Origin: Schmidtea polychroa
Lineage: Eukaryota
Direction of reading: 5' to 3'
Assembly (NCBI GenBank): GCA_044892525.1
Contig: CM097885.1
Coordinates: 5,086,001-5,150,000, forward strand
Length of the DNA stretch: 64,000 bases
Shown: positions 1-64,000 of the stretch, in pieces
How the letters are laid out: the number at the start of each line of letters is the position of its first letter
Numbering within the stretch: position 1 is the stretch's first letter
Notes under the pieces: generated by a model
What the model saw: the letters and a program-made list of their open reading frames with translations, nothing else
Database searches by the model: none
Told to the model about the DNA's origin: nothing
Position numbers and translations under genes: made by a program

Positions 1-842
1 TCATCTTGGTGGAGAACATTGGATAGTTATATATATGAAACCTGGTAATATATTCGTGTTCGACCCTATGGGTTTCTATTATCCGGCTTTGATGATATCA
101 AAACTACAAACGATGGGAAAACCTATTGTGTATAACAAAACTATGTTTCAAAATCCATTAACTCAAACATGCGGTCAACATTGTTTAGCTTGTTTGTTGT
201 ATAAAAATTTTTAAGTTTAATAAATGTATGTAATCATATTTGTTGTTCACTTTATTAACGATGAAATTGCAATATTAATGCAAAATATTAATGAGCAATG
301 CCCTTAGGGGGACAAAATATCTTGTCAGATAAACTTCGAGTATATATAATAATAATAATAAAAAAAAAAAAAAAATAATAATAATAATAATAATAATAAT
401 AATCACCGCGCACGTTATTTAAAATGAGTTATCCATTATTTTTAAAACATTTTCAATTCTTAAAAGTTGTTGAATTATCCCTTATTTATTGCCCATTACA
501 CACAGGCACGCATAAAGTCAGTTTTTCTACCCCCTATATATTTGACCTACTTAATTTTTCAAAAATTTTCTAAGTATTTGGAGTTGACCTACTTATAAAC
601 TCTGAAAATATTTATGTTGATACCTTGAAAATTGTAAAGAATTATTAAATTTCTGAGAAAAACCATAGAAAAATATAAAACTTTCGAGAAAAACTCTTAA
701 AAACCGTTGAAAAATATAAAATTTCTGAAAAAATTATAAAATTTTCGAGAAAAACTCTTGAAAATCTTAAAAAATTTAAAATTTTTGAGTTGACCTACTT
801 TTTTTAAAAAAATGTGAGTTAGCGGGCTCCATACTATCTACT
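1..842 (+). mobile_element. Right end of a Polinton/Maverick (Polinton-0)
   Basis: Protease ORF, then repetitive AT-rich DNA ending ...ATACTATCTACT (reverse complement AGTAGATAGTAT, an AGTAG-type Polinton terminus). Contains a GGGGACA..ATAT..TGTC.GATA module (~290-345) also seen in the TIRs of the 18939-30957 element. The partner TIR is outside the window. Confidence 0.6.
2..214 (+). CDS. Adenovirus-type cysteine protease (adenain) of a Polinton/Maverick, 5'-partial at the window edge
   Basis: Manual translation HLGGEHWIVIY..FVFDPMG..FQNPLTQTCGQHCL shows the His-Trp, Phe-Asp, Gln and Cys-Gly catalytic pattern of Polinton proteases; stop at 212-214. Confidence 0.85.
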   Translation, partial: HLGGEHWIVIYMKPGNIFVFDPMGFYYPALMISKLQTMGKPIVYNKTMFQNPLTQTCGQHCLACLLYKNF

Positions 843-939
843 TTGGCGGGAAAATAAATTTAACCAAAACTTAAAGTCCTTGATAAAGTTAACTGGTTTC
901 TTAGCTTATGTTTTTTAAAGTGCATCAAATATAAATGGA

Positions 940-1657
940 AATATTCTTAGAAAATTATTGAAAAATTATTTATTCAAATACATTACAAAGTTATCATCAA
1001 AAATTTATTCTATCACTTACTTATTAACCTAATTGTCAATGAAATTAATTTTTATTTAAAATTAAAAAACTATTCAATAAAATACAACTAATTATCAAGA
1101 AATTAATTAAATTTATCACCATTAAAACCTTAAATTTTAAAATATTCTTTCAGTCAACATGAAATTCTTAGAAAATTATTCAATATCCTCATCAAAATTT
1201 ATCCTATCACTTGATTATTGTAAAAACTATAATTATTAACCTCATTGAAAATAATTTTTATTTAAAATTAAAATACATCCAATTATCAAGAAATTAATTA
1301 AATTTACCTTAGAATTAGCAATAAAACTTAAAATTTTTAAATATTCATTCAATAAACATGAAATTTGCAAAAATGATAAAAATTCACAAAAATGATAGAA
1401 ATCTGCAAAAATAATAGAAAATTACAAAAATGATGGAAATTCACAAAAATGATAGAAATTTACTTGAATATTTACTAAAACTATCAACTCTTAACCTTAT
1501 CAATGAATGCCTTAAACAACAAATTTGCCTAAATAATCATTCAAATAAAAGCATTAAATACCAGTACCTTTATGATCAGTACCCTTGCGACATGTTGAAT
1601 GTGAGTAGTACCCTTGTGAGCAATACCCATAGGGGGACAGAATATTTTGTCGGATAA
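940..1657 (+). repeat. Dispersed AT-rich repeat family, copy 1, ending in the GTACCC/GACAGAATATTTTGTCGGATA module
   Basis: Close similarity to 37655-38156; internal duplication of ~940-1160 at ~1160-1360. Confidence 0.75.
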
Positions 1658-1815
1658 TAATAATTTTTTTTTCACATTTATGTTTAAAAATTAATTAATT
1701 TATTAAAAATAAAATATACAATTTCCTAAGATACCCACACTATATATTTTTTTAATATTTATTTTCAATATTATTTTCAATATTATTTTCAAATTTTTAA
1801 TATTATTTTATGTTG

Positions 1816-1878
1816 AAAAAAAACTAATGTCAATTGGGATTTGAACCACTGTGCCAGTCTATTCCCACTGAGCCAGCA
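1816..1878 (-). ncRNA. tRNA-like RNA polymerase III unit 1 (A box, B box, T-run terminator)
   Basis: Minus strand reads TGGCTCAGTGG (A box, 1875-1865), GGTTCAAATCC (B box, 1847-1837), then T8 at 1823-1816. It is not a full cloverleaf. Confidence 0.5.
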
Positions 1879-1976
1879 ATCTTAATTTTAAAATTGCTTT
1901 TTCCTATTAAACATAGAAAATTAAATATTCTACTTAAAAACTAAAAGTAGTAGAATATTATGAAAATAATATTTAT

Positions 1977-2055
1977 AAAAAAAATATTTTGACTTGGGAT
2001 TTGAAACGCTTCCTATTCTTATAACTGATTGAGTCTATTCCCACTGCGCTATCAG
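1977..2055 (-). ncRNA. tRNA-like RNA polymerase III unit 2
   Basis: Minus strand reads TAGCGCAGTGG (A box, 2051-2041), a shared GAATAGACT, a B-box-like GTTTCAAATCC (2007-1997), then T8 at 1984-1977. Paralogous to unit 1. Confidence 0.45.
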
Positions 2056-2222
2056 GGTTTGGATTTTTTTCATTTTTTAAATTTTATATTTATAAAATTC
2101 TAAAAATTAGAGGGTCACATTATGAATAGTAACTTTTATTGTCAAGACAAGTTTTATCAATAAAAGAAAAAATTGAAAAATTTATAAAATTTGAACTAGT
2201 GAAACAATATGTTTTAAAAAAG

Positions 2223-5200
2223 ATGACTACCTCGAAAAATTTGAATACTGAAAATTATTTTTGTAATTTGTGTAATAAAAACTTCACAACAAAAACAGCA
2301 TTAACTTCTCATAAAAATCAGAAGATCATTTAATCAAAGGAAATCTTTAAGATGATACCAACTCTAAAATTTGTGACAAATGTAGAGAGCGATAATTATT
2401 TTCAGGATTTGATAAACATTATACAAACTGTATTGGAATTAAATGAATTAGAGAAACATTTTCTTGTTTAATATGCCATAAAAATTCAAAAGTAAATTTG
2501 AATTAAAAAAACATGCTAAAGAATTTGGTCAAGAAAATGAAACAAGTGAACAAGAACAAGATAATTTGGATGATTTCAATTACATTGATATATTTAGTTG
2601 CAACATGCTCAATTTCATCATATATTAAAAAACACTCAAAAGAGATAAAAGATTCAATGGAGCAATGTATAAAAGTTTCAAAGGTTCAAGGTATAATATT
2701 ATAAAATACAAGATTATAGTTAATACAAGATATTGGCGGGGACATAAATTAAACCAAAACTTTCTAAATTCAGATATTTCAACTAATTATAAACATTTAT
2801 TTTCAATGAAAGGATTCAAAAAAACAATCAAAGATGTAATAACCGAGTTGCAAGAAAATCAAGAAGATCATGAACAACATTTGGGTGAATCAGATTTAAT
2901 TTTCCATTCTTTCCAAAATATTGAAATAAATTATTGAAAAGGAAGACCCCCAGTTCCCAAATTATATATTCCGACACCTTTTTTTTCTAAACACATAATA
3001 AATGTCAAAAATAAAGATAATAAATGTTTCCTATGAGCAATACTATCAGCTCTACATCCTCAACAATATAATTCTGATCGGGTATCTAAATATCGACAAT
3101 ATGAAAATGAAATAATATTTTGGGAAGATTTTGAACATCCAATGAAAATAGAACGCATGGCAAAATTTGAAAAACTAAAACATCTTAGAATTAATATTTA
3201 TGAATTAGATGGTGACAAGGTTATAACAATTTATATTTCAAATCAAGATGTAAATTCTGAAACAAGTTTCAACTCTAAAACAATTAGTCTATTAATATTA
3301 AAAACGATTTCAACTGATACAAATGATTTAATTTCTCATTATGTTTGGAATAAAGATTTTCAAAGTTTTATGAGATCTCGATCATCATCCTCTCATCGAG
3401 TACAAGGACATACTTGTGAAATATGTCTTTATTATTCAACTTCTAATGTTCTAAGAATAAAACATGATAGATTGTGTAAAGATAATGAACCAGCATTAAT
3501 TAAAATTCCAGAGAATCTTGAAATGAAATTTAAAAATTATTCGAATTTATTAGAATCTCTTCTTACAATTTATGGAGATTTTGAAGCAATTAATAAACCA
3601 CAAAATTTAGAACAAGAATATCTAAATGTTATAGAAAAAACTAAATTATTAGAATCATGGTATCAGTATAGTCAAGCAAATGATTTAGAAGAATCTTGGT
3701 TTAGATATAATGGATTTGACAATGAATTGGATAAAATGAAAGATTTTCTCAAGATGAATAAAAAATCTTTTACAATAAAATTAACTGAACAAGTTCCATC
3801 AGCATATCGTTTATTCATCAAAAGTAATTATCCAGAAATAATTGAATCATATGAAATAGCATATCGAGGAACTTCTCCACAAGATACTCTAGATCATTTT
3901 GTTGCAAATATAAATTCCTTGGAATCATTCTTTCATAAAAAATTAAAAACTGATTTTGAAATGAATATTTCACCAGAACAATTTAGAGAATATGAAAATT
4001 CTACAATTTGTTGGATGTGTAATCAAGATTTGAGTTCAAATCCAAAAATTATAGATCAAGATCATTTTAAAGAAATAAATAATTACAGAGGGGCAGCTCA
4101 TAATAATTGTAATTTAAATTGTAAAAAACCAAAATTTATACCAGTTATATTTCATAATCTGTTTGGATATGATATTCATCTATTCATAAAACATTTAACA
4201 ATTAATGCAAAAAACAGTTTTAAAGTTATTGGGTTGACAAAAGAAAAATATAAATGTGTAGAATATGGATGTTTAAAATTCATAGATTCTCTAAATTTCT
4301 TTGGAATGAGTTTAGATGGAATATCAAAAACAATGTCAAGCGAAGATTTAAAATTTACAATAGAGAATGTTTTGAAAAAATATAATTTTCCAATTTAAGA
4401 ATATCCAACATGTTTAGTAAAAAAAATATATCCATATTATTACATTGATTCATTCGATAGATATCAAGAAATGGAATTACCACCTCATGAAAAATTTTAT
4501 TCAGTATTAAATCAATCAAATACATTAGATGAAGAAGATGCTCGAGCTAGAAAAATTTGGCAATTATTTAATTGTAAAAATATAGGAGAATATACAGATG
4601 TGTATCTAAGTCTAGATGTTTATATTCTCGCTGATTGTTTTTTAAAGTTTGTAAAATATTTTCCATTGAAAGCTTATAATTATATAACTCTACCATCATT
4701 ATCCTGGGATATGTCATTATATTATATGATTTCTCAACCAGATAAAAGTAAGAAATTATTATCAGACATCAACATGTTCAATATAATAAAAAATAATATT
4801 CGAGGGAGAATTAGTTCTTCCATGGGTGAAAGAAGTAGAACTGCATTCAATTATAAACATGTTATAGAGGTTATTTCGAAGATACAGATGAACCGCCTGT
4901 AGAAATAAAAACAGAACAAGATTATAAAATGATAATGGAATGTATAACTAATCCATGTGAAGTTTTATATATTGATGCAACTGCTTTATATGCAGGAATA
5001 ATGACACAATATTTATCAATTTCTTCATTTGAATGGGTTGAAATACCTGAAAACCAAGATGAATTAATGAATGAAATATTAAATACTCCCAAAGATTCAG
5101 ATGTTGGATATTTTCTAGAAGTTGATTTAAAATATCCAGACAGTATAAAATTCAAAACAAAAAATTTCCCATTTGTTCATGTAAAAAGAAAAATAGGAAA

Positions 5201-6494
5201 AGATGAATTATCCCCATGGCAAAAAAAGAAAAATCAACATACTAGTATGAAATTAATATGTGATCAAACAGACAAAACAAATTATCTCATACATTATAGA
5301 ATGTTACAATTCTATGTTAGACATGAAATGGAGATAGAACAAATTCATAATATTATAAAATTTAAACAAGCACCATTCATGAAAAAATATATTGAAGACA
5401 ACATCAAATGAGAAATGAATGTAAAAGAGCAAAAGATGCATTTGGGGACACCATGTATAAATTATTAAATAATTCTGTATTTGGAAAAACTATGGAAAAT
5501 ATTGACAAGTATACAAAGATTGAATTATTAACAAACAATAAAAAAGATTTTGCAAGATATAATAGAATGTTGGCAAAACCAACATTTAAAAATGCACAAA
5601 TATTTTGAAGAAAATTAGCTGCAATTGAAATATGAAATTATGAAAAAACATACAACAAGCCAATGTTTATTGGATATAGTATTTTAGAATTATCTAAATT
5701 ACAAATGTATGAAACATATTATGATGTATTGGAACCACATTTTGGTGATAGAATATCATTACATGCAATGAATACTGATAGTATGTTTTTAAGAGTTTAT
5801 TCTCCTGATATATACAAGGAAATATCTGAAAAATTAAATCTTGAGAAAATTAATAAATACAACTGAGGATTTGTTTAGTTTCAAAGATGAGAAACCAAAC
5901 ACCCCAATAATTAATTTTATATTTATTCGATCAAAACGATATTCTATTGAATTGGAAAATCCAACTTTTCCAAATGGTCCAACGATACAAGAAAATAGAA
6001 ATAAGGGAATTCAAAAATGTGTAACCCAAAAAATTAAACATCAAGATTATTGTATTGTTCTAGAACCAAATTCAAAGAAACAAATAGTAGTAGTTCATCA
6101 AATTAAATCTACTAAACATAATATCAAGAATCAAACAAAACTTCATTAAATAATTATGATGATAAAAAATTAATTTTATCTGATGGGAATTCATACACTT
6201 CCATTTGGAAATGATAGGATCCCCATCATATACAAGTTGAAAAAAATTAATAAAATATTAAAAACAAATTATAGAGATGTTGATGTTATTAAAATGAAAC
6301 CTGAAGAATATGAAATATTATCTAATATTTTCAACAACTTGGACTATTACATGAATTTGTATAATAATAATAATAATAATAATAATCCTATTGATTCTGA
6401 TAATAATGAATCTGAAGATTATAATATTTGTAATGAATCTGAACTTGATAATAATTCTATTGATTCTTATGTTTATGATTCTGATGAGTCATAA
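2223..6494 (+). pseudogene. Polinton-1 protein-primed family B DNA polymerase, fragmented
   Basis: Ordered motifs across frames: N-terminal C2H2-like finger, INVKNKDNKCFL*AILSALHP, YGDFEA, CWMC..DHF..YRGAAHNNCNL, FHNLFGYD, FIDSLNF, YIDATALY, GYFLEVDLKYP, KLLNNSVFGKTMEN, ILELSKLQMY, NTDS, FKDE, TLPFG. Multiple stops and frameshifts. Confidence 0.95.
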
Positions 6495-7189
6495 AGATTA
6501 TTATAATGATTCGGATGATGATAATTCTGATTAGATTCCATCATATTCCAATAGATTCCATCATATTTAACCATATTTCGTCATGAAGAAATCTGACAAA
6601 GTTTTAGAGTATATAATTTCAAATATAAAAAAATAATTACAAGAATGATTAAATATGACGTTTCTTGATTAAATATCTTTATACTGAAGCATCTTTGAAT
6701 TCTTTATTATTTTCCTTCTTTAAATTTTCATATTCCATCTTTAAATTTTCAAAATCTTCAGACAAAGAATCAATTTGACTATATAATATCCCAACTAGAT
6801 TATTCATCATTTTCATTGTGGGAACAATTTCTTCTTGCTTTTTTTTATTATTACATGTTGATTCAAAATTAAATTTTGTTTACTAATCAAATCTCCACTC
6901 AAATCAAGAGATAAATCTTCAATAAAAATTGCAAGGTAAAGTTTTTTCTCCATTAAATCACGTTGTTGAATTAAATATTTTCGAGTTTCCTTTTGAGTTT
7001 CCATTTTTATATATTTTATTTTTATTATATTAAAAATGTCAACTAATAATTTACGACATCCATTAGTTAATGGAACTGTTAATAGACTTGTAGATTTATA
7101 TAAACTTGTTGATGATTTAATATTAAAAAATAATGAAAATATTGATTATTTTGAAGAAAGAAATAAAGAAAATCTTTCATCCTTTTTTC

Positions 7190-7377
7190 ATCTTTTTCTC
7201 TTCCCATAGTTGAAGGTGAAGTACCAATCATTTTACAAATTTGAGGTTGTCTAAGGTTAGGATTTTAACTTTTTATTTTTTTGTGAATTCTACAACTTTT
7301 TGTTTTAATAAAAATATATTTAATTTGCTTGTTTCAACTATGGTTATTTGATCCATTTTCTTTAAAAATTCATCCAT
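7190..7377 (-). pseudogene. Small helix-turn-helix-like protein of Polinton-1 (frameshifted)
   Basis: MDEFLKKMDQ..., then after a frameshift NPNLRQPQICKMIGTSPSTMGRE, a typical HTH pattern (Q..I...G.S.ST..R). Confidence 0.4.
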
Positions 7378-8634
7378 TTTTATGTGATATTTATAAAAAA
7401 AATAAAGGGCATGAAAATTTTCCCCATTTTAAAACTTGAAGATTCATACTTTTCATACTTTTTTCATACTTTTTTACTTTCATACTTTTAATTATTCTTT
7501 AACCATTTCTCTCGTGCATCTTTTTTTGAATATCCTTGGGTTATTACATTTGCATTTTTTAACTTGTTAACTTGATCTTTTATCTCTTGAATTATTTGAT
7601 TGGATTTTAAAATTTCATCATTCGTCCAGAATCCATTTTCCATGGCTTTTAATTGAAATAAAAATAATTTTACTATTCCTACATCTATTGTTGTACAAAC
7701 TTCACGATATAAACTTTTCTTTTTTGCAGTGTATGATATAGACACAACTTCAGTCAAGAATAAATCTCCTGCTGAAATACTCCCAAGAATTATTGGTCCA
7801 AGTGTTAGTACTGGTAGAGTTGCAGGTAATACAACTGTTAATATTGTTGTCGCAAAACCCAAAGAATAACTAGCAATCTTTAAACAAGTATCAGCTCTAT
7901 TCCATCTATGTTTAATTTTTTATAATGTTTTAATAAATCTTCTAAATGAAGTTTTTCAGATTTGAATTCTTTTACTCTCATAACTTTGGTGGGTTACTGA
8001 TGATCAAATATTTTGCTCTTTAGTGCTGTTGCCAGCGTAACCCAAGATACAACATTGTTTACCGCTTGATACCCGTTGAATGATCAACGTTGGTACTGTA
8101 TCAAGAGGGTGAGTGCTCGCAAAAAGTGAGCGCACTACTTGCACTGTAATTGTCGAGCACTCTACTGGGTTCACGGACTGCCGATAGAAGGCTTGTGTCC
8201 GATTTGGCCTGGTCCCTTCACCAGATTGTCTTCCCAATACCATACCCTATTCATCCCCCTTATCTCCCACATACATCATTTTTTCCAATTCATGCACACA
8301 CGCTCATGTTTCATGTCAACTCTCTAGTGAAAGTTAATAATTATTTATTAAAACACCACACATAATTCAGGTTTATGTTGGGTTAATTTCCCGTTCAATC
8401 AAAATACCAAAAATTAATACTTAATTTTAATTCAGGCAATCCAGATTAAATTAAAGTTGAGTTTAATTATCCATATTTCTTTTCCTTTTAAAAATTAAAT
8501 TTTCAATTAATAATAGAAATAAAAATTTAATCCCAGGTGTTTAAATCACCTATTTATAATTAACATAATTTTGATAATTTGAAATATTTTCTTTTTAACA
8601 AACCATTTTATTTATATATTAGTAATATTTTGCA

Positions 8635-9296
8635 ATGAAAATTTTATCAGTTTTTTTTTTAATCATTGTTTACTATGTAATGTCAGCTACAGTTAATGAA
8701 AATAATTGCGAAGGTATTTGGCACTTATTTTTATTATATTTAAAAATTGTTCAGTTTGTGTTAAGTTTGTGAGACGCCTGAAAGATAGTCTAGATGGAGA
8801 TGAAAGTACAAATATCGAAAATATTGAAAATAAATTCAAAAAGATGAGCAAAACAAGTAAAGGAAAAGAATAAAGTCTGGTAAGGTATTATAACTGATTA
8901 CTATAAAATTGTAATTTATTTTTAGTGTTATTATATTGGAGGATTGGTAACATCTACTGCATATATTGTAAAACATTTGTTTCAGCCTTTGAGTTGGGTT
9001 ATGCCCGCTGAAAAAGTCTGAAAAACTAAAAGCAATGGATTCACAAATTTGTGAATTAAAATATGGTATGTTCAGTTAAGATTTTAAATATTAATTCAAC
9101 TATTTTTCAGACAAACCTATTGATCTTACTGGTATTAATCTAAACAAAGCTCGCGTTAAAGATCTCAAAACATATTAGAAAGCTGGGGTGAAGAATGTAA
9201 AGGTTGTACAGAAAAAACTGATTTTATCCGATTAATAAATGAAAAACGCCCATTTATGATCTTAAAGCAGCCAAGCAAAGAAATAAAGCCGATTTG
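8635..9296 (+). pseudogene. MANF: Captured MANF/ARMET gene copy (4 exons) inside LTR copy A
   Basis: Exons 8635-8713, 8755-8879, 8926-9065, 9111-~9296 with GT-AG introns. They encode a signal peptide, [54 protein letters not shown] and a C-terminal KADL. One stop, a Cys-to-Ser change and small frameshifts. Confidence 0.92.
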
Positions 9297-10099
9297 GAGT
9301 TTTTTCTTTTTGAGTTTTTATTCAGGATGTTGTAATTAAATAAAATATTAAAATTCTTTTTTACAATGATGTAAATAAATTTGGTAATTGAAATTAATAA
9401 ATTTAGTTTACTATTGGGTTTTGTCTTTTGATTTGATTTGACCATAATTTTGTCCATAATTTTTATAAATTATTCTATCTTTATTACTTTAAAGGGGTTG
9501 TGTAAATTATTCCACAGGGGTCTTGAGGGGAAGATTATGGTATTGGTTATTTTCTAAAATCTATATATACATACACACATCCACATATATATATACGTAT
9601 ACACATACACCCACACATATATGGATATAATTTAAATTAATAATATTGATGTCGTTTTCAGGGGGGGGGGGTGTTACTAAAAATAGATTTTAGTGATTTT
9701 CCGTAATCTTATTGGAAGATAGGGCCATTGAAACTAAATTTAGAGATAGGGGAATCCGAAAATCGATAATTTTGTTTAAAATTTTATTTTTAAGAAATAA
9801 TAATTACTTTAATAATATAATCAGTTTAGTGGGGTTACTGGGGAAAATAAAATCAATGATATCAATAAAATGTAATAGTAATACTAATGATAGTAGCAGT
9901 AATGTTAAAATAACAATAATGATAAACGGCGAATGTACCTTGATATCTTTATGAAATTACCACGGGTATATAGCTTGGGGGTCATTTAGGAATTTTAAGA
10001 GTTATCATTTTAAAATCAAATATAAGATGAATATATACATATATATACACATACACATATACACACACATATATACATATATATATAAAAGTAGTCTAT

Positions 10100-11700
10100 C
10101 TTAGTGTAAATTTAGATAAATATATAATTTGAGGGGGGTCATTTAGGAAATTTTACCACTTATATTTTTTATCATAATGTAAGTTAAATATATATTAAAA
10201 TAAGCCAATTTAGTATGTATAAGTTTGAGGGGGGGGGGGGGGGGGTCATGTGTGAACATTTACAATTTACATTTTTAAATATAATATAAGTTAAATATAT
10301 ATTAAAAATGAGTCAATTTAGTATATTTAAGTAATGGACAATGAATGTATAATTTTGAGGGGGTCAGTTATGAAAATTTCCAATTTAGAATTTTAAATAT
10401 ACTGATAGTTAAATATATATTAAAATAAGTTAATTTAGTATGCTTAGGTAATGGGTAGTGACTGTATGATTCTGAGGGGGTCATTCATAAAAATTTACAA
10501 TTTATATTTTTAAATATAATATAAATTAAATGTATATTAAGATAAGCTAATTTAGTATATTTAGGTGGTAGTTGATGACTATATGGTTTGTGGGGGTCTT
10601 TGATGAAAATTTTCCAACTATAATTTAAAAGGTAATCTAAGTTAAGCATATATATTAAATAGTCTAAATTAGTGTATCAGGTAGTGATTAATGGTTATAG
10701 GAATTAAGGGGGGTCATTTATCAAAATTTTCCAAATTTATATCGTAAAGATAATGTATTAATGTATTTAGACAATAATTAATGGTTAGGTGATCTGAGGA
10801 ATTATTAGGTTTGATAACTGCACATATATAAGTTAATTTATTGCTATATATATTGTTCTCGACTAATGTATAGTTTGAGGGGGGTACTCACGAAAAAGGT
10901 AAGTTATACTTTTATAAGTTTCAAATATACATATATAAGTTAGATTATGAATCTGGACATTTGTTTCGACCATTACGTAACTTGGGGGGGGGGGGGTATT
11001 TATAAAATATTTACAACTTTTTATAGATTATATTTTTATCGCTAACGTAGTTTATATTTTATACTTTTATGACCAAATTAAGATTATAATTTATAGTCTT
11101 TCAGCTAATATAAGTTTATAATTTATATTTTTATGAAATTAAATTTATAGTTTATGTTTTTAAAGCTAATATAATTTTATAATTTATACTTTTGAGTTTA
11201 TAATTTATATTTTATGAAGTTAAGTTAAATTTACAGTTTATATTTTAAAGCTAATATAATTTTATAATTTATATTTTTATGAAGTTAAATTTATAGTTTA
11301 TATTTTAAAGCTAATATAATTTTATAATTTATATTTTTATGAAGTTAAATTTATAGTTTATATTTTAGAGCCCATATAATTTTATAATTTATACTTTTAA
11401 GTTTATAATTTATATTTGGTGAAGTTCAATTTATAGTTTATATTTCCAAAGCTAATATAATTTTATAATTTATATTTTTATGAAGTTAAGATTATAATTT
11501 ATACTTTTATAATTAACTTAGAGTTATAATTTATAATTTTTATCGTCAATACAAATTTGTAATTTATAATTTCAAGAAATTAAATTTATAATTTATACCT
11601 TTCTAACTAATCATAATTTATATTTTGAAGAAATTAAATCTATAAGTATAATTCACATTTTTATGAAATTGAGAGGATAATTTATACTGTTATGGGTTTA
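10100..11700. repeat. Internal minisatellites of the LTR (GGGGGTCATT-anchored ~100-120 bp units, then TTTATAATTTATATTT units)
   Basis: Visible tandem units, mirrored in inverted orientation at ~14600-15300 and ~17200-17720. Confidence 0.8.
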
Positions 11701-12460
11701 CGATTTGAATTTTTATAGTTAGTTTAGAGTCTATTCAATTTAAAATCCAAGTCTTGCTGATGCGCATGTCGAACACCTTTATGAATACTATCACTACTAA
11801 ATCAATCATTTTTAAACAATCTTTACTTTACACTATTACTAGAAAATTTATTTAAGACATTTATAAATCTAGATTCGACAAACGTATAGGTAGAGTTGGT
11901 TCTTGATGATATTTAACCGTCTACATTAATTGTGAATTGTAGAGTTGTGATTAATTTAGGTCTGAGATCTACTCTGTTTATTAACCTTAGTGTATTGTAT
12001 TGTGATGATTTTGGATGTAGATTTTAACTATGTAAATTATTCATGCATTGAAAGTCGGGAAGAGTGTTTGCTTTCACGGCCCCACTGTGACCACTACGAC
12101 AAACCTTACTGTTGTGTGGAGTCGAAACATCGCTGTCGACCGATAAATAAATATATGGAGCCATAGCGGAGGGGTTTTATCGACACAACTCCATGGTAGA
12201 ACCATGAAGTGGCCGACCTCCGATGACCGAACAAAAGGAAACCAATAATATTGATAAGTGCGTGCCAGGCAGTGGCCTGCAATCATTGTGATATGTGTAC
12301 TCATCGATGATAAAGTGCATAGGTGCAGGGTTGGCTGGGATCTCGCTTCAAAATCAATGATAACCGACGATCTCACTCAAACCTACATTTCTATAGTTAA
12401 AAAGAAATAATGAAAACAAGGTTTCAATAATAATAACTTATAATTCACAATGAAATCGTT

Positions 12461-12564
12461 CTTACCTACAATCTCAGAAAAATCAAAACCAAAAATTTGG
12501 CATAAGAGTAAGCATTAGCATATTTTCCTTGCTTAAAAAGTGACGAAATGTGTTAGTTTATATA
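12461..12564 (-). promoter_or_regulatory. Putative LTR promoter (TATA, Inr-like) and first splice donor
   Basis: Minus strand TATATAAA (12564-12557), TCACTT downstream and GTAAG donor at 12465-12461. The same arrangement occurs in copy C (TATATATA 52878-52871, TCAGTC 52860-52855, GTAAG 52799-52795). Confidence 0.5.
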
Positions 12565-13499
12565 GCCTCTGTTTGACGTGTAAGTATACATGCGTGCATT
12601 GATGCAGTAAAACAAATTCGAATTATTTTAATTCTCGAACATTCGATTTTTAATTTTTATCGATTTTAATGGCGATTTTTCAGTAAGAATTTTTGTTTTT
12701 ATTTTTGAAATTTTATTTTCGAATTATTTTTTATTAAATTTGCCTCCATGATGGATTTCAGCATTTCCAGAACATTCCATGCTAAATTTAATCTATTTCT
12801 TATTTTTAAATTGTTTTTTATGATTTCTTTTCTAAAATATTTATTTTTTAAACTAAAATATTTATTTTTTATAAATTTTATTGGGTCGTTTGGCCGTCAT
12901 GATGGATTTCGCCATTTTTATGAATTGTTCTGGATTTTTATTCAAAATATCGATATAATTTTCTTTACGTAAGATTTTATGAAGATTTTCTTTAATTTTC
13001 TTTTTTAATTTTTACTAATTGCCTTTATTCGAATTTGTTTTTTGTTGTTTTATGTCTTTTGGTTATATTTGAGTAAGTTTTCATGTAATACTTCTTGCTC
13101 GTGTTTTATTTTATTTTTAATTCAGATGTTTTATTTTTGGGTATATTATCTCTCTATTATCATTGTTTACTTGGTGTTTTATATATTTTTATTTAAGTAA
13201 ACTTAATGCTGGGTATGCGTGTTGTGTACTGACACATTTCGTCCCATTCCTAACTTTGGGTCTAGAAATCAGTTCTAGCCCAACAACTTCTAATTCACTG
13301 GGTGCTGTAGGTTTTCTCTCTGTAAACGTGTTTACAGGGAGAGGTCTTTTTGAATCACAAGTCCCTTGTAATTCAAAAGGTGATTGTATATGATATCTCA
13401 ATTCTGGGTAAATTTTATCTTCTTTGACCTCCTCCAATTTATATATTTTAATTTCTATCTTTATTTACCATAAAATACCATTTCAAAGAATCAATATTT

Positions 13500-14060
13500 A
13501 AATCAAGACTTTACTGTGTGGTATCAACACTCGTATATCACTTGGTCTTGATGTGAGCACATCTTTATACAACTCGGACAATGCTTTACGAACCTCGTTA
13601 GCATCAATCTTTTTATCATAAAATATTAAATCTATATAATGTACTAGTGAACTAGCAAAATTAATATTCTTACTTTTGACTTTGTATGTTTTATGTGATT
13701 CAGTATCATGTTAATACCCATGTGACAAATCATAACTAGTCATTATAACATCATCCTTTTTAAGCTTACTATTATAATCACACTTCACGAACCACGAACC
13801 ATTTCATTGTTTGATCATCATCAGTAAATAAAAAGAAATATGGATCAATAATTTGTACAATCATAAAACAAGACCACTCTTTACTATTTGTTGTCATTGA
13901 AATTGGCTCTGTTAAATATTTATATGTATTAGGTAATGATGCATGATTCTCTTGTAATTCAGCAGCTCTTTTTCTAATGATGTGTGTAGGGTTAATATGT
14001 GTTGAGTGAGACTCTAAATTTGAAAGACTTTTATTAAATGATCTAATTATCTCATTTATT
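13500..14060 (-). pseudogene. Decayed ORF of unknown function, probably Polinton-1
   Basis: Coding-like minus-strand sequence with a few stops, directly upstream of the YPxL/PTAP gene and cut off by LTR copy B. Confidence 0.35.
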
Positions 14061-15471
14061 TGTATTATACATTGCGGGGTCGTCGGAGGTCGTACTGACT
14101 CAGTGGTATAGGCCACTGGGTTCGTCGATAAATTACCTCTGGTACGGCGGAGTTCTTAGAACTCGTTATCGTTACTATAGTATGGTAGTACATTACCGAA
14201 TCACACACATATTAGGGCTTGTCGTAGTGAGCACAGTGTGGCCACGAAAGCAAGCAACTTTCTTTAAATCGACTTTTCTCACGCATAATATACATATAAC
14301 GTACACACTAAAAATCAACACTAATACATTAACCTAGGTATGATAAACTGAGTAAAGCTCCAGACTCAAATTAATCACAATTCACAATTATTGTAGACGA
14401 TTAAATATCATCAAGAACAAACTCTACCTATAAGTTTGTCGAATCTAGATTTATAAATGTCCTAAATAAATTTTCTAGTAATAGTGTAAATTAAAGATTT
14501 TTTGAAATGATTGAATTAACAGTGATAGTATTCATAAAGGTGTTCGACATGCGTATCGGCAAGACTTGAATTTTAAATTGAATAGACTCTAAACTAACTA
14601 TGAAAAATAAAAATCGTAAACCCATAAAAGTATAAATTATAATCTCAATTATATAAAAATATGAATTATACTTATAGATTTAATTTCTTCAAAATATAAA
14701 TTATAATCCTAATTTCATAAAAATATAAATTATAATTAGTTATAAAAGCATAAATTATAAATTTAATTTTTTAAAAATATAAATTACAAATTTATAATGA
14801 CTGTAAAATTACAAATAATAACTCTAACTTAATGATAAAAGTATAAATTATAATACTAATTTCATAAAAATATAAATTATAATTAGTTATAAAAGTATAA
14901 ATTATAAATTTAATTTCCTAAAATTATAAATTACAAATTTATATTGACTATAAATTATAACTCTAAGTTGATTATAAAAGTATAAATTATAATCTCAATT
15001 TCTTAAAAATATAAATCATGAACTTATATTGATTATAGAATTATAAATTATAACTCTAAGTTAATTATAAAAGTACAAATTATAATCTTAATTTCATAAA
15101 AATATAAATTATAAACTTAAAAGTATAAATTATAAAATTATATTAGTTTAAAAAATATAAACTATAAATTTAATTTTATAAAAATATAAATTATAAACTT
15201 ATATTAGCTGTAAGAGTATAAATTATAATCTTAATTTGGTCATAAAAGTATAAAATATAAACTACGTTAGCGATAAAAAATATAATCTATAACCTCATAA
15301 TAAGTTGTAAATATTTCATAAACGACCCCCCAAGTTACGTAATCGTCGAAACAATTGTTCAGATTCATAATTTAACTTATATATGTATATTTGAAATTCA
15401 TAAAAGAATAACTTACATTTTTTCATAAGTAAACCCCTCAAACTATACATTAATCGAGAACAATGCATATA

Positions 15472-17167
15472 CCAGATAGTCTCGAAAGTAAGACCATGGT
15501 CTTACTTTCGAGTGGTCTTACTTTCGAGAAAAATAAAATTGATTTCCATTAAAAAATTATATATCCATATATATATATCCATTATATATCCAAAATTTTT
15601 ATATCCATATGACAAATACAAGACGATCATATACAGTTAAGTTTAAGCTGGATATACTTGAACGCTTGATTGTGAACAAGGGAAACATCAGTAAGACGGC
15701 ACGTGAAAACAATATAAATATATAAAACAATATGATTGGTTATACCAGAAGGATACTCTTTTGAGCGTAACCAGGAAAAATGTACTAAAGAAAGTGGGAT
15801 GTGGAAGAAAAGCCGAATTTCCAGAATTGGAAAAACTTTTGGTTGAATATGTTAAATTCGAAAGGAGGGTTTTCAAACGAGCAGTTTCCGTGTACCTTTT
15901 GAGACAAAAAGCAATGGAATATATAACTGCAAACAATTTGTCGCTTGTATTAAGTCAATGTTGGGTTCATAATTTCTTTAGAAGAAACAATCTATCCTAT
16001 CGTAAAATAACAAGCATTGGACAACAAGATAATGGAAGTCATTCCGAGATAAAGGAAATAATTACAAACCATTTAGAAAAAGTGAAAATTTGCCAAATGT
16101 ATGATGAAAGTAATATTTATAATATGGATGAAACACCCATTTATATAGATACTATGCCATCAAAGACTATAACTACCAAAGGTGAAAAAAATGTCGAAGC
16201 AAAGGGAACTGGGCACTGCAAAACACGTTTTTCAGTCGTGCTACTTATTTCAGCCAATGGAAAACTTCATAGAACTCTTGTGATTCTTAAAATATTGCGT
16301 AAAGTTCCCAAATGCTTTATTTTAAAAAATCTAATGGTAATTACATCTGAATCTGGAACGATGACAACAGAAATAATGAAAACGTGGATCCAAAATTGTT
16401 TTCCATGCGATAATATTTTTGGGCAAAACAGGAAAGCTGTAATTATTTTTGATAAGTTTAGTGCACATACAAGAAATGAAGTTACAGATCTTTTCACTCG
16501 ACTAATGTGAAAACAATTGAAATTCCGGAAAAAACAACTGCATTTTTACAGCCTCTTGATGTTGTTATTAATTTCATTTTTAAAAACGAATATAGAAAAA
16601 GATGGTCGGAATGGATGGCAAATGGGGATGCAAATTTCACTAAAATGGGATACAGGCAGAAACACTGTTGGGAAATTATATTCAAATGGGTATCTGAATC
16701 GGTTGATCAAATAAAGACCGAGAGTATACAAAAGGCATTTGTTTGTTGTGGCATTTTTGGGGTTAATCAAGACTATAACGGGGATTTGTTTAATAACAAT
16801 CTTAAACAAAAATTGATAGGTGTGGAAGCAGACGATGGTTTTGTTGTGGAAGAAGAATTATCTGAAGAGAAGGAGTATGTTGATTTTGGTGAATAAAAAT
16901 GATATCATGTTTCATTAAAAACACTGTGAATTCATATTCTATGTTTTAACTTTATTTATGTTCTGTTAAAGTGTATTTTGTTTTACAATTTTATTTTTAT
17001 GTCTTAATTTCCTCACATTTTTATTGATTTAACGAGAGCATAACAAGGGTTGGGGTATCATTCTCCACTCGAAAGTAAGACCGGTCTTACTTTCGATTTC
17101 TTTATTTCGCGTTGAAATCTATAAAAATTCGAAAGTAATACCTGGTCTTACTTTCGAGACTATCCGG
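15472..17167 (+). mobile_element. pogo-family (Tc1/mariner superfamily) DNA transposon
   Basis: TIRs CCAGATAGTCTCGAAAGTAAGACC / GGTCTTACTTTCGAGACTATCCGG, TA TSD, and repeated internal CGAAAGTAAGACC sites. Confidence 0.93.
15609..16896 (+). pseudogene. pogo transposase (BrkDBD-like, CENP-B HTH, DD35D), disrupted
   Basis: MTNTRRSYTVKFKL, FPELEKLL, WVHNFFRRNNLSYR, YNMDETP, IFDKFSAH..LQPLDV; a stop/frameshift near 15725 and a frameshift near 16505. Confidence 0.92.
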
Positions 17168-18499
17168 TAGTAATTAATTAACTTTTATATTTACAGTTAT
17201 CAAATTAAATAACTCCTCACAGCACATAACCATTAATTATTATCTAAATGCAGTAATTTAGACTATTTTACATGTATATTTAACTTACATTACCTTTACA
17301 ATAGAAATTTAGAAATTTTTTCATAAATAATCCTCTCATTTCCTATAACCATTAACCGCTACCTAAAACCATTAATTTAAACTATTTTATATATATACTT
17401 AACTTAGATTACCGGTAAATTGTAGTTGAAAATTTTCATCAAAGACCCCCCCCCGCCCCCCATAAACCATATAATCATCAACACCACCTAAATATACTAA
17501 ATTAGCTTATCTTAATATATATTTAACTTATATTATATTTAAAAAATGTAAATTGTAAATTTTTATGAATGACCCCCTCAAAATCATAGTCATTAACCAT
17601 TACCTAAGTATGCTAGATTAGCTTATCTTAATATATATTCAACTTATATTATATTTAAAAATATATTTTTGTAAATTTCCTAAATGACCCCCCTCAAATT
17701 ATATATTTATCAATAATTACACTAATATAGACTACTTAAATATGTATATATATATGTGTGTATATGTGTATATTTATCTTATATTTGATTTTAAAATGAT
17801 AACTCTTAAAATTATTACATGACCCCCAAGCTGTATACCCATGGTAATTTCATAAAGATATCAAGGTACATTCGCCGTTTATCATTATTGATATTGTTAT
17901 TATTATTAAACACCTTGGATCAAAATTTTATTTTTATTATTAATTGAAAATTTAATTTTGAAGTGGAATGAAATCTGGATAATTAAACTCAACTTTAGTT
18001 TAATCTGGATTCGTCTGAATTGAAATTAAGTAATAATTATCAGTGTTAAACGGTAAGTTAACTCAACATAAACCTGACTTATGTGTGGTATTTTAATAAA
18101 TAATTATTAACTTTCACTAGAAGGTTTCCAGGAAATGATTGCGTATGTGCCTGAATTAATGGAAATGATGTGTGTGGGAGATAAGCGGGATGAATAAATA
18201 ATGATATTGGGAAGACAATCTGGTGAAGGGATCAGGCAAAATCGGACGCAAGCCTTCTATCGGTAGTCCGTGAACCCAAAGGAGTGCCCGACAATTATAG
18301 TGTGGATAACGCGCTCACTTCTAGCGAGCACTCCCCCACTTGATACAGGACCAACGTTGATCACTCAATGGGTATCAAGCGGAGAAAAATGTTATTTGCA
18401 TTCTGGGTTACACTGGAAACAGCACGAAAGGGTAAAATGTATGCTTACCTGTAACCCACCAGAAGGAAGACAGATTTGGCAGAGATACTACCTGAAGTC

Positions 18500-18790
18500 A
18501 AATGTATTTTAAATGCAACCAAACAAAAAACTATAGGAAAATGCTTGAGAGTGATAGATTTTAGAAAGAAAATGAGTAGAGAAAATGATACGGGTCAAAG
18601 TAAAACTATTAAAGGAAGAACAAGTAGAACAAACAAGGAGTGAATTCAACGTAGGAGATGTGTTATTAATATTAGAAACACGCAACAAAGGCCAGGACAG
18701 ATATGAGCGTGTATATAAAATGATCGAGACAGTGCAGTATGACAGTATGTCAAATGTTTTACAAATATTTCAACTGAAATAAATATTGAA
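18500..18790 (+). mobile_element. Possible Ty3/gypsy integrase C-terminal remnant
   Basis: EFNVGDVLLILETRNKGQDRYERVYKM resembles the F.VGD.VL...RY.GPY region. Confidence 0.35.
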
Positions 18791-18938
18791 TAAAGATAAA
18801 ATATAGAAACTAGTTTAACTTTAAACTGTTTATTAAACAACAATAATATAAACCTCAGGGGGATTCATGACCTTCTAGAATCAATTAAGATTAACGATAT
18901 AACATTTCATAAATCATTTCATTATAAAATTTTACAAT

Positions 18939-19455
18939 AGTAGGGTATTGTGTGGACCCGGGAACAAAGACATATGACGTCATCGATGACGTCACAAAGA
19001 CATATGACGTCATACCCCCGGGGGAGGGTTTTTTTTTAATTTTTTTTTTAAAATTTTTTTTAAAAATTCTTTTTTTAAAATTTATATTACGTTGCGGTAT
19101 TTTAAAATTTATTATATTTTAATTTTTAAATATATTACGTTGCAGTATTTTAAAAAACTTATTTTGACGGTTAAGTTGACAAAATTATTATTACACACAA
19201 TATAGTCTATCAGACAAGATATTCTGTCACATACAATGTATAAAAAATATTATTAGTGTCCACACACGCAACAAGTTAGTGTTCTCATCGATAGCTATTG
19301 ATATATTATTATTATTAATCTATATACTCCGAGTCTATCCGACAAAATATTCTGTCCCCTTATGGGTACTGCTCACAAGGGTACTGGTCACGCTCAACAA
19401 CTCGCAAGGGTACAATGATATTATTAAACAATGTAATAAAACACATATTTTCTAA

Positions 19456-19525
<70 letters not shown>
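18939..19525 (+). repeat. Left TIR of Polinton-2
   Basis: Reverse-complement match to 30440-30957, bounded internally by an (ATT)n tract. Confidence 0.93.
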
Positions 19526-19530
<5 letters not shown>

Positions 19531-19741
19531 ATTTCTATCATAAATCATGGTTAACAAAAAACATAGTCGAATATTATAAAATTAAGGTATTGTGTTAGCA
19601 CACACTCGTTATAATAATTAGCAATATAGTTTTTATGGTGTATCAAATCTAAACATTTCTTTTACATTTATAGTCTATCAACCAATCAAAATCATATGGT
19701 ATTAGTATAAATAAAACATTATATTTTAAATTATTTTAGAA

Positions 19742-20270
19742 ATGTCGCAACCAAATTTTATGGAAAATGTTTTAAACGGAATTGTCACCGCGAATATAGT
19801 CGACAGCCTCAATTTCCTGATCAATCGAACAGAACAAATCATTGAAGGTGAACATATCGATTATCAGCAGATGATGGAGACAGAATCCCTGGAAACCAAG
19901 AAGTATTACTTCAATAGAATATTTCAGTGTCTTTTCGATGAAGACATGAAATGGACAAGGATAATTGTAGGATTCACCTATATGAAGATAATCATTGCAA
20001 AAGGTCAACATGACTCAGAACATTATTATCAGTGGTCTTTAGAAGTAAGATTTCTTTTATAATTTATATTTTAATAATATTCATTTCTAGATAATCAAGT
20101 CCAAGTTTACCCCATGGATAGAAGCCAATGGCGGATGGGGTGTATTAAATAAACTGGCCTGCAATTTTAAAGAAACTGATGAAATCAAAAGAAAAATGAA
20201 AATCTATATAAAACTTACAACTGGAGTTGTTTTAATTTATATTTTCTGTAGATATATGAATAAAAATTAA
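19742..20270 (+). CDS. Bcl-2 family protein (160 aa; exons 19742-20044 and 20091-20270) carried by Polinton-2
   Basis: A 46-nt GTAAG..TAG intron restores an open frame with BH1-like LFDEDMKWTRIIVGF, BH2 WIEANGGW and a hydrophobic tail IYIKLTTGVVLIYIFC followed by RYMNKN. Confidence 0.8.
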
Positions 20271-20314
20271 TGTTATTGTTTTTAATAGTATATTTAAATG
20301 AAAATAATTCAATT

Positions 20315-20649
20315 TTAAAATTTATTAACACATTCGCAATCGTCATCTCCACATTTCATTATATTTTCAACGACATGATCAATACAATCATTCGTAATAT
20401 TATCTTTAGGTTCCTCTATAGGTTCATAGATTTCGTCATCAATTTCTTGAGTTTCTTCCTGATCGTCAAATCCTGAATCTTGACTCTCAACTACCCAGCC
20501 GATATTTTATGCATTTGTAACAGATAATATATCCTCAATTTTTACACCAGATATTTCTGCTAATTTTTCCAACAAAAAGTTGATTAATAATTCTAAATAA
20601 TAAATAATTCGGTATTTAATTAATCATGTTAACCTTTTTCTGCAGTCAT
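20315..20649 (-). pseudogene. Small acidic protein of Polinton-2 (intron 20633-20593, one internal stop)
   Basis: Spliced: MTAEKELLINFLLEKLAEISGVKIEDILSVTNA*NIGWVVESQDSGFDDQEETQEIDDEIYEPIEE..KCGDDDCECVNKF. Confidence 0.5.
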
Positions 20650-20782
20650 TTTCATCACTTTAAAACTATATTATAAGTTTGTTTATAGATTTTCTTTGTT
20701 AAATTTGCATGTCATTTGCATTAATGTTGCAATTAATAAAGAGAAAAAACAAATATGACTAATACATTTATTAAATATAACA

Positions 20783-21202
20783 TTAAAATAGTTGTGAAAG
20801 TCTAGCAGACATAATTTTCCAAATTGGAGAATATACATCATTATTATCAACTTTATATCTTTGGATTGCAATTGTTATATACCAATTTTCGTTTTCTTTG
20901 AAACCGATTTCATCAAAGGAATCATAAAATCTTGCATATCTGTTGTTGAACCATGCATGTTGATTACAAGATAGATTCGTATTCAACCGTTTGAAAACCT
21001 CATCAATAGATTTAATATCTATCATTGAAAGCGTGCCGGATAAGAATTGAAATTTAGTTGGAATTAGCTTGATCGGTGACGCCAATTTCATATTGATTTC
21101 TTCTTTTAAAAAATACATTTTATAGTTGTGGAACATTTGAACAGGTTGTACAAGTTCTGGAACAACTTTTGGCTTTTCAGTGCTTGAAATTTTCTTTGTC
21201 AT
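20783..21202 (-). CDS. Polinton-2 hypothetical protein (139 aa), possibly an OB-fold ssDNA-binding protein
   Basis: Intact ORF with upstream TATA and CCAAT; beta-rich aromatic C-terminus WYITIAIQRYKV..YSPIWKI. The fold is a guess. Confidence 0.6.
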   Translation of the reverse strand: MTKKISSTEKPKVVPELVQPVQMFHNYKMYFLKEEINMKLASPIKLIPTKFQFLSGTLSMIDIKSIDEVFKRLNTNLSCNQHAWFNNRYARFYDSFDEIGFKENENWYITIAIQRYKVDNNDVYSPIWKIMSARLSQLF

Positions 21203-21461
21203 CGTGAATTATGATTAAAATGAAATGGTACAGGGTTTTTATACCTATGACTATTGTTTATCAACCAATCAGATTGTTGTATGTCTTTGTTTAAATTGGA
21301 TGTCATTTGCATTAATGTTGCATTAATGTTTTTTATTATAAATATTGTTTTTTATTATTATTTCTAATATTACTTATATTATTACTATTTCTATTACTAT
21401 TATTATTATTTCTATTTCTATTATTTCGATTTACAAAAACAAAACAATTCAACATAAAAAT

Positions 21462-21844
21462 TTATTTTGATACAATCTGACTCGAGTGGTGATTTCTCAG
21501 AGTCTTCACCAAACACCATTCAACATATTGTTGATAACGGAAATTGCAACAGCTACATCCGAAAATGCAAGGAGCCTCTGCTTTCATTTCTTTCATCACC
21601 CTTCCTATCTTGATATCCCATAGAAAGGTGTTTATTATATCGAATATCCAGATTTGTGTTTGGTTGTATACCAAATCCGGAATGATAGCTGGATCTCTAT
21701 CTTGTAGAATTTCATTTAATTCTGGATAATAGAAGCATAATCTTTGCAGGATAATTGATTGATATTCATCTGTAAAAATTTGAAATTACCATAATTTGCA
21801 TGCTCTTTCATTGAGGTGATTGCGGAACTTTGTATGTTGTACAT
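21462..21844 (-). CDS. Polinton-2 hypothetical Cys-cluster protein (120 aa; putative 20-nt intron 21789-21770)
   Basis: ATG at 21844 joins in frame through GTAATTTCAAATTTTTACAG to ..QRLCFYYPELNE..PCIFGCSCCNFRY; TATA and CCAAT upstream. Confidence 0.5.
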
Positions 21845-21965
21845 TTTTGTTGAATAAATGACAACTAAACCGAAAACATTTTGTTATAAATAATCATCAG
21901 CCAATTAGATTTCGTCCAATCAGAATCATGCATTTCAATTGCATTGAATTTGCAATGATAAATAA

Positions 21966-22430
21966 TTAATTAAGTGATAATAAAAAATCTAAAAATTCAT
22001 TTCCTTCAATTATTGATTTAATTTCAGATATGATATTATCAACTATACATTTGTAATCAATATTTTTTATTTCAAGAATTACTATCTTACCGCTAGCGAA
22101 TATATTTACACACATAGGGTTATATTTTATATATCTCAAAGCTGGAAATAATTCTGGTTCGTAAAAGCATGGTATTAATTTAGCCAATTTATTTAAATTA
22201 CAAGAAAAACCTATATCGGAAGTTACGGTTATCGATTGTATTTCTAAATCATAAACATTATATTCACTAGCTTTGATTATTTCCTTACACCCCATAATTC
22301 TACATTTACCAGTTTTGAAATATATTATTGGATATATTTTACTTCTATTGATGAGTTGTTGTGGTTTCCCCATTGGAAATATCATTTTTGATACATCAGC
22401 CTTTGCCCTGTAATTTATATTTGAAAGCAT
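21966..22430 (-). CDS. TATA-binding protein (TBP)-like protein encoded by Polinton-2
   Basis: Two TBP-type repeats: NINYRA..IIYFKTGKCRIMGCK and EIQSITVTSDIGFSCNL..FYEPELFPALRY..PMCVNIFASGKIVI (compare TBP YEPELFPGLIY..LIFVSGKVV). Confidence 0.85.
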   Translation of the reverse strand: MLSNINYRAKADVSKMIFPMGKPQQLINRSKIYPIIYFKTGKCRIMGCKEIIKASEYNVYDLEIQSITVTSDIGFSCNLNKLAKLIPCFYEPELFPALRYIKYNPMCVNIFASGKIVILEIKNIDYKCIVDNIISEIKSIIEGNEFLDFLLSLN

Positions 22431-22534
22431 TTTAATGAAATAATTATAAAAAACTCAGTTATATATAGTTATTTTAAAAGGAGTTCATTTAAATTATCAA
22501 TATAAACAATAATTATATAGTTTAAATTTAAAAA

Positions 22535-23170
22535 ATGGAATTACGAAATGATGCAGTATACCAAATCGTTGGTCCAAGTGGTAGTGGAAAAACATTATTT
22601 GTTTGTAAATTACTAAAATCTAATTTGTTCAAAACAAAATTCAACAATATTTATTGGCATAGGGGCGCCGATGAAGAACATGGATTGACACAATCAAGTT
22701 TCTGTCAATTAAAAAACATGAAAATAGTAAAGGGTTTTGATAAAAACTGGTCAAGTCGTTTGAAGAAAGATGTCATCATTATCGATGATTTGTATCAAGA
22801 AGCCAATAAAGAAAAGGATTTTAATAATTTATTCACAAAAATCAGCAGACATGTTGGTGTAACAGTTATTTTCATAACACAAAATCTATTTCATCAAGGT
22901 GGGGCACATCGAACACGTAATTTAAATGTACAATATCTAGTTATTTTCAAGAATCCTAGAGATCCAACTGTCATTGATTTTCTTGGACGACAAGCATACC
23001 CTAATAACCGTAATTTTCTTATCAATGCATTTCAAGATGCTACGAAAGTACCTCATGGGTATATATTTCTCGATTTCACACAACAATGTCCTGATGATAT
23101 AAGGGTAAAAACAGATATTTTCAACCCAAAAGGTGCCATGGTTTATAAACAAAGTTCAAAACAAATTTGA
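22535..23170 (+). CDS. A32/FtsK-like DNA packaging ATPase
   Basis: Walker A GPSGSGKT, Walker B IIIDD, FTKISRH, IFITQNLF, VIFKNPRD, PHGYIFLD. Confidence 0.95.
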   Translation: MELRNDAVYQIVGPSGSGKTLFVCKLLKSNLFKTKFNNIYWHRGADEEHGLTQSSFCQLKNMKIVKGFDKNWSSRLKKDVIIIDDLYQEANKEKDFNNLFTKISRHVGVTVIFITQNLFHQGGAHRTRNLNVQYLVIFKNPRDPTVIDFLGRQAYPNNRNFLINAFQDATKVPHGYIFLDFTQQCPDDIRVKTDIFNPKGAMVYKQSSKQI

Positions 23171-23183
23171 AAACACATAAATC

Positions 23184-23678
23184 ATGTTTTCAAAAACAAG
23201 GATATCGAGTAAAAAACAACCAAAAGTTCCACCAACAACTAGTTATACTCCATCTAAAGAACTTATTACAGAAAATTTTCCTGCAATGAATCTTATTTCG
23301 AAAAATCCTAAACCTAAACCTAAAAGTAAAACCACTAAGAAAGTAAAAGTTGTTAAAAATCATCGGAGTTTCTCGTTTTTCAATACATTGTTAAAGGCAC
23401 CAAGTATGAAAAGAAACAGTATTTTGCAATCTTTTCCAAATTATGTTGTCGATGATTTACTCGATATTATACTTAAAGTAGTCAAAGGCAAGATTAAAAT
23501 CAGTAAATCTAAAAAGCAATTATTGAGTAAACATAGGAAACCTTTGCTATCATTAGTAAATAATAAAAATCGTCAACAAGTGAGAAAAATTATATATAAA
23601 CAACAAGGGGGATTTATCGGTGCATTGATACCTTTAACAATATCATTATTAGGTGAAATAATAGGAAGTCGATCATAA
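23184..23678 (+). CDS. Basic Polinton virion core-like protein with a C-terminal QQGGF motif
   Basis: Lys-rich 164 aa ending QQGGFIGALIPLTISLLG, resembling an adenain cleavage site followed by an amphipathic peptide. Confidence 0.7.
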   Translation: MFSKTRISSKKQPKVPPTTSYTPSKELITENFPAMNLISKNPKPKPKSKTTKKVKVVKNHRSFSFFNTLLKAPSMKRNSILQSFPNYVVDDLLDIILKVVKGKIKISKSKKQLLSKHRKPLLSLVNNKNRQQVRKIIYKQQGGFIGALIPLTISLLGEIIGSRS

Positions 23679-23681
23679 ACA

Positions 23682-23909
23682 ATGGGTGCTAATCCTTCAT
23701 TACCAGACATTAAATTTTATATTAAATCTTCTTGTTGTAATGGAGAAGATTTGGACGAACCCCGAAGACGAAGCCGGTTTCGGTGGAGTGGCAAAATTAA
23801 ACAAAAGAGTTCCGAATTCGAAAAAAGAAACCCAGAAGTGGTTATCAGACCAGCTTGCGTACAGTTTGAACAAACCAATGCAGAAACGATTCCCAACAAG
23901 AGTATATAA
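23682..23909 (+). CDS. Small overprinted ORF, putatively myristoylated and palmitoylated
   Basis: MGANPS (G2/S6 myristoylation consensus), SSCC and an Arg cluster; starts 4 nt after the upstream stop and overlaps the integrase in another frame. Confidence 0.5.
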   Translation: MGANPSLPDIKFYIKSSCCNGEDLDEPRRRSRFRWSGKIKQKSSEFEKRNPEVVIRPACVQFEQTNAETIPNKSI

Positions 23910-24140
23910 AACATATGGAATAAATGATTTATGGCAAATAGATTTGATGGAGATGATACCTTATTCGAAAATTAACAATGGGTATAAATATATTTTAACA
24001 TGTATTGATGTATTCAGTCGGTTTGCCCGAGCAATACCTGTCAAGGCAAAATCTGCAGATGAAATGTCTAAAGCTGTTAATGATTTATTTAAAGATGGAC
24101 ATCCTAATAACTTGCAAACGGATTTAGGTATTATTATTAC

Positions 24141-24210
<70 letters not shown>

Positions 24211-24711
24211 TTAGGTAAAGAATTCTACAATAGCAAATTCAAGCAAATCCTCAATAAATTGAAAATAAATCACTACTCAGTACATTCTCAATACAAAGCT
24301 GCCCATGTTGAAAGATTTAATCGAACATTGAGAGATAGATTAAAGAAATTGTTCGTGCATCAAGGTAATAAAAAATGGGTAAATGCTTTACCGAAAATAT
24401 TAACAAGTTATAATTATTCATCACATTGAGGACTGATTGGATTGAGACCGGTTGATATTACATCAAAAACATTCTATTCTAAAATATCTGTAAAAATTGC
24501 AAAACCTAAATATAAAGTCGGTGACCATGTTAGAATTAGTAAAATTAGTGCATCACCATTTATTAAAAATTTTGATACAAATTGGAGTGATGAAGTCTTT
24601 ATAATTTCAAAAATAAATACTAAACAGAATCCTGTAATGTATGTCATCAGCGATTATGATAACAATATTGTACAAGGAAAATTTTATGAGCAAGAATTAC
24701 AAGTTAAGTGA
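23740..24711 (+). pseudogene. Retroviral-like (c-)integrase of Polinton-2; intron 24128-24214; one premature TGA
   Basis: WQIDL, YILTCIDVFSRFA, LQTDLG|KEF, KAAHVERFNRTLR, YNYSSH*GLIGLRP, KYKVGDHVRIS, NWSDEVF, GKFYEQELQ. Confidence 0.93.
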
Positions 24712-25682
24712 ATTTTTATACTATTTTACCAAGCAATAGTTGCCCGCTTATTCATCCAGATAATCAAGCCATTAAATTCATGGTCAATCTCCAGAATCCG
24801 ATTTCTTTAAATGGTGACTGGGAATTTGCACTGCAAGATTTTACATTCGTGTACAATACATTCCCATTTTATAGTCAATGTAAGATTGATTTCAAAAGGA
24901 ATGCTATGAAAACATGTAGTGGTATCTTTATTATCAGTAATTATGATAAAACATATCATATTCCGAATCAAATATTAGATCCGCATTACTCTATGTTTTA
25001 CAAGGATGGATTAAATATCAGTTGTGATTTTAAACCATTTACAATAACATTCGAATATATTGAAGATGCCAAACGATTGGGTTGCAATAAGTTGAAAAAT
25101 GAAGTTATGGAAACAGAATATTTATTACGCTTTAATCTATTTGAAGCAAACAGTGTAATGAGAGAAGAAATCAAAATATCAGTGTCGTATAATAATGAAG
25201 TTTAAGAATCATTTACCTTTGCTGATGAATTATATTTTGATAAACTTGATGTGTTACTTAAATATTTAAAGTACAATTGTTCACACATATTTAAAAGTTT
25301 GGACATTGTGAAAGATTTGATGTTTACATTCAGTTTGAATGATGATATTTGCGAAGTTACATTTGATAAAAATTTGACAAATACACTTGGATTAGAGAAG
25401 CAGCAATATCGGGAAAAATCGGCTGGTATACATAAACCAAGAATACTTGAACATCATCAACAAATGTTCATATATACTAATATTATTGAGCCTATAATTG
25501 TTGGTGATTCCAGTGTTCCTCTATTGAAATCGGTGTGGATTGGAAAATATGAACATGATGAAGTTGTCAATATAAATATAGATAATCCCATGTATTTACC
25601 AATTTCAAGCTCATGTATAAACAATATAGAAATAAATATTCGTGACGATAGTGGAAAATATAAAATGATGATTGCTTGGTAG
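24708..25682 (+). pseudogene. Minor capsid (penton)-like protein; one in-frame stop, C-terminus apparently truncated
   Basis: FYTILPSNS..P.N...F...L..PI.L.GDWEFAL and MFIYTNIIEPIIVGDSSVPLLK..PMYLPI....NNIEINIRDDSG. Confidence 0.85.
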
Positions 25683-26183
25683 CAGCATTTATTATTTAAA
25701 ACAATAAAATGATAATTTAAGCCTTTTGCTGCAAATAATGTATTTAATGAAAGAATTTTCGACTATACGATAGTCCTTGTCAATCTCCTGGAATTTAGCA
25801 ATGTTCTTCCCCAAATACCTTTCAATCTTTCTTTTATTTCCATTCTCTTAATTCTCATTGGTTGTAAATATAATGAATTGTTTTACTAAAAACTTTTAAA
25901 ATTTTTACATTTAAAATTTCAAAATGACACAAACTAAAAATTTTTAAATTTTTTACAGCTTCTATAATTAGCTTCTAGAAGCCTAAATAAAAATATGTGA
26001 AAATATTTTAAATAAAGCCTCCAATAACTACTTATATATGCTATTTAAATATTTCAATAAATGTGTCAATATTGATTTTCAAACCCTATTTTTTAAAATT
26101 TTTTTTTTATATTATTCTAATTATTACTTTTTAATTTATTCTATTTTTTTAATTTCTTTATATATTGTCAGTTATTCTCAAAG

Positions 26184-28060
26184 TCAATGACAACAGATCA
26201 AATTCAAGATTTCATTGATTTTTTCTTTAGTGTTGATCTTTGGCTGTCTGTTTATGATGAGAATTGCTTCTTTGATTCTGACATTTTTCTTTTGGATGTT
26301 TCCATTAGCTATGATTTCTATTGAAATATTTTTTCTTTCTTCTGTTGGCTGACACTGCCGGAGATGTCTGCCCAACGAGGATGTTCCCCCAGGATCTAGA
26401 TGTTCTTTAAGTCTTTGGTGCAATGTCCTGAGGGTTCTTCCAATGTAGATTTCATTGCATACATTGCACGTGATGCAATTGACGATGTTTTTTCTAAAGC
26501 ACATATCTTTCGGTGTCTGGCAGTTTTTCATTGTGCAATTGTTTTCTCTATTTATGTTGCCTGCCAGAGCCCTTCTCAATGTCCAAGATTTATGTGCTAT
26601 CCGAATTGGAAGACCGGTACGTTTAAGTTCTTTCAGGATCTTGAAGTCGAGTATGTCACTGATGAATGGGATATTCAGATAGAAATATTTCTGATTCTTT
26701 TGTGTTAATTCCCTAGATCTTCTTGGGGTAGAATTCATTCTTTCAATGTCCTCACCTTGGTATCCGTTTCGGCGTAGGATTTTATTGAAATTTGATTGCT
26801 CTTTAAAGTTTTCGTTTTTCTCCGTGCATCGATTGGCTATTCTTCGTTTCTCGTTTCTTATGACATGTACTTTCTGTAAGTATGGAAGCGCTGATCTTTG
26901 GTGCATAAATATTTCTTTGCGAGCTGGTTTTCTGTAGAACCCGTATGTTGGAGTATTTTCTTCTATTTTGATTCTCAAATCCAATAAATTGAGGGATCCA
27001 TCTTCTTCCGGATATTCGATTTCGAACTTAATATCTTGATGAGCCGCATTGAATGTATGAAATATTTCCTCCGCTTCTTTTTTGTTTTTGGTCGTGATGA
27101 AGATATCATCTACATATCTTGCATAGAAACCGATGGGTTGTATGGTCCTCAGTGTCTGTCGTTCGAGGTTATCCATAAAGATGATTGCTAGCAGTCCTGA
27201 TATGCTAGAACCCATAGGCAGACCTTTAACTTGTTTATAGATATTTTGTTCAAAGGTAAAATAGGTGTTCTCGAGGATAACAGTAAGTAGTTTGGTGATA
27301 TTCTCGATATTCATTTCCTTTTTTAACAAGTTGCTTTCTCTTAATTTCTTTTCTAAACATTGAATAGCCTCTGTTGGTTCGATAGATGTGTATAGTGATA
27401 CGACATCAAGACTAAATGGGTATTGGAATTCTCTATGACAAATCAAGTTATTATTTAGTCTTGTCATGAGGCAGTCGCTGCTTTGAAGATGGTGTGGTAT
27501 CGTGTCTAATAAAGGTTTCAAGATCTTTGCAAGGAGCCAACTTGTTTTAGTTGTTGGTCCATTTTTGTTGGACACTATAGGTCTAATTTTGATACCAGGA
27601 CCCTCTTTGTGAGTTTTAATTAGGTGGTAGAAGTTAGGAAGATCAGAATTTTTTGTGACGAAGCTGTTGGTTATTCTGTTGTTGAGCCTCATTTCCAAAG
27701 CTATGGCTTTCCATACTTTGTTGATCTTCATTTCGATGGTGTTTGGTGACATGCGGCTGACTTTCTTGTATGTTTCGATGTTGCCGAGGTGTTCGTAACC
27801 AGCTTCACAGTAACGATTCTTCTCTATAATGCAAAATTCTCCCCCCTTGTCACTTGGTAAGTAGACGTACGGTTTCTTTTTAAGGGATTTTAATATTGCC
27901 TGTTCGTCTTTCGTTAGGTTTGAGAGATATGGTTTTCTTCTTTCCTTCTCAACTATCTCCATGATTTTGTGACAGACCTTTGAGAGTGTTGAATCTAATT
28001 CTGCATCAGGATTTGGTTGATAGAGTTTATCTGTGTTTATGTATACTGGGAGCTGGTTTT
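26184..28060 (-). mobile_element. Penelope-like retroelement (RT + GIY-YIG), 5'-truncated; open 592-aa ORF at 27962-26184
   Basis: SDKGG, LIKTHK..IRPIVS, FSLDVVSLYTSI, GLPMGSSIS, RYVDD, LNLLDL, FYRKP, CNVCNEIYIGRT.R.L..R..EH, KEAILI..QPKIN. Confidence 0.95.
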
Positions 28061-28065
28061 CGCTA

Positions 28066-30256
28066 TTTTCATTTTCATATGTAAATAAATTAAAATCATG
28101 TAAAATTCAATTTTGTCTAAAGGTGGAATTTATAAAAGATGATGAGTTACAATCTTTTGTAATCTCGGATTCCGCCCGAGTTTGGAGCGATACATTCATT
28201 GACGAAGGTATTGCTCGTTTAAATGAAAAAATAATTAAAATTAATGAGAAAGGTAGTAATTGGACTATCAATAAAATAGAATACATAAGCCTTTCATTGG
28301 CCTTTCAAAATATCATTCATGGAATATTAGTTGTATTCCTTTAACCAGCGAGAAATTCCTTAGTCTTTTTGCTAGGATTGACTCATTAACTGTTAAATTT
28401 ATAGACTCTTATCAATTTGTCAGCGAGTCTTTAAATAATGCTGTCAAAACTTTATCATCTTTACCCTTGACCGAATCAGAATTTCAGGGTACAATAATAT
28501 CTGCAAAGGGATTTTTCCTTATGATGCCGCAACTTCATTAGAGGTTTTACATAACACTCGTCAGTTACCTCCTATTTGGAAAGATGTGACTCCCGCTGAA
28601 TATGAGACAGCTCAGCGAATTTGGGTTGAAACTTCATGTACTTCACTTTTCGATTACATGATGGTTTATTTAAAACTTGATGTTTTCCTTTTAGCCGATT
28701 TTTTCCAGCAATTTAGAGCTAAGTCCATTGCTCATAACCGACTAGAGCCATTAAATTTCTTAGGGATTCCAGGTATGTCTTGGAATTCAGCCTTATTAAC
28801 TTTAAGCTCTCCAATTGAGCTCCTCACCGATATGGAGATGTATAACTTTTTCGAGGGCGGTATCCGTGGCGGACTAACTTTTGTAAATAAACATTATGTA
28901 AAAACAGACCCGGATACCGCTTTACTTTACATAGATATAAATAATTTATACGGTTGGGCTTTAAGTCAACCATTACCTTGCAGTGACTTTGAATGGGTTA
29001 CTGATGATAATTTATTAAATAATATAATTTTTGAATGCACAACGGTAGATTTAGATCTGCTTGATTATGGTTATACCATAGAAGTGGATTTAGAAATACC
29101 GACGTCAATTCACGACAAACTGGACGATCTTCCCGTTGCCGCTGAAAAGATGTGTGTACCAGGTTCGAAAATAGAGAAGCTGTTGCTTACACACAGCCCC
29201 AAGAGGAACTATGTTCTTCATTGAAGGCTTCTACAAATATTTATTAAATTAGGTGTTAAAATATCAAAAACACATAGAGCAATTAAATTTAAACAAGATA
29301 AAATTTTCAAAAATTATATTAACACAAATACGGCGTTACGAGCAGCGTCGACAAATAAACTCGATAAAAATTTTTATAAATTATTAAACAACAGTCTTTA
29401 CGGCAAGACTGTTGAAAATCTTAAAAAACGTATTAATTTACGTCTGTGTAATTCTTCACAGAGATTATTAACATTCTGTTCGAAACCGACTTTTCGTAAA
29501 TCCACGAAAATCGATGATGACTTGATTTCGGTTTTATTGAGGAAGGACATAGTGTGTTTGAATAGACCTAGTTACATTGGTCAAACCGTACTTGATTTAT
29601 CCAAACTTCGCATGTACCAGCTGCAGTATGAAGAGTTGCAAAAATATCGCGACGAATTCAACTGCGAAATTAATATTGTTGCTGGAGACACAGATTCCTT
29701 CTTCTTGGAAATTAAACATTGTAGTCTTGACATTCTTTTACCTGCGATGATTAGAGATCAATTATTAGATACTTCGAATTATGACTCAAATCATCCTTTA
29801 TATAGTAGGAACCTTGATTCTGTCATTGGTAAATTCAAAGACGAGAATAAAGGGTTATTATATAAAGATTGGGTGTTCTTGAGACCTAAATGTTACAGTT
29901 TGATGGGTGATGAGGAAAGTATGAAGGCTAAGGGGATAAGTATGAAAGATACTGGACTAACACATCAGTCGTATCTAGATTGCTATTTAAATGATAAAAT
30001 ATACACAGTCCCTCAGTTTAGAATAACGTCAAAAAATCACCAACTTTTTAGTATTAAAAATAATAAAAGAGCCTTGACATGTAGAGATGATAACCGAAAT
30101 TGGGTGAATAAAAATCAAAGTTTGGCATATGGCCATTATAATGGCGGTGACACCGATATATTTATAGATTCAACGAAAGCTATCTCAGCAGATGATACAG
30201 ATGATTTCCATGATCCAGCAGATGATAATTATTTTGGACATGATTATTTTCGATGA
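28066..30256 (+). pseudogene. Polinton-2 pPolB DNA polymerase, N-terminally deleted
   Basis: KGSNW, FIDSYQF, KGIFPY, YLKLDVFLLAD, GIRGG, YIDINNLYG, YKLLNNSLYGKTVEN, LDLSKLRMY, GDTDS, GKFKDE, LRPKCYS, KAKGI; one frameshift, one TGA and an internal deletion near 28320. Confidence 0.95.
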
Positions 30257-30439
30257 TGTGTTTAAATTATTTAATAAATGTATTAGTCATATTGTCTTGA
30301 ATATTTTTTTAACAGTAACTTTGTGAACAATTTTTTTTATACATTGTGTGTGTAATAATATTATGTTTAAGTTTTGTTAGTTACCTTTATGACCTTTACC
30401 CAGTGTGTTTTGTGACCTTTACCTTTGTGAGCAGTACCC

Positions 30440-30511
<72 letters not shown>

Positions 30512-30957
30512 TTAGAAAATGTGTTTTATTACATTGTTTAATAATATCATTGTACCCTTGCGAGTTGTTGAGCGTGACCAGTACCCTTGTGAGCAGTACC
30601 CATAAGGGGACAGAATATTTTGTCGGATAGACTCGGAGTATATAGATTAATAATAATAATATATCAATAGCTATCGATGAGAACACTAACTTGTTGCGTG
30701 TGTGGACACTAATAATATTTTTTATACATTGTGTGTGACAGAATATCTTGTCTGATAGACTATATTGTGTGTAATAATAATTTTATCAACTTAACCGTCA
30801 AAATAAGTTTTTTTAAAATACAGCAACGTAATATAAATTTAAAAAAAAATATTTAAAAAAAAAAACCCCTCCCCCGAGGGGTATGACATCATATGTCTTT
30901 GTGACGTCATCGATGCCGTCATATGTCTTTGTTCCCGGGTCCACACAATACCCTACT
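30440..30957 (-). repeat. Right TIR of Polinton-2
   Basis: Inverted match to the left TIR. Confidence 0.93.
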
Positions 30958-31199
30958 TACAATCTTTTGTTTTTTTGTTCCAATGATATTTCAATTTTTC
31001 TCTCTGGTCTTCAAATTGTTTAGTTAATTTAATTTTTGACAGACGATACATCTTAAGCAACGATCATGGTAAAAAGATCTGAAGAAACGTGGGAAAACTT
31101 AAAAGGAAGATTGAAATTTGTTTAAATAACACACAAATAGAAGATATAAAATATTTGAGTGCATAATTTATTAAATAAAATTTATGGAGTTATTTAGTA

Positions 31200-32266
31200 A
31201 TTTACCAACCGATGTTAATCTTTTAACGGATGAGAATCCTAATGAAATATATTGTGGTAAAGTTTCCATTTAATAATTGTTTATTTCAATCAAATATCAT
31301 CATTCAAAGGTCAAATAAATCATTGTTCAAATTGCCGTTTATATTCCTCAATTGCCTCTTTCAATTGCTCCCTATCAATTTTGCCATTGCAGAAAAATTC
31401 CCCTTCAAAATGTAAAACTGGAATTTTATCATAATATTTTTGATTATATTTCCAATTTCTCATGATTTTGATATCAATCTCATTGAAATTGAGCTGAAAT
31501 TATTAAATATAATTAAATAAATATTTATTATATCATTTACATCACAATCTATTATATCCTCGATTGTCTCCTTACCTTTGATACATTTGTCACATCCTTC
31601 TCTCATAAATAAAGTTACAGAAGGTTTCTGGTATCCGATTGAACGAGACAATAATCTCATTGCAAATCTTTCAAATTTCCAGTTCATGTATTTGTTAATA
31701 AATCGTTGATTGATTAAAACACGAGACCTTTCATATAGAACTAAGCGATCCTAAATAGTTTGAAATCATACATTTTATTATACATAAATGTTTGCCTGAT
31801 TTTCAATAATTGATTTGATAAATTTTATTATTTTGCTAATCATATTTTCACATTCAGAAATTCCTTTTGTTATAATCATTCAATTGATAAACATTGATAA
31901 ATAGATATAATAATCATTTCAAATCTGAATATTGCTTACATTGCTTAGTTGGAATGATGCATTGTTACGGATCCTATGTTAAACCTTCATTGCGAATAAT
32001 TGCAAAAAATCGGTTACAATTTGATAGAGCTATTAAAAGTATTCCGGATTCAATTGCAACAGATGTAAAGTATATTTTAAATTTCTCAACTAGTTATTTT
32101 ATAATTAAAGCTTACCTTATATGATTATGAGGTTCATGATAATATCCATGGCAAGTACATAAATGAGTTGCCTATTTTCATTTTTCAAGATCAATTTTTC
32201 AGTTGGCATGATATTGATAGGAAATATTTGCAATTCGCCATTCGGCAATATCAGCTCGACAGCCAT
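31200..32266 (-). pseudogene. Possible intron-containing host gene of unknown function, probably disrupted
   Basis: ATG at 32266 (MAVELILPNGELQIFP), GTAAG donors and coding-like segments (DRLVLYERSRVLINQRFINKYMNWKFERF); the frames do not join cleanly. Confidence 0.35.
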
Positions 32267-33289
32267 TTTGAAAAATAATTTTATTTTGTGTTTATTAATA
32301 AAATTGTGTTATTTTTGTTAATTAGTGTCATATAGTTGCGGAGAGAGATTATCCTCCTGTTACAGAAGCAGAATTGATGGTGCAATGTTATTTTGTGCAG
32401 GTTTGCGTGAGTTGAACGTAAAATATTTGGAAATAAGAAATGATTTAATATAATATATTCAATTAATTTCTATACAAGTTTTCATTAATTTTTAAAGTAA
32501 ACCGTTTATTCTTGTAATTTTGAATCAAGTTTATACATTGACAAGCATGGAATGAATGAAAGGTTTATTTTTTGCATTGTTATGAATGTTTGGTGGCGAT
32601 ATTTGACAGGTAGGTACATGGTATAATGGCTGATATTAGGTAATCATTAATATTAAAAAAAAGTTTTTATGTTTACTGCTGATTGCTGGTTAATTGTAAA
32701 ATCCACATTTTGTCGGTTCTTGCTCCAGTGATACGATGGGAAATACGCGTTAACTCACGTACTCCAAACTGTTGGGTAAAACTGAATTTAGGCCCATTTA
32801 GGCAGAGCGGGCCTTAGAAAACTTTGAAATAATGCCACTCTAAGGGCGTAATAAGATTGAATAGTCAGTTTCCATGTGAGTAATCGCAATGTCGGCCTTT
32901 GACAATCCTTTGCAATATAGAAAGTGATATTAATAGAACAAAGCACAACAAATATTATTTTTCATAATTTTGCCGTCCCTTGAAATAATGCCCCTCTAGA
33001 CAGCCGGCACGTCAATTAGGAGTAACGTAATCAGAATGCGTTGGAAGATACTAGTAGGTAAATAGTAGCGTACGGCAGCAATTATGTAATCAAAAAAGCA
33101 GAAAATGTATACGGCAGTCAACTGTTCTGCTGCCGTAATTTAAGGTCTCAGGATATTTTCAATACAAAAATCCGATTATGACTAAAAAAGCATGGATTTT
33201 TCGAATAAAATTCAGGTGGGTCTTCTTGGTCCTGAGAATTTCAATAGAAAAAGGTGGTCTACACTAAAAACACGGTAAATCTTTTAAAA

Positions 33290-34960
33290 TAAAGCAAATT
33301 ATGGGTCTAAAAATTGAATTACAGTAAATTATGGGCTAAGATTTTTGAATTAAAGTAATCAATGGTCAATAAATTTAATTTAAAGTTAAATAAGAAAATT
33401 AAGGGCTAAATTATGAAATTAAAGTTAATTAAGAGCTCAAATAAGTAAATTAAGGTCCAAAATTTTGAATTACAATAAATAATAGTTCTAATAATTGAAT
33501 TAAAGTAATCAATGGGTTCAAATAAGTTAATTAAGGTTCAAATTTTTAAATTAAAGTTAACTAAGGTCCAAATATTTGAATTAAGGTAAATTATGGTTCA
33601 AAAAATTAAATTAAAGTAATCAATGGATTCAAATAAGTAAATTAAGGTTCATATTTTTAAATTGAAGTAAATAATGGTTCAAATTTTAAATTAAAGTAAA
33701 TCAAGGTCCAAAATTTTAAATTAAAGTAATGAATGGGCTCAAATAACTAAATTAAGGTTCTAAAAAATTAAATTAAAGTTAATTAAGGTCTAAATTTTAA
33801 AATTAAGTAATCAATAGTCAAAAATTTTAAATTAAAGATAAATAAGAAAATTAAAGTAATGTAATAAGTAAATTAAAGTAAGATTTTTAAATTTATTAAC
33901 AAAAAGTTGGAATAAAAGTAGGGGTTTGAGAATTGAAATTTTTTAATGAAAATTTTTATGAAATAATTTTTAAGATAATTTTTAATGAAAATGTTTATGA
34001 AATATTTTTCAAAGACAAATTTTAAAAATAATAATTCAACAACAAACCAACAATCAGATACCAAGTACAAGATACCAACAACTTAGTACCAACAAACAGT
34101 AACTTACGAACATGTATTTACAACCAGTTACCTGATACCAAGTACTTACAACTAGATACTAAGTACTAACAACCGACAACAACCAGGTACTAAGCACTAT
34201 CAACCAAGTACTAACAACCAGGTACAAGATACCTAGTACTAAGCACTGTCAACTAGACACCAAGAACTTACAACCAGATGACCACATGAAATTATTGGTT
34301 AAAAAAGTAAATTGATGTCTAATTTTAAAATTTAAGTAATCAATTTTCTAAAATATTAAAGTTAAAGTCAATTTTAAGATGAAAGTTTTCTGTGATTTTC
34401 AATATTAATTTTAGATGCAAATCTTCGTCAATTAATCAATGACCACATGAAAATAAGGGTTATAATTAGTTGTTTAGTAAACTATGGTGTAAAATTAAGT
34501 AATGAAGGATAAATAGGTAAATTAAGAATAAGTAAATTAAAGTTAAAAATTTCAAATAGGTAAATTAAAGTCCAAATTTTAAAATTAAGTAATCAATGTT
34601 CTAAAAAATTAAATGAAAGTTAAATAAGTAAATTAAAGTAATAATTTTTAAATAAGTAATGTAATATGTAAATAAAAGTAAGATTTTTAAATTTATTATC
34701 AAAAGATTGAATAACCACCAACAAATTTTGAGAAATGTAATTTTTAATGAAAATTTAAATGTAAAATTTTTTTAATGTAATTTTTAATGGAAATTTTAAT
34801 GAAATCATTTTTTAAGTTAATTTTTATGAAATATTTTTTTAAAGATAATTTTAAATACAAATTTCAATGAAATAATAATAATAATCATAATAATAATATT
34901 AATAATAATAATGATAACAATAATAATAATTCAACAGTTACCAACAACCAGATACTAAAT
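33290..34960. repeat. Degenerate tandem repeats (~30 bp AAATTAAAGTAA..GGT units; ACCAAGTAC units) with a duplicated block
   Basis: Visible periodicity at 33290-33870 and 34050-34290; ~33800-34060 recurs at ~34570-34960. Confidence 0.7.
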
Positions 34961-35684
34961 ATTTTTCACTATGTGGTAACAAATAAGTTTCAAATACTTA
35001 CAACATGATGCCATGTAATAACTAACTCTTAAACAACTAGATACCTACAAAAACCTACTAAATATTCTTCACTGTATTTTATGAAATGCTTTTAAAAATA
35101 ATTTTTTATCAGTCTTCAAAAATATGTTTAATTACAATCAGTAGAAAAACCTTTTCAAAATGTCTAAATTTAACAAAAATGATGATTTTCATCAAAAATA
35201 AATGATAATCAACTCATCACTACGTGGAATTGATGATAATTTAAATTAAAATGAAAGACCACAGAATTCTAATTTACAAAACATTCTTCTTTTAATTGAT
35301 TACCACTGACTTATTATTGCAAAGTAAAAATCGCATTCAATAAATACTTATTGTTGATCAGTTTTATTATATATACTCTGAGTTTATCCGACAGGATGTT
35401 TTGATCCCCTAAAGGTACTGGTCATAAGGGTATTAGTTGTAAGGGTATTGGTCGTAAGGGTATAAGTCGTAGTGGTACTGGTCGTAAGGTTATTGCTAAC
35501 ACTCATCCATTAACTAGATACTAACAACCACCATCAAAACACATCGAGAAATTAACAAATATCAACCTACAACTAGATACTTACAACCGAATACCTGCTA
35601 CCAAGTACCAACAATCAACTAAAAACACATAAAAATAATAGCAATTAAATACAAAATATTATTCATCACATACAATATCTTCTT

Positions 35685-36858
35685 ATAACATCTAACAAAC
35701 CAGTAAATTCATTTAAATGACAATAATTGGTATATCCAAGTGAATCGCATCAATAAAATCATCTAAAAAGAATCATTTTCCCCTAAATATATCAATATTT
35801 AAAGATTGGTATTTTAAGGATAAATACTTGTTAAAGATCATATATTCTCCTCAAACTAATAAGATTCCTTAAAATCCCTTAAATGACTATATTTCTACCC
35901 TGAATTCATATTATTACAAATATCTCACTAAAATCATCTAAAAAGTATCAAATTTCCCTGAAATATCTCTGTCTTTAAAGATTAGTATTTTATCGATAAG
36001 TACCCTAAAAAAGTTATATATTTCATTCAAACTAATAAGATTCCTTAAAATCCATTTAAATGACTAATTCTAACTTTAAATCCTATTATCACGAATGTTT
36101 CCCTATAAAACATGTAAAATAACCCTAAATAATTTATAAAATCTAATGATAAAACCAATAGGTAAAAATTGATTAAATTTTTTAAAAATGTAAATTATTC
36201 AAAATATACCAAATAACTATTATAAAAATGTAATTAATGGACAGGAAAGAACTTTAAATTCTTGTCATTAATCATCCAGTAAATAAAAAAAATATTGATC
36301 ATTCAAGTTAATATGAATCAACTAAGATAATAAATTAATAAAAGTTTTGAAATAAGATCTAGTAGATAATTGATTTAGATTGAATAAATTAATTGAAATA
36401 AAATTAATTTTAATTATTTTTTTAAAAGTAATACATGTACTCAAATTGATTGACTGATTTCTCAATATATTCAAAAAATCAGTATAAATCCATTACAATT
36501 ATCAAAGTCAGTAATCTACAATAAAAATAATTATCATTAAATTCCAAAAGAGATTAGATAACTAATAATAACATCTAACAAACCGCTAAATTCATTTAAA
36601 TGACAATAATTGGTATATCCAAGTGAATTCTCCAATAAAATCATCTAAAAAGAATCATTTTCCCCTAAATATATCAATATTTAAAGATTGGTATTTTAAT
36701 AATAAATACTTGTTAAATATCATATATTCTCCTCAAACTAATAAGATTCCTTAAAATCCCTTAAATGACTATATTTATACCCTGAATTCATATTATTACA
36801 AATATCTCACTAAAATCATCTAAAAAGCATCAAATTTTCCTGAAATATCTGTCTTTAA
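35685..36858 (+). repeat. Direct duplication of a ~290 bp block (35685-35975 and 36568-36858)
   Basis: Near-identical ACATCTAACAAACC...CCTGAAATATCT blocks. Confidence 0.8.
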
Positions 36859-37640
36859 AGTATATGAAAATATAAACTTTCAATCTTCGCACATAATTTT
36901 TTTTCATCAATTCTTTTCTTAATGGAATGATTGTGACCAAATTTCAAAATACGCTCCTCCTCTTCAGACAAAACTACTTTACTCATGTTTATTAATGTAT
37001 TATATATACTAAATTTAGAGATCCCAAATAATTTTCTCAATTTTTTAAATTTATTGATATGAGCATTCTATTTTGATTTTAACTGAGAAATTGAATTTTT
37101 AATACACCATTCAACACATACCCTCAAACAAAACTCATTTGTTATTGGAGAGACTTCCCGTCATCTCTGTATTCGAGCTCGAGAACATTGTAAACCGAAG
37201 GCTTTGACCCATATTGGTGAGCACAATAAGTGCTGTAAGATTAAAATAGGTATGTCTGATTTTAAAATTTTATTTAAAAATTTCAATAATTATTGGGAAC
37301 GTGTGATTTGTGAGGCGTTGTTGATAAAATCATTGAATCCGAAAATTAATGTGCAGAATGCAGTAAATACTTGTGTTTTGAGTGTTTTTAAATAATTTTT
37401 TAAATAGGTTTTTTTATATTGTATGTATTGATTGTTGTATTAAATTAAATAATTAATAAAAATATTTTTAAATTATTAAATTAAATTTTAAATGTTAAAA
37501 TTTTAAAAAAATAATATTTTTTTTATAAAATGAAAATTTTTTTATATATAATTAATAAATTTGTTTAAAATCCTTAATTTAATGAGTTATTATATGATGA
37601 CAGGAAAACTGTCGAAATTAATCGTGAAAAGAATGTTTGA
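36858..37640. mobile_element. Penelope-like remnant with an inverted 5' segment, GIY-YIG tail and 3' region
   Basis: Minus strand SKVVLSEEEERILKFG (PLE N-terminal region); plus strand IGETSRHL.IRAREH..ERVICEALLIKSLNPKIN, stop at 37395. Confidence 0.7.
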
Positions 37641-37654
37641 TTGGCGTTATCTTA

Positions 37655-38156
37655 TAATTATCAAGAAATTAATTAAATTTATCAATTAAATTTATCACCA
37701 TTAAAACTTAAAATTTTTAATCAGTCAACATGAAATTCTTAGAAAATTATTCAATATCCTCATCAAAATTTATCCTATCACTTAATTATTAACCTAATTG
37801 TCAATGAAATTAATTTTTATTTAAAAATTGATCAATAAAATACAACTAATTATCAAGAAATTTATTAAATTTACCTTAGAATTAGCATTAAATTTTTCAA
37901 TATTCATTCAATCAACATGAAATTTGCAAAAAAGATCAAAATTCACAAAAATGATAGAAATGTACTTGAATATTTACTAAAACCATCAACTCTAAAAATT
38001 ATCAATGAATGCCTTAAACAACAAATTTGCCTAAAAAATCATTCAAATAAAAGCATTAAATACCTTTATGATCAGTACCCTTGCGACATGTTGAATGTGA
38101 ATAGTACTCATAGGGGGCAGAATATTTTGTCGGATAAACTCAGAGAATATATATGA
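37655..38156 (+). repeat. Dispersed repeat family, copy 2 of 940-1657
   Basis: Direct sequence similarity, including the terminal CAGAATATTTTGTCGGATA module. Confidence 0.75.
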
Positions 38157-39034
38157 TAAAACGAATTAACTCATTCAAATTTGTCATTCAATCAGTCAAA
38201 TTATCATAAATTTCGATAAAAAATCTTATTCTAAAGTGGTAAGCAATTGTAGGATAAAAATGAAAAAGAGAAATATTCTTTAAACTTTGATAAAATTAAC
38301 GATGAGGGTGGTAAGAATCTTCATTAAAGTGAGGAAATTATTCATTACTCGATGATAAATTCAAATGAGTGAAAATAATTGGAAGAATAATTCATTAATG
38401 GATCATGGGAGGTAAACACTGAGAATGGGCATAGATAAGATGAAGGTTGATAAGAATGGATGTATTGCAACTATTTTCTAAAAATTATCACTTTAATAAA
38501 AAAACTTTTAAAAGAAATATTTGTAGGGATGTTTTAAGTGAATAATTAATCAAAATCGGCGGAATATAATTGATAAAATATCGGGGGTGGGGGTTATAAG
38601 TGATTAATTAATGGAAAATCGGGGGGATAAATTAGTTGAAAATCGGGGAATATAAGTGATTATTTGGTGAAAAATACATGCGTCATTGGCACTATAACCA
38701 AAAATCTTTCTATCTTGCTGGTTGGAAGTGGTTTCGGGTCATTAGCATCTGGTCATACTGAAGTCCTCCTAGTGTGGAAATCGTGAAGAACATCTCTCTC
38801 TACTTTAGTATTAAAATATCAAAAAATGACCACCAAAAACATGTAACGAGATGGAAAAACGGAGTCTTGGAAATGACTAATATAAAAGCTATGCAGTGCT
38901 AACACATGTCACTCTTCCAGAAATTAGAAATCCTAAAGATCAACATGAACAACAACAACTATTAACTTTCATGAATATTTAAGTAAATAATAATATTGAA
39001 ACTTCTAAAATAAAATAATAATTAGAACTTTGCA

Positions 39035-39116
<82 letters not shown>

Positions 39117-41622
39117 TTTTGAAAATAAAAATAATTGCATGAAAAATAGTATGTCACGGCTGGCTCAATTAATAATAATTTTAAAAATAATAATGATAAT
39201 AATGATTTCTATAGCTCGAAAGGTCTTGCAGCGGGTTTAAAATGAATTATTGTGCAATGAAACCAGTTGGCGAGAACATTAACTTTTGGGTGCCAAAAAG
39301 TATGTCACCGCTGGCTCAAGTAATAATATTTTTAAAAATATTAATAATTTATTGATGATTAATCTGATGACTCATTCAAGGTCACATGACTCACCGGATG
39401 AGTCATGCGTTTTTGTTTAAAAATTATTTTTTACCACTGGGGGGAGATGGGGTTTTGTGAGCCAGTGGTGACATGATATAGCGGTGACAACCATCTACTA
39501 TTAAATTGTTTTAATATTTTCAGTTAAATAGCTTTCGTAAATTATGTGAAAATTTTAAAAAATTTGAAATTTGCATCAAATAAATATCTTAGAAAACTGA
39601 AATTCTATAAAAATAGGCAAAGCCAATCTAAAGCTTTTTTAAAATTTTGAGAAAATCTCGCTTTATTTGGTAAATAGAAAACGTAGCAAATAAAAAGTCA
39701 TTTTGAACCAATAGAATAAGTACAAAATGTATAAAAACAAATTTCATTTTCAACAATTTGAACCAGCAATGCAAATCAATAAATCAATAAATCGATAGCA
39801 TAGGAAATATTGAAAATCTATAAAATCTTTTAAAAAATCTCAATTTTGCACTTCGTTATTTCTTTGACAAAATCTTTCCAAATTTTGAGTTTATTCATAG
39901 CAGCTCTTCAATGTTATCATAATAAAGCATTAAACAATTTATTGCTTTAATAGGCTATTTTTACTATTGTAATTTAAAGGAGATTTATAGTTCAATGCCA
40001 ATGAAGATGTTTTTATAATAATAAAATCCTGAGTGGAAAAATATTAATTAAAATATTTTAATTTTATAGAAAATAAATAAATATCGATTTAAAAATAATA
40101 TTTAATTAATAATTATAAAAAAACCTAAAAAAATTAATTACTTCAAAAAAAACCAAAATTCTTTAAGGGGTCTCACAAAACAGTCAAATATTAATTTTAT
40201 TCAGATCTCATTTAAACAAAATTATCTAAAATTCACTAACAATAGACAAAAATAAAGAAATATAAAATGAAAGAGTGACAGTCAAATGAATGTCATCAGG
40301 TAGAAATTGTCCGCTTATAACAGATCTAATTTGGAAATGGTGTAAAATAAATATTTTATTATTGCTACATAAATTCTGCCTAAATTGCATTTATTTCGTA
40401 TTTTGTTAAAAAAACAAATATTAATTAAAAAATTTGAATATAAAAATAAATAAATATTAGTATAAAAATAAACATAAATTACAAAAAACATATGTAAAGC
40501 CAAATATATATATATATATATATATATATAAGCCATATTCTTTCGCTTTGCTTTATTGAGATTTCATTTTAATATAAAATTATTTAAAATTCTTTTCCTA
40601 AAAACACATTTAAATAAAACATTTGACAAACATAAAAAAATGTAAAATGAAAGCGTTCAAATATTTGATAAACTCAGTGAAAATGAGAAACTTTTGACTC
40701 CACAGTACGCTTTGATGTTGAAATGTTCAATGTTTCTATGGATATTATTGTTGGGAATGTAGTGGAGATTTCAAGGAACTCCTAAAGGTGTAAATTTGGT
40801 TGCTGTCTTGAACCTAGCAACATTATTATAAATATGGAATTGTAATTATCGGTAATGATAATGATGATTTGGCTGGCCTTCGAGGGATTCTATCAAATGC
40901 ATTTTCACCTTCAATTATAAGAAATGCTCAGTTGCAATATTATTATAATAAATTCAAATAAATGATCTGATAGAAATCTAACATGGCTGCCATAATATCT
41001 GATCCGCATTGATATAATAGATCAGATAATGACAGCAATTGTGAGATCCCCTGATGATGTGTGTTGCATGCTAATAATGACAGCTGTTCAATAAATAATT
41101 CAATTTCATATCAATATAATGCTAATTTTCATTGATTTTCTCATTTATTGGTGGCGGCAATTCCGATATTATTGATATTTGAGGGAAATTGGTTGAGAAA
41201 TATAAAATAGCAATTGAAATCTCAATTTGTAAACAAAGCAGCGTAACAATTGAGGGGAAATTAAAATGCAAAAATTTCACTTATCGGAAAGAAAATAAAA
41301 ATTAAAAATGTTTCCAAATAGAAAATAAATATTTTGAATATAAAATGAAAAAGTAAAAATTTCAAAATATTTCAATTCAAAATCACGAGCAACAATAAAA
41401 ATTGATTCAAAACAGCTCAATAAATGGATCTGCACAAAGCTCATTAAATGCTGATCCGATGTGATCCAATCAGCATTAAATGCGGTTACAGCTGATCCAC
41501 AGCATCAATAATGTTGCAATCAGTTTATAATTGGGCAAATGCATCAATAACTGATCCAGACAAATTGATCCACCAGCACAAGGCAAATAATAAATCTGAT
41601 AAAATCCAAAATAAATCAATTT

Positions 41623-42925
41623 TTATTGAAATGTTTTTAATTTTTCATAATTTTCAATTCTGCACCTGAGCAGCAATTTATCACTTTTGGCTGCAAATTG
41701 ATAGATTGAGTAATCACCAAAATAAATCCAAATCAGATCATTTCTGTCATTTGACGGTTTCCCACAAGCGGCATGATCAGGGCGATCTGAATATTTCCTT
41801 GACTTGCTCACATAAATGCTGCCATTTGCTGGATCGATCACATCGATTGTCACGGATTGATTGAACGGCCAATCCAATTGCTCATCATTTGCCCCACGCA
41901 TCAAACAGAAACCAGCCCAAACCCAATCACCCCCAATCCACACCGCCAAGCACATTTTGTAACCGATTGACCCGGAATAAAATGCCTGGCTGTAAATATC
42001 TTTATATCTCTTTTGTTGTGATAATTTATCGATTTGCCATTCCAAAAATCCATAATTTATATATTTTTCATTTGCTATTTTTCTTTTTTTCGGCCGAATT
42101 TCATTGGCGCATTTCGCCATTTCAAGCTGCAACTGAATCTCAAATTCAAATATTTCAATAAATCACCTTTTCATTCGTTGGTTTCAGCCGCTGCTCGCAA
42201 TTCTCTTTAATCTCATCAATTTGCTGTCTGATCTGCTTTGTATCAATAAAAATTCAATAACAAATCAAATCAATAATCAAACTTGATTGATCGATCCAAT
42301 ATTTGTCTCCATCTCCATTCTCAATGAGCGATTCTCATTCTTCACTGCCACCATTTCCTCATTCAATTCTTCTATTTCTGCTCTGTTCTCCGCCTCTTTC
42401 CTTTCAATATTGCGCAATTTCACCTACAATCACAAATATCAATTAAATTAATTACAAATAAAATATACATTGATATTATCAAATTGTTGTTTGAATTGCG
42501 TCATTTCTCCTTTCAATTCGATAATTTCGTTACGCAATTTCATATTCTGATCTCTCATTGCCTGCATCTCATTGCATAAATTACTGATCTGATCAATCAA
42601 TAATTTGCTGTGGCCTTCATTGTTCTCATTGAGATGGGCTTTCATTTCGTCCTTTACCACCTCATTCATTTCACATCCAATTCTATTGAATGAACATCTG
42701 ATTGGCTGCTTGTTGCATGTTCTCATGTGGCTCTCCATCATGCACAACTAGGTTTTGAATTCACAATTTTGCATTGGACATTTTACAATAACTTCAGATA
42801 TTTTTAAATTCACTGAATGATCCACAGAAACATCTTTAGTGAAAAGAATCGTTAGAACTTCACAATATTTTGCTGCTCCTGGACAGAATTTATCTTTTCC
42901 TTCCAAATAATTTTCACAAAGCATA
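41623..42925 (-). pseudogene. TRAF-like host gene (zinc finger, coiled coil, MATH domain) with a premature stop
   Basis: Phase-0 GT-AG introns 42468-42424, 42282-42236 and 42166-42133. VKCP..NC...*L..MESHMRTC..QPIRCSFNRIGC; MATH motifs EWQI, IYSQAFYS..GYKMCL, LMRG.NDEQLDWPF. TAG at 42750-42748; 5' exon not found. Confidence 0.88.
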
Positions 42926-44479
42926 CTTATTATATTAATTATTTCCTCTGACGTTTACAATTTCAATATTTATAATTTGTATTTTAGCTTTGAGCGTAAT
43001 TCGAAATTTTATTAATGTTAATTTTCATTGTTTTTTTATTTATTTTAAATCTTACAAAATTATTTAAATTAAAATTTGATAACAAAAAGTAAAATTTTGA
43101 TCGAAATATTTTGTCCGACACGAATGTTTCAATAATTGTGAAAATCAATAAATTATTAAAATATTTCAAGTTTTTCAACATTCATAAATCATATTTATAA
43201 ATAATAATTATTTTCTCTTACTTTTGAAATTTCAATATTTAAATATGTTTTTTATAGATAAACAAATATTTTATAAATATTGGTTTTTTAATGTTAATTT
43301 TTCAGTGTTTTTCGAATTTATTTGTAACTTAATTTCCAAAATTTTTGTAAAAAAATAAAATTAATATTTTTTAAAATCTAAGAAAATTATTTAAATGAAT
43401 ATTGTTATTGAAAATATTTTTTAATATGAAAATGCAAATTTTTAAAAAGATTTTGACTACAAAATGGCTACGTCTAGGAGCGGTAAGAGATGAAATGTGC
43501 CCAAATGTCATTTATAAGTTAAGTAAACAATCCAACAAACCATAATTAATAACCACCAGAATCTAAGCGATCAATTGAAGAAAAACGAGATTCATTCATG
43601 CGCATCCAACAGTAAGGTTATACTGTTATTTATGGATTTTATATTTATGTTTGGTAAATCGATATGCAAAATTCTTTAATTTTTACATTTTACTTCTTTG
43701 AATTCATAAAATTAATAATTTTCACTTGAGCAGGTCACAGACATTCAGAGAAGTGAAACATTTAGGTTACGAAACGAACTCATATCATGACCAAAAATTC
43801 CGAATTTTGTTTTTTAATGATATAAAAATGAAACTAGAATTTAGTTTTGAATTTGAGAGTGAGTTGAGATAGAATCGTATGACACTATGAAACCCAGGAA
43901 TTGTTCACTGAGACGCAGAAAATATATGCCAAGAAAGAGTTTAGACTAGAAGAGAGTGAGTTAGATATTGATCGTGAATATAGACGAATGATATTTTGAG
44001 GCAGCGGCGTTAATATCAATCAGGAATGAGTGGCGCAACTACTGTGATAGCAGCTATAGCCGTGCTGTAGGCCCGACTGACCATAAAAAACAAAACTCAT
44101 GACAAGTTTAGCACGGGCAGTCAGTCAGAAAGATGTGATGTGATGCGATAAATTTCTAGTTACGAAATTAACATTATTGACATTACAAACGAAATTCGAT
44201 TGTTGTTTAGCTGTTCTTCATAATATATTATGAATATGTTCTTACTGTACATCCTGTTTTGTGCGTAACATGAAGTCAATTGTTTATTTGGTAAATGCCT
44301 GTTATACGATGTTTTAAATTAATTAAATTAAAAACTCATTAAAAAGTTTAAAAGTGCACGCTTCAAATTGATTTCATAAATGTTCAAGGATTAGTAAACA
44401 GTAATAAAACAAAAGCACTGCAACCTGTTACCTTTTTCAACGTTGTATTTCCAAATGTATTTCTCTTTAGATTCCTCCT

Positions 44480-45260
44480 TTTTTCCTAATAAAATACTTC
44501 GAAAGTGGCCTCATCCCTCGATATTTGTTTTGTGCACTTTCATATTGTACTGTGAACCTTACTCTTACTTTTACGACGAGCGGACTCGCTTTCAGGAATC
44601 ATAGAGAAAAGTTGGGAAATGTGGTTTCTGTGAATTCTGGATATTTTGTATTAGTCATAGACCATTTGGCGGAACTTATTGAAACTTATTTATTGGAAAT
44701 TATTTGAAATAACTTATTGAACAACCTGGTATGACCAATCAAATATTTAAGCCCAACAGTGCAAATTGAAGTAATAGAGATAATTTCTACTGATTTTGGT
44801 TCTGAATGATGCAGTTTCTCAAGTACACGAACTATCACAATTCTTTGATGTTATTCAGCGGATTTATTGGTTAGGTATCAAACGTTGGAACATTCTGTCA
44901 TTATTTACAACTAAATCGAACATCAAACCCAAGGCACTGTGTCTAACAAGATGGTCATCCCGGGAAGAGTGCATAGCAGATATATTGAGAGCATTGATAA
45001 ATATAAATCTGATCGAGAAAACAAAAGATATAATTGAATTTGTTTATCTTCTGGTTGTGCTCACAAAAATTTTCAAAGTGTGAATATTATATCAAAAATT
45101 GCTCCAGGCTGATAAAATTGACTTAATGAGTGTTTCAACTCTGCTTAAAATTATGTTTGAACTCATGTCAGCATTCAGGAACAATTCAAATGAATACTAT
45201 ATTGCCAAGGAAATGGCAGTCTCTCTTGCCCACCAATGGTGTGTAGAGACAAATTTTGGC
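44480..45260 (+). mobile_element. Decayed ZMYM1-like hAT transposase fragments
   Basis: GLAFRNH.E, YLSPTVQIE, LVLNDAVS..FFDVIQRIY, KRWNIL, L.TRWSSR, NIISKLLQ..IDL. Confidence 0.65.
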
Positions 45261-47138
45261 TTATCGGTTTAGAGGAATGCGGGTTGTGGTAAATAAATTT
45301 GGCATACTGCCATCACAGATGATCATCTATTCACAAAGCCGAAAAGGTTACAACAGTATAAGGGTTAGATCATATTACTGTACCTCAGAAGGAATTCATT
45401 CCGGTAACTACAGTGGCTTAAGTGGAACAGAAAATGTTATAGAAACCAAGATTACTCGAACATCCAACAACATCAGAGCAACCACAGGCAAAGAGAAGAG
45501 GGAAGTCACCAGAAGATCTACCACCACCTCCAACAATATCGATAGGTGAAGAAGATGAATACAAAACATGCGTGAGTGAAGCAGAAACAGCGAAATCATC
45601 CAAACAACCCACCAGCGCTGCCTACCAGCCGACAGAAGGGACAAAAGTTGCGACAGTCAAAGAAAACTAAGAACTAAAAAGATATTAAAACCAAGGTTAA
45701 AAAGATATTAAAAAAAATGTTACAGGCAAAAAGAGATAAATTCAAATTTAAATTGAAGGAGGTTGCCAAACTATCTGAAGAGTCATTGAAAGCACCATCC
45801 AAAAAGGAGGAAGAAATTAAGATTAGACCAAAGAAAATATTTAACGAGCCAGACGACGAGATCATGGAAGTTGCCTTCTAACCTCCGGTCAAGGAACTGC
45901 AAGAAGTAATTCAGGTGAAGTTGGAACCCGTAGTCCACGAAAGATGTTAAAAATCTCCAAGGAAAATATAATAAAGAAACCTGTGTCGGTTGACGAGAAT
46001 GGATTCGAACCAATGAGGTAGGCGATAGAGGTAGACTTTGGAAACCCAGAGCCAAAGAGTACGACTGCCTACCTGTCACTAGGATGGCTATAAATAACAA
46101 CCAGAAGCATGATATTTATGACGTAGACGGAATCCATTACCGTCATATTAACAAGTGCCTTAGACAATGATAAAGCTTAAGCAGTGAGTTTATAGCCAGA
46201 AGTTCTAAAGAAGCGGGAAAATAAACTAAAGCGACAATAGGAAATGGTTACAGCACAATGGAATTACGCCTATGCAAGGTTCTAGAACCAGATTCCAACT
46301 ATCTGGATGTCTAATCAATGCAAGTTGCCCATCAAAATTGCCATCGGAACAAATATATACTTTATAAAATTGATCGTTCTCGTTACGCCGATGTTATATA
46401 GTATGATTTAAATATATTTAACGAATTTATGGCATTTTAGTGGTGTAATTGCTATAATTTTTGTTTATAGTAATTTATTTATCCTAGAATTATATGTAAA
46501 TATTTGTAATATTATTAAAATCTTGTAAACATGATTTGGATTTTAGTATTTCTCGATATGTATAGGTTATATAGTATCATTTAATGAATTTCTGAACCTT
46601 AGTAGTATAATTGATATATTTTACTTTTATATGGAATTTTTATCTATGAGTAGGCAGGTGGAAGGGCAACGAGTGCAGCGTAAAATCTTATTCATTGTTT
46701 TGGTTATAATTTTATATGTTTTCATCAAAAGTCGTAGATATTAATAATCAACACATCAGCAATCATGAATAAGGTGTATCATGGAGTTATAGAATAGGCA
46801 AGGCCCTAGTAGAAGCCGAGAATGATACTTAATTGCCAGATCGTCAAATCTTAATAACTACTGCAGACATCTAAATACAATAGATAGGATGATCTTCCAA
46901 ACTGTTCCTTTCCATTAAGCTTCAAAACAATAAGAAATGCTATTGGCAGAATTTATTAACACGTTAGCACGATATTTAAAATTTGAAAATGGTTGAAGCT
47001 ACCAATCCAGTTATCTACAATTTTCCCTATCAATACTCTTATAATCATGAGGATATATAATGTATATATAGTAGTACGAAAATTTTGACAACAAGCATAA
47101 GACAAGCGCAATAATAATAACGGTAGCTATGAACACAG

Positions 47139-47200
<62 letters not shown>

Positions 47201-49028
47201 GTAATAATAATAATAATAATTAGAAATTTAAAAATAATGAAAATAATAATTATGCAAGATGAATAACCACTATGAGGATAGTAATAAGTTAGTAAGGATC
47301 TTCCTAGTCACAATAAGTGACCATAAATTTAAGTTAACAATAACAATAATAATAATAAAGTAAAGATATTTTGGTACTAATAATAATGCCCCTTTTGGTA
47401 ACGATAAAGTAGATATATTTAAGTAATGATGATAATGGTCAATTTGGTAATAACAACTCTCAGTTCTAGTGAGAACAAAATACATATTTTTGATAACCCA
47501 TGCGCCAACATTAATGTTGAGAGGGCATAAGATAAATCGAGCGTCAAAAATGTTTTTGGAAATTGAATCAAGTTTTACTGAAATATTTGAGCATCAAATA
47601 CTCGCAACAAAACATTTAATCAAAGTAAACCTTGGATTACTAATATGACTTTGAAAATAATAATCAATGTCGTCACCAACATTCAAAATCTAAATTATCA
47701 AAGGTAAATTCTGCATCAGTCCCTCTAGCCAATGCAGTAGCTGTTGATTTTGATGCAGGCACAAACCTTCATTTGGAGGTTGCCTTTAATAACTTTATAT
47801 CTTTTCTCGTTGTCATTTTTTATATCTGCGCATTTTAATGTTAAAGATGGCAATGATTCCTCATCAATATCAACATTTAAAGCAATCATTATCACCATAG
47901 TTCTATTTCCTAAATGCATCAAGTATCTACACCTTTACAAGAGGTATTACAATTGTCAGTGGAATCTGATTGGATAATAGTTCTTTAAAAGTCATCCGAT
48001 TTTCAAGAGTCAAAATGTTCAAAGATAACAGAGTTCATTTCAATTCTACAAACATGTCATAGGAACCTGAAAATCATCTCTATTGTTAAGAAGGAATCAC
48101 TTATTATCTCTAATGATAAAATATAATAATCGCTTAGCTTTAGCTGTGTAAATGTCGGCCTCTTCATAGTAATTAATTGTACAAAATTATTTATTCTACT
48201 TATTGTATCCTGAGAAATTATGTTTCTAATTTATCAATTCTGACAGTCAGCATCAGTTTTTCCTGACCACTGATTATAAAATATGAAGTTGTAGGAATTT
48301 TACCAACTAGTTCAGAACACCAAATTTCAAAATCATCGATTTTCAAAGAATTGCAAGTTTCCAGGTCAATGATTGAATGAGAAAGTAAAACATTGCGGAA
48401 ATAGTTAACATAATTTTGTAAGTAATATTAGTAGAATATTTTACAGCACCTTTCAGGTTTAAATAGTTTAGATGAGAAATTATTTCAACTGTGTTATTAT
48501 AGCCGATCTATTTCCTTATCATCCTAACTCATTTCATAAAGATCAAATAATCTCAGAGTTAACATAATATCTGAAGCGTTTTTTGAACTGGTTTTTCTTT
48601 CTCAGATTTGCTATTGGTGGGTTACTGATGATCCGATATTTTGTTCTTTAGTGCTGTTGCCAGCGTAACCCAAAAATACAACGTTAGTGTTTCCGCTTGG
48701 TACCCGTTGAGTAATCAACGTTGGTCCTGTACCAAGGGTTGAGTACTCGCGAAAAGTGAGCGCATCGAGGCACTATAATCGTCGAGCACTCTATGGGTTC
48801 ACGGACTACCGTTAGAAGGTTTGTGTCCGATTTCCTTAGGTCCCTTATCAAAATTGTTTTCCCAACCTTACGTACAAACTCTCACTTTTCAGGTAATCAT
48901 AAAATATATCAGTCATTTTTTAACACTACAAAACATGTATTATTTTAACAACAAGCAAAGGAAATATCATTTTAATACTACTAGATATATAAAACACCCT
49001 ACAGAAATACACATCAAGGAATGGAAGT

Positions 49029-49499
49029 TCAACTTGGCCGGTTGGTGGGGCCGGTTAGTCCCGTCGTAGATATTTGCGAGGAGCTCACTTGCTTTTCGTA
49101 CTCGGCCAGTCTGGCCCTCTTTAATTTCTCACGAATGTTTCTCCCCAGCCGCTTCTTCTTGGGCTTATCTTTCGCGGCCGGAGGGTAAATGGCTGCCAAC
49201 TCCACGGACAACGGCTGGATTTGACTTATGATGGCTCTGTGAACCGCTTGTTCATTACGTTCGGTTTCCAACGCGCGAAGTTGGAGCTTCAAGGCCCGGA
49301 TCTCCATCTGATCCTGCGCGTTTTGAGTCTGCAATTGGAGGACCTGTGTCAACTTCTTCTTCATATCCTGGGGACTAAACCAGGTGCTTTCTAGTTCACG
49401 GCACCGTCCCTTGAGTTTGTCCACTCGTATACGGAGCTCCTCGGCCTGTTTTTGGGCTTCTTCTCTGTCCTTTCGTAGATTTTCACATAGTTTGATCAC
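49029..49499 (-). CDS. Coiled-coil protein exon inside LTR copy C
   Basis: GC-rich open frame of 156 codons with a heptad pattern and basic KDKPKKKRLGR, preceded by a TTTATCTAG acceptor-like site. Confidence 0.55.
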   Translation of the reverse strand: MIKLCENLRKDREEAQKQAEELRIRVDKLKGRCRELESTWFSPQDMKKKLTQVLQLQTQNAQDQMEIRALKLQLRALETERNEQAVHRAIISQIQPLSVELAAIYPPAAKDKPKKKRLGRNIREKLKRARLAEYEKQVSSSQISTTGLTGPTNRPS

Positions 49500-49706
49500 T
49501 AGATAAATTACAATGGTTATCTGCTTGCAGCATTCCCCTCATTCAATATAATAAGATCAATATCATGCAAAACGATACTTTAGTTATTAAATAAGAAATT
49601 TATTCAGAAGATAATTTATTAAAAGGAGTAACATATGATCCTCAACCCATTTTTGATTATTCGTCACAATATACACAATTATAATAAGTCAAGAGTCGGT
49701 CCTTGA

Positions 49707-50069
49707 TCACCTTCGGCATTTGCGGGGCCTCCCTCTTTTTCGTGGGGATGCTTCGGCCTCCTCTAGCTCTTCCACAGGCACTCCTTCTTTTTTCGCCCGG
49801 ATTTGCAACTCGATCTTCCTGAGTCGCATCTGAGCGGCTTCCACCTCCCAGGCCGCTTGGTCTCGGGCCTCCTCCAACCGGTTATTCTCCGGTTCCACCT
49901 TCACCCACGCCGGGGCATCCACTTCGGGGCCTGTCCGGATTACTCGTTCCGCACAATCCAGGTCCCTTCCCTGACCCCACCGATGTATATGGTGCCAGAT
50001 ATACCGGGTCCGGAGACGGGTGATCGTCTGTTGGTCCTCCTTTGCACTGTGGTTGCTTGATTGTGACAT
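49707..50069 (-). CDS. Small AT-hook protein (120 aa) inside LTR copy C
   Basis: ATG at 50069 just after a TTGCAG acceptor-like site; short coiled coil and C-terminal SPRKRGRPRK. Confidence 0.6.
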   Translation of the reverse strand: MSQSSNHSAKEDQQTITRLRTRYIWHHIHRWGQGRDLDCAERVIRTGPEVDAPAWVKVEPENNRLEEARDQAAWEVEAAQMRLRKIELQIRAKKEGVPVEELEEAEASPRKRGRPRKCRR

Positions 50070-50529
50070 ATCTGCAATGCAAATGTTACGATCTATTCCC
50101 AATCAAGGACATACAAATTGAAGTTAGGATAAAATATCTCAGTTAATTAATAAGTTGCTGAAGTAAGCTAAGTACTTTTAACACGAGGATTGAATTTAAT
50201 TTAGCGATAAATTTTGATCATTTAAATTAAGAAGACAAAAAAAAATAAAAAAAAAATTAATAATTAATAATTTGAGTAAAGTAATGGACTTCTGATTTCA
50301 TTATTACCTTTTCGTCTTATTAAAATTATTTAGCGTCATTCAAATTTTCGTTGTTTTATGATAGTAATCATAATTAACGTTAAATAATAAATTTCGATTA
50401 AATATATAATTCTAGCTAATTTTGACATACTAATGTAAGTAAATGTTAAATATTCATATCCTAAACATTGTAATACTATTTCAGCAATAACAGCAGTCGG
50501 CCACACTCCCACAACAATCGCCATTGACC

Positions 50530-50745
50530 AACATGGATTTACAAATTAAAATATGGTATGCTCAGTTAAGCTTGTGGATATTAAATCAACTATATTTCCG
50601 GCATACCCACTGATCTCACTGGTGTCACTTCAACCGAAACTCGCGTTAAAGATAGAAAAAGCCGATCTCATCCGAGCAACAAACGAAAATTGTCCATCTC
50701 CGATCCCAAAGCTGCCAGGCAAAGAAATAAAGCCGATTCGTAGTT
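50530..50745 (+). pseudogene. MANF: Eroded MANF exon 3 / intron / exon 4 remnant in LTR copy C
   Basis: Alignable by eye to 9035-9296 (ATGGATT.ACAAATT, AAATATGGTATG, CTCGCGTTAAAGAT, GCAAAGAAATAAAGCCGATT). Confidence 0.75.
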
Positions 50746-51249
50746 GGAGTTTCTCTCTTTGAGTTTTGTTCGGAATGTCGTGATTAAATAAACTATTAAT
50801 ATTCTTTTTAGTCGCAAAGACAATGATGTAAATAAATTTGGTGATTAATAAATGTAGGGTACTATTGGGTTTCATCTTTTGATCTGACTTGAATACAAGT
50901 TTGTCCATAATTTTTACAACTTGTTCTACTTTTATTACTTTAACGGGGTTGTGGAAATTATTCCACCTAGGGTCTTGAGGGGAAAGATTATAGTATTTGT
51001 TGTCTCTCAGATCTATATATATAAACACACATACACATATATACATATCCACCCACACATATACATATAGGGATATAATTGAAGTTAATAAAATTCGATC
51101 GTTTTCAGGGGGGGGGGGTATTACTAAAAATAGATTTTAGTGATTTTCCGCAATTTTATTGGAAGGTAGGGCCATTGACGCTAAATTTAGAGCTAGGGGA
51201 ATCCCAAAATCAATAATTTGTTTATAATTTTATTTTACGAAATAATTAT

Positions 51250-51416
51250 TTAAAATTCATTAATAATAATATTGGTAATAATAATACGATAATGTTACGA
51301 ACAACAATAGTAATATTAATAATGGCAATAATCATAATGATAATAATGATAATAATATTAATAATGACAGCCAAACGGATAATAATCTTAATAATAATGA
51401 TAATAATAATAATAAT

Positions 51417-51501
<85 letters not shown>

Positions 51502-51630
51502 GTAATAATAATAATGACGATGATAATCATAATAATGTTAATAATAATAGTAATAGTGATCATGAGGATCACAAGGATAATAATATTGATAATGAGCAGT
51601 ACTACTATGATACTGATAATGATTAACTGT
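51250..51630. repeat. (AAT)n microsatellite and degenerate flanks
   Basis: Directly visible; similar tracts at ~39035-39115 and ~47140-47220. Confidence 0.9.
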
Positions 51631-54362
51631 AAATGTTCATAATTTTATTCTTATACCTGTTTGACGACTATACAAGTATTTACCGTCAATATTTAGAAGC
51701 ATGTCCTATATAGATAATTATAATTTATCAATTTGAAAATTTATATGTTTATAATTCATGATTTTCCATCTTCCAATTTATAATTTGTAATTTACAAATT
51801 TATATTTTCTGATTTCTAGTTTTTCATTTCATAATTTTATATTTTATGATTTAGGATTCTATATTTTGTAATTTCTAATTTTCCTTTTTACTATTTATAA
51901 TTTTATATTTTACACATTTATATTTCATAATTTCCAATGTTATTATTCATAATTTACAATTCTATGATCTACAATTTCTAATTTTGTATTTGATAATTCG
52001 AGTTCGTAATTTGCGCTATTAGGTTTGTAATATCTACATTTACCTTATAATTAATTTAAAAACCTATTTAGATTGAGTTCTACTTAGACGTAGGCCGAAT
52101 ATCTTTATCGTTTCTATTACTTCGATTACCATAAGATTACAAAACCTAATTCGGCATGTGTCTAAGCATAACTAAAGTTGTTATTATTGATCAAACAGCT
52201 ACATTACTGTGATTGCAGAATTGTATAAGTTTAGGTATGAGCTCTACTCAGATTAATGCCTTAGTGTAGAGATGTTGTCTATGATTTTAAATGTTAAAAT
52301 TAATTGTGTATTAAGCAATGGTCGGGAAGAATATTGCTTCCATGGCCCCACTGTGACCACTTCCACAAACCTTAGTGTTGTGTGCTGAGTCAACCATTTA
52401 CGGTTGACCTTAGATAAATACAAAGAGTCAGACGGAGGGTTTCCTCGACCTAACTCCATGGCAGGACCATGAAGTATTTCGACCCCCGAAAGACCCGAAC
52501 AAAAAAGGGACGATATAATATCAGATTGCTATAATATTGATAATGCATGTGCTATAAAAATTAGATGCAGGACTGAGCGACGACGCAGGAATACCAGTAC
52601 GCCGTCGAACCTTCGTACATCACTGGAGAAAATCAAAAGCAAGAAACATCAAAAAATGCAATTACTTCGATTTCCCCTACATAAATAATAACAAATTGAA
52701 AAAGTAATTCATTAATGTAATAAAAAATCAACAAATAAATTAATGACAAATTGAAAAAGTAATTCATTAGTGTAATAAAAAAAAATCAACAATTCTTACC
52801 ATTTTCGTTGGCAATATTTTCTTCAAAAATTGGCATAAAATAGTGCTTGATTGTGACTGAAACGTGTCAGTATATATACCTATTTTGTACACGTGTATGT
52901 ATTGATGCATTAAAACAAACTCGAATTCTTTTTATTCCAGAACTTTCTATTTTGTAATTTCGATATTTTTAATGGCAATTTTTGTGCCATAATTTTTGTT
53001 TTTATTTTTAAATTTTTATTCTTTAATTATTTTTCATTAATTTTACGTCCATGATGGATTTGGAACGGTTCCAGAACATTCTATTTCACTTTTAATTTAA
53101 TTTTTATTTTAATTGGTGTTTTATGGATTTCTTTTTACGAATTTTCATTTTTATTACTAATTTATTGATTTTGTCTAAATTTTATTGTTTAAGATAGCTT
53201 TTATGATGGTCATCGCCATTTTTATGGAATGTTCTGGGTTTTTCTGGAATTTTTTACTGTTTTTACCATCTTTTAAGTTATTCGAGTTTGTTTCTTGTAA
53301 CTCTATGTTTATTTGATCATTTTTGAGTTAGATTTTGCATAACTTCTTGCTTTTGGTATGATTTTATTTAATTTCGGTGTTTATGCTTTTGTTGTTATCT
53401 CCTTTAATTAATATTGTTTATTTGATGTAATTTTAATATTTAACTACACTTTTTGCTTTTTGCATGTTGTGTACCTACACCTTTCAGTTACAATTCAAGT
53501 TTGGGTCTAGAAGTCAGTTCTAGCCCAACACTATCAATAATAATTTAACCTCCAGTAAAAGAAATTTCTTTTCAAAATTCTGATTTAATTTTAAATAATG
53601 AATTAAATTAATCAAATTATATTTAATTTCAGGAAAGTCAATGTAAAATATTTTTAATTTGAGATCTAGTTAAATTTACTGAATCAGCATTTATAACTTC
53701 ACTTTCATAGCAATCAGAACAACCAGAACTATCATAATTATCAGAACAATCAGAACAATTAGAAATATCAGACCTATTAGAACTATCAGAGCAATCAGAA
53801 ATATCCTAACTACCAGAGCTATCAGAAATATCAGAGCAATCAGGGCTACCAGAACTACCAGAATTGTAAGATCCTCATCATAATGTCTCCATTGACATTT
53901 ATCTCCAATTTTACAATAAAGTTCGGTAATTGTTTCTGCAGTTTAACAACTTGAAGTTAATCAAAACAGTTATTGAGATGTCTACTTACCATAAATGCAT
54001 ATTGATCATTTATTTCCGACTTTGGTAGTCATGGACAGGCATTTTGGAAATGTGATTAGTCGGTGAAAGTCAAAGAACAGGCATCAAGACTGTCCCACCA
54101 CATATTTTTACTGGAGACGCCGTCGCGCATTACAGATTTGTCTTCTACATCAATTCAGAAAATAGTTATAAAGAACTAATAAATAACCAATAATAATAAG
54201 TACACAACAGAAGGTAAGGTAGTGCGATCATTATGATCAGATGAGATGGAGGTGGAGTTGGATTCAGAATAGGTATAATTTCTAGAAGGTATGAATTGTT
54301 GAGCTACAACATCATTGAGTAAAGGATCCTCAGGTATTTCAGTAGTAGACAATAGACTAGAT

Positions 54363-55569
54363 CAGCGTTTCCCAAAGTGTGTTCCACGGAACCCTGGGGT
54401 TCCGTGGACTGATAGCAGGGGTTCCACGAACATTTTGTAAATAAATATATAATTTATAAAAGAAAACATTTATCAATAAAGATAAATAAATAATTCTCGA
54501 TTTTATTCGATCCAATTTAAAATTCTTTTTCAAATCTTTTTCAAAGGGAAACTACATTTTTTTGTAATTATATTGTTTTAATATACGCATTAAAAATACG
54601 AATTTAAAATTTGTTTTATAAAAATTTAATAATAAAAAGGTAAGTTATTTTTTCATTTTTTGAAAATATTCGTATGAGTAATTTTTTATCATCGATAAAT
54701 TTTGTGAATAGTTAACCCAAATTTTTGTGATGATGGAACATTGTTTAAAACAAGAGACTTTAAAAAATAAAAACACCTACTGCTGACAACAATACTGCTG
54801 AAGACATTTCTGAAGAATCGAAGCCTAACACTTCTACAAAAAGTGATCATGCTCTAATAAAAATACCAACAAATGAGTCAATCTTGTGTATATAAAAACG
54901 AAAAAAGGGTTCGTCGTTTTGCTTGTTTTGGTACATTATAATTTTGGCAAGTCAATAGAAGAAGAAACAACTTTAAACATCATTCAAAATTTTATGAAAA
55001 AAACATGATAATAATTGGCTTAAGTGTATTGATGTTTGTAGTGATGGTGCAAAATCAATGGTTGCAAAAACTGCGGGCGTTATATCGAGAATTAAAAATA
55101 TTGTACCAAATTGTAGCAGCAGTCATTGTGTCCTTCATACCACGCTCTTGTATGTAAGAAAATTTCTATTGACTTAAAAACTGTTTTGAATGAATTGTTA
55201 TTTTATTAAGGTGCCACTGCAGTCGGGACTCTTCAAAATTATTTGTGAAGACATGAGAAATCAACACACCGCTCTTCTTTGACATGCAGAAGTAAGGTGG
55301 TTGTCGCGAGGCAAAGTTTTATTCCGAGTTTTTGAATTACGGCGAAAGCTTGCTATGTTTTTTATCCGGAGCGGGACATTTCAGTCCCGCCGTTTCAATC
55401 CTGGTCAAATCAGCCCCATCTTAATCAGTCCCGTCTGCTTCAGTCTCAACCAATTTACCTCATATTATTATTTCCAATGTTAAAATTCTAAGATTTTTGT
55501 AAATAGGGCTCCGTCAAAAAATTTGAAATCTAAAAGGGTCCCGCGGTGAAAAAACTTTGGAAAACGATG
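54363..55569 (+). mobile_element. Internally deleted hAT (Buster/Charlie-type) element
   Basis: TIRs CAGCGTTTCCCAAAGT / ACTTTGGAAAACGATG, TSD GACTAGAT/AACTAGAT; remnants CSDGAKSM, HCVLH, HAEVRWLSRGKVL.RVFELR. Confidence 0.85.
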
Positions 55570-57643
55570 AACTAGATGAATTTATTATGCAGTTTTTAAA
55601 TTTATAATTAGAAGATATAAGTTTCGTTTGTCTATTATTAATAATATTAGCTTTGTTATTTTGATTATTAATTTTGAAAGATTTTAATAAATTTTTTAAT
55701 ATAGGTAATTATTATGGATTTAGTTGTGGGTTGGGTAGGTTTCGTAAAAATAGGTGACTGCTCAGGTACCACCTTCTTATAAGTATTATTAAAAACACAG
55801 GCTTAAAGGTTTAAAAGATGGTAAAGTTATAGATTGGGCAATAGCTGGTTGGATAACATTATTCGAAGTATGATTAATATTACTGGTTGTTTGTTGTTTT
55901 TGGGGCTTAAATACAATTATGGGTAGTTTAATTAAAGTGATTATTGGTTCGGAGAAAGTGTGATTTTACTGGATGAATATATTACTGGATGAATATATTA
56001 CTGGATGAATATATTACTGGAAGAATATTTTACTGAATATATAAGTAGTATTAATTGAGTTTTTTGCTGGCTTATTACAGGTAATATAATCCTGAAAATT
56101 CCCGCTTGGTGATTTCGGTTTCACATGCATTGACTTTAAATTCCAATCAATTCATATCTATAGTAAACTGTATTCCAAACACAGGATCTAGATCACTTGT
56201 AGTTAAGTGTTTTTCAATTAACCTTTTCCATAAACATGTCCTGATGATATATTAAGAACTGGAACTTCAAGTTCATTTCAAATTGGTCTATTTCTCTTAT
56301 GTTTTGACAATACTCTACATGAATAATCTTAACTAAAATTGTAATTTTGATTATTTGATAAATTGCCTGATTTAGAAGGAATTTTAATTTTCTGTTGTTG
56401 TTTTTATAGGTTGATTAGAATTATTTAGTTTACTAGAAACCTTATTTATTGGGCAAATCATTTCCTGAAACCAGTGAAACCCAATTATCAACTCAATTCA
56501 CAATAAGTAGAACATCATTTATATCATTAATTAAAAATAGAATCATTGAAAGGAACATTGGAATTATCTGATGCATTATCAAAATCAATCCAATGGTAAA
56601 TTTCATTCTCAACCGAAGCAGGCATCGAAATTTCTGCTTTTCATTTGATGTATTTGGCCTTGAAACTTCGGATTTTGTTTTGGCTGGGCAGCAACTTGAC
56701 CAAGCGGGAATTTTCATTTAAATCATGTTCAATATTTAAATATTTGAATATTCAAACAAATAAAACAGCTGTTATAGAAAATAGAACATATTTGCTAATC
56801 AATCACGCGTTTCTCTTTATTAATTATAACAAAGCTGCAATTCATACAGCACTGTTATCATTGATCAAGACGGGGAGCGACAGTAATGGACCCGCAGGGA
56901 GCATGATGGGGCGAGTAGGTGTAAGACAGCAGCTCACATGTTTCCTTGCTCTCAATAACAATGTACAGCACCAACATGGCAGCTGTCATGGTTACATTGA
57001 TTAGAAGATCTGCCAATCATGCGCGTTGCGAAGGGTGATTATACCTCACCTCTCAGCTTGCATACTGCCCATTTATTCCCTCAGAAACGCCAACACATTC
57101 ATGACATTTGGATAAGTTTTATTCAGTTATATTTATCTTGCTTTTTTAATTGGCTATGAAATAAATTAAATTTTATAACAATGATAAATTTGATATTTCT
57201 CCTGATTAAAAATAAATATGCGATTAGAATAACTTCTCTAGTTATTCGGATATAGTCAGATCTGCTGCTGGTGCTCAGGCAATGAAATCAATATCGCTGG
57301 AGTTTCAAGTTCATTTAAACAAGAATTAAGTGCAGCATGGGTTCAATGGGTAAATTTCGCCAGGACGTGACGCATTACACAGCGAGGTTTTGGTTAGGAA
57401 GCGCAGAAGGCTCGAGTGGAGGAGCAAGGAATCATTCGCGATCGCAATATCACGATCCCAGAGCAGACACAGAAGGTTATCGAGTTGGTCGGTGGATCCA
57501 CACGGGCACAGGAGTTGGTCGAGCAGAGCCGGCGCTACCATTAAGGCAAACTAGGCGGTCCCTAGGGCGCTATCCAGAGAGGGGTGATAAAATGTGTAAT
57601 CGCAATTATTAAAAAATAATGGCTTTGATTATATTACATAAGC

Positions 57644-60101
57644 CAGTGGTGCCCAACCTAGTGCCCGCGGGCAAAAAAGTGCCCGTGGAGACTTTTTCAA
57701 ATGCCCGTGGGTGTTTTTCTAAATACGGTTAAAGAAAATATCAATTTTTAACATTAAGATGTATAATGTTTCAATGAGAATTACAAGCGCATTTTTAATT
57801 TTCGAAATTAAAATTAATCAATCCCAACAATTAATTATTAAATGGGAATTCCAAGAAAATTAAATTTTTTCCTACTTTAAATTAAAATTAATTAACTCAA
57901 ATATCGTTACATCGTTAGTTAAAAAACTCTATTTAAATCAGTCAACCAAAAACAACCTCTCAGTGTGGACAACAATTTATCCAAATAAAAAAAATAATTT
58001 TTGTTTTTACAAAAATGTCTCTCAGCAAAGGGATGTCTCAAAAAAGAAAACGTGAAGATGAGAAATCTGCGCAACAAGTGTTAAGAAATAACTGGGAAGA
58101 ACAATTTTTGTTCACACATTCACAATCATCAAGGCCAATTTGTCTGATTTGTAATGACACACTTGCAGTCTATAAAAAATACAATGTGGAACGTCATTTT
58201 AATCAGATGCATTCAGAATTCAAAATCAAATACCCAATTGGATCTGCAGACAGAACTGACTTTATTTCAAAGAGAAAATCGAAACTTGCAGTTCAGCAAA
58301 CATTTTTTACCAAAAGACAAGAAGAACTGCACGGTATGACAAAAGCTTCCTTTCAAATTTCCCTGCTGCTTGCCAGATTAAAAAAAAAGTTATTCAGATG
58401 GTGAAATGGTAAAAGAGGCAATTTCTATTTTTGCTGAAAACTCAGGTGACCCAAAAAACAAATTGCTGTCCAAAAACATAGCACTTTCAAGAAATACAGT
58501 TACTCGGAGAATTGAAGAAATGGCCAATGATGTCTCAAAACAAATTATTGTTGCTGCTTCACTTTCAAAATACTTTTCAATTGCAATTGATGAAAGCTGT
58601 GATGCAACTGACAGTGCTCAATTACTGGTTTATATAAGATGTGTCAATGAAAACTTCGATGTTGTTCAGGAACTTCTTGGCCTTTGTCAACTGAAAACCA
58701 CAACAACTGGAGCCGATATCTTTGAAGCACTGAAAGATTGTGTGGAAAATTCAAGCATCAACGAGTATAAGCTCAACTGGAATCAACTGGAAAGTATCTG
58801 CACAGATGGAGCTCCTGCAATGGTTGGAAAAAACAACGGTTGTGTTTCCCTTCTAGAAAAATATCTAAAAAGAAAACTTTTTAAGTACCATTGCATTATT
58901 CATCAAGAAGTTCTTTGCTCAAAGGATATGGAATTCAAGCATGTTATTGACACAGCTGTGCACTGTATTAACAAGATTAGAGCACGATCTCTAAATAGAA
59001 GAGAGTTCCGATCCCTGTTTGAAGAGGAAACCGATGATTGTGGTGAACTTTTGCTCCATTGCTCTGTTCGCTGGTTGTCAAAGGGAAAAATGCTGTCAAG
59101 ATTTTTCCAGTTAAGGACCCAAGTACTGCAATTTTTGGAAGAAAAAAAGAGTTGCCTACCGAGTGTGATCTTTTGAAAAACAATTCCTGGTTGAGTGAAT
59201 TGGCTTTTCTTGTTGATGTCACAAATTACCTGAACATCTTGAACACAGGATTGCAAGGTGAAAATAGTTTGTTCCCAACACTATTCAATCAAATCAATGC
59301 ATTTAAGGCAAAATTAAAACTGTTTTATAACAGTCTTTCTCAAGGAAATCTGGATCTTTTCCCCACGCTTCAGAAATTTCAACTTGAAAGTTCAATCACT
59401 GTCAACTTGGACTATGAAAAATACAAACTTGCCATTATGAATTTGTCTCATTCATTTTCTTCTCGATTTTCTGACTTTGAGGCAGAGAAGGATAACATTT
59501 TATTGTTCATTAATCCATTCTCTATATCAGAAAGTGAAATCAGCAAGTATTCTCCAAAAATACAGATGGAATTTACTGACATTCAAAACCACACAGGATT
59601 AAAGAGAAAGTTTCAAGAGCTTTGTGAATCACCTATTTCACCCGACTTAAAAGCATTCTGGAAGCTTGTTCCAAAAAATGACTATCCTGAACTTAACAAC
59701 ATGGCACTCCGGTTTGTGGTCAAATTTGGATCAACTTACATTTGTGAGAAGACATTTTCTTCAATGAACTACATAAAAAGCAAATTCAGATGTTCACTCA
59801 CTGATGCTCACTTAGAAAACCTCATTCTATTATCAAATTCAAAAATCAATCCTGATATTGATCAACTTGTTAGCCAGACTCAAATTCAAAAGCCGCATTA
59901 AAATGATGTTATAAATAAATTTGTTTGTTTTGTTTCACATTATTATTTTTATTATTTTAAATTTTTAATACAAATGCATGTTTCCTAATAAAAAGATTGT
60001 TATAAGATCATTTTTCTATTAACTAATTTTTCAAAAATGTGCCCGCAAAGACTTTTTCATTTAAATAGTTGCCCACTTGATAACAAGGTTGGGCACCACT
60101 G
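57644..60101 (+). mobile_element. Full-length hAT transposon, Buster type
   Basis: Perfect 16-bp TIR CAGTGGTGCCCAACCT, perfect 8-bp TSD ACATAAGC with central TA, subterminal TGCCC repeats. Confidence 0.97.
58015..59901 (+). pseudogene. hAT transposase (GTF2IRD2/EPM2AIP1-like), two frameshifts
   Basis: BED finger CLIC..ERHFNQMH, LSRNTVTRRI, SIAIDESCD, CTDGAPAM, HCIIHQE, VRWLSKG, FGSTYICEKTFSSM..KSKFR; both breaks lie at A-runs (~58385, ~59145). Confidence 0.95.
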
Positions 60102-60545
60102 ACATAAGCTATAGGCACAGGGTAATATAATTAGATAATTATTTTATTTAATATATAAATATTTTAATTTCGAACTTTGCAGATGGTAAACTAATTTTAA
60201 TGTTGATTTAGAGATCGTTCCAGCGCATGACGCGGCGTTCTGAGACATGTGCAATTTTGATTTTTAATTCTGCTGAGAATCGTTTTTGTTTGTGTATCAC
60301 AATTTGTATCGCACACAGCGAAATACAAACAGTCGCAGTAAACACACAACAGTTATAGTTTACTGATAATTACAGGTTTACTGATAAGTGTAATTTTGTG
60401 CATTATTAGAAAAATAATTGAGTCAGTGAAGTTACGTGCAGTAAATTTGATTTTGTTATCCTTCATACGACAAAGCATTAAACACTTCTTTGCTTGTATT
60501 AAAATAATTAAATATTATTTATATTAGTACATTAGTGCTTTTAAA

Positions 60546-60850
60546 ATGTCATCAAAAAAGCCATCCGGATTTCAAATTCGTAAGCGCAAAACTCTCAGAG
60601 CTGAAGAGCGTGCGAATGAAAGTGGTCGACTGTTAAAGTGTTTCAAATCAAGTCTTGATGTTTCAGCCAACAGCGACTTGGATAGATGTGTAGGACAATC
60701 AGATGTACAACAAAATATGTCAGATCACGCGGATGAAGGTATTTCATAAAAAGAAGAAAAAAAAAGAGAAGGTGTTTCATAGTTTGATATTTTGATGCAA
60801 ACCGAAAGTTCACATGAAATTAAATCCAGTACCAGTGCCAGGATTAATTA
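60546..60850 (+). mobile_element. Possible N-terminus of a ZMYM1-like hAT transposase
   Basis: MSSKKPSGFQIRKRK...GRLLKCFK resembles the SG..RK.K start of this group. Confidence 0.4.
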
Positions 60851-62739
60851 TGTATATTACAATGATTTTATCGGGGTTCTGAAGAAGCGTATCGACACGG
60901 TGGAAGGTACGTGGTTATCCCCGCCACTTATGAAAAAGGCTAATAAAGGCTAATGTTTACCCGTTAGAGCATTGCCGCGACAGTTTACTCGAGGAAAGCC
61001 GAAAACCTTCATCGAGTTTATTCGGAGGCAGAGTTAAAAAGTCGTTCCCGCTTATCGATAAGCTGAATGTGTTCCTAATTCATCATCGGACAGACGAGAT
61101 AGTCACTGATTCCACATCGCTATGTAACAATCATGGCCCAGAGGTATCTTCTGTCGCAAGACCTGATATAATCTTCATGCAACCTACTCGAATTAATGTC
61201 ACCGTAACACTTGCAGTTCCAGCAAATTCGAGCATCGTTCCATCTCGATCAACTCCTCGAAAAAGAAAACGCTTAACTCGTGCAGAACATTCAAAGAAAC
61301 GTCGAGACGAGATTGCAGCATTGGAGGCGACTTTATTTGGTGTCGCCGAGGCCAGAAGAAATCAACCACAGCCTAATCAAGTTGTATCAACTTCTAATCG
61401 ATATAGAATGATTCCATCTGCCGCTTCTGCACCCGTTCACGATCCACACCTGCATTCGGACATCGCCGCCATGTTGAACGAGGGCAAAATGCTGTCGACG
61501 AATTAAAAATCTTAGAAAACCGGCAATTATCCGCTTGAGACTCTTTTAGCTGTTCGTTCCCGATTGTGATTGTAGTGATTTTCAGTGATTGCGTGAATCG
61601 ATTAACTGGTGTTCTTAATTGTTGAATTTTTAATCGATATTACTTCTAATATAATTTTGTGTCAGATGTTTGTCTTTTGTTGTGTTTGGTCACGTGATTT
61701 GTAGCCATAGGTTACTTTTGTTAGACGGTCGCAGGGAAGTAAAGGATGCTTGGAGACGACCTCACTTAGACCAGGGGTGTATTAGATACGAAAGAGATTA
61801 GATAAGAAAGATGTAAGTCCTTATAACAGCATTCAGGAACCCGAATGGTGATTATCATGAAGAGTAGTGCTAACACAGAGGCTCACCTGCTCATGAATTC
61901 CAGCCCATGTGTACAGTACCAACATGACTCGTTATCATGGGTGCACATGAGGGAGAATGCTGACAAATCATAATGGGCGTCCAGGAAGGAGTCCCCTGTG
62001 GAACAACCATCATCACACCTAACGATAACCCTCGCGACACACCGCTAAGCGCCCAACAAATAGAAAGATTTCATCTATTGGCCATTTTTAATATGAGGTA
62101 TGTAAACGATATGAAAATTATAAAACAAAGGAAATGTTCCATTTATAATACATAGAAATCATACTAGCAGTAGCGGCGGTCATTGGTAGCGGTACTGTAT
62201 TTTGGTATTGATCGTATTGCATGCTCACATTGGGTGGGTTGTATTTTAGTAGCAGTCAAATGGTTGGTATAGGGTAGTCCTGCAACAGTTACCCCGTGTT
62301 TGTGGTCAATATAACAATATGGTAACCATGGCAGCATGTTTGATCTTCATGTTGGGCTAAAGGGCGAGAAAAGCCAAATAGAGAGGATCAACTTATGCAA
62401 TCAACTGACGCGTAATAATAACGTAGGAAAATTAGTTCAGTAAAACAATAAGGAAAATAACAAGTAAACCGAAAATAAAATAATAAAATAAAAACAAAGA
62501 AAATAATAACTAGTAAAAAGCAATTGTTATAAAAATCAAATGGACAAAAACACGAAATTACAAACAATAGAACCGACAGGATCCGACAAAACAGAGAGAA
62601 AAAAATAAGAACAATTAAAGTAACAAATAAATCGTAAAATAAAATCATTAAAAACCTTAGAAAATTGAATTAAAAGAATAAAACAGTAAATTACACCGCA
62701 TCTGGATCCTGATTGGACCAAAATTAATATAAATGGAAT

Positions 62740-63402
62740 TGAATTAGTTACGCTTGCTTAATGCTAAAACTTTCGATAGGAGCAGCAACCAATTTCAGAA
62801 TTCATTATAGAGAGTAAAACTGGAGAAAAATCACTCAGTACAGCAATTCAAGGGACGTAAAAGAAATGTTTTGATAACCAGTGTGAGTTCCAGAACAAAC
62901 CATGCGTTGGGTTAGAACTGATATCTAGATTCCAGCAGCCAGGAAAGCGGTAAGAGCAATAAGGCCTAGAAACCATTCGGTTTGTGCCGGGATATCTAAG
63001 GGCGGAATAGTTTTTCATAAGACACAAAATCCAGCTTATAATGGAGATAATTTTATTGAATTCTTGACAGATGTTTCGAAAAATGAAAGAGTTGAACACG
63101 GAAAATTATGCGATAGTTATGGATAATGTGGCTTTCCACGGGGTTTTTGGCGTTGAAATGTTATAGCGGAATATGGACGCAATATTTTATTTCTTCCGCC
63201 ATAAAGTCCGCAACTGAATCCCATTGGAGGAGTTTTTAGCAAATGGAAGCGCTGTGTTAAATCCATGGATTCAAATACCGCCGGTGAACTTGGAAACGCA
63301 ATTCTAGGCGCAGTTCCTTCTGTAACGGTGAATGATTGTTTAGGTATTTATGGTGATGTTAGGATGTTTGCTTTAAAGGCGATTCGGCGGGAAGCATTTT
63401 AA
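62740..63402 (+). pseudogene. IS630/Tc1-like (DDE_3) transposase remnant
   Basis: SVCAGISKGGIV, YNGDNFIEFL, IVMDNVAFH, LFLPP*SPQLNPI..VFSKWK. Confidence 0.8.
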
Positions 63403-64000
63403 TTAAATAGCTTAAATCAAATGCTGTATGTAGTTTTTGTATTTGTTAATATAGTTGTTTATCTGAGAAACGCTGTAATAACATTTGTCTAAACAATGAT
63501 TGGAGGGATTTCAAATTGCAATTAAAATGATTTTGGTTAATAATCTGCAGCGCTTTTTATGTAAACCTTGATGATGATTTCTTTTGATCAACGGCGTTTC
63601 AATTAAGCAGTGCCAATGATTTTAGGTGACGATTGACATGATTCTGAGGATTGTTGATGAGGGTAAATTGATTAATAGGAAATGTTAAATGATAATTGTT
63701 AACGGGTTTCTTTAAATAGTAATTGGTAACAATTTTCATCTAAATTATAATGGATAACGATTGATAAAGATGCTTGAGATTGTAATGGATCACGATTTGT
63801 AATCAATGATGATTTCCCGAAATATTGCTTGTAATGATTTCCGTGTAATGCTAGATAACGATTTGTGATAATGACCGAGGGTGACTTGTAATTATTATTA
63901 ATGAATAATGAGTTTCTAAGCATGAGTGGCACTGATTTTGTAAATGATAATTAATACATTTTTAACTACTGATGGATGATGATGCTTAAGTAACAATCAT

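Follow-up and report, generated by a model that had tools for sequence, protein, structure and literature searches.

How does a virus that has no RNA polymerase of its own decide which genes to express, and when? Polintons are widely regarded as viruses of just this kind, and almost nothing is known of how their genes are regulated. The question is raised here by a copy that occupies positions 18939-30957 of the window (the whole stretch of 64,000 nucleotides that was analysed), in which an earlier note saw a block of accessory genes followed by a block of virion genes. I propose that this is a dead copy of an abundant, young Polinton family and that of its two blocks, on balance, one probably acts early and the other late.

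The element and its family

The Polinton/Maverick copy has inverted ends of about 590 nt and a 6-bp target duplication, the hexamer TACAAT standing identically on its left (18933-18938) and right (30958-30963). Inverted-repeat comparison places the terminal inverted repeats (TIRs) at 18939-19527 and 30440-30957, with arms that pair over 302 nt at 99%, 99 nt at 92%, and 88 nt at 98%. The termini are 5'-AG...CT-3'. Within the left TIR, TGACGTCA-type palindromes are repeated in the outer 100 nt, and an ATT microsatellite lies at the inner end. The TIRs and the duplication are marks of integrase-type insertion. The window also has three other hallmarks of Polintons, pPolB, an rve integrase, and an A32/FtsK-type ATPase, while a double-jelly-roll capsid protein and an adenain-like protease are found in full-length copies only. 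All of these, along with accessory genes set beside the core genes, are common to Polintons/Mavericks and the proposed Adintoviridae.

The earlier note supposed that the capsid and protease genes had been deleted beside a Penelope insertion and thought it worthwhile to look for full-length copies that retain the capsid. Four such copies were found, 13.4-14.9 kb in length (the full-length range is 13-15 kb) and of 96-97% identity, and comparison with them bears the supposition out. The window copy lacks a stretch of 4,043 bp (6901-10944 in copy cC2a) that runs from the last part of the penton gene through p120, capsid, and protease into the beginning of pPolB. In its place is a Penelope-like retroelement (25665-28076, minus strand; RVT_1 at 1.6e-14, GIY-YIG at 1.1e-3, below cut-off), whose ORF for reverse transcriptase and GIY-YIG (26184-27962, minus) is open through 592 aa. 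Another 1,118 bp are lost inside pPolB (at 28293/28297) and about 125 bp at 24706. The window copy, then, is dead and internally deleted, incapable of the programme proposed for its family: its capsid and protease genes are gone, and with them much of pPolB. A candidate for a second instance of the Penelope junction, copy L130, was rejected: it is a different copy, also truncated, that lies inside a Penelope-like repeat.

The family is very abundant and young, with at least 100 near-identical genomic copies. Each of the 102 capsid gene matches scored, a subset of 5014 candidates, is full length, 98-100% identical, and free of stops, so that the capsid copies number at least 102. For the first exon of the Bcl-2-like gene, all 150 scored matches, among 2399 candidates, are full length, and 149 are free of stops. 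At 30 TIR loci, the inner side is pPolB in 17, the Bcl-2-like gene in 7, and a variant left end in 3, with no inner match in the remaining 3. The size of the family, at least 102 uninterrupted capsid genes, matters for the annotation of the genome and for the reading of the host's stem-cell and stress transcriptomes.

The order of the virion block is ATPase, basic core protein, MG-ORF, integrase, penton-position gene, p120, double-jelly-roll capsid, and adenain-like protease, and after these comes pPolB. What the earlier note described as a packed plus-strand block plus pPolB lies at 22535-25664 and 28077-30256. The packaging ATPase, of the A32/FtsK type (22535-23170, plus; Pox_A32, 31 bits against 22.8), has a pN/pS of 0.18 and is 54-74% identical to its relatives. 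The 164-aa basic core protein (23184-23678, plus) was assigned by position and composition and has a conserved hydrophobic tail, GGF..L(I/L)P..LG; I take it to be akin to adenovirus pX, although Pfam gave no Adeno_PX match. MG-ORF (23682-23909, plus) overlaps the start of the integrase in a different frame. Its pN/pS of 0.85 (1.21 in the part that doesn't overlap) might mark it as spurious, but I take it as genuine, because an ORF that begins MG and carries two adjacent Cys some 15-30 residues from its start recurs in 13 of 13 elements examined.

The rve integrase (23740-24704, plus; PF00665, 33.6 bits against 32.6) is broken in the window, where ATT repeats interrupt it at about 24129-24220 and the loss at 24706 cuts it. 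The gene in the penton position (24699-25664, plus), named by that position, is frameshifted and cut at 25664; its product is 355 aa in full copies, conserved at 28-35% among relatives, with no match in Pfam and none from a PDB profile search. Of pPolB, about 1,300 aa in full copies, there remain broken frames at 28077-30256 (plus), with DNA_pol_B_2 (PF03175) scoring 28.4 bits against 25.8 on 28658-29224. A pPolB intron suggested by a gap at 12561/12640 of one copy was rejected, as another copy reads through. Loose ends that resemble poly(A) tails, at 23325 and 23806, were likewise discounted, since they fall in templated A-rich runs without AATAAA.

The 407-aa capsid protein of full copies is predicted to form a double jelly roll (pLDDT 87.9). 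Its model matches the capsid proteins of PBCV-1 (Z 27.4), Sputnik (22.3), and mavirus (21.1), adenovirus hexon (14.6), and also PRD1, and the top 16 structure matches are all double jelly rolls of the capsid type, one of them an orf virus scaffold. Viral structural matches at E<=1e-3 number 251, the best being a protein carried by a bracovirus (25% identity); one protein of a 'MELD virus' is also among them. Homologues of the capsid protein number 174, so that the lineage, which the earlier note thought possibly undescribed, has many relatives. Neither the capsid protein nor p120 has a match in Pfam, and the former found none by PDB sequence or profile search either. The protease of a full copy scores 28.3 bits against 21.3 with Peptidase_C5, and its gene has a predicted intron.

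The five genes of the left block

The left 3.5 kb of the window element contains five genes, each with a promoter-like region before it and three with introns. All five accessory genes that the earlier note placed there, Bcl-2-like, acidic, putative SSB (p139 below), Cys-rich, and TBP-like, were located. That the block might be an insertion peculiar to this locus, a possibility the note raised against itself, is refuted: of the 40 genomic matches that were scored, 33 cover the block from end to end (2,975 nt) at 94-100%. Pooled over the five genes, 64 variants among copies are synonymous and 122 non-synonymous, a synonymous share of 0.344 where 0.187 is expected (binomial p 3e-7). Variants confined to a single copy also show synonymous enrichment. 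The ratios of the pN/pS type, 0.44 for the left genes pooled versus 0.46 for ATPase plus core, indicate that the left block is under purifying selection equal to that on those two genes.

Nearest the end is the Bcl-2-like gene (plus; exon 1 19742-20044, intron 20045-20090, exon 2 20091-20270). Its Pfam score (PF00452, E 8e-4, 20.4 bits) is below the cut-off of 31.4, because exon 1 alone could be scanned. The best profile matches in PDB are Bcl-2 A1/Bfl-1, a Schistosoma Bcl-2, and Bak (E 0.03-1.5), the sequence KWTRI aligning with NWGRI of A1/Bfl-1, and exon 2 contains WIEANGGW and a hydrophobic tail. I take KWTRI and WIEANGGW to be BH1- and BH2-like motifs, respectively, and the tail to be a C-terminal membrane anchor. 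The gene has a pN/pS of 0.28, and a word-indexed search with its exon found no more than 3 homologues. It is missing from 3 of the 10 left ends examined and from every metagenome relative examined: it is an optional gene in an end-proximal slot.

The next gene encodes an acidic protein on the minus strand (exon 1 20634-20649, predicted intron of 41 nt at 20593-20633, exon 2 20315-20592). A TAA stop near 20507 is peculiar to the window copy. The frame is open in 22 of 24 copies, and in one copy the intron holds 20 additional nt. The protein has no match in Pfam and doesn't align with the acidic protein of the metagenome relative L089 (E 0.088). The Cys-rich gene (minus; exon 1 21790-21844, intron 21770-21789, exon 2 21462-21769) has a pN/pS of 0.27, and its product matches nothing in Pfam or the protein Atlas. 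Its intron is 20 nt long only in the window copy and a variable length of about 46-52 nt in 23 others. The earlier note's count of up to four spliced genes is reached with these three in the window plus the protease gene of full copies. The Bcl-2-like intron is the sole one with support from reads, a GT..AG joint 20044->20091 in runs X1 and X3 of one study, whose contigs are only presumed to be RNA; the others are predicted, and aligned public contigs, again only presumed RNA, gave no splice joint for the acidic or the Cys-rich gene. Joints 21298->21954 and 20650->20761 were dropped as evidence of splicing, as was a loose end that precedes 22533, because all three seem to come from variant DNA copies.

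Between the acidic and Cys-rich genes is p139, named for its 139 aa (20783-21202, minus; open in 23 of 24 copies). A poly(A) tail is joined at 20756, downstream of AATAAA, in contigs that are only presumed RNA. PDB sequence and profile searches found nothing, nor did the protein Atlas anything usable. The case for its function comes from predicted structure (AF2, pLDDT 91.7), in which the closest matches, found by VIA, are ASFV CP312R (Z 7.2), the SSB of phage Enc34 (6.8), and T7 gp2.5 (6.5); none reaches 8, and general OB folds come next at Z 4-5. There are 39 relatives, and 24 structure matches at E<=1e-3 are to uncharacterised proteins of giant viruses. A moderate match, then, suggests for p139 an OB fold akin to that of the viral single-strand DNA-binding proteins of the T7 gp2.5 type (PDB 1je5, 5odk, 8hw5). 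Like gp2.5-type proteins, p139 belongs with a replicon that needs an SSB, in this case a protein-primed one. It differs in having no sequence similarity to them, in its small size, and in that the acidic C-terminal tail typical of gp2.5 is not evident.

Last is a compact TBP-like gene of 154 aa (21966-22430, minus), well above the cut-off in Pfam (PF00352, 51 bits against 22.9), with relatives scoring 63-65 bits. Only residues 60-140 match the TBPs of PDB (2.7e-14), and they align with either repeat of the solved structures. The protein looks like a complete TBP repeat preceded by a shortened one, the first 59 residues being judged by eye. It has 79 homologues of 101-267 aa, mostly 145-160. 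The gene is open in 22 of 24 copies, with few changes within the family and a pN/pS of 0.75.

Diverged relatives show which of these genes travel with the virion module. Eight metagenome contigs, at 41-74% identity, keep the gene order from ATPase to protease. In L089 and L064, a homologue of p139 is beside a TBP-like homologue, both upstream of the ATPase, and the TBP-like gene accompanies the virion module in L063, L099, L100, and L098 as well. The end-proximal gene is swapped in relatives, a ubiquitin-conjugating enzyme occupying the slot in one. The earlier note called the left end a host-modulation block, and this is true in part. The Bcl-2-like gene looks host-modulating, but it alone does, while the pair conserved in the lineage appears to serve replication (the OB-fold SSB-like protein) and transcription (the TBP-like protein).

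A box before each virion gene

A short box, TATAAACAA, precedes on the coding strand the genes for the ATPase, core, MG-ORF, integrase, penton-position protein, p120, and capsid, and in relatives the protease gene as well. Nine elements have 72 boxes on the plus strand and 0 on the minus, where strand-specific dinucleotide shuffles predict 18.9. TATAAACAA is an extended box, with T at position -1 in 54 of the 72. The virion block of a full copy has ATAAACAA 7 times on the plus strand versus 0.76 expected, a count that none of 500 shuffles attains, and 0 times on the minus, whereas across the whole 64-kb window it isn't enriched (16 versus 14.2 expected). The enrichment is local and strand-specific.

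The clearest instance is in the divergent promoter region between the TBP-like and ATPase genes (22431-22534), where TATAAACAA at 22501-22509 is in non-coding DNA 33 nt upstream of the ATPase ATG. In 9 of 9 elements, a box lies 33-61 nt upstream of the ATPase start, always in non-coding DNA. Elsewhere, boxes of virion genes are often inside the coding sequence of the preceding gene. Within the core region there are two, at 23145 (the core gene's own) and 23596 (for MG-ORF). Recurrence of the box may come in part from conserved peptides (YKQ, INK, DKQ). The box of the penton-position gene is only 19 nt from the first ATG, a spacing that would suit a promoter only with translation starting at a later ATG, as relatives suggest.

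The Bcl-2-like, Cys-rich, and TBP-like genes have instead CCAAT plus a canonical TATA. The two promoter classes are not cleanly split by block, because the acidic and p139 genes also have the box, the former with ATAAACAA 40 nt upstream of its ATG and the latter at -58. In L089, the TBP-like gene comes directly after a box-bearing acidic gene and so may be co-transcribed from the box promoter. The early/late layout proposed in the earlier note gains indirect support from the two types of promoter; the switch itself is something I infer from the arrangement of sequences.

A proposed early and late programme, and its rivals

I propose that upon entry or de-repression the left block would be transcribed by host factors. 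The Bcl-2-like protein would keep the host cell alive, and p139 would coat displaced strands while pPolB carries out protein-primed replication. The TBP-like protein would then recruit host RNA polymerase II to TATAAACAA boxes, turning the virion genes on. The fullest version of the proposal is that this is an active adintovirus-like virus, with hundreds of genomic copies and a private two-step programme on host RNA polymerase II, in which host-type promoters fire the genes for the Bcl-2-like protein, the SSB, and the miniature TBP, and the last of these reads TATAAACAA before every virion gene. So much taken together is tentative, and I rate it as somewhat less likely than not.

Might the host read the boxes by itself? 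The same anatomy would result if TATAAACAA were bound by ordinary TBP as a slightly odd TATA or by a forkhead-family factor, leaving the TBP-like protein with a different role, for example damping host transcription or acting at early genes. The 54 boxes that begin TATAAA are workable host TATA boxes, ATAAACA presumably fits the forkhead core, RYAAAYA, two left-block genes share the box, and binding of the TBP-like protein to it is only inferred. However, a C is conserved at position 7, unlike in the canonical TATA consensus, and the TBP-like gene goes with the virion module in the six relatives named above. Strict orientation and narrow spacing to the next start codon are more to be expected of a core-promoter element than of an enhancer site. 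I consider reading by host factors alone unlikely, though it is a serious contender.

It is very improbable that the box is no promoter at all, being a 3'-end signal of the polyadenylation type or a side effect of A-richness in coding DNA and of conserved peptides. Most boxes lie close to where the gene before them ends, one overlapping the stop codon of core, and in L089 and L064 the ATPase box comes after a small upstream ORF. But in the window's family no plus-strand gene is upstream of the ATPase box, and the sole mapped 3' end, that of p139, uses AATAAA, with the nearby box downstream of the poly(A) site. Furthermore, spacing to the upstream stop varies widely while that to the next start is narrower, boxes inside upstream genes occupy two different reading frames, and their number far exceeds that of the shuffles. 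It is improbable, too, that the family is a germ-line transposon that makes no particles, with left-block genes as passengers that have no role in an infection cycle. All evidence is from integrated copies, and a scan of viral contigs with the capsid profile found no relative. Yet so many uninterrupted capsid genes, 98-100% identical in protein, would be hard to keep unused, and virion and left-block genes alike are under purifying selection. The intact capsids and the synonymous enrichment, which extends to variants of one copy, point to spread from a replicating, selected population.

If the early/late switch is real, then the family exhibits a minimal form of the logic of adenoviruses and herpesviruses, in the group from which many eukaryotic DNA viruses are believed to descend. 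The family offers a compact model open to test, in a kind of animal convenient for laboratory work, with a short box before each virion gene and a self-encoded TBP-like factor, as well as a candidate replication SSB and an optional Bcl-2-like gene in an end-proximal slot. Adenovirus has the Bcl-2 homologue E1B-19K, the E2A DNA-binding protein, a protein-primed polymerase, the IVa2 ATPase, pX, adenain, and the major late promoter. The window's family resembles it in predicted roles: a blocker of cell death, a ssDNA-binding protein, a protein-primed polymerase, a packaging ATPase, a basic core protein, adenain, and a hexon-type capsid plus a penton (by position), with regulatory genes at one end and virion genes after. 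It differs in having, in place of a single alternatively spliced major late unit, a short box per putative late gene, and in its TBP-like factor and integrase, neither of which adenoviruses are known to have.

Beta- and gamma-herpesviruses have viral TBP mimics (KSHV ORF24; PMC12529657) and late promoters of the TATT type. The likeness is that of a virus with no RNA polymerase of its own, a TBP-type factor, and late genes (putative ones in the window's family) with a non-canonical TATA-like box. Unlike those large mimics, the factor here appears to be a true member of the Pfam TBP family, only 154 aa, and the box is TATAAACAA. For adintoviruses, Starrett et al. (2021, PMC8502044) already report homologues of Bcl2 and IAP and domains like pX, as well as 'Oncoid' genes that lie upstream of PolB. 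In that paper, TBP is named only in figure legends, for non-animal MELD viruses; the preprint version contains neither 'promoter' nor 'splice', and terms for SSB and myristoylation are absent from it. Relative to Adintoviridae, the family of the window adds two genes conserved in the lineage, one for a compact TBP-like protein and one for an SSB-like protein with a predicted OB fold, along with introns and host-style promoters in the accessory genes and a TATAAACAA box for each virion gene.

The window copy and its family

The Polinton at 18939-30957 lies in AT-rich DNA (G+C of about 25-35% in the window), in a host genome of 781 Mb with four very large contigs. It is delimited by inverted repeats with arms of 302 nt (99%), 99 nt (92%), and 88 nt (98%), its termini read 5'-AG...CT-3', and the hexamer TACAAT stands at both flanks (18933-18938 and 30958-30963). 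Pfam matches to window ORFs, counted only if above the cut-off, are TBP (21966-22430, minus strand), Pox_A32 (22535-23170), rve (the ORF starting at 23740), DNA_pol_B_2 (28658-29224), and RVT_1 (a 592-aa ORF at 26184-27962, minus strand). The observation in the earlier note of a two-block Polinton is confirmed, and its coordinates and gene list were correct.

The window copy itself is dead, ordinary debris. The outer 502 nt of the terminal inverted repeat (TIR) has 3005 candidate matches in its own genome, of which the best 40 were scored, and paired matches gave four full copies of 13.4-14.9 kb that carry a capsid gene. Compared with these, to which it is 96-97% identical, the window copy lacks about 125 bp at 24706 and 1,118 bp from the interior of pPolB (about 1,300 aa in the full copies) at 28293/28297, and a 2,412-bp Penelope-like element (25665-28076) takes the place of a 4,043-bp stretch. 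In the full copies that stretch runs from the end of the penton-position gene, through genes of 120 aa (p120) and 407 aa and one for an adenain-like protease (Peptidase_C5, 28.3 bits; cut-off 21.3), to the start of pPolB, just as expected from the suggestion that capsid and protease had been deleted beside the Penelope insertion. Two further lesions are private to the window copy: a stop codon interrupts the acidic gene, and a deletion leaves only 20 nt of the Cys-gene intron. Its penton-position gene and pPolB are also frameshifted.

The left block is part of the element and not an insertion peculiar to this locus, an outcome the earlier note had allowed for. The 2,975-nt block (19560-22534) has 3478 candidate matches, and 33 of the best 40 scored, the window included, span all of it at 94-100% identity. 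Among 30 TIR loci, the sequence on the inner side is the pPolB end in 17 and the Bcl-2-like gene in seven (window included); three (L006, L026, and L019) are variant left ends without that gene, and three have no inner match. One subfamily of this genome has no Bcl-2-like gene; its acidic/p139 segment is 85% identical, and the rest of the element, to which this is joined, 97%. A search with the capsid protein gave 5014 candidates, and each of the 102 scored is complete, lacks stops, and is 98-100% identical. For exon 1 of the Bcl-2-like gene (2399 candidates), the 150 scored are likewise complete, at 96-100% identity, and 149 of them lack stops. Since the best candidates were scored first, these counts are lower bounds and not family shares. 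Mavericks are described in one preprint (bioRxiv 10.64898/2025.12.11.693146) as annotated among the abundant repeats of planarian genomes.

Several smaller features of the locus may be recorded. The outer 100 nt of both TIRs (18960-19010 and 30885-30935) contain repeated AAAGACATATGACGTCAT units with TGACGTCA-type palindromes, which I take to be CRE/ATF-like. Long ATT/TAA microsatellites lie at the inner edge of both TIRs (19463-19527 and 30440-30509) and inside the integrase gene (24129-24220), where they translate as a run of isoleucines. The Penelope-like element still has its 592-aa reverse transcriptase and GIY-YIG frame open (26184-27962, minus strand), and elsewhere a truncated Polinton copy (L130) is nested in similar Penelope-like sequence that flanks it. 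A 940-bp fragment of the same Polinton family, with the end of the penton-position gene, p120, and protease and without the capsid gene, straddles the start of the window (from 733 nt before it, locus L132, to window position 211). The pPolB that adjoins it at 2995-5707 is only 26-35% identical and so comes from a different Polinton family.

Constraint on the genes and their likely products

Reading frames and selection were examined in 24 copies picked as best matches to the left block: the window copy, 20 from the 32 others that span the block, and three of the four full copies. The frame is open in 16 of the 24 for the Bcl-2-like gene (pairwise pN/pS 0.28), 22 for the acidic gene (0.64), 23 for p139, the 139-aa gene (0.37), 19 for the Cys gene (0.27), 22 for the TBP-like gene (0.75, from few changes), 20 for the ATPase (0.18), and 16 for core (0.44). 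Of the variants in the five left genes together, 64 are synonymous and 122 non-synonymous, where the synonymous share expected is 0.187 (binomial p 3e-7), and their pooled ratio of 0.44 may be set against 0.46 for ATPase plus core. Variants found in a single copy are likewise enriched in synonymous changes, which suggests that much of the divergence among copies arose before insertion, in a replicating and selected population.

Exon 1 of the Bcl-2-like gene matches the Pfam Bcl-2 family weakly (E 8e-4, below cut-off). A profile of it and three homologues, run against PDB, ranks Bcl-2 A1/Bfl-1, a Schistosoma Bcl-2, and Bak highest (E 0.03-1.5), with KWTRI aligned to NWGRI. Exon 2 supplies WIEANGGW and then a hydrophobic tail, and the GT..AG joint between the exons (20044 to 20091) is seen spliced in contigs of two runs from one study. 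Pfam gave no recognisable relatives for the acidic or the Cys-rich protein, nor did the protein Atlas for the Cys-rich one, and the acidic protein does not align with that of L089, a metagenome contig.

The earlier note called p139 a putative single-stranded DNA-binding protein (SSB). A search of PDB by sequence gave no match. An all-against-all search gave 39 relatives, structural matches at E<=1e-3 include 24 giant-virus proteins that are uncharacterised, and the fold predicted with 37 relatives is an OB-type barrel (pLDDT 91.7). Its best structural match is ASFV CP312R (Z 7.2, rmsd 4.6, 125 residues aligned), followed by a DUF2815 phage protein (7.0), phage Enc34 SSB (6.8), T7 gp2.5 (6.5), and baculovirus LEF-3 (5.3), with RPA, PriB, and SSB folds at Z 4-5. 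With nine chains at Z 5 or above and not one at Z 8, the name is reasonable but only moderately supported. In the TBP-like protein, residues 60-140 match one TBP repeat and the first 59 resemble a shortened repeat; most of its 79 homologues have 145-160 aa.

The 407-aa protein of the full copies has 174 homologues at E<=1e-3, and the fold predicted with 30 of them (pLDDT 87.9) matches double-jelly-roll capsid proteins: PBCV-1 (Z 27.4), faustovirus (26.8), Sputnik (22.3), and mavirus (21.1), then PRD1 (15.8) and adenovirus hexon (14.6). All of the top 16 structural rows have this fold, one of them being a poxvirus scaffold, and 251 viral structural matches fall at E<=1e-3. The best viral one for the capsid model (ma9e48ddb92cb) is an uncharacterised Cotesia bracovirus protein and the sole match with 25% identity.

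Just before the integrase is a small ORF (MG-ORF) that begins with MG, has a Cys-Cys pair some 15-30 residues in, and overlaps the start of the integrase in another frame in all 13 elements examined. Its pN/pS within the family (0.85) is uninformative. On its conserved layout I take it to encode a genuine small protein whose start is of the myristoylation type. Membrane attack at entry is a role of other myristoylated minor virion proteins, and by analogy perhaps of this one.

In the protease gene, exon 1 consists of just the ATG and one more codon, and the intron after it begins GTAAGT and is about 40-50 nt long. This arrangement is conserved in the full copies and in all six relatives whose protease match extends beyond the two-codon exon. 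Between the protease gene and pPolB the full copies have an 87-aa ORF (9123-9386 in the full copy cC2a; 3593-3856 in locus L039), which may be a further small gene, and another ATAAACAA box (cC2a 9148).

Relatives in metagenomes

A capsid profile scan found none in viral_contigs and 67 loci in metagenome contigs. The longer contigs retain the order ATPase, core, integrase, penton-position gene, p120, capsid, protease, with 54-74% identity in the ATPase and 41-59% in the capsid. Homologues of p139 and the TBP-like gene lie upstream of the ATPase in L089 and L064, there on the plus strand, and in L099, L100, and L098 the TBP-like gene comes after the protease. Neither the Bcl-2-like nor the Cys gene was detected in the metagenome relatives examined, and in L089 the end-proximal accessory slot (222-719, minus strand) is occupied by a ubiquitin-conjugating-enzyme (E2) gene (UQ_con, 1.7e-12). 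By this distribution the SSB-like and TBP-like genes are conserved in the lineage, and the gene nearest the end is exchangeable. The pPolB gene lies on the strand opposite to the virion block in L089 (10746-13484), L064 (9692-12496), and L083 (3373-6138), whereas in the window's family it lies on the same strand. In three contigs the penton-position gene is tandemly duplicated (L089 5616-7684, L082 1408-3460, L086 371-1830).

Boxes before the virion genes and a proposed programme

In one full copy the plus strand of the virion block has seven instances of ATAAACAA, against 0.76 expected (none of 500 shuffles reaches seven), and the minus strand has none. The box precedes the start codon by 33 nt for the ATPase, 39 for core, 85 for MG-ORF, 65 for the integrase, 19 for the penton-position gene, 100 for p120, and 41 for the capsid. 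In the same copy and eight relatives, the stretch from ATPase to capsid contains 72 instances of ATAAAC(A/G) on the plus strand and none on the minus, against 18.9 expected, and a box lies 32-80 nt upstream of the capsid start. The extended form is TATAAACAA(T/A). Seven boxes remain in the window copy, all of them on the same strand as the gene that follows, and over the whole 64-kb window there is no enrichment (16 against 14.2 expected).

A candidate promoter element is not the only way to read these boxes. Less probably, they are a by-product of coding sequence; inside upstream genes they occupy two reading frames (giving YKQ/DKQ and INK), which argues for constraint on the DNA, and in nine of nine elements a box lies in non-coding DNA 33-61 nt upstream of the ATPase start. 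Equally improbable is that they are signals for 3' ends; against this, the one poly(A) site seen, that of p139 mRNA at 20756, is 13 nt past a canonical AATAAA. Or the boxes could act as promoters and be read by host TBP or a forkhead factor. The Bcl-2-like, Cys, and TBP-like genes have CCAAT and a canonical TATA(A/T)A instead of the ATAAAC box. The promoter types overlap between blocks, the acidic gene having a box at -40 and p139 having both kinds.

I propose, taking the boxes as promoter elements, that host factors would transcribe the left block first, that the Bcl-2-like protein would stop cell death, and that p139 would aid protein-primed strand-displacement replication. The TBP-like protein would then bring host polymerase II to the boxes, turning on the virion genes. 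The interpretation in the earlier note is partly supported: the left block does belong to the family, and its layout suggests an early/late programme. Starrett et al. 2021 (PMC8502044) describe homologues of Bcl2 and IAP in adintoviruses, together with domains resembling pX and, upstream of PolB, 'Oncoid' genes. In the passages of that paper covered here, mention of TBP is confined to the legends of figures on non-animal MELD viruses, and its preprint version contains neither 'promoter' nor 'splice', though supplementary figures S1 and S2 may show more. Literature searches turned up no paper that pairs a Polinton TBP with a promoter, or that describes an SSB or a myristoylated protein of Polintons. 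The family of the window copy is worth bench work.

Two other groups of motifs lie outside the virion block. L064 has two clusters of ATAAAC(A/G) boxes on its minus strand, of three and four boxes (929-957 and 3145-3175), with no obvious gene downstream. In the window, the acidic, p139, and Cys genes, all on the minus strand, have upstream of them octamer-like ATGCAAAT / ATGCAAT repeats and then CCAAT boxes (20705-20740, 21300-21330, and 21930-21960), which look like a shared enhancer-like module.

Follow-up and report, generated by a model that had tools for sequence, protein, structure and literature searches.

Homologues of Bcl2 and IAP have been reported in adintoviruses (Polinton/Maverick) by Starrett et al. 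2021 (PMC8502044, section 3.2), and Suppl. Fig. S2 of that report carries three Bcl2 labels. Its main text contains neither the string 'splic' nor the string 'planaria', and no planarian or spliced Polinton Bcl-2 gene was found in the literature searched, with most subscription journals and Repbase lying outside that search. Here we describe such a gene in a 64,000-nt stretch of Schmidtea polychroa DNA (contig CM097885.1, positions 5,086,001 to 5,150,000; hereafter the window). Like the adintoviruses described in PMC8502044, the locus presents a Bcl-2 accessory gene on an animal Polinton with protein-primed DNA polymerase B (pPolB), rve integrase and packaging ATPase. Unlike those described there, the planarian gene is predicted to be spliced, is present in more than 1,200 copies and is traceable to one host gene. 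The type of cargo is known; this locus adds predicted splicing, a very large copy number, a donor gene that can be named and an exchange of introns.

Planarian mobile DNA has yielded a related case, since Burro LTR retroelements carry a BCL2-like motif (PMC6431247). As described in that paper, the Bcl-2-like domain of Burro lies inside the giant gag-env-pol polyprotein of a retroelement. Our genome scan returned dozens of weak Bcl-2 matches inside ORFs of 1,000-3,000 codons, and these are probably the Burro polyproteins of that description. A further comparison is given by the viral mimics E1B-19K, DPV022, A179L, BHRF1 and KsBcl-2, whose short Bcl-2 fold, reduced loop and tail anchor are shared by the planarian product as predicted here. 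These mimics (of adenovirus, deerpox, ASFV, EBV and KSHV) and the Polinton all belong to dsDNA virus-like genomes. The planarian gene differs from them in that it has no shown sequence kinship with them, appears to be an independent capture from a flatworm gene, resides in an integrated germline element and has only a putative activity. Its position near the left end of the element resembles that of E1B, an early gene, in adenovirus.

The results confirmed that the two-exon Bcl-2-like gene at window positions 19742-20270 (forward strand) is real. Exon 1 (19742-20044, +; 303 nt, 101 codons) encodes helix 1 to about half of helix 6 and contains the BH1-like KWTR. It is followed by an AT-rich, phase-0 GT-AG intron of 46 nt (20045-20090, +), whose borders read GAA/GTAAGA ... 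TTTCTAG/ATA with the donor at 20044/20045. Exon 2 (20091-20270, +; 180 nt, 59 codons plus the stop TAA) carries the BH2 motif PWIEANGGW and, towards the C-terminus, a hydrophobic tail that is followed by basic or polar residues. The predicted spliced product comprises 160 codons, from the ATG at 19742 to the TAA at 20270. An earlier sequence-only reading had proposed a 46-nt GT-AG intron and a 160-aa protein with KWTR, WIEANGGW and a tail anchor; its coordinates hold, and KWTR, WIEANGGW and a hydrophobic C-terminus were found in the predicted product. It had also held that the ORF list misses the gene, which is correct for exon 2, whereas exon 1 is listed as a 106-aa read-through ORF.

Promoter-like boxes lie upstream at 19682-19711 (+). 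CCAAT occupies 19682-19686, as had been read before, and TATAAA occupies 19706-19711, so that it starts at 19706 and not at 19707. Both boxes are present 5' of the gene in all four subfamilies described below, while the spacer diverges. They were kept in 50 of the 51 loci with a locatable exon 1 (58 loci examined, the copies not being independent), and when 90-nt stretches were taken at random from the window, 0.4% showed the CCAAT/TATAAA pattern.

The Polinton carrying the gene spans 18939-30957 (12,019 bp), has the ends AGTAG and is flanked on both sides by the target site duplication TACAAT. Long terminal inverted repeats (TIRs) starting with AG, about 520-590 nt each, together with a 6-bp duplication identify it as a Polinton. 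The left TIR starts with AGTAG at 18939, directly after TACAAT at 18933-18938, and ends at approximately 19527; the right TIR (30440-30957) is followed by TACAAT again. The Bcl-2-like gene had been called the first gene inside the TIR. Counting inward from the left repeat it does come first, but it lies outside the repeat itself: a position within the terminal repeat is rejected for this copy, in which the ATG stands about 215 nt beyond the end of the left repeat. No Bcl-2 gene adjoins the right repeat in the right arm of this copy. Three perfect TGACGTCA palindromes of CRE/ATF type were seen at 18975-19012, all in the outermost 75 nt of the left TIR, and only one TGACGTCA palindrome is still perfect in the right TIR. 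ATF sites also occur in adenovirus terminal repeats.

As to the other genes of the element, a TBP-like gene (21966-22454, -; Pfam TBP, E 1.4e-13) stands head-to-head with an A32-like packaging ATPase (22535-23170, +; Pfam Pox_A32, E 2.3e-7). These are followed by an rve integrase (23740-24711, +), which is interrupted by a triplet-repeat expansion and a stop in this copy, and by a probable minor capsid gene (24708-25682, +), which we take to be the penton gene from an N-terminal motif, and which has no Pfam match, is split by a stop and is cut off at about 25664. The pPolB gene (28024-30256, +) is in pieces, with DNA_pol_B_2 matches at E 4.5e-10 and 5.2e-8. pPolB, integrase and packaging ATPase all scored above the Pfam cut-off. 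An adenovirus-like cysteine protease found no match among the window ORFs scanned with Pfam.

These results show that the window copy is defective, with integrase, probable penton and PolB broken and the capsid block missing. The gene block after the penton is missing here at about 25664 and is present in sibling copies, where an ORF of more than 380 codons follows the penton in both of the two loci fetched. One of these ORFs resembles major-capsid-protein clusters (score 0.97, with recognition below the tool's threshold), and PF21738 occurs on 14-16% of the members of the capsid-like clusters that it matched. It had no Pfam or PDB sequence match; it is probably a double-jelly-roll capsid gene. 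A Penelope-like retroelement ORF with RT and GIY-YIG (26184-28106, -), an insertion foreign to the Polinton, forms an open frame of 640 codons and sits at the place where the capsid block of the sibling copies is missing.

We then consider whether the product belongs to the Bcl-2 family, which is shown by the following matches. Exon 1 alone matched Pfam Bcl-2 (PF00452) at E 8e-4 with 20.4 bits, the cut-off being 31.4. Copies of subfamilies B and C, read across their in-frame introns, scored 33.4-34.5 bits and passed this cut-off, while an intronless relative (P0010) scored 32.7 bits and exon 1 of the host source gene 46.0. Among the weak PDB matches, six of seven for exon 1 were A1 or Bak, and five of six for exon 2 were BH2 regions of Bcl-xL/Bcl-2 (E 0.8-1.9). 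Because exon 1 matched the Pfam family and exon 2 the BH2 regions, the Bcl-2 likeness is not due to chance. The BH2 signature W-x(3,4)-GGW is present, PW and NGGW are invariant in the four subfamilies, and exon 2 aligned with the host BH2 at a pairwise E of 6e-9. The BH1 signature NWGR is absent and is represented by KWTR or QWTR in subfamilies A-D, in which W and R are kept and G is lost; the host source gene, although it passes the Pfam cut-off, reads RWSR there. Helix 2 has no canonical BH3, the columns of L-x-x-(L/I)GDE reading LNFLINRTE. The loop between helices 1 and 2 is almost gone, the host protein having about 15 more residues there. The best 15-residue mean hydropathy of the tail was 1.6-1.9 in subfamilies A-D, 1.6 in the host gene and 1.8 in a Bcl-xL-like protein.

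Structure prediction gave a compatible picture. The model of exon 1 built with a 34-row alignment reached a pLDDT of 84.7, had one continuous helix at residues 6-36 and showed helices bundled about the hydrophobic helix 5 at their centre, as in Bcl-2 proteins. In the Foldseek search of the PDB, all rows listed for this model were of the Bcl-2 family and several of the top rows were Bak, with a best E of 0.09 that is not significant. In VIA, the top 18 rows were Bcl-2-family chains, led by deerpox DPV022 and ASFV A179L; DPV022 was best (rmsd 4.0, 97 residues aligned), though its Z of 9.5 falls in the range where the tool advises caution with helical bundles. In the viral structure library no row reached significance, and the highest-ranked one was an iridovirus BCL2-like protein (E 0.32). 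A four-row model from element sequences only had a pLDDT of 60.5, generic helical matches and no Bcl-2 fold. Since the 34-row alignment was filled with Bcl-2 proteins, the fold result is partly circular and indicates compatibility, not independent proof. Judging from the model, it is conceivable that the protein, lacking its loop, acts as a dimer in which helix 1 is swapped; a helix-1 swap is found in poxvirus F1L/DPV022.

The exchange of the BH1 glycine for threonine (KWTR) had been noted earlier as a change that may alter or abolish binding, and in a check of other copies WTR was found in 30 of 30. The glycine is absent throughout the group, with WTR in copies of subfamilies A-D, WSK in the intronless lineage and WSR, WSR and WSQ in the host gene and its orthologues. 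Decay of the window copy as the cause of the exchange is ruled out by the WTR in 30/30 and the WSR of the host. Because the host source gene and its orthologues also have no BH1 glycine, its loss is an inherited trait of a planarian subfamily. According to PMC9027176, the glycine of BH1 is important when canonical members bind their partners, and the BH1 arginine pairs with BH3 ligands. This arginine is kept in subfamilies A-D.

The intron was compared across copies. A GT-AG phase-0 intron stands at the same codon in 29 of the 31 loci tested, which represent four subfamilies, and the remaining two loci did not match the search motifs. Its length is 46 nt in subfamily A, 48-51 nt in B, 45 nt in C and 44 nt in D (lengths seen: 44, 45, 46, 48 and 51), while exon 2 stays at 59 codons in 28 of the 29 intron-bearing loci. 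Introns of frame-keeping length end in an in-frame TAG, and lengths of 44 and 46 break the frame, so that the exons can be joined only by splicing. When P0012, a host mRNA-type protein, was used as the reference for the junction, exon-1 residue 101 aligned to its residue 126 and exon-2 residue 1 to its residue 127. Near the junction there is only one donor-like site, and two weaker in-frame acceptors follow the acceptor of the intron at distances of 9 and 15 nt. From these features we infer that intron 20045-20090 is removed by splicing. Protein databases held no full-length spliced product: a near-length search with exon 1 returned three exon-1-type entries among four candidates, and alignment of exon 2 with longer proteins succeeded for none of 155 candidates, which is weak evidence. 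One database entry, P0003, is 98% identical to exon 1, has a different four-residue end and is found in none of the loci compared; it may represent an alternative splice or a variant copy.

Selection on the two exons was estimated with one copy per subfamily. dN/dS was 0.07-0.20 for exon 1 (five pairs, the sixth being saturated) and 0.09-0.51 for exon 2 (six pairs), which showed that both exons are under purifying selection across subfamilies. Within subfamily A, distinct coding variants comprised 18 non-synonymous and 10 synonymous changes, and such near-neutral variation is expected of many copies that drift after insertion. The earlier idea of a spliced Bcl-2-family cargo of a Polinton gains support from these comparisons, in which exon 2 is conserved in other copies; sibling copies of the family have a packaging ATPase as well as the probable double-jelly-roll capsid gene.

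To describe the extent of the family, the 781-Mb genome was searched with several probes. A 30-mer of exon 2 gave 1,247 genomic matches with at most three mismatches, and the reversed control gave 0. The DNA search with the gene returned 1,846 candidates, and the 40 that were scored were all at least 98% identical at full length. Protein searches with exon 1 of the window type and of a second type, 63% identical to it, returned 2,411 and 2,389 candidates, respectively, and the 150 scored in each search were all at least 96% identical. Four subfamilies were distinguished, A (window), B (L046), C (L049) and D (L061), with exon-1 amino acid identities of 65-82%. Both exons were open and bounded by GT-AG ends in 28 of the 30 best-scoring copies, a proportion that is biased upward since these are the best-scoring ones; of the two exceptions, one had an altered donor and one an exon-2 frameshift. 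In 25 of 30 subfamily-A loci, BH1 is preceded by the element terminus at a distance of about 0.95-1.3 kb. More than 1,000 hidden copies of this kind can distort counts of planarian Bcl-2 genes and interfere with probes or RNAi directed at them.

Some copies are arranged unusually. Inverted pairs of copies were seen, separated by 8-16 kb and with matching inner genes on either side, among them L063/L064, L073/L074 and L049/L050, which are 8-11 kb apart and have near-identical left-arm genes; the sequence suggests that they are palindromic rearranged elements. At four loci (L011-L014) the 3' ends of PolB and of the Bcl-2-like gene face each other, which places the latter at the right end of the element, and three of these (L012-L014) have a common flank and look like one local duplication. 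Taken together, the inverted pairs and the four PolB-facing loci indicate that rearranged elements can carry the gene at either end.

The cellular origin of the gene was traced through the host Bcl-2 genes. The Pfam scan of the genome for Bcl-2 yielded 909 candidates; 150 of these were scored, with at least 136 matches, and 30 loci were fetched. The single-copy host gene consists of L042 and a last exon, L081, about 3 kb further on; L042/L081 had one match at 100%, the next being at 47%. It is the orthologue of S. mediterranea C9WPR4 ('Bcl2-like protein'), to which its exons are 87% and 93% identical. The element protein shares with this host protein (C9WPR4/ACW83059.1) a BH1 without glycine (WSR in the host), the lack of a canonical BH3 and a colinear BH2 and tail, with identities of 20% for exon 1 and 25% for exon 2. 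The two genes differ in that the host gene is single-copy with an intron of about 3 kb after GGW, while the element gene has a short intron in helix 6.

An intronless relative of the element gene, P0010, was also found, with 43 matches at E 1e-20 or better and 12 full-length ones at 93% identity or more. It adjoins homologues of the window TBP-like gene, of ORF 20783-21208 and of the packaging ATPase, and the TBP-like homologue beside this lineage is 50% identical. Because these neighbours are Polinton genes, the intronless gene belongs to another Polinton lineage.

In a tree of exon 1, five Polinton lineages, L042/L081 and an orthologue of it formed a group at 95/88, a tree whose bootstrap had not settled. 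The same grouping appeared at 94/94 in a second exon-1 tree, which leaves out ten mostly long-branched rows, including L039, L041 and L052, and has two unnamed proteins inside the group. In both trees the element genes stand on a long branch from the host gene. One Burro-like frame (L052, our own assignment) fell outside the element-gene group, on a long branch. In each of the trees, two unnamed database proteins, P0015 and P0017, fell close to the cluster of host and Polinton genes. Origin from L031, a canonical NWGR paralogue, was rejected (p-AU 0.009), and neither a single capture nor two captures were rejected (p-AU 0.51 and 0.43). These results showed that the closest cellular relative of the element gene is L042/L081. 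Two further proteins, P0022 (a repeat protein) and P0023, gave scores with the exons when a small set was searched, but inspection showed that they are not relatives. Seven near-identical canonical NWGR Bcl-2 copies (L031-L037) lie on one contig (G000:C4, about 89.95-90.83 Mb), and they have no donor after GGW.

The introns bear on how the gene was acquired. Of 8 distinct host-type loci, 5 have a strong donor after GGW, the source gene among them, and not one of the five Polinton lineages has it. Conversely, no interruption was found at the intron position of subfamilies A-D in the host-type loci examined or in the intronless lineage. The absence of the host GGW intron together with the presence of a different intron points to RNA-mediated capture and later intron gain. 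The simplest reading of these sequences would be capture of a processed transcript, followed by intron gain in the ancestor of subfamilies A-D. An ancestral element would have acquired one host Bcl-2 gene as a processed copy of its mRNA; one lineage would have stayed intronless, and the other would have lost the helix 1-2 loop, gained a short helix-6 intron and then split into at least four subfamilies. Alternatively, the source was possibly a lost host paralogue that already had the helix-6 intron. Under processed-transcript capture, the presence of the donor, an intronless sister and four spliced subfamilies in one genome allows capture, loop loss and intron gain to be ordered.

With respect to function, we think it moderately likely, from the sequence features above, that the element protein is an early, host-transcribed, tail-anchored pro-survival factor that delays the death of the replicating cell. 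Host RNA polymerase II would transcribe the gene early from the left-end CCAAT/TATA promoter. The intron would be removed, and the 160-aa protein would be tail-anchored in the outer mitochondrial or ER membrane, where it might bind planarian Bak/Bax-type or BH3-only proteins through a groove keeping the BH1 arginine. Death of the cell would then be delayed while the element replicates and integrates. Localisation, partners and anti-apoptotic effect of the product are what we infer in this account. A kept BH1 arginine and an absent BH3 motif fit a pro-survival protein better than a killer protein. Knock-down of planarian bcl2-1, which may differ from the source gene, leads to cell death and lysis, as given in PMC6970515 citing Pellettieri 2010. 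Purifying selection on an apoptosis-family gene lends indirect support to a lytic or stress-inducing, virus-like phase of these elements, and the Burro motif, taken with it, suggests repeated selection on planarian mobile elements to dampen cell death.

A different role is conceivable, though rather unlikely in our estimate: the spliced, selected Bcl-2-fold protein might be a decoy that blocks autophagy or innate signalling, or binds only the partner of its own host paralogue. Modulation of autophagy by viral Bcl-2 proteins is described in PMC11209288. Some poxvirus and herpesvirus Bcl-2-fold proteins act as such decoys, and the non-canonical BH1, the absent BH3 motif, the long branch from the host gene and structural neighbours including M11 with Beclin 1 and vaccinia A49 would agree with it. 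However, BH2, the BH1 arginine and the putative tail anchor are all kept in the element protein. Poxvirus Bcl-2-fold signalling inhibitors usually lose features of this kind.

It is very unlikely that the protein acts against host survival, either as an antagonist of host pro-survival Bcl-2 or as a late death promoter releasing particles. EBV BALF1, reported in PMC11209288 both as pro-survival and as an antagonist, gives a precedent for such ambiguity, and several of the leading Foldseek rows are Bak. Yet the protein has no BH3 motif, the host-type left-end promoter suggests early expression, and a lethal product would be difficult to reconcile with more than 1,200 integrated copies, many of which have their promoter boxes intact. 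Most improbable is a functionless passenger, a captured host fragment whose intron is a decayed, unspliced insertion: the near-neutral variants within the subfamily and the defective window copy would suit it, but both exons have dN/dS values far under 1, the intron keeps its GT-AG ends although its length varies, the alignment to the host protein is exactly colinear at the junction and the promoter boxes persist, all of which argues against it.

The pro-survival reading could be extended into a joint one, which we regard as improbable as a whole, in which the more than 1,200 promoter-bearing copies would form a transcribed, spliced pro-survival pool, the product would be a helix-1-swapped dimer, and the intron gain would be a dated event. 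If it were true, the pool would keep planarian stem or germ cells alive during replication bursts, and host cell death and tissue turnover would be measurably shifted. It would also put a date on the acquisition of a spliceosomal intron by an RNA-captured gene in a virus-like element. In planarians, a model group in which cell death has a central part in regeneration and genes can be silenced by RNAi, the one-line report of Polinton Bcl2 homologues becomes a testable case.

Several other features were observed in the window. To the left of the Polinton, nested long inverted repeats at 8051-18393 surround a DDE transposase remnant (15914-16510) and form a large palindromic element. Three adjacent ORFs of 418, 143 and 160 aa without a clear Pfam match lie at 3142-5411 (+). 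On the other side of the Polinton, an ORF with a TRAF/MATH domain (Pfam E 1.2e-17) lies at 41623-42120 (-), and a hAT-type transposase in pieces, with zinc finger, DUF4371 and dimerisation domain, occupies 58015-59901 (+).

What the first reader, a model, noticed from the sequence alone, without database searches (positions are those of the whole stretch)
21966..22430. A Polinton that encodes its own compact TBP-like protein
Seen: an intact 154-aa ORF with both TBP repeats, inside the TSD-bounded element and head-to-head with the packaging ATPase across a 104-bp spacer containing TATATATA (22460-22467). Repeat 2 keeps the YEPELFP stirrup; repeat 1 is shortened. Known: the acidic residues of that stirrup bind TFIIB in cellular TBP; TBP homologues occur in giant DNA viruses but are not part of the standard Polinton gene set. 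Inference: a viral-type basal transcription factor or decoy that redirects host Pol II to the element's promoters. I do not know of a description in animal Polintons, but could not search.
Basis: partly seen in the sequence, partly recalled or inferred. Interest (0 to 1): 0.9.

Follow-up and report, generated by a model that had tools for sequence, protein, structure and literature searches.

The report
Polinton-encoded minimal TATA-binding protein homologue
A virus-like transposon that fills this animal genome carries its own stripped-down copy of the cell's TATA-binding protein, and the same gene sits beside the packaging ATPase in a whole lineage of such elements whose genes share one TATA-like promoter word, so the element probably runs its own promoter code.

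Summary
Window 21966-22430 (-) is an intact 154-aa ORF with a Pfam TBP hit (51 bits, cut-off 22.9). Its model (pLDDT 95.4) superposes on the whole TBP saddle (Z 12.6). It lies in a TIR- and TSD-bounded Polinton (18939-30957), head-to-head with the A32-like ATPase.

It is not a host TBP fragment. The family sits across a 100/99-supported branch from archaeal and eukaryotic TBPs and from the host's own TBP-like genes.

It is not single-copy. At least 150 near-identical copies were scored of 4104 candidates. Two further subfamilies in the genome are 52-60% identical, with dN/dS 0.16-0.35. About 80 metagenome loci carry it, and 18 of 25 informative ones have it just upstream of the ATPase.

The architecture is new: a complete C-terminal repeat with an invariant E-P-E-(L)-F stirrup, and an N-terminal repeat that keeps its strands but lacks both helices.

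I also found an oriented motif, YATAAACA, 30-50 nt upstream of most genes. It is the top enriched 7-mer in host and metagenome elements and is absent from loci with distant TBP-likes.

Best reading (about 0.6): an element-specific core-promoter factor. Binding is untested. The only prior mention found is a 'TBP' label in one figure legend for non-animal relatives.

The parts
18933..18938 (.). Left target-site duplication TACAAT
   Evidence: Read directly from the sequence. The same hexamer flanks the right end.
18939..19527 (.). Left terminal inverted repeat, starting AGTAGGGTATTG. It holds three TGACGTCA palindromes at 18975-19012.
   Evidence: repeat pairs I15 (92%), I1 (99%) and I18 (98%) pair it with 30440-30957. 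Sequence.
19742..20062 (+). 106-aa ORF with a weak Bcl-2 family match (left arm)
   Evidence: PF00452, E 8e-4, 20.4 bits, below the 31.4 cut-off. TATAAAT lies about 35 nt upstream in the fuller copy.
20783..21202 (-). 139-aa ORF of unknown function (left arm)
   Evidence: no family match. It is conserved in other copies. TATAAAAA lies upstream.
21966..22430 (-). TBP-like gene (TBPL), 154 aa. The N-terminal half-repeat has no helices. The C-terminal repeat is complete and carries YEPELFP.
22460..22467 (-). TATATATA, 30-37 nt upstream of the TBPL ATG. Candidate TATA box of TBPL's own promoter.
   Evidence: A (TA)n run is kept in the 154-aa and 170-aa subfamilies but not in the 156-aa one.
22501..22508 (+). 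TATAAACA, 34 nt upstream of the ATPase ATG. One instance of the lineage-wide YATAAACA promoter word.
   Evidence: (ATATAAACAA invariant in 7 of 7 spacers from three subfamilies)
22535..23170 (+). A32-like genome-packaging ATPase, 211 aa
   Evidence: PF04665, E 2.3e-7, 31 bits against a cut-off of 22.8
23184..23678 (+). 164-aa ORF of unknown function, with TATAAACA 40 nt upstream (23144)
23740..24429 (+). rve integrase remnant, interrupted by an (ATT)n-type microsatellite near 24129-24258
   Evidence: (PF00665, E 5e-8). The intact form is 366 aa in another copy.
24780..25682 (+). Two ORF fragments of the 355-aa gene that follows the integrase in fuller copies
   Evidence: window 24702-25664 aligns to the p355 region of L122
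26184..27962 (-). Penelope-like retroelement ORF (RT + GIY-YIG) inserted where about 4 kb of the Polinton is missing
   Evidence: PF00078, E 1.6e-14; PF01541, E 1.1e-3; no match to the fuller copy over 25665-28076.
28658..30256 (+). Fragments of the protein-primed family-B DNA polymerase
   Evidence: PF03175, E 9.8e-7; aligns to the PolB region of L123, with a 1.1-kb deletion.
30440..30957 (.). Right terminal inverted repeat
30958..30963 (.). Right target-site duplication TACAAT
   Evidence: reverse complement read

Best explanation
TBPL is a conserved gene of one Polinton (adintovirus-like) lineage. It is a minimal homologue of the TATA-binding protein.

It keeps the DNA-binding beta-sheet saddle and the complete C-terminal repeat, including the acidic stirrup that cellular TBP uses to dock TFIIB. 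It has lost both helices of the N-terminal repeat. In cellular TBP that surface is used by TFIIA, NC2, Mot1, TAF1 and Brf1 (recalled knowledge, not tested here).

The most likely mechanism is as follows. TBPL is made from its own TATA-type promoter. It then binds the oriented YATAAACA word that sits 30-50 nt upstream of the ATPase, integrase and virion-module genes. Through its stirrup it recruits host TFIIB and Pol II. This would give the element a private core-promoter code that is insulated from host TBP regulators.

Shown here: homology, fold, conservation, synteny, copy number, purifying selection, and the promoter word with its position, orientation and lineage restriction.

Inferred: DNA binding, the match between TBPL and the word, TFIIB recruitment, and the early/late split.
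For: Homology and fold:
- Pfam TBP match at 51 bits against a cut-off of 22.9.
- PDB phmmer finds 35 TBP sequences, the best 2z8u at 2.7e-14.
- AF2 model with pLDDT 95.4 and pTM 0.83.
- All 44 Foldseek PDB hits at E<=1e-3 are TBPs.
- VIA gives Z 12.0-12.6, rmsd 2.3-2.9 A over 139-143 of 154 residues, spanning both TBP repeats. The next non-TBP hit is at Z 6.1.
- hhalign of the family against cellular TBPs gives probability 99.1 and E 5.5e-19.

Functional residues (41 sequences):
- E91, P92, E93 and F95 are invariant and L94 is at least 90% conserved. This is the stirrup.
- F38 and F111 are invariant. These are the positions of three of TBP's four DNA-kinking Phe (F38, F95, F111).

Conservation:
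- 79 relatives at E<=1e-3 among 96 candidates.
- 631 cluster representatives at E<=1e-3 and 87 at <=1e-10.
- dN/dS is 0.16-0.35 between the three subfamilies in this genome.

Synteny:
- In 18 of 25 metagenome loci with at least 1.5 kb downstream, the ATPase follows on the same strand within 2.5 kb.
- 19 of 27 loci of at least 4 kb hold an ATPase, rve integrase or pPolB.

Promoter word:
- ATAAACA is the top enriched 7-mer at -80..-10: 72 observed against 7.5 expected over 280 ORFs of 38 metagenome loci, and 16 against 1.1 over 34 ORFs of 4 host loci.
- 65 of 148 upstream hits lie 30-49 nt from the ATG. Sense to antisense is 132:17 and 22:4.
- It is present in TBPL clades A and B (51/6.5 and 39/2.7). 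It is absent from 16 loci with only distant TBP-likes (1/0.6), whose top word is TATATAA.
- ATATAAACAA is invariant in the TBPL-ATPase spacer of all three subfamilies, while the flanks vary.
Against: - No binding of DNA or of TFIIB was tested. The complex job was not run by the tool.
- The motif-TBPL link is correlational. No close relative of these elements that lacks TBPL could be found as a control: 0 ATPase relatives in IMG/VR. Group C differs from A and B in every respect, not only in its TBP-like gene.
- ATAAACA also fits the forkhead RYAAAYA core (recalled), so a host factor could read it.
- The position aligned with TBP's first kinking Phe is Leu26 here and a variable hydrophobic residue in the family. 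The S1' contact positions are Ser66 and Thr68 instead of Asn and Val (their roles are recalled).
- The ORF sets were mechanical (first ATG, at least 90 aa), so only 96 of 279 and 18 of 34 ORFs carry the word at -15..-80.
- dS between subfamilies is saturated (1.05-2.4), so the omega values are rough.
- The 147 of 150 intact copies were chosen by best score and are young, so their intactness says nothing about selection.
- The window's own copy sits in a dead element.
Confidence: 0.6

Rival explanations
1. Decoy or dominant-negative. TBPL does not activate the element's genes. Instead it sequesters host TFIIB, or occupies host TATA boxes without supporting assembly, because it lacks the TFIIA/TAF-binding lobe. 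This would damp host or competing-virus transcription.
For: The stirrup is invariant while the whole upper surface of the N-terminal lobe is missing. This is the architecture expected of a competitor. The left arm also carries a host-interaction-type gene, a weak Bcl-2-like ORF.
Against: A decoy does not explain the conserved, positioned and oriented promoter word that tracks the TBPL clades. It also does not explain the tight synteny with the morphogenesis genes. The DNA-facing sheet and three of the four Phe positions are conserved, which pure TFIIB sequestration would not need.
Confidence: 0.15
2. The promoter word is read by a host factor, either forkhead-type or ordinary TBP on a TATAAA-like box. 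TBPL then has another transcription-related role, for example at the canonical TATA boxes of the left arm.
For: ATAAACA equals the forkhead core RYAAAYA (recalled). In clade A and the host copies the word is mostly TATAAACA, which contains a near-canonical TATAAA.
Against: In clade B the preferred form is CATAAACA (28 observed against 2.0 expected), which breaks the TATA box yet keeps position and orientation. The peak at 30-49 nt from the ATG and the 132:17 strand bias fit a core-promoter element better than an enhancer site. The word is shared by elements at 32-41% GC that probably come from different hosts.
Confidence: 0.15
3. Non-transcriptional DNA-binding role. A TBP-fold saddle would be reused to bend DNA at the termini or origin, during protein-primed replication, integration or packaging. 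The gene sits beside the packaging ATPase.
For: There is constant adjacency to the packaging ATPase. The TBP-like fold also turns up at low score in replication initiators (RepDE, Z 6.1).
Against: The homology is to TBP itself at sequence level, with the TFIIB stirrup invariant. The TIRs of the window element show TGACGTCA palindromes, not the promoter word. No YATAAACA was listed within 18939-19527 or 30440-30957.
Confidence: 0.08
4. A recently captured host TBP fragment or pseudogene that drifts neutrally and is carried along by a successful transposon.
For: The window copy lies in a dead element. Within-subfamily copies are too similar (about 97-99%) to show selection.
Against: The host TBP exon is a typical metazoan TBP, 83% identical to an annelid TBP. 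TBPL shares only 39% identity over 70 aa with such a TBP. In the tree, TBPL and its relatives sit on one side of a 100/99 branch, away from 7 eukaryotic TBPs, 2 host TBP-like ORFs and 14 archaeal-type TBPs. Omega is 0.16-0.35 between subfamilies. There are 20 invariant columns across 41 sequences.
Confidence: 0.02

Closest known systems
Cellular TATA-binding protein (TBP; Pfam PF00352), eukaryotic and archaeal
   Same: Sequence homology is above the Pfam cut-off. The saddle fold superposes at Z 12.6 over 141 residues. The C-terminal repeat has the E-P-E-L-F stirrup, and three of the four kinking-Phe positions are kept.
   Different: It is 154 aa rather than about 180 for the core. The N-terminal repeat lacks H1 and nearly all of H2 and has a shortened stirrup. 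The S1' contact positions are Ser/Thr rather than Asn/Val. It is a separate clade. It is carried by a mobile element in hundreds to thousands of copies.
'TBP' gene labelled on MELD-virus maps with adintovirus-like PolB (Starrett et al. 2021, PMC8502044, Fig. 5 legend; section 3.4 and passages read; the figure itself is not held)
   Same: A TBP-like gene in a midsize linear dsDNA virus or Polinton relative with PolB and integrase. The same paper notes Bcl2 homologues in adintoviruses, and the window element has a weak Bcl-2-like ORF.
   Different: That label concerns elements from non-animal datasets and comes with no analysis. I could not see which element carries it or whether it is the same family. 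'TBP' and 'TATA' do not occur in the one supplementary file held as text.
Herpesvirus late-gene TBP mimic (KSHV ORF24 / EBV BcRF1 / HCMV UL87) reading TATT promoters (PMC12529657, PMC7498053, PMC4893493: search listing and abstracts only)
   Same: It works like what I propose: a virus-encoded TBP-fold protein that reads a non-canonical TATA variant upstream of late or structural genes of a nuclear DNA virus and brings in host Pol II.
   Different: Those are large proteins that mimic TBP structurally and contact Pol II directly. BFVD matches to them are weak (BcRF1 E 9.3e-3 with TMq 0.35; U58 E 1.6e-3 with TMq 0.45). TBPL is a true sequence homologue with the TFIIB stirrup. No partner genes of a vPIC type were identified here.
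TBP-like proteins of giant viruses (Nucleocytoviricota; for example ASFV B263R, PMC5825884: listing and abstract only)
   Same: They are viral TBP homologues. 19 BFVD models match at E<=1e-3, the best being the Heterosigma akashiwo virus TBP at 2.0e-7.
   Different: Those viruses bring their own RNA polymerase and are mostly cytoplasmic. Their TBP-likes are 190-550 aa with two repeats. They match TBPL less well than cellular TBPs do.

Membership tests
TBP family (Pfam PF00352) | Sequence match above the curated gathering score | tested here: met
   51 bits against 22.9, E 1.4e-13; hhalign against cellular TBPs gives probability 99.1.
TBP family (Pfam PF00352) | Saddle fold built from two tandem halves | tested here: met
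   Z 12.0-12.6, 139-143 residues aligned, model range 1..~143 on chain ranges that span both repeats; all 44 hits at E<=1e-3 are TBPs.
TBP family (Pfam PF00352) | Two complete S1-H1-S2-S3-S4-S5-H2 repeats (canonical TBP core) | tested here: not met
   the N-terminal half has four strands, no H1 and a four-residue H2; only one Pfam stretch. H2 of repeat 1 aligns to a gap. It is therefore a homologue with a variant architecture, not a canonical TBP.
TBP family (Pfam PF00352) | C-terminal stirrup residues that contact TFIIB/TFB (E-x-E-L in Y-E-P-E-L-F; their role is recalled from the TBP-TFIIB literature) | tested here: met
   E91, P92, E93 and F95 are invariant and L94 is at least 90% conserved in 41 sequences. 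Only presence in the sequence was tested; binding was not.
TBP family (Pfam PF00352) | Four DNA-kinking phenylalanines | tested here: inconclusive
   F38, F95 and F111 are invariant. The position aligned with the first Phe is L26 here and a variable hydrophobic residue in the family.
TBP family (Pfam PF00352) | Binds and bends TATA-box DNA | not testable with these tools
   Needs EMSA or footprinting.
Polinton / Maverick | Protein-primed family-B DNA polymerase | tested here: met
   PF03175, E 9.8e-7, on window 28658-29221 (fragment). There are longer PolB ORFs in another copy and 7.4e-24 in metagenome relative L083.
Polinton / Maverick | Retroviral-type (rve) integrase | tested here: met
   PF00665, E 5e-8 (interrupted here). 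It is 366 aa and intact in L122.
Polinton / Maverick | Long terminal inverted repeats and a 6-bp target-site duplication | tested here: met
   TIRs of about 590 and 520 bp, and TACAAT on both sides.
Polinton / Maverick | A32/FtsK-like packaging ATPase | tested here: met
   PF04665, 31 bits against 22.8.
Polinton / Maverick | Double and single jelly-roll capsid proteins and adenain-like protease | not tested
   The candidate virion-size ORFs had no Pfam match at E<=1e-3. No structure was predicted for them. In the window copy this module is largely deleted.
Herpesvirus vTBP (ORF24/BcRF1/UL87 family) | Homology to that family | tested here: inconclusive
   There are only weak BFVD fold matches (E 1.6e-3 to 9.3e-3, TMq 0.35-0.45). 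This is used as a functional analogy only.

The most novel reading that the evidence does not exclude
A lineage of Polintons or adintovirus-like viruses, including a family that has colonised an animal genome in hundreds to thousands of copies, runs a private core-promoter code. Its own minimal TBP would read YATAAACA in place of the host TATA box and dock host TFIIB. Because it lacks the N-lobe helices, it would be blind to the host's TBP regulators (TFIIA, NC2, Mot1, TAFs). The motif variant (TATAAACA, CATAAACA, or none) tracks the TBPL clade. This would be a small, genetically tractable virus-specific pre-initiation system built from a true TBP homologue. It would also be a natural experiment in how little of TBP is needed for promoter recognition.
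Probability: 0.4. Interest if true: 0.8.

Novelty: new variant of a known kind. Interest (0 to 1): 0.66.

Why it matters
Polintons and adintoviruses are thought to replicate in the nucleus with host Pol II, and nothing is known about how their genes are switched on. Three things would follow if this reading is right.

- A conserved element-encoded TBP homologue, together with a shared, positioned promoter word, gives the first concrete and directly testable model of Polinton transcription.
- It offers a sequence signature (TBPL plus YATAAACA) for recognising this lineage in genomes and metagenomes.
- It provides a naturally minimised TBP: saddle plus one stirrup, with no N-lobe helices. That is useful for asking which TBP surfaces are needed for promoter recognition and which for regulation.

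It also shows that virus-encoded TBP-like factors are not confined to giant viruses and herpesviruses.

Tried and rejected
- **Complex prediction.** I asked for TBPL with a near-host TFIIB core (P0346, residues 105-308). 
- **RNA evidence.** No RNA holder was listed. Contigs of four runs whose RNA label is only a guess were laid. One 345-nt contig covers 21984-22328 inside TBPL. One run shows poly(A)-like loose ends at 22815 and 23325. This is a weak hint at most that the family is transcribed. It says nothing certain about this copy.
- **Control elements without TBPL.** A scan of IMG/VR with the ATPase alignment gave 222 pattern matches and 0 confirmed relatives. The TBPL alignment found only one weak IMG/VR locus. 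No clean control was obtained.
- **Earlier findings of this scan.** Nothing was found by place or by sequence.
- **ESM Atlas.** It returned only generic TBP clusters.
- **Within-subfamily dN/dS.** Copies differ by about 5 of 465 nt, which is too few to use. The ungapped ATPase comparison in that call is spoiled by a 3-nt indel and was not used.
- **Literature.** 'Polinton' + 'TATA-binding protein' gave 5 papers. 'Maverick' + 'TBP' + 'transposon' gave 5. 'adintovirus' + 'TATA' gave 4. 'Polinton' + 'TBP' as whole words gave 6. 'polinton-like' + 'TATA-box binding' gave 2. Only the adintovirus paper and its preprint concern such a gene. Term searches inside PMC10748475, PMC8097293 and 10.64898/2026.06.19.733378 found no TBP or TATA.
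- **Origin of the family.** Whether it derives from eukaryotic or archaeal TBP cannot be told from an unrooted tree with a long connecting branch.
Full report

Yes. Window 21966-22430 on the minus strand is an ATG-started, stop-free ORF of 154 aa. Pfam-A gives PF00352 (TBP) at E 1.4e-13, 51 bits against a gathering score of 22.9, as one stretch over aa 62-125. phmmer against all PDB sequences returns 35 distinct sequences, all TBPs or TBP fusions, the best being M. jannaschii TBP at 2.7e-14. Residues 61-140 align to both repeats of archaeal TBPs, and residues 1-60 are not matched.

YEPELFP is at aa 90-96. The ATPase ATG is at 22535, so the spacer is 104 bp, and TATATATA is at 22460-22467. In DNA of 27-29% G+C an ORF of this length with such a profile match is not chance.

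**2. The element.**

Inverted repeats pair 18939-19527 with 30440-30957 at 92-99%. The ends read AGTAGGGTATTG... on both strands and are flanked by TACAAT at 18933-18938 and 30958-30963.

The element contains, in order:
- a weak Bcl-2-like ORF (E 8e-4, below the cut-off);
- a 139-aa ORF;
- TBPL;
- an A32-like ATPase (31 bits against 22.8);
- a 164-aa ORF;
- an rve integrase broken by a microsatellite;
- two fragments of a 355-aa gene;
- a Penelope-like RT/GIY-YIG ORF on the opposite strand;
- pPolB fragments.

I compared it with a fuller copy elsewhere in the genome (L122+L123). The window copy is 97.4% identical over 19475-24706. It lacks about 4 kb (virion module and the start of PolB), replaced by 2.4 kb that carry the retroelement ORF. 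It lacks a further 1.1 kb of PolB. So this is a Polinton by PolB, integrase, ATPase, TIRs and a 6-bp TSD, but this copy is dead. The TBPL ORF is intact here because the copy is young, not because this locus is under selection.

**3. Fold and architecture.**

I aligned 40 relatives with the window protein (A1). The AF2 model has mean pLDDT 95.4 and pTM 0.83.

- In Foldseek against the PDB, all 44 hits at E<=1e-3 are TBPs (best 4.5e-9), and the next hit is at 0.023.
- VIA-align gives Z 12.0-12.6, rmsd 2.3-2.9 A over 139-143 residues. The model range 1..~143 maps onto chain ranges that span the whole TBP core. The first non-TBP is at Z 6.1.
- Secondary structure of the C-terminal half is the full S1'-H1'-S2'-S5'-H2' repeat. 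The N-terminal half has four strands (2-10, 25-28, 35-38, 42-48), no H1, and a four-residue remnant of H2.
- hhalign of the family against 17 cellular TBPs (probability 99.1, E 5.5e-19) aligns aa 19-139 to both repeats and puts H2 of repeat 1 opposite a gap.

'Both repeats' holds for the sheet only.

Family-invariant residues include E91, P92, E93 and F95 (with L94 at least 90%), F38, F111, and G41-x-C43-R44-x-M46-G47.
- From recalled TBP literature, E-x-E-L of this stirrup is the TFIIB contact.
- Also from recall, F38, F95 and F111 correspond to three of the four kinking Phe.
- The fourth position is L26 here.
- The S1' positions that contact the minor groove in TBP are Ser66 and Thr68 here.
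- By recall, the missing helices form the surface used by TFIIA, NC2, Mot1, TAF1 and Brf1.

**4. Not single-copy and not a host fragment.**

The own-genome search (781 Mb, 1012 contigs) gave 4104 first-look candidates. All 150 that were scored are 95-100% identical over the full length, and 147 of the 150 have no internal stop. These are the best-scoring ones, so their intactness is a biased figure.

A PF00352 search of the genome gave 2998 candidates. It showed:
- a typical intron-containing metazoan TBP, 83% identical to an annelid TBP;
- intronless two-repeat TBP-like ORFs (P0081, P0082);
- two more Polinton subfamilies whose TBPLs are 156 and 170 aa, each head-to-head with an ATPase.

TBPL shares 39% identity over 70 aa with animal TBP repeat 2.

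I built a tree of 57 rows. The rows were 28 family members chosen; 6 unnamed two-stretch relatives; 14 archaeal-type TBPs labelled by NCBIfam; 7 eukaryotic TBPs; and 2 host TBP-like ORFs. All other hits were left out. The family plus the 6 unnamed rows sits on one side of a 100/99 branch from all cellular TBPs. The three host subfamilies lie in one 98/92 clade, interleaved with metagenome sequences. The tree is unrooted, so the donor domain is open.

**5. Selection and mosaicism.**

Pairwise Nei-Gojobori estimates between subfamilies give omega 0.16-0.35 for TBPL, but dS is saturated at 1.05-2.4, so the values are rough. The neighbours give 0.04-0.05 for the ATPase, 0.11-0.17 for the integrase and 0.18-0.37 for p355.

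Between the 154-aa and 170-aa subfamilies, TBPL is only 53-55% identical (dS about 2). The adjacent ATPase, integrase and p355 are 92-93% identical (dS 0.70, 0.25 and 0.21). The left arm with TBPL has therefore been exchanged between lineages, or is far older than the rest.

**6. A lineage-wide, syntenic gene.**

The word-indexed search found 79 relatives at E<=1e-3 among 96 candidates. Nearly all are 101-270 aa and unnamed or auto-named TBP. The exhaustive search found 631 cluster representatives at E<=1e-3, 87 at <=1e-10 and 3 at <=1e-30.

In the metagenome scan, 84 of 113 pattern matches were confirmed and 80 loci were kept.
- Pfam on the four longest loci shows the order TBPL, (small ORF), A32-like ATPase, (small or zinc-finger ORF), rve+chromo integrase, virion-size ORFs, pPolB.
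- Over all loci, 79 of 80 hit the family HMM. The ATPase is in 26 loci, the integrase in 18 and PolB in 8.
- Of 25 loci with at least 1.5 kb downstream of TBPL, 18 have the ATPase on the same strand within 2.5 kb, 2 have it elsewhere and 5 lack it.
- Of 27 loci of at least 4 kb, 19 carry at least one hallmark gene.

The head-to-head orientation seen in the window is thus particular to the elements of this genome. The adjacency itself is ancient. IMG/VR holds one weak relative only.

**7. A promoter word.**

While reading upstream regions I saw ATAAACA repeatedly. An unbiased 7-mer count over -80..-10 of mechanically called ORFs confirmed it.
- It ranks first in 38 metagenome loci of at least 3 kb: 72 observed against 7.5 expected over 280 ORFs.
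- It ranks first in 4 host loci: 16 against 1.1 over 34 ORFs.
- ATAAAC lies 15-80 nt before the ATG in 96 of 279 and 18 of 34 ORFs.
- 65 of 148 hits within 200 nt fall at 30-49 nt.
- Sense to antisense is 132:17 and 22:4.
- The logo is [T/C]ATAAAC[A/G][A/T].

In the window, TATAAACA sits 34 nt before the ATPase ATG and 40 nt before the next ORF. CATAAACA sits 66 nt before the integrase ATG. Over the whole window the word is not enriched (21 against 16.6 expected), but 10 of the 21 matches lie in the 12-kb element. ATATAAACAA is invariant in the TBPL-ATPase spacers of 7 copies from three subfamilies, while the flanks vary.

I split the loci by TBPL similarity:
- Clade A (48 loci): TATAAAC 52 against 5.0.
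- Clade B (15 loci): ATAAACA 39 against 2.7, with CATAAAC 28 against 2.0.
- 16 loci with only distant TBP-likes: ATAAACA 1 against 0.6, and the top word is TATATAA at 11 against 1.0.

The three left-arm genes of the host element (Bcl-2-like, p139 and TBPL) instead have canonical-looking boxes: TATAAAT, TATAAAAA and TATATATAA. This suggests, but does not show, an early set driven by host TBP and a TBPL-driven set.

**8. Mechanism and rivals.**

The best reading (about 0.6) is an element-specific core-promoter factor that reads YATAAACA and docks host TFIIB.

The rivals are:
- a decoy (0.15);
- the word being read by a host forkhead-type factor or by ordinary TBP (0.15; the word fits RYAAAYA by recall);
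- a replication or packaging DNA bender (0.08);
- a drifting host fragment (0.02, refuted).

No binding was tested. The TBPL-TFIIB complex job was not run by the tool, and no run on record as RNA was available.

**9. What is known.**

Viral TBP homologues are known in giant viruses. One search gave 19 BFVD matches at E<=1e-3, and ASFV B263R is described in PMC5825884 (abstract only). Herpesviruses use a TBP mimic on TATT late promoters (PMC12529657, PMC7498053, PMC4893493; abstracts only).

For Polinton relatives, five full-text searches found only Starrett et al. 2021 and its preprint. [quoted passage not shown] The figure is not held, so I cannot say which element carries it. Neither 'TBP' nor 'TATA' occurs in the supplementary text held.

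The new points are:
- the 1.5-repeat architecture;
- the lineage-wide synteny;
- the massive endogenous presence in an animal genome;
- the associated promoter word.

I rate this a new variant of a known kind, with interest 0.66.

Noticed in passing
window 18975-19012 (mirrored in the right TIR near 30885-30925): Each TIR carries three TGACGTCA (CRE/ATF-type) palindromes within about 40 bp of the element end. This is reminiscent (by recall) of ATF sites near adenovirus ITRs. They could be terminal promoter or enhancer elements, or replication elements.
   Followed up: no
window 19742-20062 (+): A 106-aa left-arm ORF has a weak Bcl-2 family match (PF00452, E 8e-4, below the cut-off). It is conserved in other copies. 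Adintovirus Bcl2 homologues are mentioned in PMC8502044.
   Followed up: partly
window 25665-28076, ORF 26184-27962 (-): A Penelope-like retroelement ORF (RT + GIY-YIG, 592 aa, intact) is inserted in the Polinton where about 4 kb of virion module and PolB is missing.
   Followed up: partly
L122 vs L118/L121 (own genome): The Polinton subfamilies are mosaic. ATPase, integrase and p355 are 92-93% identical (dS 0.2-0.7), but the adjacent TBPL is only 53-55% identical (dS about 2). This indicates exchange of the left arm between lineages.
   Followed up: partly
own genome C3:38.2-39.1 Mb and C1:23.85-24.19 Mb: At least 13 copies of an intronless 301-310-aa open frame with a TFIIB-like cyclin repeat (E 1e-6 to 1.5e-8) lie in clusters. 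This is either a multi-copy TFIIB-like gene family or a gene carried by another mobile element. It is possibly a second case of an element-borne basal transcription factor.
   Followed up: no
own genome L115 2073-2714 (-), L117 2339-2944 (-), L116: There are intronless two-repeat TBP-like ORFs (214 and 202 aa; P0081, P0082) besides the canonical intron-containing TBP (L112). In the tree they fall on the cellular side as long branches. They could be TRF/TBPL-type paralogues or retrogenes.
   Followed up: partly
window 8051-18393: A large nested set of inverted repeats (pairs I2-I14, 75-96% complementary, arms up to 348 nt) lies just upstream of the Polinton. It is another repeat-rich or foldback-like element.
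   Followed up: no
window 24129-24258; also 39028-39116 and 51402-51513: The same (ATT/AAT)n-type microsatellite that interrupts the integrase recurs elsewhere in the window and inside other Polinton copies.
   Followed up: no
L083 3994-4395, L087 8996-9394, L039 225-719, L087 7052-7909: Metagenome relatives carry other accessory genes next to TBPL. These are a parvovirus-type phospholipase A2 domain (E about 7e-11), a ubiquitin-conjugating enzyme, a KilA-N protein, C2H2 zinc-finger proteins and a RING finger.
   Followed up: no
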